Program-made: the position numbers and the translations under genes
The notes under the pieces: model-generated
What the model saw: only the letters and a program-made list of their open reading frames with translations
Told to the model about the DNA's origin: nothing
Database searches by the model: none
In this document: positions 1 to 32,000 of the stretch, piece after piece
How the letters are laid out: every line of letters begins with the position of its first letter
Position numbering within the stretch: the first letter of the stretch is position 1
Origin: Chondromyces crocatus
GTDB taxonomy: Bacteria; Myxococcota_A; Polyangia; Polyangiales; Polyangiaceae
Direction: 5' to 3'
DNA length: 32,000 nt
Assembly: GCF_001189295.1 (NCBI RefSeq)
Contig: NZ_CP012159.1
Coordinates: 3,204,973 to 3,236,972, forward strand

Positions 1-173
1 CCGAGCACCTCGCGAAAGAAGCGCTCTGGCGCGGCCTGATACCGCTCTGACGGCCACACGATGCGCTGGGAGGCAACAGATGCAGCCAGAATCGCCGCCG
101 AGAGTGTCCCGGCCATGGTGATCCGAGGGCGCCGCACACGCTTCGCTACCCGCTCGGCAATGCGCGTTGTCAT
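1..173 (-). CDS. Partial CDS (N-terminus only, runs off the window), possibly the terminase large subunit
   Basis: ATG at 173 gives MTTRIAERVAKRVRRPRITMAGTLSAAILAASVASQRIVWPSERYQAAPERFFREVLG... The frame stays open to position 1. It lies directly downstream of the terS-like gene on the minus strand. The functional call rests on position and a weak N-terminal resemblance only. Confidence 0.4.
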   Translation of the reverse strand, partial: MTTRIAERVAKRVRRPRITMAGTLSAAILAASVASQRIVWPSERYQAAPERFFREVL

Positions 174-220
174 CGCGCTTCTCCGCTGATGCTGAGAAGC
201 GCCGCAGCCGCGGCTCCCCC
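43..220. repeat. Direct repeat R1a; partner R1b at 2088-2264
   Basis: By-eye alignment: cgctctgacgg..gatgcgctggga..gcagccagaatcgccgccgagag.gtcccggccatggtgat..gagggcgccgc.cacgcttcgctacccgctcggcaatgcgcgttgtcat is nearly identical in both copies. It covers the 5' end of the 1-173 CDS. Confidence 0.85.
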
Positions 221-336
221 GAAAAGTCCACGGAGCAGGCCGAGCTCCACCTCCTCGCCAGCGGCCACCGAGACCATGGCACACGCGATGGCTGCGCAGA
301 CAGCCCAGCAGAGAAGCGCGCAACACGAGGGCCGAC

Positions 337-891
337 TCATGCGGCCTCCAGCTCGGCGAGCGCCTTGGCTACGGCTGCTGCTGCCTCCGGGTAGGCGGCG
401 AGGGCACCGGCAATCGCTCCCTCGATCCGCTTCCACCGCGGAGAATCGACGATGGTCGCTTCTGCCGCGGGCCCAATCTCCCCAGTCAGCCGGCCAAGTA
501 GTTCAAGGACCTGCTTCGCCGCCACGATGAGCGCCGCACGCTCTCGCCAGGAGATCTCCTCGTCCGTATCCGCCCGCTGGATCAGGACCTCAACCTTCTC
601 GACCAAGGCCTCACAACGCGCTCGGACGTTCGCGACATTCTTGAGGTCCGTCTTGCTGACGGCCGTCTTGGTCTCAGGCCCGCGGAGTCCAGCGTCGCTG
701 CTTTGGGGGTCGGGGCGGGAGCCCTCCTCCAACCAGTGGGCAGCGTGCTTGCGGAGCGCGTTCTTGGTGACGCTGAAGCGTTGCGCAATGGCTAGCGCAT
801 CGACTCCGCCCGACAAAGCAGCCTCGATCGCGTCGCGGCGCTTATGTCGGCAAATGATGCACTCACTCGTCGCCTGCGGTGCGGCGTCCAT
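337..891 (-). CDS. Cys-motif/HTH DNA-binding protein, putative terminase small subunit
   Basis: 184-aa ORF. The N-terminus CIICRHKRRDAIEAALSGGVDALAIAQRFSVTKNALRKHAAHW is a Cys pair plus HTH, followed by a coiled-coil-like middle. It lies immediately upstream of the terL-like partial CDS. The function is a positional and motif-based guess. Confidence 0.5.
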   Translation of the reverse strand: MDAAPQATSECIICRHKRRDAIEAALSGGVDALAIAQRFSVTKNALRKHAAHWLEEGSRPDPQSSDAGLRGPETKTAVSKTDLKNVANVRARCEALVEKVEVLIQRADTDEEISWRERAALIVAAKQVLELLGRLTGEIGPAAEATIVDSPRWKRIEGAIAGALAAYPEAAAAVAKALAELEAA

Positions 892-1317
892 GAGTCAAGC
901 CAAGCACAGGCCACTATGACAGGTGTGATGGAGTGCGATTGGACGCGGGATGCGCAGGACGTCATCGGTGGTTTGTCGGCAATGGAAATAGCGGTGTCTC
1001 TTGCGGTGCGTGTCTCACGGAGGGACGTAGGTCGTCGGACGTCGATGAGGCGGGGTCATGTTCATTGCACTGGCGCATTCATGTGTCATGAATTGAGAAG
1101 CTGACCACCGCGCTCTGCTGCGATTAGACAGATTGAACTGTCAATGTTGTGGTCAGATCGATTGCAGATCGCCTGGTGGACGCGGTGGTGGACGCGGTCG
1201 CCTGTGTGCGACGTGGAAATTGTTCACCTCTGCCTGACGGCGTGCTCCGTGAGGAGGCAAATGTGGCCGAAGCGCTTCATGAGACACCTTTGGCATGGTT
1301 GGCTCGACGACGTCTGT

Positions 1318-2087
1318 CCATGGCGCTGATTCGATGGGTAGATCGATTCATTGGTTAACAACAATTGCGACTGAGGAAAGGAAGATTGAGCATGAACATC
1401 AAATCGACTGTGGCGGGAGTGGTATGTTTGGTCAGTCTGATGTCGGTGTGCGCTTGCAGCGCAGAAAGTATTGAGAGTGTTGAATCTACTGAAGATGTGG
1501 CGGGCCGGGCTGAGCATGAACTCGTTGCCAAGTACACGATGGGCGATTCGGCCCTATCGGTGCACTGGAACGGTGATCGTTCGTCCGCAGCTCTAAGTAT
1601 TTTGCTTGAGCGTCAACACGGAAAACATCGTGAATCAATAACATTGAACTTGAGTGATGGTGGTGTATTCTCCGAGCCGGACGTTGCAGCGTTCGTCGGG
1701 AGCATCGATCCTGCCCTGCTTGATGTCGCGCTGGGTGAGTTGGCGCACTCACAGGCGACCGGCGAAGAGGGGCGCTTCTTCAATCATGTGCAGAAGCGGC
1801 TGTTCTCGGATGTCGTCGCTCATAACCACCATGAGAGCGAGCGCGGTCCGACCGCTGGGCTTATGCAGGCCGAAGAGGGCGGTTGGTGCTATTGCAATGC
1901 TTGTGCGAAGCATCACGCCCCAGAATGTCTCTAGCGCTTGTCCTGTAGAGGCTGCGCGACAGACATCAGGGGGATCCGACCGAGGCTCCGCGTGGAAGTG
2001 ATTCTAGGCGATCTGCTGATCGCCTGATGACTGAGGCGGCGTGGCCTCCAAGCTGGCGAAGTCTCTGGTCGAGCGACAGCGCGGCGT
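1318..2087. repeat. Direct repeat R2a (lipoprotein cassette plus tail); partner R2b at 2289-3053
   Basis: The alignment starts at ccatgg (1318 / 2289). It runs through both lipoprotein genes and ~150 nt downstream (tctctagcgcttgtcc...ctggtcgagcgaca.cg.ggcgt). The copies are diverged but clearly homologous. Confidence 0.85.
1392..1934 (+). CDS. Secreted lipoprotein, paralogue A (moron-like)
   Basis: ATG at 1392 preceded by aggaaaggaag. Signal peptide and lipobox: MNIKSTVAGVVCLVSLMSVCAC. The C-terminus is Cys/His-rich (CYCNACAKHHAPECL). It is paralogous to 2362-2898. G+C is visibly lower than in the flanks. Confidence 0.75.
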   Translation: MNIKSTVAGVVCLVSLMSVCACSAESIESVESTEDVAGRAEHELVAKYTMGDSALSVHWNGDRSSAALSILLERQHGKHRESITLNLSDGGVFSEPDVAAFVGSIDPALLDVALGELAHSQATGEEGRFFNHVQKRLFSDVVAHNHHESERGPTAGLMQAEEGGWCYCNACAKHHAPECL

Positions 2088-2264
2088 CGCTCTGACGGTC
2101 ATACGATGCGCTGGGAAGTAACGGGTGCAGCCAGAATCGCCGCCGAGAGCGTCCCGGCCATGGTGATACGAGGGCGCCGCGCACGCTTCGCTACCCGCTC
2201 GGCAATGCGCGTTGTCATGGCGCTCCTCCGCTGATGCTGAGAAGCGCCGCAGCCACGGATCCCC
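2088..2264. repeat. Direct repeat R1b (copy of 43-220)
   Basis: See R1a. Here the copy directly follows the tail of lipoprotein cassette A. Confidence 0.85.
2099..2218 (-). pseudogene. Truncated duplicate of the 5' end of the terL-like gene (39 codons, then stop)
   Basis: MTTRIAERVAKRARRPRITMAGTLSAAILAAPVTSQRIV* matches the first 39 residues of the 1-173 CDS. A TGA replaces the TGG (W) codon of the intact copy. Confidence 0.7.
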
Positions 2265-2288
2265 GACGCGGTAAATGCTCACCTCTAC

Positions 2289-3053
2289 CCATGGTGCTAG
2301 AACGATAAGTAGATGATTCATTGTTTGACAGCAACAGCGACCGAGAAAGGGAAAATTGAGCATGAACATCAACTCGACTGTAGCGGGAGTTGTATGTCTG
2401 GTCGGTATGATTTCTGTGTGCGCTTGCAGCGCGGAAAGTATGGAGAGTGTTGACTCTGCCGAAGACGTGACGGGTGGGGCTGAGCATGAACTCGTTGCCA
2501 CGTACACGATGGGCGATTCGGCTCTATCGGTGCACTGGCACGGTGATCGTTCACCCACGGCCCCAAGTATCTGGATTGACCATCAGCGTGGAAAACATCA
2601 CGAATCCATAACATTGAGCTTGCGTGACGATAGTGTATTCTCTCATCCGGACATTGTAGCGTTCGTCGGGGGCATCGATCCTGCCCTTCTTGATGTCGCG
2701 CTATGGGAGTTGGCGCGCTCACAGGCGTCCGGAGGAGAGGGGCGCTTGTTCAGTCATGTGCAGGAGCGGCTGTTCTCGGAGGTCGTCGCTCATAACCCCG
2801 GTGAGAGCGACCATGGTCCGACCGCTGGGCTTGTGCAGGCCGAAGAGGGCGAGCCGTGCTGGTGCGATCTTTGTCAAGTACATCATCGCTGTCTCTAGCG
2901 CTTGTCCCGAGTAGGCTGCGCCACAGTTCATCAGAGGGAGTCGACCGAGGCTCCGCGTGGAAGAGATTCTAGGCGATCTTGCTGATCGCTTGGTGACCGA
3001 GGCTGCGTGACCTCCAAACTGGTGTCGTCTCTGGTCGAGCGACAACGAGGCGT
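2289..3053. repeat. Direct repeat R2b (copy of 1318-2087)
   Basis: See R2a. Confidence 0.85.
2362..2898 (+). CDS. Secreted lipoprotein, paralogue B (moron-like)
   Basis: ATG at 2362. N-terminus MNINSTVAGVVCLVGMISVCAC with a lipobox. Collinear with paralogue A over its full length. C-terminus CWCDLCQVHHRCL. Confidence 0.75.
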   Translation: MNINSTVAGVVCLVGMISVCACSAESMESVDSAEDVTGGAEHELVATYTMGDSALSVHWHGDRSPTAPSIWIDHQRGKHHESITLSLRDDSVFSHPDIVAFVGGIDPALLDVALWELARSQASGGEGRLFSHVQERLFSEVVAHNPGESDHGPTAGLVQAEEGEPCWCDLCQVHHRCL

Positions 3054-3317
3054 GGAGCAATTTCTTTCGCCGGTGTTGCCCTGGGAGCGCCTGTTGCGCA
3101 ATCCATAGGCTATCACCTATGTGATGGTTTTCCGAGCTGGGGTGGCCCTCGTCGCGCGGGCGACGTCCCCCCCCTTCGGATTCCCCCAACTGTTCAGGAG
3201 ACCCCAAACAAGGGGATCAACGTGAGTGCTCCGACCGAGAGGCAGGCCAGCCCCGTGAGAGCTCTGCAGGGGCACGCGACGACGCATGTGCCCTGCCGAA
3301 CCCTGGAGGGAGCCGAA

Positions 3318-3390
3318 CTGGTTCGAACCGGTTCGGGGGCTGGTTTTCGACTGGTTCGAGTGGTTCGGTGTGACGCTGCGTGCTGGTTCG
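3318..3390 (+). repeat. Six phased iteron-like repeats, consensus CTGGTTCG
   Basis: The copies are: ctggttcg at 3318-3325, ccggttcg at 3328-3335, ctggttttcg at 3340-3349, ctggttcg at 3351-3358, gtggttcg at 3360-3367 and ctggttcg at 3383-3390. Start-to-start spacings are 10, 12, 11, 9 and 23 nt, roughly one helical turn. They lie in a ~730-nt stretch with no convincing ORF. Confidence 0.7.
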
Positions 3391-3391
3391 G

Positions 3392-3419
3392 CGGTCCCCC
3401 CTAAAGGGGGGGGCGACCG
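3392..3419. other. C6-TAAA-G8 hairpin/palindrome immediately after the iterons
   Basis: cggtcccccc-taaa-ggggggggcgaccg. The outer cggtc/gaccg and inner C/G runs pair. A related gtcccccccc run lies at 3165-3174. Confidence 0.55.
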
Positions 3420-3627
3420 CCTAGGAACCAGCGCGGCGGAGCGCCCGAGGTTCGCACGCGAAGCGCAAAGGTAGTCCCGAGCACGGAATCTGAAGATGGG
3501 CCAGGCGCGGCCTTGCAGGGGACGGGAGCACTAGGGTAGGGGCAGGGAAAGCGGAGCCCCTGGAAGGGGCACCAGGGGGCGATTCCGGGCGAGCAAGGGG
3601 CAGCCTCGAGGGGATGCCCCAAGGCAG

Positions 3628-4173
3628 CTACCAACCGGTCCTGCCCCTGCGTCGGAGCGACTTGGTGAGACGCTGACGAACTTCCCGGAGGCGCTCGCCG
3701 ACGACGCCGACGGAGATGCCCAGCTTTGCTGCGACCTCGGGGCGAGTCATTCCGACGGCGATGAGGGCGGCAACGTCGCGCTGAAGCGGAGGGTGTTCTG
3801 CAAGGGATTCGAGAAGCAGACGCGCCTGCATCTGCTCGTCGACGGGGAAGGAGACAGGTTGATCGGCAAAGTCGGCAGCGAGACCTGAGGGGACTTCGCG
3901 GCGAAGGTACGCGGCTGAGCGGTAGTGAGAGGCCTGCCGCCAGGCGATGCCGTGCATCCAGCGGCGCAGAGCGAGGTCAACATCGCCACCATGTTCGACG
4001 ACAAAGACATCGGAGGCGACACCGCGCCAAGCGGCAAAGAGGATGTCCTGAGCCGCATCGTCGATGCGCTGAGGAGCGACCCCATAGCGATGCAAGACGC
4101 TGCGGATGGTGGGCATGACCTGCAGGAGCATGGCGATCGGAACGCGGCGGGGGGATTTGATGGGAGTGCTCAA
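3628..4173 (-). CDS. ECF-type sigma-70 family factor (phage-borne)
   Basis: Region-2-like DILFAAWRGV...RRWMHGIAWRQASHYR. Region-4 HTH LQRDVAALIAVGMTRPEVAAKLGISVGVVGERLREVRQRL. Its start overlaps the upstream gene's stop by 4 nt. Confidence 0.7.
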   Translation of the reverse strand: MSTPIKSPRRVPIAMLLQVMPTIRSVLHRYGVAPQRIDDAAQDILFAAWRGVASDVFVVEHGGDVDLALRRWMHGIAWRQASHYRSAAYLRREVPSGLAADFADQPVSFPVDEQMQARLLLESLAEHPPLQRDVAALIAVGMTRPEVAAKLGISVGVVGERLREVRQRLTKSLRRRGRTGW

Positions 4174-4880
4174 AGGGACGCCTCCCCACCAGTGAGGACG
4201 GCCAGATCTTCGCGGCCGAGATCGAGGTGATAGGAGACGAGAGCGACAGAGACGTGTAGCTCGGCGCCGATCTCCTCGAGCGAATGACCGGAAGCGTGGG
4301 CGAGAAGCGCAACGCGCTCAAAGCGATTCAGGCGACGGACTACCGCGAGAAGCTCGCGAGCCTCCAGGTAAGGCTCGGGATGAAGCAGGTAGCCAGGGAG
4401 CAGATCGCGAGGATCGAGGGGCGCCAGCTCAGTCAGGCGAGACCATGCGAGGTCCTGCCAGTGAGTCGCCTTGTGAAAGGCAATACGCTTGATCCAGCCG
4501 CGGAGCGCGAGCGAAGGGGAGGCCGCCGGGTCGGGCCTGAACTCCCCCGAGGAGATGCGGAGCCAGGCAGCGAACAGGACATCCTGGAGCAGATCGGCGC
4601 GATCGGGAGGGCGAACGCCATAGCGCGCCAGCACGCGACGGATGGCGCGGCCATGCCCGAGGAGCTCCGCAGCGGAAGGAAAGACAGCGGGGAAGGAAGG
4701 GCGAGAGGGAGAAGAGGTGGAAGGTGAGGGAGAAGACGGATCGATTCCTTGGCCCTTCTCTGGGCGCGGGGATACACAAAACACGTCGGACCTCGTGCGA
4801 TCGGGGTTCGGCCACGCAGCCCGGGGTGCTCCAACACCCGCGGGCTGCACTCGATTTGGGGCGCAAGCGCCCCAGCCCAA
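4170..4880 (-). CDS. ECF-type sigma-70 family factor, paralogue with a Ser/Pro-rich N-terminal extension (start uncertain)
   Basis: LLQDVLFAAWLRI...LRGWIKRIAFHKATHWQD is region-2-like. RFERVALLAHASGHSLEEIGAELHVSVALVSYHLDLGREDL is region-4-like. No in-frame ATG/GTG/TTG lies between the S/P-rich tract and region 2, so the start is at 4880 or a nearby GTG. Confidence 0.6.
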   Translation of the reverse strand: MGWGACAPNRVQPAGVGAPRAAWPNPDRTRSDVFCVSPRPEKGQGIDPSSPSPSTSSPSRPSFPAVFPSAAELLGHGRAIRRVLARYGVRPPDRADLLQDVLFAAWLRISSGEFRPDPAASPSLALRGWIKRIAFHKATHWQDLAWSRLTELAPLDPRDLLPGYLLHPEPYLEARELLAVVRRLNRFERVALLAHASGHSLEEIGAELHVSVALVSYHLDLGREDLAVLTGGEASL

Positions 4881-4957
4881 AACCGCCCCGGCCCCCCGGA
4901 AGGGGAGCCGAGACGGCGGCTAAACGCGAAACACGAGACGTGCCAATAAGGGCAGTA

Positions 4958-5737
4958 TCAGGCCTGGCCGGCCTGGTCGTCTTCGTGAGCCAAAATGATC
5001 AGGAGCGTGGAGCGCCCAGAGCTATCCGCGCCCTGCACAAGAACAAAGGGCACGGCGTCCTCGGGGTCATAGGCGCGCCGCTGATCATCACTGAGGACGC
5101 AGAGAACAAGATGGCGCTCCTGCGCCGGCTCAGCGCGGAGGATCCTGCCGAAATAAGCCAGAAGGTTGAACAGGCGCATCTTGACCTCGCTGCCCTGAGG
5201 CTGTTCGCCGGGAAGGGGAGCGACGCAGACCTGCCATGCCGCAAGCGATACGGTGACAGAGGGGCCGACACCAGCCGCGTGGGCGAGCGCGGTAACATCG
5301 ACGAACGGCTCCCCGGGCTGGGCGGAGGGGAAGGGCAAATCCTCTGTCCTGATAACTGGCTCAGCCGCCAGTATGATTGCGATAAACGGCCTGCCGTCCG
5401 ACAAGACGCCGCTGAACAACTTCAGCTCGACCGGCTCGGGCACGCCGGAGCCCACGATGACACGGAGGAGAAAGGACACCCCCTTCCCGTCAGAAGCGGA
5501 GGTCATAGCGGCCCGGCCTGCGACGAGAAGAGCCCGGAGGCGACGCGCCTCGTCACGACCAGCCTTGTCGCCGGCATCCGTCAGAGCGACGCAGCGGCGC
5601 CACGCGGCAGCGCTGAGGAGGACGGGGGCGGTAAAGCCCACCTCCGAGGCGGGGCCAGAAACATTAACGAGCGCGCCCGGCTCGGTAGCATGCTGACAAG
5701 AAGAGGGGGGAACAGCACTGCCAGACCGTACGTTCAT
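4958..5737 (-). CDS. Hypothetical protein with two tandem copies of the domain found once in 5947-6480
   Basis: Copy 1: VNVSGPASEVGFTAPVLLSAAAWRRCV...ELKLFSGVLSDGRPFIAIILAAE. Copy 2: VDVTALAHAAGVGPSVTVSLAAWQVCV...VLVQGADSSGRSTLLIILAHEDD. The codon bias is typical of high-G+C coding sequence. Confidence 0.6.
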   Translation of the reverse strand: MNVRSGSAVPPSSCQHATEPGALVNVSGPASEVGFTAPVLLSAAAWRRCVALTDAGDKAGRDEARRLRALLVAGRAAMTSASDGKGVSFLLRVIVGSGVPEPVELKLFSGVLSDGRPFIAIILAAEPVIRTEDLPFPSAQPGEPFVDVTALAHAAGVGPSVTVSLAAWQVCVAPLPGEQPQGSEVKMRLFNLLAYFGRILRAEPAQERHLVLCVLSDDQRRAYDPEDAVPFVLVQGADSSGRSTLLIILAHEDDQAGQA

Positions 5738-5946
5738 AGCACTCCTAAAACTCCCGACAGCCCGGAACCAAGGCAGAGAGGAGCCGAAAGAGGGTACGGG
5801 CGCGAGGCCGAATAGCCCTGCACCCGACCCAATACACGCCCCAGGAAGCCCGGGCAGAAGCGCCCATAGAAGCCCCCCGAGGCGAGGAGTGCATAATCAC
5901 GAGGCGTGCCAATGAGGCGCTCAACGAGCGAGACAGGTGCCGAGGA

Positions 5947-6480
5947 TCAATCCTCCTCGGCGAACATGATGGTGATCTCTGGCTCGCCGTTGTCTCCGGG
6001 CTCGTATATCAGCTTCAGCTCGGTTCGCTCCGCATCGGGGGAATCCGACACGACGTAGAGGTGCAGCCAAACCGCCATGGCGTCAGGCTCTCGAACGATG
6101 GCAGCGTAGGCCGCCGAGAGTAGCTCCGCGAGCCTACTTTTTTCGGTAAGCCCTGCCGCCTCGGCGGCTTCCGTCAGCTCGACGCAACGCATCCACACGT
6201 TCTCTGCAAGGACGACAGGGAGGGTGAAGCCTACCATTTTGGCATGCGCGGTCACTTCAACCAGTTCACCATCTTCAATGGCTTCGAGGCGGGAATACAC
6301 ATAGGCGCATCTGATAGATCCTCCCTTTGCTGGCCTCCCGAGACAGGTCGACTGCCGGCGATCCTGGGGCCGCAGCGTGGGAAGGCCTGCTTTGGCGACT
6401 GGGCAAGCGCGCGGCGACTGCACCAACTCGGCCCGAACTTGCCTGGTGCTCTCGGTTAGCTTATTGAATGAGTCATCCAT
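5947..6480 (-). CDS. Hypothetical protein; the single-copy domain resembles a plasmid/phage family I recall as DUF6573-like
   Basis: ATG at 6480 with GGAG 9 nt upstream. Motifs: YSRLEAIEDGELVEVTAHAKMVGFTLPVVLAENVWMRCVELTE...ELKLIYEPGDNGEPEITIMFAEED. The family name is from memory and unverified. Confidence 0.6.
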   Translation of the reverse strand: MDDSFNKLTESTRQVRAELVQSPRACPVAKAGLPTLRPQDRRQSTCLGRPAKGGSIRCAYVYSRLEAIEDGELVEVTAHAKMVGFTLPVVLAENVWMRCVELTEAAEAAGLTEKSRLAELLSAAYAAIVREPDAMAVWLHLYVVSDSPDAERTELKLIYEPGDNGEPEITIMFAEED

Positions 6481-6596
6481 AGTCAATTTCTCCACCGCCA
6501 GTGCTCTCCGCTATGAAGAGAGTCAGAGACGGCTCATGCACATCAAGCGACATGCCATAGAGCCGTCGTTATGGAATCAGTGGAACTGTGAGGGAT

Positions 6597-7352
6597 TCAG
6601 ATGCCGAGGAAATCGCGAAGCTCGTCAGTCATCCAGGGGGCGGTCTGGAGATAGTTGCGGGTGGGATCCATCGCGGGGATGTCGTTCTTGTCCGCCTTAC
6701 CGCGATGAGCGCGGAGCACGAGGGAGTGCAGCTTGGCGTCATGACCGATGAGAAAGCGGCGCCGGGTGTCAACGGTGGCGCCGCAGCCGCACAAGCACAG
6801 GCCGGCCGGATTGACGGCAGGAGGGGCGACCTTGGCCTTGGCGGGTTTGGAAGGCTTCCCCGCCCGCCTCTCCCCGGATCCACGGGCCGTAGACTTACCG
6901 GCCCTACCACCCTTGGGCGCAGCGGCGTCCCCAAAGACGACCTCGACAGGGGGCGCAGGATCGGTAGGAGGCGGCTCACTGTAGACAACCTCCTCGTCAA
7001 CGGCGGCGGAAACCGTGGCAGACTCCGAGGCCGAGGGCTCGGTGGTGGGCACCGAGGCCGAAGTGGGCTCAGGAGCCTCGCACTGCTCGGCAGGACCGAC
7101 ATGGGCGAGTGCAGCGACCACCGCCTCAACAACAGGGTCCCTGGCGACGCCCTCGTCCAGTGCAGGAGCAGAGGGCTGCACACGGAGCCGATAAACGCCG
7201 TTGGTCAGCGAGAGGACCCGCCGGCTCACCAGCTGGTTAGCGGCGCGCGTATTGAGGCCATACACCTTCAGGTGAGTGGCCGCGACAGACTCGCGAACCG
7301 AAAGGAACTCGATGATGCGCGTTTCATTCTCAGTCATTGCGTTGGTGTTCAT
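6597..7352 (-). CDS. wHTH-like N-terminus, acidic/Pro-rich linker, C-terminal CxCGCG...GHDAK motif protein
   Basis: 251-aa ORF. N-terminus ETRIIEFLSVRESVAATHLKVYGLNTRAANQLVSRRVL. Lys-rich stretch GKPSKPAKAKV. C-terminus CLCGCGATVDTRRRFLIGHDAKLHSLVL. Confidence 0.6.
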   Translation of the reverse strand: MNTNAMTENETRIIEFLSVRESVAATHLKVYGLNTRAANQLVSRRVLSLTNGVYRLRVQPSAPALDEGVARDPVVEAVVAALAHVGPAEQCEAPEPTSASVPTTEPSASESATVSAAVDEEVVYSEPPPTDPAPPVEVVFGDAAAPKGGRAGKSTARGSGERRAGKPSKPAKAKVAPPAVNPAGLCLCGCGATVDTRRRFLIGHDAKLHSLVLRAHRGKADKNDIPAMDPTRNYLQTAPWMTDELRDFLGI

Positions 7353-7680
7353 ACAGCGAAACTCCTAGGCCGAAACGAAAGCGCCAATCGTGGCGCCCAC
7401 GGTTGAGACCGGATCACAAGACATACCAATGCCAATCGCTCCGCGTCCCTCGATGAGGACGCAAGCGTAGGACATCTAGTTATGACGCTGGTGTCATGTT
7501 GGTGTGGCACCAGAGTGCCGAAACGCCAATCCACGTCGATTCAAAGCTAGTCAACAGCAATATGACAATAAAATCATAATATCGCAGAAGCGTCATATGT
7601 ACCAAGGCCAACCAGCGCTGCTGTATCAACAGATTCGCATCTGCGCGAATCGGCACAGCGAAAATCGCGAACAACGATTT
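7353..7680. promoter_or_regulatory. Markedly lower-G+C intergenic region with repeated motifs and hairpins (promoter/operator region, or a junction)
   Basis: GCCAATC occurs three times (about 7381, 7432 and 7525), twice in the context ccgaaacg..gccaatc. Hairpins are gcgcca-atcg-tggcgc (~7378-7393) and gattcgc-atctgc-gcgaatc (~7633-7652). AT-rich stretch caatatgacaataaaatcataatatcg. Confidence 0.45.
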
Positions 7681-8070
7681 TCATTGTGGGCCACCCTCGA
7701 GTAGTTCGAAGGCGCTCTGAAGCTCAGTAAGCGCCTGAGCGTGATCGCAGTCGAGCCGCCGAAGATCCGCGACAACGTGCTCAAGCGTCAGAAGCGCGCG
7801 CCGCTGTCTGGCCAAAGCGCTTACCCGAAGTACCGCAGGCACCACGTCGGCATGCGGAGCGTGAAGCCGCCGAAGGCCACGGAGATAGCCAGCGACCTCC
7901 CCAACGCTTAGTTCGTCGAGTCCTCTCCCATCTGCAAGAGCAGCGGCGAGCTCACGATGAAGAGGCTCGGCGAAATCTCCGGGCTCGATGCCCGTTTCCA
8001 AGGCCATGGCGTCAAGCGAGGCCGCGAGCACGAATCGCTCGGCTTGGAGGTCGAGCGGGGAGCGGCCCAT
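7681..8070 (-). CDS. DnaB-helicase N-terminal-domain-like protein (stand-alone, no ATPase domain)
   Basis: From ATG 8070: MGRSPLDLQAERFVLAASLDAMALETGIEPGDFAEPLHRELAAAL...EVAGYLRGL. This follows the DnaB_N pattern (..AE..vLg..L....l.p.dF....H..if.ai). The longer ORF start at 8310 would overlap the integrase 3' end, so it was rejected. Confidence 0.5.
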   Translation of the reverse strand: MGRSPLDLQAERFVLAASLDAMALETGIEPGDFAEPLHRELAAALADGRGLDELSVGEVAGYLRGLRRLHAPHADVVPAVLRVSALARQRRALLTLEHVVADLRRLDCDHAQALTELQSAFELLEGGPQ

Positions 8071-8209
8071 CCGCAACTTCCTCAGACGCTCCGCACGCCT
8101 GAGCGCGAGCACCACCCCGAGACCGCCGAGGGCGCATTCGAGCGCCTCCCGGAGGTCGAGGACGAGCCAGCGAAGGAGGGCGGGCTCCGTGCCGCGAGAC
8201 GCGCGCTGG

Positions 8210-9286
8210 CTAGGCGCTGTGCTGCTGGCCGCTGGTCTCGCGCGCCTGGCTATCCCGGCTGTCAAGGAGCCGGACGGCATCCCGCCGAATGTCTGGGGAG
8301 AGGTGGGCATAGCGCATGGTCATTTCAATGGTGGCGTGGCCGAGCAGCTCCTGGACCGCCTTGATAGGAACGCCGCGCATGACGAGATGCGAGGCGAAGG
8401 TGTGTCGAAGTGTGTGCCAGCCGATACGACGTAGCTCGGCGCGCTGACAGGCGCGGCGCAAAGGATGCTTGCACTCATTACGGGTCAGAAGGCGGCCACC
8501 GTCCGCCGGGAAGACGAACTCCCTAGCAAAGCGAGAAGGGAGAGCCCGCAAGACGGCGATCGCTTCGTCCGAAAGCGGGACCTCACGGCTTTTCTTATTT
8601 TTTGGCGTCCCGATGATCCCACGGGCGACCGCGCGACGCACCTTGAGCAGGCCAGAGACAAGATCGATGTCATCCCAGCGCAGCGCCAGCAGCTCGCCCT
8701 GCCGCAAACCGGTGCGGAGCGCGAGCAGGACCATGGGCCGCCATTCGGGATCCGCCCCGCGGAGCAGGCGCTCCGCTTCCTCGAAAGTGAGAAAATCGAA
8801 CTCCGCCTCAGGAACGGGGAGCAACTTGAACGGTGGCAGACCGTGAAGGCGACCCCACTCCTTGGCCACTGTAAACACTTTGCGAAGCACCGTAAGCTGG
8901 TTATTGACAGTTTTGGGGGAGAGCCCTGCGCGGAGCTGGTTGGCCTTGAAGCGTTCGACGTGCTGAGGACCGATGGAATCAAGGCGCTGAGCACCAAAGA
9001 ACGGGCTCAAATGGAGGCGCAAAATTGATTCCTTTGTCTCCACCTCGGAGGGCTTGTTATTGGTGTAGGCATAGGTCTCAAGAAACTCCTTAGCAAAATC
9101 GGTGAAGAGAGGCGGCCGACCGACCTGCCGAGCGTATTGCTGGAGCTTGGCACGCTCCTGCTGCTCGAGGATAACAGCCTCGTTCCTGGTGCGAACGTCG
9201 ACGGATTTCCGCAGACGAACCCGCTCACCCCCACGCCAAAGAACGACGTCGATTTGCCACGTACCACCACGTTTGCGCACGGTCAT
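8210..9286 (-). CDS. int: Tyrosine recombinase / phage integrase
   Basis: 358 aa. SAM-like N-domain HVERFKANQLRAGLSPKTVNNQLTVLRKVF. Catalytic signature ALRTGLRQGELLAL (R), HTLRHTFAS (H-x-x-R), LLGHATIEMTMRYAHL (H...Y). Confidence 0.92.
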   Translation of the reverse strand: MTVRKRGGTWQIDVVLWRGGERVRLRKSVDVRTRNEAVILEQQERAKLQQYARQVGRPPLFTDFAKEFLETYAYTNNKPSEVETKESILRLHLSPFFGAQRLDSIGPQHVERFKANQLRAGLSPKTVNNQLTVLRKVFTVAKEWGRLHGLPPFKLLPVPEAEFDFLTFEEAERLLRGADPEWRPMVLLALRTGLRQGELLALRWDDIDLVSGLLKVRRAVARGIIGTPKNKKSREVPLSDEAIAVLRALPSRFAREFVFPADGGRLLTRNECKHPLRRACQRAELRRIGWHTLRHTFASHLVMRGVPIKAVQELLGHATIEMTMRYAHLSPDIRRDAVRLLDSRDSQARETSGQQHSA

Positions 9287-9297
9287 GAACGCTTACC

Positions 9298-9561
9298 TCA
9301 GCGAGGATCAGGGGCACCTACTGCCCACTGAATCAGCGTCGGGCGATGCAAGCGCAATGCCCGTCCGAAGTGACGGACACCCGGAATCGTCCCCTCACGA
9401 ATCATGGCGTAGAGTGTCTTTCTACCCAACCGCAGGTAGAGGCGCGCCTCCTCCACCGTCCAGAAGTCCGGAGCATCTCCCACATGCTGCTCTGGCGTTC
9501 GGGATGACTCGGGTCGAGAGCGATAGCCTTGTCGCACCCCTGTTCGATTCATACGCACCAC
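9298..9561 (-). CDS. xis: Excisionase-family / MerR-like HTH protein (start uncertain)
   Basis: WTVEEARLYLRLGRKTLYAMIREGTIPGVRHFGRALRLHRPTLIQW matches the Xis-type HTH pattern. It ends 11 nt upstream of the int start. An alternative GTG start lies at 9483. Confidence 0.65.
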   Translation of the reverse strand: MVRMNRTGVRQGYRSRPESSRTPEQHVGDAPDFWTVEEARLYLRLGRKTLYAMIREGTIPGVRHFGRALRLHRPTLIQWAVGAPDPR

Positions 9562-10011
9562 TCCGAGGTCGTGTTTGATGGGCGAGGCTCGGCCTTCTGC
9601 ACCCGCCGAGCACAGAGGAGAGAGAAGGCAGATGGCAGGAAGCGTCCAACCCCTGCTCCAGCGCAGGACATGTCACATTGCTTGTCTGTCAGTTGGCTGT
9701 GTTGGCAGACTGTGAGCGCAACCTAGCTGGCAGAGTTCATGTGCGCAAGGTGGCTGGAAGTAGATACATGCTGAGGGCGTAATTTTTCTGTCGACACCTC
9801 TGAAAGCCGCCGTATTATCGGTGCGCTTCTGGTTACGCACAGAATTGTCAGATGTCACCTGGGCACAGTCTATGTGCCACATGGTGGTTCCGTGTGAGGT
9901 TTCCCTGGGACGTACGCTGGGTCCGCCCCTGCGTTGTTCCGGGCTCCCCAACAAAGACGGGCCAGGCAAGGGACGTCTCGCCGGCCCGACGACACACACA
10001 GGAGGTGCGCC

Positions 10012-10320
10012 TTGACCCAACCCGTCTCGTTTAAGCCGATCACGCTCGACCCCCGCACAGCGACGCCGACGAGCCTGAGTCGATCCTCGGTGGATGAACT
10101 TCTGCTTCTGGCGATATCAGGCGGAGAAGATCCGACGATCGCAGGAGGGATCGAGGCGACGGCGCGTGAACTCGAACTGCTCTATGAGCTGTGCAACAAC
10201 CGAGGGGAACTGTGGATGAGCAGCCTTCTCAACCAGCTCCAGCAGCGTCTACGCGTGCTGGCCGAGGTCTCCCGGCGGCGGGAACGTGAAGCACCTGCAT
10301 CTACGCAGTCCGCCGCTTGA
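10012..10320 (+). CDS. Hypothetical protein
   Basis: TTG at 10012 is preceded by GGAGG (10001-10005). Product of 102 aa with a helical C-terminus. Its 3' end converges on and overlaps the CI-like gene by 20 nt. Confidence 0.4.
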   Translation: MTQPVSFKPITLDPRTATPTSLSRSSVDELLLLAISGGEDPTIAGGIEATARELELLYELCNNRGELWMSSLLNQLQQRLRVLAEVSRRREREAPASTQSAA

Positions 10321-10807
10321 GCTGGATCCTGCCGAGGGCGGCCTCGATCTCGTCCAGCATCTCGGCCCACTGGGGGGGCTGAAGTTCCTCGGCATCAGGT
10401 AGCGTGACCATCGCCCTTGCGGCTGCCACCGTGGGCATCGACCACTTGTGCTGGTGGTAGGCGAGCGCCGCCTCCAGGGCGAGCGCCCGGGAGCGCTGCG
10501 TAGCCGTGCCCGAAAGCGATGGGGGAGGGGGGACCGAGGACGGGTCATCGAGGTTGCCGCGGCCCGTCGCGAGCCATTCGTAGTTGATGCGTAGGGCGTC
10601 GGCGATGCGCCTCATCAGCTCGGGCGACAGTTTCAGCCGCTCCCCTTTGAGGATCCTGGAAGCGTAGCCTCGCGCCAGGCGCGCCTCCTCCTCCAGCGCC
10701 AGCCGAGTCATGTTGCGCAGTTCCAGCGCGTGGAGCAGTCGATCGGCGAGCGAGTCGAGTGATTTGGGATCCCGAGACGCTGCGTCCTGTGTGTGCTTGG
10801 CCATCAT
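10301..10807 (-). CDS. XRE/CI-type HTH repressor
   Basis: LHALELRNMTRLALEEEARLARGYASRILKGERLKLSPELMRRIADALRINYEWLATGRG is an XRE-family HTH. It is divergent from a cro-like ORF across an operator-rich spacer. Confidence 0.8.
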   Translation of the reverse strand: MMAKHTQDAASRDPKSLDSLADRLLHALELRNMTRLALEEEARLARGYASRILKGERLKLSPELMRRIADALRINYEWLATGRGNLDDPSSVPPPPSLSGTATQRSRALALEAALAYHQHKWSMPTVAAARAMVTLPDAEELQPPQWAEMLDEIEAALGRIQLKRRTA

Positions 10808-10847
10808 TTGTGGGCTCAGTAACGGCGAGCGATGTGCAGTAGCCTAT

Positions 10848-10958
10848 CTGTCAGCATCCCCAGGCACAAGAGGATGCTGTCAGCGTCATCGGCTACCGAC
10901 TGGGGGTCTGTCAGTCTGACAGTTTCCAGTTGACAGACACGGGGGCCGATTCTAGCTT
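10848..10958. promoter_or_regulatory. Operator/promoter cluster of the CI/Cro switch
   Basis: CTGTCAG at 10848-10854, 10877-10883 and 10908-10914. Perfect palindrome CTGTCAG-T-CTGACAG at 10908-10922. TTGACAG at 10930-10936. 8-bp inverted repeat cagcatcc/ggatgctg at 10852-10859 / 10872-10879. Candidate sigma-70 promoter: TTGACA (10930-10935), 17-nt spacer, TAGCTT (10953-10958). Confidence 0.55.
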
Positions 10959-10964
10959 CCGGTC

Positions 10965-11105
10965 ATGATCATCAAGCTCCTCGGCACCTTGCCGGCCGAG
11001 GGCAATCGCCGCCTCTGGGCTATGACCCAGAAGGATGTGGCCGGTGCCCTCGGCTTTTCTTCAACCCCAACGACCGCGGCGAACGCGGTGGAGCGATATT
11101 CATGA
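10965..11105 (+). CDS. Small Cro-like HTH protein (46 aa; not in the ORF track because it is under 60 aa)
   Basis: MIIKLLGTLPAEGNRRLWAMTQKDVAGALGFSSTPTTAANAVERYS*. The MTQKDVAGALGFS segment is HTH-like. Its TGA (11103-11105) overlaps the next gene's ATG (11102), an ATGA overlap. The ATG lies 6 nt after the putative -10, so the transcript may be leaderless. Confidence 0.5.
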   Translation: MIIKLLGTLPAEGNRRLWAMTQKDVAGALGFSSTPTTAANAVERYS

Positions 11106-11707
11106 GCATCGCTCTCGACCGAGCTAAGCGCGCTTTGCAGCGCCGCGGAATGGTGCTGGTTTGCGATCTCGACGGCACCCTAGCCACCGACGTGGCGCGC
11201 CGTCACCTGAGGCCTCGCGCAAACAGCGCATGCCTCGATGGTGTCGCGCCAGAGCAGATCGAGCGCTACATGGATCCGAAGCTGGTAGCGCTCGATGAGC
11301 CGGTTTCGGGGGCTGCAGAACTGCTGGGCAGCCTCGTCGCTTCGCCGGGAGCACCGCGTCTACTCCTGGTGACCGCTCGCTGGAACTCTCTGTGGCGTGT
11401 CACGACGCAATGGCTTGGACGGCATTACCCGAACGTACGGCCGTTCCTCCTCATGAGGAAGCGCTCGGACACGCGGCCCTCGGTCGACGTGAAGCTCGAT
11501 CTCGTCCGCACCTACGGTGGAGCCGCCCAGGGAGGAGTCTGGCTCGACGATGACCCTCGAATGTTGCTTGCGGCCGAACGTGCAGGGTTTGTCGCTCTGA
11601 AAGCGCCGGAAGTCTTCGCGGCGACGGAGGCGCCTACGCCCATCGGCAACGTGGTCCCGGCGCGGCGATGCGCCTGGTGTCATCCCGAGCTTCCTGAATC
11701 GGCCTGA
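11102..11707 (+). CDS. HAD-superfamily phosphatase (nucleotidase-like)
   Basis: Motif I VCDLDGTLA (DxDxT). Motif II LLLVTAR. Motif III K...WLDDDP. 201 aa with no obvious cap-domain clue to the substrate. Confidence 0.75.
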   Translation: MSIALDRAKRALQRRGMVLVCDLDGTLATDVARRHLRPRANSACLDGVAPEQIERYMDPKLVALDEPVSGAAELLGSLVASPGAPRLLLVTARWNSLWRVTTQWLGRHYPNVRPFLLMRKRSDTRPSVDVKLDLVRTYGGAAQGGVWLDDDPRMLLAAERAGFVALKAPEVFAATEAPTPIGNVVPARRCAWCHPELPESA

Positions 11708-11709
11708 CC

Positions 11710-12831
11710 ATGCTCGACAGCAAAGTGAATGTCCTCCTGGACGCCCAATGGGGCAGTTCCGGGAAGGGGAAGTTCTGTCTCTGGCTGGCCGAGCGCCACG
11801 GTGTGACCTTTGCCTCAGCGAGCAACGCGCCGAACGCTGGTCATACGATCGCGCTTCAGGGTGAGCGCTGGGTCTTCAAATGCCTTCCCAGCGCCTCGCT
11901 CGCTCCTTCCGTGAGTACGGTTCTGCTCACGGGAGCGAGTGTGTTTGACGCCGAGCAACTCAGGACCGAGAGTGGCTGGACGCGCGCCGAGGTGCTGATC
12001 CACGAGCGCGCCGTTGTGCTCCAGCCTCGTCACCGGGAGCGCGAGCAAGGGGCAATGAGCCTGCTCGCGATTGCCTCGACCCAGCAAGGCTCGGCCGCTG
12101 CGGCGATCGACAAGATGCTGCGAGAGCCGAACGTGATCGCCGCAACGCACTGGCACGAGCTCGGTCGAGCCCACGTGACCCCGGCGACCGAGTGCAGAAC
12201 GGCCCTGCTCCGGGCGCTGGAGGAGGGCGGTACGGCGCTGCACGAGGTCTCCCAAGGGTACGCGCTGAGCATCGATCACGGCTCACAGTTTCCCCACTGC
12301 ACGAGCCGAAATTGCACCTCGGCGCGCGCTCTCGACGACCTCGGGGTGAGCCCCCGGCTTCTGGGCGACGTCTACCTCAACGTCCGACCCTATCCCATTC
12401 GGGTAGGCAACATCGTCAAGGGCAGCGAGGTGATTGGCTTCTCCGGTGGTTTCTACCCTGACGCACGGGAAACCACCTGGGAAACAGTCGGCCGACTTGC
12501 CGGCATGCCAGAGGACGAGATCAGCAAGCTGCACGAGGCGGAACTCACCACGGTGACGCGGCGGCTCCGGCGGGTTTGCACGTTCAGTCGAATGGGCTTC
12601 GTCGACGCCTGCCGTGCGAATGGTGCAACCAAGATCATCCTCAACTTCGCGCAGTACCTCGACTGGAGCGTCTATCAGCAGCGCGGCGAGGTGAGCATCG
12701 CGGACTTGCCCGAGCGCCTCCGGGACTTTGTCTGCCTGCTTGAGCGCCTGTCCGGATCCCCCGTGGTCGCCATCGGGACCGGTCCCGACCACGACGACGT
12801 GCTTATCCCCTGGAGACGAAATCTCTCATGA
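11710..12831 (+). CDS. purZ: Adenylosuccinate-synthetase (PurA) superfamily protein with a PurZ-like signature
   Basis: 373 aa. LLDAQWGSSGKGKF (PurA has GTQWGDEGKGK). NAPNAGHT (PurA GGHNAGHT). ASTQQGSAAAAIDKM (PurA GTTGRGIGPAYEDK). EVSQGYALSIDHGSQFPHCTSRNCT (PurA [24 protein letters not shown]). YPIRVGN...SGGFYPDARETTW. ELTTVTRRLRRV (PurA GATTGRRRR). Superfamily membership is confident. The PurZ subtype is from remembered signatures. Confidence 0.7.
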   Translation: MLDSKVNVLLDAQWGSSGKGKFCLWLAERHGVTFASASNAPNAGHTIALQGERWVFKCLPSASLAPSVSTVLLTGASVFDAEQLRTESGWTRAEVLIHERAVVLQPRHREREQGAMSLLAIASTQQGSAAAAIDKMLREPNVIAATHWHELGRAHVTPATECRTALLRALEEGGTALHEVSQGYALSIDHGSQFPHCTSRNCTSARALDDLGVSPRLLGDVYLNVRPYPIRVGNIVKGSEVIGFSGGFYPDARETTWETVGRLAGMPEDEISKLHEAELTTVTRRLRRVCTFSRMGFVDACRANGATKIILNFAQYLDWSVYQQRGEVSIADLPERLRDFVCLLERLSGSPVVAIGTGPDHDDVLIPWRRNLS

Positions 12832-13592
12832 ATTCCATATCCCAAACGGAGCTTTTCGCAGACTTCACCGCCATTCAGCACAAGGCAGGTGAGACCTTTC
12901 GCGCCAAAAATGCAGCATACGGTTGCGCGAATATTGCCGAGAGCGGGGAGCAAGGCGTCTTTCTTCGTATGAGTGACAAATTTGCTCGGCTCCGTCACGA
13001 GTCCATCCCGGGCGAGTCGGTTGAGGATGCGCTCCTCGATCTGATGAACTATGCCGCGATGCTGCTGCTTCTCCGGCAGGGCAAGTGGCCGGGCCACAAG
13101 CGCGACGTCGATTGCCCCGACCTACTCGACGCCCTTCAGGTACGCGAACAGTTGTGCGGCAGCCTCGCAATGCCCCAGGTCGAGGGCGACGTCGGCTACG
13201 ATCTCCGCGCCTCAGAGGACGTTCTTCTGCCCGCCCGTCTGGGTCCTCCCGCTTATATCTCGACGGGCATCCGCATCAAGGCTCCCGAGGGAGTCTGGAC
13301 GCGCATCGTGGGGCGCTCCAGCACGGCCAGCCGCGGCGTGCTTGTGGCCGAGGGCATCATCGATAACGGCTACACGGGAGAGCTGTTTGTTGCCTGCTTC
13401 AACCTCTCTGGTCACCCGCTCGCCATCAAGGCAGGGGAGCGGATCGCCCAGCTCGTGTTCTGCCCGATCATCACGCCGAAACTCACCTACGTGGAGGAGC
13501 TTCCGGCCACGGGCAGGGGAGGACGAGGCTTCGGCTCTACGGGCGAAGCCGTAGGGTCGTCGAGCGAGCAGGGCAGGAGCCTCGCCTCATGA
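12828..13592 (+). CDS. dut: Fusion protein: N-terminal all-alpha NTP-pyrophosphohydrolase-like (DUF1599/MazG-superfamily-like) domain plus C-terminal trimeric dUTPase
   Basis: The C-terminal half carries all five dUTPase motifs: VGYDLRA, GRSS, GIIDNGYTGE, ERIAQL and RGGRGFGSTG. The N-terminal ~95 aa reads FRAKNAAYG...GEQGVFLRMSDKFARLRHE...SVEDALLDLMNYAAMLLLL. The ATG overlaps the purZ-like stop (ATGA). Confidence 0.8.
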   Translation: MNSISQTELFADFTAIQHKAGETFRAKNAAYGCANIAESGEQGVFLRMSDKFARLRHESIPGESVEDALLDLMNYAAMLLLLRQGKWPGHKRDVDCPDLLDALQVREQLCGSLAMPQVEGDVGYDLRASEDVLLPARLGPPAYISTGIRIKAPEGVWTRIVGRSSTASRGVLVAEGIIDNGYTGELFVACFNLSGHPLAIKAGERIAQLVFCPIITPKLTYVEELPATGRGGRGFGSTGEAVGSSSEQGRSLAS

Positions 13593-13849
13593 ACCGCAGC
13601 GCAGCCCTTGCCGAACTTCGCCAGCTCGGTGAGGCGCTTCCGGATCGCGCGCTGGGAACTGCGCTTTACATCCTCCGGCGGCTCGCCTCCGGGGAGCGAT
13701 GCCAGCCAGCACGGGAGGGAATCGAGACCGCAGTTGAGTACGCGGCGCATCAATGCGACCTCGCGCTCGATCGAATCGGCCAGTTCCTTGAGTACGGGCC
13801 GCAAGCGGCCATCAGCCCCGCCCGCATCTCCGCGCCGCGCATTGCGTAG
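13589..13849 (+). CDS. Hypothetical protein
   Basis: Its ATG overlaps the previous stop (ATGA at 13589-13592). 86 aa, helical. It competes with an antisense ORF (13487-13978, minus). The plus frame is preferred because of the coupling and operon context. Confidence 0.4.
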   Translation: MNRSAALAELRQLGEALPDRALGTALYILRRLASGERCQPAREGIETAVEYAAHQCDLALDRIGQFLEYGPQAAISPARISAPRIA

Positions 13850-13896
13850 CGTACCGCACGGGCTTCTTAAACACCGGCGAGGGCCCCGCCTTGGGC

Positions 13897-13922
13897 GCTG
13901 GGATGCGCGCGCGTATCCCAGC
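13897..13922. other. 8-bp-stem palindrome in the only sizeable gap of the rightward operon
   Basis: gctgggat-gcgcgcgcgt-atcccagc. It lies in the 170-nt gap between 13849 and 14020, upstream of the HTH pair and the RepA-like module. Confidence 0.4.
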
Positions 13923-14019
13923 ACCCGGCAGAACTCCTCAGCCAATAGCAATGAAACACGCGCCCCCATGCTGCTCACCAGCAGCGCTCGGGAGCAGAGA
14001 CGATTTCGCCGACTTACCT

Positions 14020-14244
14020 ATGAAAACCGAAGGTCAACTTCTACTCGGCAACCTCGCGCGTGCGCACACCGAATCCTGGATCGCCCGCCGATGTCACGTC
14101 AGCCAGCCTGTTGTGAGCCGCTGGCTTCGGGGAAGCCGAAAGCCGAATTATGAGAACCGCCGAAGCCTGCTGCTGAAATTCGACATCGCCATGGAGGCGT
14201 GGGACCGCCCTGGCTGCGAAGCGCAGCACCAGGAGGTGGCATGA
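14020..14244 (+). CDS. Small HTH protein, paralogue 1
   Basis: MKTEGQLLLGNLARAHTESWIARRCHVSQPVVSRWLRGSRKPNYENRRSLLLKFDIAMEAWD... It is collinear with the next ORF. Confidence 0.6.
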   Translation: MKTEGQLLLGNLARAHTESWIARRCHVSQPVVSRWLRGSRKPNYENRRSLLLKFDIAMEAWDRPGCEAQHQEVA

Positions 14245-14447
14245 TGACGCAGGGACAGCGGCAACTGCTTCGCCTCGCGCACAAGTTTTCCGAGGTGCGC
14301 ATCGCGCGAAAGTGTGGGGTCGGTCAGTCGACCATCAGCATGTGGATCTCGGGCAGGCGCAAGCCCAACTACGAAAGCAGAAAGACCCTGCTCGAACTCT
14401 ACGACATCCCGATGGCTGCGTGGGACCTGCCCCTGGAGGACAAGTGA
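14241..14447 (+). CDS. Small HTH protein, paralogue 2
   Basis: AGGAGG at 14231-14236. MMTQGQRQLLRLAHKFSEVRIARKCGVGQSTISMWISGRRKPNYESRKTLLELYDIPMAAWD. Its start overlaps paralogue 1's stop. Confidence 0.65.
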   Translation: MMTQGQRQLLRLAHKFSEVRIARKCGVGQSTISMWISGRRKPNYESRKTLLELYDIPMAAWDLPLEDK

Positions 14448-15517
14448 GCTTCACCGAAGGGCAGTACCTCGCGGAGGAGCGCGCGGCTCTGCAGGGCGAG
14501 ACATCGCCCGCCCCCTTCCATTGGATCGGCACGCGTACGATCTTCGCGCGCCTCCCTCCTACCCGCTGGCTGGTGCCCGCCCTTCAGCTCTGCCAGGGCA
14601 GGCCGGCCATGCTCGCGGCCTACGGTTCGACGGGCAAGACGCTCGCGGCTCAATCCCTTGCGCTCGCAGTTTCTGCGCGGCGGCGCGTCTGGAGCGCGTT
14701 CGACTGCCCAGCCGCCCTCACCGTGCGCCACGTCGACCACGAACAGGGGCGGCACGCCACCCTCAAGCGCTACCAGCGGCTCGCTCTCGGCATGGATCTC
14801 ACTCCCGAGGACATCGACGGACGCTTGCAGGTCTCTGTTTATCCTTCGGTCTATCTCAACCTTGCTGACGCCGAGGATGCCTACGCCAAAGCCTGTGAAG
14901 GGGTAGACCTCGTGATCATCGACGCGCTCAAGGGCGCCACGCCTGGTGTCGATGAGAACGATTCGAAGATCCGCCACTGCATCGACACGCTGAGCCGCGT
15001 CTCTGACAGGACGGGAACCACCTTCCTGATCATCCATCACTCGGGCAAACCGAAAGAGAGCCATGCCGATGCTCGCACGGTGCCGCGCGGCTCCAGCGCC
15101 ATCTTCGACGCCTGCGGCTCAGTGCTCGTCATGCTCGGCGAGAAGGGAAAGCCAAAGCTGGTCCGACACGAGAAGGTCGCCGCGGAAGCCGAGGGAGGCG
15201 CGCTGGAGGACTTCTACCTCGTCATCGAGGATGTTTGTCGCGGCGCCGATCCGCGTGCGGGTGTCCGCGTCGTCCACAAAACGCTCGGAGAGACCGAGCC
15301 CAGCGACAGCGGTGCCGAAGCCATGGCCGAGCGGTTTGAGGCATTGAAACGGCACATTCTCGACGTCGTCCGCCGACACGGCAGCATCGCTAGTAAGAAC
15401 GGCATCTGTGAGCGCGTACCAGGGACGCGAACCACGAAGCTCAGCGCCATCCAAGAACTGCTCGACGAGCGAAGGCTCGTGGAAGTGAACGGGAGCTTTC
15501 GCGTTACCGAGCGCTGA
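14444..15517 (+). CDS. RecA-fold P-loop ATPase of the RepA/AAA_25 type (putative replicative helicase/initiator) with a C-terminal wHTH
   Basis: GTG at 14444 overlaps the previous TGA, with GGAGGA at 14435. Walker A AAYGSTGKTL. Walker B DLVIIDAL. FLIIHHSGKP. C-terminus HILDVVRRHGSIASKNGICERV...ELLDERRLVEV. Confidence 0.75.
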   Translation: MSFTEGQYLAEERAALQGETSPAPFHWIGTRTIFARLPPTRWLVPALQLCQGRPAMLAAYGSTGKTLAAQSLALAVSARRRVWSAFDCPAALTVRHVDHEQGRHATLKRYQRLALGMDLTPEDIDGRLQVSVYPSVYLNLADAEDAYAKACEGVDLVIIDALKGATPGVDENDSKIRHCIDTLSRVSDRTGTTFLIIHHSGKPKESHADARTVPRGSSAIFDACGSVLVMLGEKGKPKLVRHEKVAAEAEGGALEDFYLVIEDVCRGADPRAGVRVVHKTLGETEPSDSGAEAMAERFEALKRHILDVVRRHGSIASKNGICERVPGTRTTKLSAIQELLDERRLVEVNGSFRVTER

Positions 15518-15800
15518 AGCAGAGCGCAAAAGACTCCACGGCGCGCGAGCACGAGAGCCTTGTCCATTCCGGAAGGGAGCCAGCACCCCGCCCCGTCTAC
15601 GGGCGGCAAGGTATTCGTATCGGCCTAGCAGACTGGGCCGCTATATCCCTGGCACACCCCTTAAAGAAATTCCGGCAAGGGGACCTCGGGTGTCGTCACG
15701 ACCCTACGAACCCAGCCGCACCCGCCGGCCTGGGTGCGTGGCGACGGACACACGTGCCCGACAACCAAGCGACCTTGAGAGTCCCCGCGTGCTGGCGTCG

Positions 15801-15826
15801 TAACTCACCGCCAGAACGGTGAGTTA
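15801..15826. terminator. Perfect 10-bp-stem hairpin between the RepA-like gene and the ssrA 3' end (possible bidirectional terminator)
   Basis: taactcaccg-ccagaa-cggtgagtta. There is no U-tract on either strand, so the terminator function is uncertain. Confidence 0.4.
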
Positions 15827-15890
15827 TGCCCCCACGAAATTTATCGGGTCACAATCAGGGCACAAAAGATAAAAAACCACGAGCAAAACA

Positions 15891-16235
<345 letters not shown>

Positions 16236-16359
16236 GTGGTGCCTTCGAGACAGCTCGATGACGTCCCCAATCTGACCTTGGAGACGCAATTTGTCAATCC
16301 TCTTACACTCGCCTCAGCCCATCCTCGCCCCACCGACCGAACGGTGGGAACGGCTGGAT

Positions 16360-16848
16360 TCAGGCCGCCCGGAAACGGATCGATGGCGCTCTCGGCGCTG
16401 CGGGGATGATGGCGGACAGAGGCGCCTGGGATTGAGGTGCCGCGTCCCGGGATGGCTCTGGTGAAGTCGCCGGGGAGGGGAGCTCCAGCAGCATCTGCAA
16501 CGTATCTCCGTACGTCGCTCCTCGGATGAGCTTCCCTTGCCGGAGCTGCTTCACGTCGCACGCCATCGCCGTGGGGGCCGCGGTCTTTTCGGTCTCGCCG
16601 ACGTAGATCCACTCACTCACCACCGTTGCTCCGGCCTCGTGCACGCTGGTCAGCTCGACCTGCGCTCCAGGAAAGGCCTCTGCGGAGCTTCGCAGCAGTG
16701 CCGTGACGGCTTCTCGACCCCGGATCAGCTCTCCCCGTGCGGCGTGGAACCACTCCACGGCAGGGGACAGGAGGGCGGAGAGCGCCTCCCAGTCCCGACG
16801 GTTGTAGGCGTTGTAGAAGTTCCGGGTGATCTCGGCGTTTCGACCCAT
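16360..16848 (-). CDS. SnoaL/NTF2-like fold protein
   Basis: From ATG 16848: MGRNAEITRNFYNAYNRRDWEALSALLSPAVEWFH...GREAVTALL. This fits the SnoaL_2-type pattern. The C-terminal tail is low-complexity, so the 3' extent is less certain. Confidence 0.6.
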   Translation of the reverse strand: MGRNAEITRNFYNAYNRRDWEALSALLSPAVEWFHAARGELIRGREAVTALLRSSAEAFPGAQVELTSVHEAGATVVSEWIYVGETEKTAAPTAMACDVKQLRQGKLIRGATYGDTLQMLLELPSPATSPEPSRDAAPQSQAPLSAIIPAAPRAPSIRFRAA

Positions 16849-17068
16849 GACAACCTCTGCCCCCAGCGATCTCGACGGGCAGATTGCATAACTCACGCCA
16901 GGCAGTTTCTGCGGGAGTCACCTCGGGGACAGGGGGATAGCTGCCTGGGGGAGGGGAACTGAAGAACCAGGGGGGTGGATCATCTGGGCCCCGGGGATTC
17001 TCATCCACGCCTCAACCCTTTCACGACCTCCACGCTCACGCACCTGCAAGCGCTGTGTCCGTCGACCC

Positions 17069-17857
17069 TCACGGGGGCAGCAGGCCGAGCTCAGGCAGCG
17101 CTCCCCCGCCTCGCACATACTCCACGATGACCTGACTCATCACCTTGTCGGCCTTCTCGCATTTCTGCGACACCGAGCCCATCGTGGCACCCTTGCACTC
17201 TCGCCGGCGGTCACCGACGGCCTTCCCCACCTTCTCGTCGGCCTCGAGCGCAGTGCGGGTCTTCTCGTCGAGGCTCTTCCACGGAACGGGAGGGAACTTC
17301 GGCTTCACCTGGACCTTCATCCGCAGCTCACCGCCCGACAGGGAGGCACACGTCCCGTCCCACCTCAGCACGTCGTAACCACCGCTCGCCCCGCTCACCA
17401 TCATCCCTCCCGTATCGGCGGAGCGATGCATGAGAATCAGCACCTCCTCGTCGAAGGCGAGCTTGTCATTCGACGACATCCCTCCGGACGCGTTCCATGC
17501 CTCGATGTCCCCTGCGACATAGCCTCGGCTGAATGGCGTCCCTTTGCCCAGCAGGGTGAGTGCGACGTCGGGATGGAAGCCCTGGCAAAGTCGCTTCGCG
17601 AATGCCGGAGGAGGCAGACACAGCTTCCCATCGCCAACGCCTTCCGCGCATTGCGTCGGCACGCGCCTGGCCGCCTCCTCGTCCGCTTTCTTCTTGGCCT
17701 CTGCGGCGACGTCCTCGGGAGAGGGCTCTTTCTCGACGGCTGCCTGACTCGAACTCTCCGTGTCGGGCGCTTTGGGCGCAGGGGCAGCCGCATTTCCTCC
17801 GCACGCACAGCAGAAACTCAGGGCAGTGAGCGCGAGGGCTGAGAACTGGAAATCCAT
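17069..17857 (-). CDS. Secreted lipoprotein, hypothetical
   Basis: MDFQFSALALTALSFCCACGG (signal peptide plus lipobox), an acidic/Lys-rich linker, then a Cys-containing globular part. Confidence 0.7.
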   Translation of the reverse strand: MDFQFSALALTALSFCCACGGNAAAPAPKAPDTESSSQAAVEKEPSPEDVAAEAKKKADEEAARRVPTQCAEGVGDGKLCLPPPAFAKRLCQGFHPDVALTLLGKGTPFSRGYVAGDIEAWNASGGMSSNDKLAFDEEVLILMHRSADTGGMMVSGASGGYDVLRWDGTCASLSGGELRMKVQVKPKFPPVPWKSLDEKTRTALEADEKVGKAVGDRRRECKGATMGSVSQKCEKADKVMSQVIVEYVRGGGALPELGLLPP

Positions 17858-17944
17858 GCGCCGAAGCTACCGGACTGCGCTGCTCCCAGCGCGAAGAAAA
17901 TGATGAACGAATCCGAGGGAGCAGCCGGTGTTGGGACGCCGGGA

Positions 17945-19513
17945 TCAACGCTGGGCGGGTATGGCTTTTCCGTCGAACTCGATGACCGCCGACGTCGCCT
18001 GCTCTTGCGTACGAGGCCAGAGGACCTGACCACCTTCGAGGTGATTGTAGCGATAGAGCTGCGCAGCGACCCGCTGGGTTCCGCTCGCCGTCTGCACGTC
18101 GACCTGGATCGTCTCGGCCATCGGGGGTCGATGGAGCGTCACGGGATCGAGGAAGGTCGCCACACCGTCCGGGCTGACACGGACGCGATCGTAGGTTCTG
18201 TCGAGGACCTCGGGAGGGAACACCACGCTGGCGCTTCCGAGCTGCTGCATTCGCTGAAACAGCCCGCGGAAGGTGTAGTCACTGATCCAGATGGGCACAC
18301 AGTAGCCCATCAGGTCCGTGAAGACGGTCGGATCATAGAGCTGTCGCGTGAGGATATTGTATCCCCAGCTTCCGATTCCCCCGTCCGAGTAGGGAAAGCT
18401 CGGATCGGGACCCCCTGCTCCGCCGCATGGTGAGTGATTGCGGCCGTGGGTGTGGCCGATCTCGTGCACGGCCGTCTCGGTGTCCATGTTGTCTTCGGGA
18501 TACCCGAGACCGATGGCGGCCCGCGCATAGCTATCCTGCGGCGCGGCGACGAAGCCGAGGCCGGCCACGCAGCCGCCACCACAGAACTGGTCCTTGGTGG
18601 GGCTCGGCATGAACACGCCATAGTAATAAGTATTCGGGTCGGGCCCCTGCTGCGTCCGGTAGGAGGCCAGCGCGTCCAGGACCTGATCCCAGCCCGAACC
18701 ATTGGCACCGATCGCGAGGTTCCACGCCATCGGCTGCTGCGCCACGACATCCACGCTCGTGGCTGGGTACATGGCGTAGAAGTAATCCTGATATCGTCGG
18801 AGCTGCGCGGGGGACAGGTCGGGCACCCGATTCGAGCCATCGGCGCCATAGGAGATCGGCACGATATCGATCCTGAGGAGCGCCGGTGTCGCCGCGACAG
18901 GGACGGTATCGAAGCCCGCCGTCGGGTACTTGGCTGCAGGATTGTCGAGAGGCGACTCGCTGGGCCGCTGCAAGAGCTCGACGCGGTAAGAGATCGCGCC
19001 CAGCACCAGATCGGCCGTCAGATTGAAGTTGATGGTGCTGCTCAGGTTCGGCTCGATCGAGGTCGGGAACAGCCGATCCGTCACCACCTCGAGCGTCGTG
19101 ACGCCATCCAGATGCAATCGCGCCGTGATCGGGCCACCATTGTAGTTCGCGTCGACGTCGTAAAATACCCGGAGCACCGCATCGCGGCCGAAGACGATGG
19201 GGATCGTGGACGACGACGCGACGCCGTTCTGCATCAGAGGGCGTTTGACCCCCTGAGACAGCGCCACCTCACGCACGCTGACCCCAGCGGCGCCCACCAT
19301 CGGTGTCGGATCCACGCCGCTGCTGGACGAACCCATGCCACTGCCGCTCGTAGGGCCCGAGCCTGGGCCTCCGGTCGTCGAGCCCCCGGACCCAGAGTTC
19401 CCTTCTCCGTAGATCACCAGATCATCGGCACCCGTGATCGCGTTGCAGGCGACCGTGCTGAGAGCCAGAGCGAAGGCGAGCCCGGTTGTGGACAGGGAAG
19501 GGGGAGGCGCCAT
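17945..19513 (-). CDS. Secreted metzincin-type zinc metalloprotease lipoprotein
   Basis: LAFALALSTVAC lipobox, a Gly/Ser-rich linker, and HEIGHTHGRNH (HExxHxxGxxH). Confidence 0.75.
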   Translation of the reverse strand: MAPPPSLSTTGLAFALALSTVACNAITGADDLVIYGEGNSGSGGSTTGGPGSGPTSGSGMGSSSSGVDPTPMVGAAGVSVREVALSQGVKRPLMQNGVASSSTIPIVFGRDAVLRVFYDVDANYNGGPITARLHLDGVTTLEVVTDRLFPTSIEPNLSSTINFNLTADLVLGAISYRVELLQRPSESPLDNPAAKYPTAGFDTVPVAATPALLRIDIVPISYGADGSNRVPDLSPAQLRRYQDYFYAMYPATSVDVVAQQPMAWNLAIGANGSGWDQVLDALASYRTQQGPDPNTYYYGVFMPSPTKDQFCGGGCVAGLGFVAAPQDSYARAAIGLGYPEDNMDTETAVHEIGHTHGRNHSPCGGAGGPDPSFPYSDGGIGSWGYNILTRQLYDPTVFTDLMGYCVPIWISDYTFRGLFQRMQQLGSASVVFPPEVLDRTYDRVRVSPDGVATFLDPVTLHRPPMAETIQVDVQTASGTQRVAAQLYRYNHLEGGQVLWPRTQEQATSAVIEFDGKAIPAQR

Positions 19514-19583
19514 GAGGGGCGCGCATTATCCCGCGGTCTCCCGGCAGACCCAAGGACGAACCGCCTCCTTTCCGTGGGCCTCG

Positions 19584-21062
19584 TTACTCGGCAGCTCTGG
19601 CTTGCCAGCCGGCGTAGGCTTCCATCAAGGCCAGGTACACCCAGCGCCCCAGCACCTCGGCGCCCGCGCTCGACGGATGTGCCAGATCGGCCCCGCCCAG
19701 CCCTCGTTGTGCCCACACGCCCATCGAGCCCGGCCCACCCATCGCGGTGAGCGTATCCCAGAAACCGCAGCCCACCTCGCCTGCGACCTTGCGCTGGATC
19801 GCCGCGAGCTTCGGGATCACCGGCCGGCTCCGGTACACATCGCCGCGCCGATCGGCCCGATCCATCGGACCCACCAGCAAACAGGACGAACCGGGCAGCG
19901 CAGCGCGCACCTGATCCAGCACCGCCTTCATCGTCTGCTCGTACTGGTCCAGCGGGTACAGCTCGCCGTCTTCGCTCTCGTTCATCCCGAACTGGAACAC
20001 CGTGAGCGCAGGCGCCCGTGCTTGCAGCTGCTGCGCGAAGTGCGCGTCGTCGCTCTTGTCGAGGAACCGAATGCGGCAGCCCTGGATGCCGATCGCGTCC
20101 AGCACCACACCCGGCACGTCACGCTCCATCCACACCCCGAAGGTGCGCACATTGGGCCCGAGCGCGCGCACCTCCAGCTCGTGCGGACCATCGGGGACCT
20201 CGTACACCTTCAGCAAGGCCCGGGGCGCCTCCCCGTCCGTGTCGACCTCTTCCCGCGGAGCGCCGTCGATCTTGATGGCCATGCGCCCGCCACCCGGATG
20301 TTCCAGGTAATCGAGCACGAACCGCGACACGGCGCGGCCGAACGCGCCCTCCTTCGTCGTCGAGAACCGCGAGAAGACGCCGGCACCTTGCGAGCGGAAC
20401 GAGACCCCGCCGAGCCCGTACAGGCCATCCTCCGCGAAGGGCCCGACCACGCGACTCACCTGCCACCCTGGCGCGGCGAAGCGCACCACGTCGTTGTGGA
20501 AGTACCCGGGCCAAGCGTTCGCCATCAGCATGAAGCCGTGGCCAGCATCGCCGAACCGCTTCTGCAGCTTCCGTCGGAGCGTCGCCGTGACGAAGTCGCT
20601 CGCGACGATCGAGTCGCCGAAGTAGGTGATGCGCGCGATGGATCCGGCTTCCTTTCGCTCGGTCGCGGCCAGCGACTTGAAGAAAGCATCCAGCGCGTGG
20701 CCACCCGGATCCTCGATCGACCTCGGCGGCTTCTCCTCCGTCACGCTGGAAGGCAGTACCGCTGCCGCCGCCGGAGGAATCTCCGGCTCCTCGGGCTGCT
20801 GGAGCTCGGCCTGCTCGGTGGTCTCCACCTGCAGCGCCGCTTCACCCACCGACGTCATCGGCGCTGGTGTCGGCACCGCGACCAGCCCTTCGCCCTCCGG
20901 CAGCGGCGACAGCAAGCGCAGCCGCTCGAGGCGAGGGATCCCGTAAGGAATCGCCACCAGCAACCCCAGCGTCGCCAGCGCCAGCGTCGCCTTGGACAGC
21001 AGGCCGTTCCTGCCCTGCTCCTGCTCTCGCGCCGGGGCAGGCCCGGCGCTCTCCGCGGTCAC
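19584..21062 (-). CDS. Membrane-anchored SGNH/GDSL-family hydrolase
   Basis: N-terminal TM segment LALATLGLLVAI. Block I ITYFGDSIV. Block III FQFGMNES. Block V GGADLAHPS. Its GTG start overlaps the upstream stop (GTGA). Confidence 0.7.
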   Translation of the reverse strand: MTAESAGPAPAREQEQGRNGLLSKATLALATLGLLVAIPYGIPRLERLRLLSPLPEGEGLVAVPTPAPMTSVGEAALQVETTEQAELQQPEEPEIPPAAAAVLPSSVTEEKPPRSIEDPGGHALDAFFKSLAATERKEAGSIARITYFGDSIVASDFVTATLRRKLQKRFGDAGHGFMLMANAWPGYFHNDVVRFAAPGWQVSRVVGPFAEDGLYGLGGVSFRSQGAGVFSRFSTTKEGAFGRAVSRFVLDYLEHPGGGRMAIKIDGAPREEVDTDGEAPRALLKVYEVPDGPHELEVRALGPNVRTFGVWMERDVPGVVLDAIGIQGCRIRFLDKSDDAHFAQQLQARAPALTVFQFGMNESEDGELYPLDQYEQTMKAVLDQVRAALPGSSCLLVGPMDRADRRGDVYRSRPVIPKLAAIQRKVAGEVGCGFWDTLTAMGGPGSMGVWAQRGLGGADLAHPSSAGAEVLGRWVYLALMEAYAGWQARAAE

Positions 21063-22549
21063 TGCCCGGCTGCCTCTCTCTGCTTCAGCATCGCCGTGGC
21101 GCGATCACGACACGCCTTGTCTTCCATGTGGGAGCAGTAAGCGCGGAGCAGCTTGATCTCCTCGATGGTCGCTCTGCCGCCCCACACCTTCGGCTCCAGC
21201 TGCCTCCGCTGCGCCGCGTAGCCACTCAACTCCGGCACCTGGGCCGCTGCCGTCTCTTGCGTCTTCGACGTCGTGGTCGGGCTCTGGTTCGGCGCCGTCT
21301 TCGACGTCGGCGTCGTGGTGGCCGTTCCACCCGGCGGTCGCTTCTGGTTCGGGCGCATCCGCTCGGGCGGGGGTGGCAACGTGGGATCCTGCTCCACCAC
21401 GACGGCCATCAGCTCGATGGCTCGGTCCCTCAGGTTCGCATCGACCGTCGGCGTCCCGGCAACGCTCGCGAGCAGCTCGTAGCGCTGCGCGGTGGACAGG
21501 CTCCCATCCTGACCCCGCTCGATGTTGCGCTGCGCCCAGCGGTTCTCCACCTCGCGGAACAGCGGATCCTGGCGCACGACGGACGCCTCCGGGATCTGCT
21601 GCGCAAGGTCGTGGGCTTTGTCGTACTCCCCTCGGTCCAGCGCCTCTTTCGCTCGCTGCAGCAGTCCCCGCTCTTGATCTTCGGGCCGTGTCGCGGCCGC
21701 GCCCTCCACCTGCTTGCCGTCGTCGGTCGGCGTGTGGGTGATGGCGAAAATCGCGGCGCCGCCAAGCGCCACCAGCAGCACGAGCGCCACGGCGATCTTC
21801 CAGGTCCCGCCCCCGCCTCGCAGACCCGACTGCGCCCCGTGCGCACCCGCCGGTGTCACCACGGGGTTCAAGAGGGAGGTCTCGACCGGCCGGAAGATCT
21901 TCCCTGCGCCCACGAAGCGCAGCCGGACGTCTCCGAGCTCGAGCGCATCCCCTGCTTCCAGCAGACCGCGCTTCAGCTCCACGCCGTTGATGCGGATCCC
22001 GTTCGCGCTGCCCTGATCGATGACCTCATAGCGGCCCTTGTCGATCTTCAGCAGCTCGGCGTGCAACCGGCTGACGGAGCTGTGATTGATGGAGACGCTG
22101 CACTCCTCGGAGCGACCGATGTTCAGCCGCTCCCCATCCAGCGCGAACTCGGCGCCTGGCGTCGGCCCGACGATCATCACCAGCCGATCGGGTCGCGTGT
22201 GCAGCGGCGAGAGCGTCGTCCCTCGACCCTCCGGCGCCGGCGTCGGCACGGCCAGCAGCGACTCGTCGATCACCTCCAGCCGGTAGTCACCGAGCTGCAC
22301 CAGGTCGGCGTGGCGGAGGTGCTGATCCCCGGCGACGCGGACACCGTTGACGAACGTGCCGTTGTAGCTATCGAGGTCGCGAACCGTCCATCCCTGGCCG
22401 TTCTTCGACAGGACCGCGTGCTTGCGCGAGATGTTGCGATCCGTGAGGCGGATCGAGTTTGCCTCGTCGCGGCCTAGCGCATACTCATCGTGGGCGAGAG
22501 GGAGCGTCGTTTGCTTTCCCTCGTCGTCCTCGATCGTCAGCTTCCACAT
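21059..22549 (-). CDS. Double-FHA-domain membrane protein
   Basis: From ATG 22549. FHA1: LGRDEANSIRLTDRNISRKHAVL...YNGTFVNG. FHA2: IGRSEECSVSINHSSVSRLHAEL...SANGIRINGV. TM segment WKIAVALVLLVALGGAAIFAI. The C-terminal part is helical and periplasmic. Confidence 0.8.
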   Translation of the reverse strand: MWKLTIEDDEGKQTTLPLAHDEYALGRDEANSIRLTDRNISRKHAVLSKNGQGWTVRDLDSYNGTFVNGVRVAGDQHLRHADLVQLGDYRLEVIDESLLAVPTPAPEGRGTTLSPLHTRPDRLVMIVGPTPGAEFALDGERLNIGRSEECSVSINHSSVSRLHAELLKIDKGRYEVIDQGSANGIRINGVELKRGLLEAGDALELGDVRLRFVGAGKIFRPVETSLLNPVVTPAGAHGAQSGLRGGGGTWKIAVALVLLVALGGAAIFAITHTPTDDGKQVEGAAATRPEDQERGLLQRAKEALDRGEYDKAHDLAQQIPEASVVRQDPLFREVENRWAQRNIERGQDGSLSTAQRYELLASVAGTPTVDANLRDRAIELMAVVVEQDPTLPPPPERMRPNQKRPPGGTATTTPTSKTAPNQSPTTTSKTQETAAAQVPELSGYAAQRRQLEPKVWGGRATIEEIKLLRAYCSHMEDKACRDRATAMLKQREAAGQ

Positions 22550-22814
22550 GGCAGAAGGGCTTTGGGGGGGGGAGCCGGCTCGTCCGTTGATTTGCGATCG
22601 GTCGCCCGGCGGGCCGGGCGCGCCCCTCTGAGAGGGCTTTCCGCGAGGCCGCACTACTTTAGCGAGGCCTGCTCCCGAAACGCAACGCCGCTGGGGCCTC
22701 TGCGCTCCGTCCCTGCGTCACAAGCCAGCGGAAGTCGACCCGCAGGGGGTCCTGGCGCCTCCCGGAAAAATCCGGCGCTGGTGAGAAAGAGGGGTTATTG
22801 CGGAATGCCCAGGC

Positions 22815-22830
22815 GACGCCGGGAGGCGTC
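22815..22830 (-). terminator. Short hairpin just downstream of the AIM24 operon
   Basis: gacgcc-ggga-ggcgtc begins 5 nt after the stop at 22835. There is no U-tract. Confidence 0.3.
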
Positions 22831-22834
22831 TCCT

Positions 22835-23524
22835 TCAGTCGCCGCGGGCCTCGACCCGGCGGAAAGGATGCATGAACGACGCGAGCGCGCTCGGATTTCG
22901 CGTCTGCATCCAGAGGCGCCCCTGCCCCTGGAACTCGCAGACGAGCCCCTCGCCGGAGAGGAAGAGGCTCTTCAAGCCGCCCAGCTTGCGGACCTGGTAC
23001 TGCAACCCGGCCGTGAACCCGACCAGGTGCGTGTTGTCGCAGATGTACCCGCGGTACGCCTGGCCGATGTCGACCGTGTGCAGCGCACCGTACGACGAGA
23101 ACCAGATCAGCCCCTGCCCGTAAGCTCGCAGCAGGAAGAACCCGCCCGCGAAGAACCCCTTCGCGCCTTGCCACTTCGTGTCGAGCGTCACGCCGGGCGT
23201 CGAGGCCAGGTAAGCGCCGGACTGCAGGAAGATCTCCATCCCCGGCTGCAGCGTCACGCACTCGACCGCCCCTTCGGGGGCTGGCGCGACCCACATCGTC
23301 TGCATCGGCGCCGTGGCCGTGAACGTGTTCTGGAACAAGCTCTCGCCGCCGAGCAGCTTCCGCTTCAGCGCACCACCGAGACCACCTTGCAGGTTGGTCT
23401 TCATGTCGATCGCCGTGTCGCGAGCGACCATCGCGCCGCTCTCGGTGATGATCTGCTCGCCGGGTTGATCGAACGTCACCTGAAGGACGCCGAAGTCAGG
23501 GTTGTGACGGATCTCTTGCCGCAC
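22835..23524 (-). CDS. AIM24/TIGR00266 (DUF124) family protein, paralogue 3
   Basis: GTG at 23524 with GGAGG 5 nt upstream. LQVTFDQPGEQIITESGAMVARD...GGESLFQNTF...SGEGLVCEFQGQGRLWMQTRN. Confidence 0.8.
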   Translation of the reverse strand: MRQEIRHNPDFGVLQVTFDQPGEQIITESGAMVARDTAIDMKTNLQGGLGGALKRKLLGGESLFQNTFTATAPMQTMWVAPAPEGAVECVTLQPGMEIFLQSGAYLASTPGVTLDTKWQGAKGFFAGGFFLLRAYGQGLIWFSSYGALHTVDIGQAYRGYICDNTHLVGFTAGLQYQVRKLGGLKSLFLSGEGLVCEFQGQGRLWMQTRNPSALASFMHPFRRVEARGD

Positions 23525-23541
23525 GTGATCCTCCGGTCCTT

Positions 23542-24207
23542 CTACTTTCGCGGGGGAAGCATGGCGCCGATGACGGCGCCGTACTCGGATGCGTTGCGCG
23601 ACTGGAGCCAGACGCTGCCTTGTCCCTCGAAGGTGCAGACGAGGCCCTCGCCCGACAGCCACGAGGCGATCCAGCCTGCGCCGCTCTTCCCGACCCGGTA
23701 CTGAAGGCTGGAGTCCCAGGCTGCCAGGTGGCCCGTGTCGATCACGAACGACCCGTCCACGCGGACCTCCTCGAGCGCGCCGAACGCGCCGATGACGACC
23801 TGCCCCTGCCCCTGCGTCTCCAGGATGAACAGGCCGGCCCCGGAGAAGAACCCCTTCATGCCGCCCGCGCGCGTTCGCACGTCGACGCCCTGGCTCGACG
23901 CGACGTAAGCGCTGCTCTGCAAGCAGTACTGCCGGTGACCGGCGTCCAGCACCAGCATGTCGCCACAGAGCGGCGTCGCGAACAGCACCTCGCCGTTGCC
24001 ACCCTGGGACGTGAACGTGTTCCGGAAGAACGACTCACCGCCGAACATCCGCTTCAAGCCCGACATGATGCCGCCGGACTGCGTCTGCATCGCCACGTTG
24101 GTGGACATCCCCACCATGGCGCCGCTCTCGGCGAGCACGCTCTCGCCCGGGGCGAGCCAGCACTGCGCGAGGGCCTGGGAAGGTCGATAAAGAAGGTTGA
24201 CCTGCAT
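23542..24207 (-). CDS. AIM24/TIGR00266 family protein, paralogue 2
   Basis: LAPGESVLAESGAMVGM...GGESFFRNTF...SGEGLVCTFEGQGSVWLQSRN. Confidence 0.85.
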   Translation of the reverse strand: MQVNLLYRPSQALAQCWLAPGESVLAESGAMVGMSTNVAMQTQSGGIMSGLKRMFGGESFFRNTFTSQGGNGEVLFATPLCGDMLVLDAGHRQYCLQSSAYVASSQGVDVRTRAGGMKGFFSGAGLFILETQGQGQVVIGAFGALEEVRVDGSFVIDTGHLAAWDSSLQYRVGKSGAGWIASWLSGEGLVCTFEGQGSVWLQSRNASEYGAVIGAMLPPRK

Positions 24208-24230
24208 CGCTTGAATCCTTCGTTCGTCGC

Positions 24231-24926
24231 TCAGGGCGGCAGCATGGGCGTCAACCAGCTCACCAGGGAGCTCGTGTTGCGCGACTGGATCAGGATCCGC
24301 CCCTGGCCCTGGAACTCGCAGACGAGACCCTCACCCGAGGCCACGAAGCCCATCAGCCCCCCGCCCGCGCTCCGGATCTTGAAGTCCAGCGTCGAGTCGA
24401 AGCCGACGATGTGGCCGTTGTCCACGATGTACGTGCCGTTGCAGTACACCTCATCGATCGCGCCGTAGCTCGTCACCCACAGATCCCCCTGGCCGGAGGC
24501 CTCCACGAAGAAGGCGCCCTCCTTCGACAGGATCGCCCGCAAGCCGCCCCAGCGCATCTTCAGGTCCACGTCGCCAGCGCTCGCGAGGTACGAACCCGCG
24601 CTGAACAGCATCGCCTGCCCCTGCAGCGGGATATGCCGGACGTTGCCGCTCAGGGATGGCGCCAGCCACACCCAGCCACCTTGCGGCGACGAGAAGTGGT
24701 TGACGAAGAAGGTCTCTCCTCCGATCACCTTCCGGATGAGCGCGATGAAGATCGCCTTCAGCTTCCCGAAGAAACCCGCGTTTCGCCCCGCGTTGAGCTT
24801 CACGTCCATCTGGAGGCTCGTGGAGCGCGCGACCATGGAGCCAGCCTCGGCGATGATCACCTCGCCCGGGTTGAGCTGGAGCTGAAGCATCGAGAACGAG
24901 GGACCGTACTTGACAATATGCTGCAT
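24231..24926 (-). CDS. AIM24/TIGR00266 family protein, paralogue 1
   Basis: LNPGEVIIAEAGSMVAR...GGETFFVNHF...SGEGLVCEFQGQGRILIQSRN. Confidence 0.85.
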   Translation of the reverse strand: MQHIVKYGPSFSMLQLQLNPGEVIIAEAGSMVARSTSLQMDVKLNAGRNAGFFGKLKAIFIALIRKVIGGETFFVNHFSSPQGGWVWLAPSLSGNVRHIPLQGQAMLFSAGSYLASAGDVDLKMRWGGLRAILSKEGAFFVEASGQGDLWVTSYGAIDEVYCNGTYIVDNGHIVGFDSTLDFKIRSAGGGLMGFVASGEGLVCEFQGQGRILIQSRNTSSLVSWLTPMLPP

Positions 24927-24961
24927 ACCTGACCCTGCTCGGCGAGGGGTATAACGGAGTC

Positions 24962-25759
24962 ATGGCGGAACCGGAAGCGGGAAAGGTAGCTCCTCGGGGC
25001 TTCCATCACAGCGGAAAGCGGGTGCTCGGCGAGTTCCTCCTCCTCCTGGGAGCCATCGCCCTCATCCTCCTCGGGTTGCGAGGTTGTGCGGGATACGCGG
25101 CTGGCGCTCTTCTCGCGCAGGTCCCTGCTTCGGTCGACGCTGCCATCGGCAAGGTCGGCGGCGAAGCCATGCGCGCCCAGCATGGACTCGGGGAGCCACC
25201 CTCGGACGAAGACCGAGCGCGCGCCACGCGTGTCTTCGACGAGCTTCGCGCCCAGCTCACCCCCGAGGAAGCAGCCACCCTCGTGAGCCCCCGTCTCACC
25301 GTCCTCCGGGACACCCAGACCAACGCCTTCGCCTTCCCGGGGGGAGAGGTCTTCGTTCTCACCGGCCTCCTGGATCGCACCCGGGATGACGACGACGCCT
25401 TGCGTGGCGTGATGGCCCACGAACTCGGCCACGCCGTGCGCCGCCATGGCGTCCGCTCGCTGATCCGGAACAGCGTCTACGGCATCGTGCTCGCCTACGT
25501 GCTCGGCGACATCAACGGCATCACCGCCACCCTCATCGGCGGCGCCTCCCAGCTCGACACCCTCAGCTTCAGCCGCGAGATGGAAGAGGACGCCGACAGC
25601 TTCGCCGTCGATCTCCTCCAGCGAACGGGTCACTCCCCCGACGGCCTCGCGCGCTTTCTCGAAGGCCTCGAGTCGCAGCCTGTCCCCGAGATCCTCTCCA
25701 CCCACCCCGCCAGCGCGGCCCGCGCCCGGGAGATCCGCGAGCGCATCAAGAAGCCGTGA
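24962..25759 (+). CDS. M48-family zinc metallopeptidase with an N-terminal TM segment
   Basis: NAFAFPGGEVFVLTGLL, HELGHAVRRH (HExxH), EEDADSFAVDLL and STHPASAARA. TM segment FLLLLGAIALILLGL. Confidence 0.85.
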   Translation: MAEPEAGKVAPRGFHHSGKRVLGEFLLLLGAIALILLGLRGCAGYAAGALLAQVPASVDAAIGKVGGEAMRAQHGLGEPPSDEDRARATRVFDELRAQLTPEEAATLVSPRLTVLRDTQTNAFAFPGGEVFVLTGLLDRTRDDDDALRGVMAHELGHAVRRHGVRSLIRNSVYGIVLAYVLGDINGITATLIGGASQLDTLSFSREMEEDADSFAVDLLQRTGHSPDGLARFLEGLESQPVPEILSTHPASAARAREIRERIKKP

Positions 25760-25832
25760 GCTGAAGGGCCCACGGACCACGCGGCAGCGTGACGGTGGGC
25801 CAACCACGTGGTGCGCACGGCGGCAGAACGCA

Positions 25833-25973
25833 TCACGCCGTGGGCACGGTGCCTCCATCGATGACGAACTCCGTGCCTGTGATCGAGCCCGCGCGCGGGG
25901 ACACCACGAACGCGATGAGGTCGGCGACCTCACGCGGCGTCATGGGGCGTCCGAGCGGGATGCCACCGAAGGT
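25833..25973 (-). pseudogene. 3'-terminal remnant of a short-chain dehydrogenase/reductase (SDR) gene
   Basis: The minus frame reads [46 protein letters not shown], a typical SDR C-terminus. Upstream of it the frame loses all SDR character and reaches a stop. Confidence 0.55.
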
Positions 25974-26055
25974 CGAGTACCACCTGACCGACTGGGGGCA
26001 GTCCCTCTGCCCGGCGCTCGACGAGCTTCGAGAAGCGCCCCGATCGGGTCTCTAG
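25960..26055 (+). pseudogene. 3'-terminal remnant of an HxlR-type transcriptional regulator gene
   Basis: [31 protein letters not shown] matches the HxlR wing and C-terminal helix (PPrVEYsLTe.G.sL.p.l..L). The N-terminal wHTH is absent. Confidence 0.45.
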
Positions 26056-26648
26056 CGGTGCGCTGGCTTGCGCGACTGCGAGACCGCAGGCACCAGCAGG
26101 TCTCCCTCGATGCGTCCGAGCACATCGAGCACCGTCCTGCCTGCGCTGTCGCGCCCCCGCCGCTCCCGCGTGTAGCGATCCGCCGACGCCCCCAGCACCA
26201 CCCCGAGCGACCTTGCCGCGCTGGTGAGCTGCTCGACGAGATCCTCCGCGATGATCTTCTCTCGCTGCGCGGTCGACGTCCCCTTGGGCACCGTCACCGC
26301 GATCATCCCGAGCACGCCTTCGTCTTCGGCGATCAGGCCGAAGGGCGAGCCTTGCAGCCGCAGCAGCGTCAAGCCGGTCTGCGCCGACTGGACCCGGCTC
26401 CGCGCCTCCTCCCGTTCGGCGGCCACCCGCCGCCGCTCTGCGCGCCCTTGCTCCCCTGGCTCCTCCCGGAGCTGCACGCCGATCTCCGCGTGCTCCTCGT
26501 CCAGCCGCTTCACCGTGGCCTGCGCCTCGGCGAGGTCGGCCTCGAGACGCGCCTGGTACTCCTGCGCCACAGCAGCCTCGTCGATCATGTCCCCTGCCTC
26601 GGTCCCCGGACGCGCCCGGAGCGACACCTTGAAAACGGTCCCTACCAT
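26052..26648 (-). CDS. Hypothetical coiled-coil protein, co-oriented with the ABC1 kinase gene
   Basis: ATG at 26648, 11 nt after the upstream stop. Charged helical segment EYQARLEADLAEAQATVKRLDEEHAEIGVQLREE, followed by a globular C-terminal half. Confidence 0.55.
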   Translation of the reverse strand: MVGTVFKVSLRARPGTEAGDMIDEAAVAQEYQARLEADLAEAQATVKRLDEEHAEIGVQLREEPGEQGRAERRRVAAEREEARSRVQSAQTGLTLLRLQGSPFGLIAEDEGVLGMIAVTVPKGTSTAQREKIIAEDLVEQLTSAARSLGVVLGASADRYTRERRGRDSAGRTVLDVLGRIEGDLLVPAVSQSRKPAHR

Positions 26649-26659
26649 GCCCTCATTCC

Positions 26660-28552
26660 TCATGCCCGCCGCGTGAACAGCATGCTCAGCACCAGCAGCG
26701 AAAGCGCTCCACCCGCCCCGTACAGACAGGCCCTCGAGAGCGCCACCTGACCTGCCAGGTGGAGCTGGAGTGCTGCCATCCCCGCTGCGATGCCGAGCGC
26801 CGCGAAGATGAGCTGCTGCACTCCCGCATAGATCAACCCTGCGGCCTGGGAAAGCCCCCGGACCTTCACCTCCGCCTCGCCCCGGTTCGCCCGGGTCAGG
26901 TATTTGCGGAGATCGTCGGGCAGCGTCAGGGCCTTCAGGCCCATGTCCTTCGCGGCTTCCAGGGCGATCTGTGCCCAGTCCCGGTTCCCCAGGACGAACT
27001 CCTGCAGGTACGGACGTACCACCTCGATCGGGTTCAGCTCCGGATCGAGCTGCGTACACAGCCCCGTCAGGAGCAGCAGCGTCCGCTCCAGGAGCACCCA
27101 GTCGCGCGGCACGTGGAACGCCCCCGACAGCTCCTTCAGCCCGATGTTCATCCGCCGCAGATCGATCAAGCTCTCGATGCCCCGCTGCGGATCGATCTTG
27201 ATGTCCTTCAGGTTGAAGCGATCGAGCCGGACCTCCTCCTGGAAGCGCTGGTGGAAGAACTCCACCACCTTCTCGCTCACGTCGAGGTGATCCCCCCGTG
27301 CGAGGAAGCCCATCTTCCGCATCGCCTTGATGATCCGCTCCGTATCGCGCCGGATCACCGCCTCCAGGAACTCCGGGATCCCCTCGCGCGTCTGCGGGCT
27401 CAGCTCGGCCACCGCGCCGAAGTCGAGCAGGATCAGCTCCCCGTTGCGCCCCACCAGCATGTTCCCCGGGTGAGGATCCGCGTGGTAGATCCCGTCGACG
27501 AAGATCATCTGGCAGAACGTCTGCACGATCCGACGCGCCAGCTCCTTCCGGTCCACGCCGAGCGCCTCCAGCGCGGCCAGGTCCCCGACCTTCACCCCCT
27601 CCACGAAGGTCGTGGTCATCACCCGGTGCGTGCAGTACCCCCCCACCGGCTTCGGGAAGCGCACCCGATCCTGCCCGGCGAAGTTCTCGGAGATGCGCAC
27701 GATGTTCGTCGCTTCCAGCGCGAAATCCAGCTCCTCCGAGATCATCGCCCGCACCTGGTGGTAGTAGGCGTCGAGCCCTCGCACCGGCACGAACAGCGAC
27801 ACGATCGTCATGATCCGCCGGATCGTCGCCAGATCGAGCCGCACGATCTCGTCGATGTCGCGGTGCTGCACCTTCACCGCCACGTGCGTCCCGTCCTTCA
27901 GCCAGGCCTCGTGCACCTGCCCCAGGGACGCGCTCGCGATCGGCTCCTCCGCGAACCTGGCGAACAGCTCGGCGACGGGCTTCCCCAGCTCCGCCTGCAC
28001 CCGCGCCTCGATCTCCGCGTACGGCCGCGGAGGCACCTGATCTTGCAGCCCCGTCAGCCCCTCGCGCAGCTCTGCCGGCAAGAAGTTCGCCATGATGCTG
28101 AGGAGCTGCCCCACCTTGATGAACAGCCCCTGCAGCCGCATGATCGTCCGCTCGATGCGCCGCGCGTTGCGCCGATGCACCTCACCCACGCGCGCCTCGG
28201 ACCACGCACGCCCGAACATCCGTGAGAGCAGCGAGAACCACAGGTAGCTCGCCAGCACCGCGAACGTCGTCGCGTACGCCCGCACGAACCGCCCGCTCTG
28301 CGTCGCCTTCTCTCGCACCGAGACGGGCGACGTCTTCCTGCGCTCGGTGAACCCCGGCCCGGCCGGCGCGGCTGGCAAGAACGACGCCGAGGGCGGCCGC
28401 AGGCTGGGCTGCGACGCCCGCTGCGACCCTGGCGCTGGAGGCTCCGTCGATGCCGCTCGCCCGGGATCCAGCTCCACGGGCGGGGGACGAGGCCCGACCT
28501 CAGGCGGTGCCAAACCGGGGCTCGACGGTTCTGGGGCGGCGCTGAGGGTCAC
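26660..28552 (-). CDS. ABC1/AarF/UbiB-family atypical kinase with C-terminal TM segments
   Basis: FIKVGQLLS...PIASASLGQVHEAWLKDGTHVAVKVQ...GIYHADPHPGNMLV...ILLDFGAV. C-terminal hydrophobic helices. Confidence 0.85.
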   Translation of the reverse strand: MTLSAAPEPSSPGLAPPEVGPRPPPVELDPGRAASTEPPAPGSQRASQPSLRPPSASFLPAAPAGPGFTERRKTSPVSVREKATQSGRFVRAYATTFAVLASYLWFSLLSRMFGRAWSEARVGEVHRRNARRIERTIMRLQGLFIKVGQLLSIMANFLPAELREGLTGLQDQVPPRPYAEIEARVQAELGKPVAELFARFAEEPIASASLGQVHEAWLKDGTHVAVKVQHRDIDEIVRLDLATIRRIMTIVSLFVPVRGLDAYYHQVRAMISEELDFALEATNIVRISENFAGQDRVRFPKPVGGYCTHRVMTTTFVEGVKVGDLAALEALGVDRKELARRIVQTFCQMIFVDGIYHADPHPGNMLVGRNGELILLDFGAVAELSPQTREGIPEFLEAVIRRDTERIIKAMRKMGFLARGDHLDVSEKVVEFFHQRFQEEVRLDRFNLKDIKIDPQRGIESLIDLRRMNIGLKELSGAFHVPRDWVLLERTLLLLTGLCTQLDPELNPIEVVRPYLQEFVLGNRDWAQIALEAAKDMGLKALTLPDDLRKYLTRANRGEAEVKVRGLSQAAGLIYAGVQQLIFAALGIAAGMAALQLHLAGQVALSRACLYGAGGALSLLVLSMLFTRRA

Positions 28553-28659
28553 GGCGGGAGCTTACCATCGGTGCGCAGGGCAACGCCGAGACCCTGCACC
28601 TCCTCGCGTACGTCACAGACGAGCCGGTATGCCGGCGGACAGCCCACGCCTCCGGCGGC

Positions 28660-30048
28660 CTACTTCACCCCCAGCGCGGCCGCTCGCGCCTTGGCCTTCT
28701 CGTGGAGCGAGAGACGCGCCTTCGTCCGCGCCTCGATGAACGCCACGAGACCCTCCTCCAGCTTCTGCTTCGTTTCGGCGCAGTCCTTCTGCGCCTTCGT
28801 CTCGTACTTCTTCGGGATGGCGGAGAGCTTGCCTCGCTTCCGGTCGTACGACTCCGGCGACGCCTCGATCTTCTCCCCCTCCTTCCGGCCCTCGCCCCAC
28901 GCCTTGTTCACGCACTGGAACCAGGCGTCGTCGAGCGCCTCGATGTCCTTCCCCACCTGCGCCGGGACCGCGTTTCCCTTGGCGAAGCCGCGGATCGAGT
29001 CCACGTCCACCAGCGCGTGCTGCACCGGCGCCGGCCACTGCGCGAGCGCACCAGCCCCGGGTATCACCGGCAGCCCCTGCTCGGCGACATCGTTCGGGAT
29101 GCTGATCACGTAACGACCCCCATCGAGCGACACGAACACCACCGTCCCACCGCTCACCATCCACACCACCCCGGGCGTCCCCTCCGCGAGTGGCGGCGGC
29201 CACCCCGTGAGCAGGTGCGTCCGGAGCCGGCTCGGCTCCCCGAACGCCACCCGCGCCCGCAGCTGACCCCCGTGCTTCGCCAGCCCCTTGCCGGCCTTGT
29301 CCCAGGGATCGTCCGACGCGTAGCCATCGATCCGACCGCCGAGCCCCTGCTGCACGTTCCCGATGTACTCCGACGCTGGCGCCCACCGCGCTGCTGCCGC
29401 CCCCTTCGCGCTCACCCGCACCAGCATCGAGGCGTCGATCGCCCCGAGCGCCTCCTCGATCTTCGCCAGGTTCCCCGACTCCTCGGGGAGGAACTTCGGC
29501 AGCCGCGCCCGCACCGACAGGGCCTCGAGCTGCTCACCTGCCTTCTCGTACGCCGACTTCTCGGGAGGCGGCGTCGCGCTCCCTCGCTGCGTGGGGGCGC
29601 CGAGCGGATCGGCCTCCGCATCTCGGCTGAGCGGCGTGGCCACACTGCGCAGGTGACGCACCGTCGCGTTGGCACGCGCCTCGGGCCGGATGAACCAGAG
29701 CGCCCCGTCCGTGCCGAGGAAGAACCAGTGCTGCCCCCCCGGCCCGTTCAGCCAGTGACCGGCGACCTCGCCCGCGTCCCTCGCCTCCTCCACGAACAGC
29801 TCCACCACGTCCTTCTCGCGATCGTGCTGCACCTTCGGCAGCTCTCCCGTCCGATCGAGCACGATGGCCACGAACCCATCCGGGCTCGAGAAGTGCCCCA
29901 ACCGGAAGGGCGGGATCTTCTCGTCGCGCTTCTTGGTGACGGCCGCGCCCTCGTGGGCCGACTGCGGCGGCGGAGCGCTCGCGGTCGACTCACACCCGAT
30001 GGACCCGAGGAGCGCGAAAGCAAAAGGAACCCAGCACGATGTCCGCAT
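28660..30048 (-). CDS. Secreted lipoprotein, hypothetical
   Basis: From ATG 30048: MRTSCWVPFAFALLGSIGCES (lipobox). The upstream extension to 30249 has no signal peptide and would overlap the divergent gene's promoter region. Confidence 0.7.
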   Translation of the reverse strand: MRTSCWVPFAFALLGSIGCESTASAPPPQSAHEGAAVTKKRDEKIPPFRLGHFSSPDGFVAIVLDRTGELPKVQHDREKDVVELFVEEARDAGEVAGHWLNGPGGQHWFFLGTDGALWFIRPEARANATVRHLRSVATPLSRDAEADPLGAPTQRGSATPPPEKSAYEKAGEQLEALSVRARLPKFLPEESGNLAKIEEALGAIDASMLVRVSAKGAAAARWAPASEYIGNVQQGLGGRIDGYASDDPWDKAGKGLAKHGGQLRARVAFGEPSRLRTHLLTGWPPPLAEGTPGVVWMVSGGTVVFVSLDGGRYVISIPNDVAEQGLPVIPGAGALAQWPAPVQHALVDVDSIRGFAKGNAVPAQVGKDIEALDDAWFQCVNKAWGEGRKEGEKIEASPESYDRKRGKLSAIPKKYETKAQKDCAETKQKLEEGLVAFIEARTKARLSLHEKAKARAAALGVK

Positions 30049-30211
30049 CGCCGGGGAGCCTACCACCCTCGCGTCGACTCCGGACGCCCCCCGAGCGAAG
30101 ACCGAGCGCCACGTTCGACGGTGGCCGACCCCTCGATCCAGGGGTGACCCACGCGCCGAACCCGTGTCCCACGCTGGACGATGCCCGCCCTTGCAGGCAT
30201 CGTCGTCGCGC

Positions 30212-31063
30212 ATGAAGCTCAAGGCCATCGCCACCGAGAACCTCGCCATCTACCAGCGTGGTTCCTACGAGGCCCCCTCCGGTCGCACCGTACGCATCGG
30301 CAAGGAGGTGAGCACCGCCGTCGAACGCACCGTGCTCCACCGTCCTGGCACCCTCGACGACTGGACGCCCACGGCGCGCCGCGACGCACCCCCGCGCATC
30401 GAGGTCACCGACGAGACCACCGGCGCTGCCGGCCGACGCCTCGTCGAGCAGGAAGGCGAAGCGCGCGTCCTCGCCCTCAACTTCGCCTCCGCGAAGAACC
30501 CTGGCGGTGGCTTCATCAACGGCGCCAAGGCCCAGGAAGAGGACCTCGCCCGCTGCTCCGCCCTCTACCCCTGCCTCATCGAACAGCGCGAGTACTACAC
30601 CCGCAACCGCGGCTTCGGCTCCTTCCTGTACACCGACCACCTCGTCTACTCACCGGACGTCCCCTTCTTCCGGGACGAGCGCTACGAGCTTCTGGAGCAG
30701 CCCTTCGCTCTCTCCCTCCTCACCGCCCCGGCGCCGAACGCTGGCGAAGCCCGCCGCCAGGAGCGCGCCTCGCCGACGGCCATCCGCAGCACCCTCGATC
30801 GCCGCGCCGAACTCGTCCTCGCCGCAGCGGGCCACCACGACCACCGCTGCGTGATCCTCGGCGCCTGGGGTTGCGGCGTCTTCCGCAACAGCCCCGAAGA
30901 CGTCGCCGCGGCCTTCGCCCAGACCCTCGCGCTGGCCCGGTTCCAGGGCGCCTTCGATCGCATCGTCTTCGCCGTCTACGACCGCGGTCGCGATCAGCCG
31001 AACCTGCGTGCCTTCGAACGCCAGTTCGGGCGAGCTTCCACCCTCGCTCCCTCGCCTCGGTGA
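30212..31063 (+). CDS. TIGR02452-family macrodomain-like protein (bacterial PARG-like)
   Basis: From ATG 30212: VLALNFASAKNPGGGFINGAKAQEEDLARCSALYPCL...ILGAWGCGVFRN...IVFAVYD. Confidence 0.75.
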   Translation: MKLKAIATENLAIYQRGSYEAPSGRTVRIGKEVSTAVERTVLHRPGTLDDWTPTARRDAPPRIEVTDETTGAAGRRLVEQEGEARVLALNFASAKNPGGGFINGAKAQEEDLARCSALYPCLIEQREYYTRNRGFGSFLYTDHLVYSPDVPFFRDERYELLEQPFALSLLTAPAPNAGEARRQERASPTAIRSTLDRRAELVLAAAGHHDHRCVILGAWGCGVFRNSPEDVAAAFAQTLALARFQGAFDRIVFAVYDRGRDQPNLRAFERQFGRASTLAPSPR

Positions 31064-31151
31064 CGACGACGCTCCGCCGGAGCCAGAGCCCGAGCGCGTC
31101 TCAGCCAGACCCCCGAGCCCGAGAGCGTCTCCGCCGGACCCCGAGCACCGC

Positions 31152-32000
31152 TCACCCAGAGCCAGAGCCGACGGTGGGCGCCTGGCTCGACGCGGAAGGA
31201 CCCGTCGCCGACGCGCGCCGCACCGACTGCGCCGCCTCTTGCGCCAGCACACTCGACGTCAGCGAGCCCGAACCTCGCTCCACCACCCGCCGCTGCTCGT
31301 ACCAGGGCGTCGCCTGCCGGCGCAGCCACCAGAAGGTCCCCAGCGCTGCCAGGGCGGCGGCATGACCGAGCAGACCCGGCCCCCTCGGCAGCGCGGGCCG
31401 AGTCCCCACCTGGTGGATCTCGGGTGACGACGGCACGACCAGGAAAGGGACCGACTTCAGCGCCCCGGTCCGGCGCGTCGCCTCCTCCCACAGAGGCTTG
31501 GGCACCTCGTCGGAGAGGCCGTACGCGCGTCCCGCCTCGTCCTGCATGCGCGCGTGGAGCCGGTAGTGCACCCGCCCGCCGTGGCGTGAGGCCGTCGTGT
31601 ACACCTGCTGCCCCACGATGTCGGCACTCACCACCACCCCGGCGATCTGGAGCGCGTGGTACGACCGGTAGGCCACGCCTTGCACCAGGGCCAGCGTCAG
31701 CCCCAGCAACGAAGCGGCGCGCCCGTACCACCGCGCCCACGCCTCGTGACCGGCGCTCAGCCCGCCCACCGCGATCAGCAGCGACTCCGTGCGCCCACCG
31801 CGCAGCACCATCGACGTCGGCGCCGTGCCTCCCCGGTAGACACCCTCCGTCCTGCGCCCCGACCGATTCCAGAGCAGCACCCCATCGACCCGCACCTGCT
31901 GCCCTGCCGAAAGCTCCGCGGAACGCTCTCGCTCCGTGCCGGTGAACAGACGGATCTGCAGCGCGTCGACGTAGATCACCCGCTCGTCGAGCAGCACCCG
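31152..32000 (-). CDS. Hypothetical membrane protein (may be partial at the window edge)
   Basis: The ORF is open to within 3 nt of the window end (GTG at 31997). It has hydrophobic segments LLIAVGGLSAG, LLGLTLALVQGV and LLGHAAALAALGTFWW. Confidence 0.5.
   Translation of the reverse strand, partial: RVLLDERVIYVDALQIRLFTGTERERSAELSAGQQVRVDGVLLWNRSGRRTEGVYRGGTAPTSMVLRGGRTESLLIAVGGLSAGHEAWARWYGRAASLLGLTLALVQGVAYRSYHALQIAGVVVSADIVGQQVYTTASRHGGRVHYRLHARMQDEAGRAYGLSDEVPKPLWEEATRRTGALKSVPFLVVPSSPEIHQVGTRPALPRGPGLLGHAAALAALGTFWWLRRQATPWYEQRRVVERGSGSLTSSVLAQEAAQSVRRASATGPSASSQAPTVGSGSG

Follow-up and report, generated by a model that had tools for sequence, protein, structure and literature searches.

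Z-DNA phages, in which 2-aminoadenine (Z) is the modified base, are the best-understood case of complete base replacement. In the canonical Z-cluster (phiVC8, S-2L and SH-Ab 15497-type phages), PurZ is combined with DatZ, MazZ/DUF550 and usually DpoZ. DatZ can act on dADP and dAMP as well, turning both into dA (summarised in PMC8515928). Around a single PurZ core, the helper enzymes that have been put together differ from lineage to lineage (2026, PMC12884076). In the PurZ0 phages, the place of DatZ and MazZ is taken by pyrophosphatases of the Dut fold and of a small helical type (PMC12884076, 2026); dATP, dGTP and dUTP are all hydrolysed by the DutZ of Ghobes and Wayne (PMC12884076; also bioRxiv 10.1101/2025.10.22.683976), and Dut often carries a fused enzyme that destroys dAMP (PMC12884076). 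A dedicated polymerase is not required, since S-2L has only a non-selective PrimPol (bioRxiv 10.1101/2025.10.22.683976) and, according to the title and abstract of PMC8342488, the S-2L datZ-mazZ-purZ triad on its own is enough for Z to take the place of A in bacterial DNA.

Here, we analysed a 32-kb stretch of Chondromyces crocatus DNA (the window) that carries part of a temperate myxophage, integrated as a prophage at the ssrA gene. Three adjacent genes on the forward strand encode a HAD-like protein of 201 aa (11102-11707), a PurZ-like protein of 373 aa (11710-12831) and a 254-aa fusion of a helical domain to a dUTPase (12828-13592). A gap of 2 nt separates the HAD and PurZ genes, while overlaps of 4 nt join PurZ to the fusion gene and the fusion gene to the next ORF (13589-13849); a further 4-nt overlap (ATGA) links the start of the HAD gene to a cro-like ORF upstream (10965-11105). 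The ORF coordinates therefore confirmed the first-pass annotation, which had described three genes tightly packed directly after a cro-like gene, and its placement of the module at the head of the early operon also held; the genes lie behind a cI/cro-type switch. Profile and structure searches likewise showed that its three domain assignments (HAD phosphatase, PurZ-like enzyme and all-alpha::dUTPase fusion) were correct. In being clustered and early, and in their presumed logic of making dZTP, supplying dGMP and removing dATP, the genes resemble the canonical Z-cluster. In our view, the module most probably enables the phage to synthesise Z nucleotides on entering lytic growth, a reading to which we give, on sequence evidence, a probability of about 0.55.

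The cro-like ORF, the first of the rightward early operon (forward strand, 46 aa), was assigned by position, and Pfam and PHROG profile searches found no family match for it. Its cro-like role is suggested by its location opposite a cI-like HTH repressor gene (10301-10807, reverse strand; Pfam HTH_3, 6.8e-06), which is conserved in the related loci L001-L003, by the CTGTCAG repeats in the intergenic region, and by the longer ORFs with a weak HTH that occupy the same position in L002 and L003. The repeats, which are putative operators, were read in the sequence of the divergent regulatory region (10808-10964) at approximately 10848, 10877 and 10908, the third copy lying within the palindrome CTGTCAGTCTGACAG; in addition, TTGACAG occurs at approximately 10930. 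At the other end of the module, the ORF at 13589-13849 (forward strand, 86 aa) is translationally coupled to the fusion gene by its 4-nt overlap. This ORF is conserved at the same position in L001, L002, L003/L004 and L007, and searches of Pfam, PHROG and NCBIfam gave no family match for it.

The product of the middle gene (11710-12831, forward strand) matched Pfam Adenylsucc_synt (4.6e-32), and the PHROG calls for the three genes included phrog_1211 at 1.8e-54. Its closest solved structures were the PurZ enzymes of phiVC8 (6FM1, 2e-42) and S-2L (7ODX, 4.3e-34), whereas canonical PurA structures scored 6e-24 or weaker. Replacement of Asp13 of PurA by Ser is the defining PurZ criterion (PMC12884076; PMC8515928), and at this site the window protein has GSSGKG, compared with GDEGKG in E. 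coli PurA. When phage and prophage homologues were aligned, Ser occupied position 13 in all 89, and Asp was kept in E. coli PurA alone. Its nucleotide-, IMP- and aspartate-binding motifs are the phiVC8/S-2L versions, and the further changes TKLD to LNFAQY and TTGRRRR to TTVTRRLRR are common to the three proteins. These matches bear out the earlier view of the middle gene as PurZ-like. In a neighbour-joining tree (distance-based, without bootstrap and with E. coli PurA as the single outgroup), the protein grouped with PurZ and PurZ0 and apart from PurA. It is 33-39% identical to canonical PurZ and about 30% identical to Ghobes PurZ0, and its best match among 50,697 deposited phage records was 38% identical, with none of these records belonging to the same clade. 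By its sequence, the window protein is a member of a third PurZ clade, beside canonical PurZ and PurZ0. The NCBIfam PurZ model NF038379 was its best-scoring family, but the score of 194 bits lies below the curated cut-off of 300; since the clade is also separate from both characterised clades, the substrate of this enzyme could differ.

The first-pass annotation had proposed a survey of homologous purZ-like neighbourhoods for the same three-gene arrangement, and we found the trio of HAD, PurZ and Nmad1::Dut (the helical domain being Nmad1/DUF1599-like, as described below) in eight loci: the window, L001, L002, L003/L004, L007, L023, L051 and L059. Across these loci, PurZ identity drops to 39%, and L059 carries the genes in a rearranged order. 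In L051 and L059, a PurB-like lyase gene lies directly beside the HAD gene (best NCBIfam family TIGR00928 purB, with 233 and 184 bits, respectively), which fits a two-step purine amination route. Furthermore, neither the HAD family, a rare one, nor the Nmad1::Dut fusion was present in the other approximately 75 PurZ loci examined. Against three relatives, Ka/Ks was 0.13-0.16 for PurZ, 0.18-0.24 for HAD and 0.13-0.27 for the trio as a whole; with the 86-aa ORF (0.22-0.31) included, the four genes spanned 0.13-0.31, and all genes tested are under purifying selection. The recurrence of the arrangement in both related and distant loci, together with purifying selection, argues that it is not due to chance.

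We then compared the module with the partners expected in a Z-cluster. Profiles built from 27 DatZ, 18 MazZ and 23 PolA sequences matched none of the ORFs of at least 50 aa in the 32-kb window, although hits as weak as E<=1 were admitted; at this limit, the DatZ profile gave nothing in the trio-bearing loci either. Homologues of DatZ, MazZ, PolA and NDT were absent from the window and from every trio-bearing locus. The p26 profile gave no match in the same loci, and searches with the NDT-like DmtZ (Ghobes gp51 and gp52) gave no significant match there, the best being E=0.011 in L051. Similarly, a scan of large ORFs in the neighbourhoods of L023, L051 and L059 detected no polymerase, and no datZ, mazZ or dpoZ was found in related elements read from integrase to portal. 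These searches agree with the lack of DatZ and DpoZ noted at first. The AAA_25 RepA/helicase-like gene (14312-15517, forward strand; Pfam AAA_25, 3.5e-25; PHROG primase/helicase families) is the only replication gene in the window. The module therefore differs from the canonical Z-cluster, with which it shares the Asp13 to Ser change and the nucleotide-binding motif variants, in having no HD-domain DatZ, no MazZ/DUF550 and no PolA-type DpoZ, in the separate clade of its PurZ (33-39% identity), and in belonging to a temperate phage with only a helicase-type replication gene.

An element that has neither a selective polymerase nor DatZ, and that is temperate with a cI/cro switch, could instead use the module to rewire host purine or dNTP pools during induction or superinfection, for example by favouring phage replication or starving competitors, so that packaged DNA keeps adenine or holds little Z. 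A Dut domain that looks canonical, and the presence of HAD phosphatases and Nmad1 domains in phages not known to carry Z, also speak for such a role. However, the Asp13 to Ser signature is tied to Z synthesis in every case tested in the literature (PMC12884076; PMC8515928), and the S-2L PurZ/DatZ/MazZ triad already puts Z into bacterial DNA by itself, according to the title and abstract of PMC8342488. In addition, the conserved pairing with a PurB-like lyase points to the making of a new purine nucleotide and not just to degradation, and no gene of the module matched a known defence family. We regard pool rewiring as an unlikely, though not negligible, explanation compared with the synthesis of Z nucleotides.

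The N-terminal part of the fusion protein (12828-13112, forward strand) is an all-helical domain of approximately 95 residues, which an AlphaFold model (pLDDT 90) resolves into three long helices. Its top fold matches in BFVD were phage proteins annotated as 'nucleotide modification associated domain 1' (Foldseek probability 1.0, TM 0.6-0.81, E 1.5e-3 or weaker), while no fold match was found in the PDB. Four of five orthologues matched Pfam DUF1599 (PF07659) at 14.5-23 bits, below the cut-off of 25, and the window copy gave no match to this family. Residues G43, R47, K51, R54, D67, D71 and Y75 are invariant in the domain, and the pattern YG...R..DK..R...D...D..NY is common to it and to Nmad1/DUF1599 proteins. 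The domain thus shares the predicted three-helix fold of these phage proteins but differs from them in its fusion to a dUTPase, its linkage to PurZ and its sub-threshold Pfam scores. The first-pass annotation had suggested that the all-alpha domain could play a MazZ-like role. In this case the homology could not be detected: hhalign gave probabilities of 0.3% for the S-2L MazZ family and 2.5% for that of phiVC8 p26, compared with 59% for the positive control, and no Pfam match to DUF550, DUF5664 or MazG was found in the domain, which is Nmad1/DUF1599-like instead. Our literature search found no biochemical function for the Nmad1/DUF1599 family, and relatives of the domain are found in numerous phages for which no modified purines are known, which counts against a role in Z synthesis.

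The C-terminal part (13137-13592, forward strand) is a trimeric dUTPase-fold domain followed by a disordered tail. It matched Pfam dUTPase (PF00692) at 2.1e-29 (102.4 bits against a cut-off of 22) and PDB 3CA9 at 3.9e-25, and all five dUTPase motifs are present, including the C-terminal motif V, RGxxGFGSTG. The domain has a fully canonical look, and it may be no more than an ordinary dUTPase. Its identity to DutZ (Ghobes gp55) is 38%, as against 45-48% to unrelated stand-alone dUTPases; it is no closer to DutZ than to ordinary dUTPases, and a change in specificity is not readable from its sequence.

The PurZ0-type cluster (PurZ0/DutZ/DmtZ) is nevertheless similar to this module in several respects: both lack DatZ and MazZ, both place a trimeric Dut-fold enzyme beside PurZ with a second nucleotide-related domain fused to the N-terminus of Dut, and both include a further enzyme that could dispose of dAMP. 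They differ in that the fused domain of the window protein is helical and Nmad1/DUF1599-like instead of an alpha/beta NDT-like DmtZ, that the further enzyme is a HAD phosphatase and not an N-glycosidase/transferase, that the Dut domain shows no special closeness to DutZ, and that the PurZ falls outside the PurZ0 clade; DpoZ is also absent from the window module. A dUTPase fold in the place of DatZ had been put forward as an undescribed route. That part did not stand, as such an enzyme has already been described and tested as DutZ (PMC12884076), so that the lack of DatZ and DpoZ does not by itself define a new route. What does look new is the combination of accessory enzymes, together with its setting in a temperate phage without a polymerase of its own.

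The first gene of the trio (11102-11707, forward strand) encodes a HAD-superfamily phosphatase, divergent from but related to the phosphatase domain of PNKP. It matched phrog_415 (HAD) at 3.8e-18, and all four HAD motifs (D22-x-D24-x-T26, S/T followed by R93, K131, and D149-D151) are invariant across eight lineages. Its score against Pfam HAD_PNKP (PF25109) was sub-threshold (19.3 bits, cut-off 27.6), and the distant relatives linked to it by phmmer are bona fide HAD_PNKP proteins (34-104 bits), some of them with a kinase domain. With T4-type polynucleotide kinase/phosphatase and the HAD-only homologues of T1-like phages, it shares the HAD fold, the DxDxT nucleophile motif and a detectable sequence similarity of 23-30%. 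It differs from them in its lack of a kinase domain, its sub-threshold Pfam score, the approximately 65 residues between motifs I and II, and its partners, which are PurZ and Dut and not RNA-repair genes. We hypothesize that this enzyme removes dAMP. Counting against this role, characterised members of the PNKP-phosphatase lineage remove 3' phosphates from nucleic-acid ends and not the 5' phosphate from dAMP.

The three genes might also be only loosely coupled in function, with PurZ making Z precursors, the fusion protein acting as a standard dUTPase against uracil with a helical appendage, and the HAD protein healing nicked nucleic acids as a PNKP-type 3'-phosphatase; adenine exclusion would then be incomplete or would proceed via other or host factors. 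The five canonical dUTPase motifs with no special affinity to DutZ, the PNKP phosphatase domains among the HAD relatives, some with a kinase domain attached, and the annotation of the T1-like HAD-only homologues as polynucleotide kinase/phosphatase are all in keeping with this explanation. However, the HAD family is rare, with 148 matching clusters among 1.84 billion representatives, and its repeated co-occurrence with PurZ is therefore not expected by chance. Both this family and Nmad1::Dut accompany PurZ in deeply diverged loci, and even where the gene order has been rearranged, and are absent from the other PurZ loci examined, and the genes are translationally coupled. We therefore judge loose coupling to be somewhat less probable than even the rewiring of host pools.

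The state of the prophage itself also bears on whether the module is in use. The tmRNA (ssrA) gene lies at 15890-16235 on the reverse strand (Rfam RF00023, 126 bits, in agreement with ARAGORN) and is the probable attachment site, because the element lies directly against its 3' end; within the 32-kb window, the tmRNA 3' end did not occur a second time (no att repeat). A tyrosine integrase (8210-9286; Pfam Phage_integrase, 5.9e-37) and an excisionase-like HTH protein (9298-9561) are encoded on the reverse strand, the PHROG matches for the 8210-9561 region being phrog_66 and phrog_10045, and two small HTH genes (13891-14244 and 14199-14447, forward strand; Pfam HTH_3) lie downstream of the module. 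At the other end, a terS-like gene (337-891, tblastn match 329-907) runs toward the left window edge, and the start of terL (3-182) reads leftward out of the window, both on the reverse strand. The region 3-907 matched the late genes of L003 with 43% and 75% identity in tblastn, in agreement with blastn; the element thus continues past the left edge, where the starts of terS and terL are intact. The C. crocatus element has no SSB, recombinase, HNH or ERCC4 genes, which are present in the Sorangium and metagenome relatives, and a duplicated terL fragment is found at 2081-2227. Given these missing genes and this fragment, the element may be partly decayed. Together with the missing att repeat, they would also suit a defective prophage in which the nucleotide module is out of use. 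We consider such a relic improbable, since all reading frames are intact and their Ka/Ks values low, the integrase, excisionase, repressor and replication genes are intact, and so are terS and the terL start at the window edge.

The sequences show the gene content, the family signatures, the recurrence of the trio and purifying selection; the substrates of all the enzymes and the presence of Z in virion DNA are inferred. We propose the following pathway for Z synthesis. The module would be transcribed first, from the cro-side promoter. The PurZ-type enzyme, as its family signature suggests, would condense dGMP with aspartate, and adenylosuccinate lyase would release dZMP; here this would be the host PurB, and in two sister lineages the PurB-like enzyme of the phage. 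Host kinases would then convert dZMP to dZTP. The fusion protein may act as a dNTP pyrophosphatase that clears dATP and dUTP and supplies dGMP, like DutZ and DUF5664 in PurZ0 phages. The HAD phosphatase may withdraw the resulting dAMP by converting it to dA, which would keep host kinases from rebuilding dATP; in known systems, this is the job of DatZ or DmtZ. No phage polymerase would be involved, and the host replisome would incorporate whichever purine dominates the pool. As a tentative extension, which we hold to be possible but clearly less probable than Z-nucleotide synthesis itself, temperate myxophages and a wider uncultured group would build Z-substituted genomes with neither a dedicated polymerase nor the known adenine-excluding enzymes, using a PNKP-lineage HAD protein as a dAMP 5'-nucleotidase and Nmad1/DUF1599::dUTPase as a purine dNTP pyrophosphatase.

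The locus adds a third, uncharacterised helper set around the PurZ core, as well as a third PurZ clade. For two orphan phage families, the Nmad1/DUF1599 domain and the HAD-only 'PNKP-like' proteins, it suggests functions that can be tested. It also raises a question that the known Z phages do not address: relying on the host polymerase, how would a temperate phage keep adenine out, integrate and come under repression? The prediction is directly checkable because the host is cultivable and Sorangium relatives are held in strain collections. A Z genome made with HAD and Nmad1::dUTPase would give the widespread Nmad1 domain its first biochemical function and would represent a third accessory solution for Z-DNA. 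It would also mean that a Z-genome phage can lysogenise, and that integrase, repressor and host replisome all work on Z-DNA.

The three genes of the trio follow one another on the forward strand, with a HAD phosphatase gene (11102-11707, 201 aa), a PurZ-type gene (11710-12831, 373 aa) and a gene that fuses an Nmad1/DUF1599-like helical domain to a trimeric dUTPase (12828-13592, 254 aa). These ORF coordinates match exactly the placement in the first-pass annotation, and the tight packing that it described was seen in the ORF map, with 4-nt ATGA overlaps at three junctions (cro/HAD, PurZ/fusion and fusion/next ORF) and a gap of 2 nt between the HAD and PurZ genes. The reverse strand upstream of the trio encodes a tyrosine integrase (8210-9286), an excisionase-like HTH protein (9298-9561) and a cI-like HTH repressor (10301-10807), and a short cro-like ORF lies between the 157-bp divergent cI/cro region and the HAD gene. 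Inspection of the sequence between cI and cro revealed repeated CTGTCAG motifs, three in number (10848-10945), one of them within the perfect palindrome CTGTCAGTCTGACAG at ~10908, and a TTGACAG after the palindrome at ~10930; all of them are probably operators that overlap the rightward promoter. A conserved 86-aa ORF lies directly downstream of the fusion gene. Also downstream of the trio are an AAA_25 RepA/helicase-type gene and two small HTH genes (13891-14447; 117 and 82 aa), which are adjacent, overlapping and paralogue-like, carry a 26-nt direct repeat near their 3' ends (14181-14206 and 14402-14427, 85% identity) and are replaced by HNH and ERCC4 genes in relatives. A tmRNA gene (15890-16235, reverse strand) has its 3' end facing the element, and GC3 rises from ~0.75 within the element to 0.85-0.9 farther right of this gene. 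No att repeat was found when a second copy of the tmRNA 3' end was sought across the whole window. ARAGORN called a second, permuted 'tmRNA*' (15506-15983, reverse strand), which overlaps the true tmRNA 3' end and reaches ~385 nt into the element; Rfam placed a single tmRNA at 15890-16235, and the permuted call is probably an artefact of the shared acceptor and T-arm.

At the left edge of the window, a terS-like gene and the opening 60 codons of terL (3-907, reverse strand) run out of the sequence, and an isolated second copy of the terL start (49 codons; 2081-2227, reverse strand) lies 2 kb further in. Because these sequences are homologous to late genes of related loci in Sorangium So ce1036 (L002), a metagenome contig (L003) and an IMG/VR contig (L007), the prophage very probably extends past the window, and a satellite-like island of ~7.7 kb from integrase to tmRNA was dropped as a candidate. 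In these three relatives the late genes come after the replication module and share its strand; the C. crocatus prophage is thus rearranged relative to them. Cargo genes (3628-7352) separate the late genes from the integrase; they comprise an ECF-sigma-like gene with weak Sigma70 r2/r4 matches (3628-4173), two DUF6573 paralogues (4958-5737 and 5947-6495) and several ORFs with no known function, including one of 251 aa. Left of the integrase, C. apiculatus has both sigma-like and DUF6573 genes, and its copy additionally encodes a TIR_2 protein; Sorangium and the L003 contig share the DUF6573 genes at that place. PADLOC detected no known anti-phage defence family among the genes.

The middle protein of the trio, 100% identical to a C. 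crocatus record annotated 'adenylosuccinate synthetase', is, judged by sequence, PurZ-type and represents a third clade. Its closest solved structures are the PurZ enzymes of phiVC8 (2e-42) and S-2L (4e-34), every PurA being weaker, and its top NCBIfam family is PurZ at 194 bits, below the curated cut-off of 300. The defining Asp13-to-Ser change is present; furthermore, the TKLD guanine motif of PurA has become LNFxxY and TTGRRRR has become TTVT(K/R)xxRR, as in phiVC8 and S-2L. Deposited phage PurZ and PurZ0 proteins share only 30-39% identity with the protein, and in a distance tree of 90 sequences, which is crude and has no bootstraps, it falls in a third group, next to canonical PurZ. The trio is found in the basal members of that group; its derived members come from very large viral contigs, the longest 436 kb. 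This derived branch is large and comprises IMG/VR loci (L009-L057, gene near position 10001 of each) on contigs of jumbo-phage size, in which Ser13 is invariant and DatZ, MazZ, HAD and Dut partners are absent, with a weak DatZ-like match in L031 as the sole exception. An NDT-like gene was found 1.3-2.7 kb upstream in 12 of the derived-branch loci (Pfam Nuc_deoxyrib_tr 25.4 bits, sub-threshold) and ThyX 2-4 kb downstream in 15; several other conserved neighbours had no family assigned.

A C. crocatus record annotated 'dUTP diphosphatase' matches the fusion protein at 100% identity, and the protein contains a complete trimeric dUTPase (residues ~104-240). Residues 1-95 are predicted to form three long helices (pLDDT 90). 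The predicted viral structures that match this helical domain best all belong to 'nucleotide modification associated domain 1' proteins (DUF1599; probability 1.0, TM up to 0.81), and Pfam DUF1599 was sub-threshold in four of five orthologues. A fold search of solved structures in the PDB gave nothing significant for the helical domain (lowest E 3; the MazG protein DR2231 at E 6.5), and in a PDB profile search with the fusion alignment the dUTPase columns dominate. The 110-aa helical domain alone returned one weak match as a homologue query, and the full-length fusion was used instead. A MazZ-like role had been suggested for this all-alpha domain, and no relation to MazZ was detectable: profile-profile comparison with the MazZ families gave 0.3% and 2.5%, where the positive control reached 59%, and a MazZ, DUF550 or DUF5664 identity was rejected on this comparison and on Pfam. 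Residues R47, K51, R54, D67, D71 and Y75 are conserved and E63 is nearly invariant; they would suit a phosphate- and metal-binding site. We found no functional account of DUF1599/Nmad1 in the papers searched. On a jumbo-phage contig (L040:3989-4708), an Nmad1-like domain is C-terminal in a 239-aa protein without dUTPase, 6 kb upstream of a PurZ-like gene, indicating that the helical domain also travels alone with PurZ. The Dut domain shares 38% identity with Ghobes DutZ and 45-48% with ordinary stand-alone dUTPases, and was probably recruited independently. Purine specificity was unreadable from the Dut motifs, motif III being canonical in DutZ and in this Dut domain alike.

Across eight lineages the HAD protein keeps all four of its catalytic motifs unchanged. 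It belongs to a very small family, with 148 clusters matched at E<=1e-3 in 1.84 billion representatives. The more remote of these are genuine PNKP phosphatase domains, and in some the P-loop kinase domain is attached. In cultured phages the nearest relatives (23-30% identity) are HAD-only proteins with a polynucleotide kinase/phosphatase annotation, and T1-like phages, Jk06 and SRT8 among them, account for several; no phage known to carry PurZ was among the listed cultured-phage matches. These relatives, and the higher identity of the Dut domain to ordinary dUTPases, have to be weighed with regard to an alternative in which PurZ sits beside neighbours doing ordinary dUTPase and end-healing jobs, a reading that we regard as unlikely. 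The ~65 residues between HAD motifs I and II may be a cap; an enzyme so built would fit small-molecule substrates. A distant HAD relative (P0343, 247 aa) has a C-terminal DUF6378 match at 21.8 bits, which is sub-threshold, and may be another PNKP-type HAD fused to a small helical domain.

The first-pass annotation had proposed a survey of purZ-like neighbourhoods, and in ours the three-gene set recurred. Besides the window, the loci that combine HAD, PurZ and Nmad1::Dut genes are those in C. apiculatus (L001), in Sorangium So ce1036, in two metagenome contigs (L003/L004), in the IMG/VR contig L007 and in three far more distant viral contigs, L023, L051 and L059, whose PurZ proteins share 49%, 39% and 39% identity with that of the window; in L059 the HAD and fusion genes are opposite in strand to PurZ. 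Compared with three relatives, the HAD, PurZ, fusion and 86-aa genes of the window have Ka/Ks values of 0.13-0.31. The genes are under purifying selection, and it is very unlikely that the trio is a decaying relic. In addition, a PurB-like adenylosuccinate lyase gene directly adjoins the HAD gene in L051 (8377-9498, forward) and L059 (895-2157, reverse), with TIGR00928 purB as the top NCBIfam family (233 and 184 bits, under the equivalog cut-off). PurB is the enzyme for the step following PurZ. Among the papers searched for PurZ together with adenylosuccinate lyase, none described a phage that encodes PurB next to PurZ.

Canonical clusters for 2-aminoadenine (Z) combine PurZ with DatZ and MazZ, and often with DpoZ. 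DatZ, MazZ and PolA were present in at least 25 of the other PurZ loci, and profiles built from those sequences found none of the three in the window or in any trio-bearing locus, in agreement with the lack of DatZ and DpoZ noted at first reading. The Sorangium locus and the L003 contig, readable from integrase to portal, contain recombination genes, HNH and ERCC4, with an AAA_25 replication gene in L003, and no polymerase over that span. Likewise, RecT, PD-(D/E)XK, AAA_24 and DnaT-like genes, and no polymerase, were found among the large ORFs scanned around the trio in L023, L051 and L059. In Sorangium So ce1036 (L002:2862-4890), a DDE_Tnp_1 transposase directly adjoins the short integrase (284 aa), suggesting that an IS element has entered this prophage at its integrase end.

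PurZ0 phages also lack DatZ and MazZ; their DutZ is a Dut-fold enzyme that hydrolyses dATP, dGTP and dUTP and is often N-terminally fused to DmtZ, an NDT-like dAMP hydrolase/transferase, and some of them have the small pyrophosphatase DUF5664 (Poubanne et al., NAR 2026, PMC12884076). The Wayne-like clade presents the same picture (2025 preprint, bioRxiv 10.1101/2025.10.22.683976). The idea that a dUTPase fold could stand in for DatZ was therefore right in spirit but not new, since DutZ had already been described in this role (PMC12884076; 2025 preprint). Unlike in PurZ0 phages, the domain fused to Dut here is Nmad1-like rather than NDT (DmtZ), and the extra enzyme is a HAD phosphatase rather than an N-glycosidase. 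Compared with known Z systems, the PurZ belongs to a different clade, and the phage is temperate and without any polymerase of its own. The missing polymerase is no obstacle in principle, because the S-2L PrimPol is non-selective, adenine exclusion there depending on DatZ (bioRxiv 10.1101/2025.10.22.683976), and because PMC8342488 describes the S-2L triad alone as enough to replace A by Z in bacterial DNA.

We give a probability of roughly 55% to the reading that the trio makes Z precursors and reshapes the dNTP pool so that the host replisome builds a Z genome. Upon induction, the rightward early operon would be expressed, and PurZ would join dGMP and aspartate into a succinylated intermediate, which would be brought to dZTP by host kinases and by PurB, from the host or, in L051 and L059, from the phage. 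The fusion protein would clear dATP and dUTP and yield dGMP, the HAD enzyme would dispose of the dAMP so formed and thereby keep dATP from being rebuilt, and the AAA_25 protein would recruit the host replisome to copy the genome from the altered pool. The sequences themselves establish family membership, linkage of the genes and selection; for every enzyme we infer the substrates, as we do the presence of Z in DNA. The same genes could manipulate the nucleotide pool with no base replacement, which we consider fairly unlikely.

The module proposed in the first-pass annotation is thus real and correctly located, and its interpretation was borne out in part only. What surrounds PurZ is an undescribed accessory set, and the phage is temperate and brings no polymerase; the system is not categorically new. 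The locus extends the picture of 'functional convergence' among Z systems, offers testable functions for two orphan phage families, and raises the question of how a phage with a Z genome could lysogenise.
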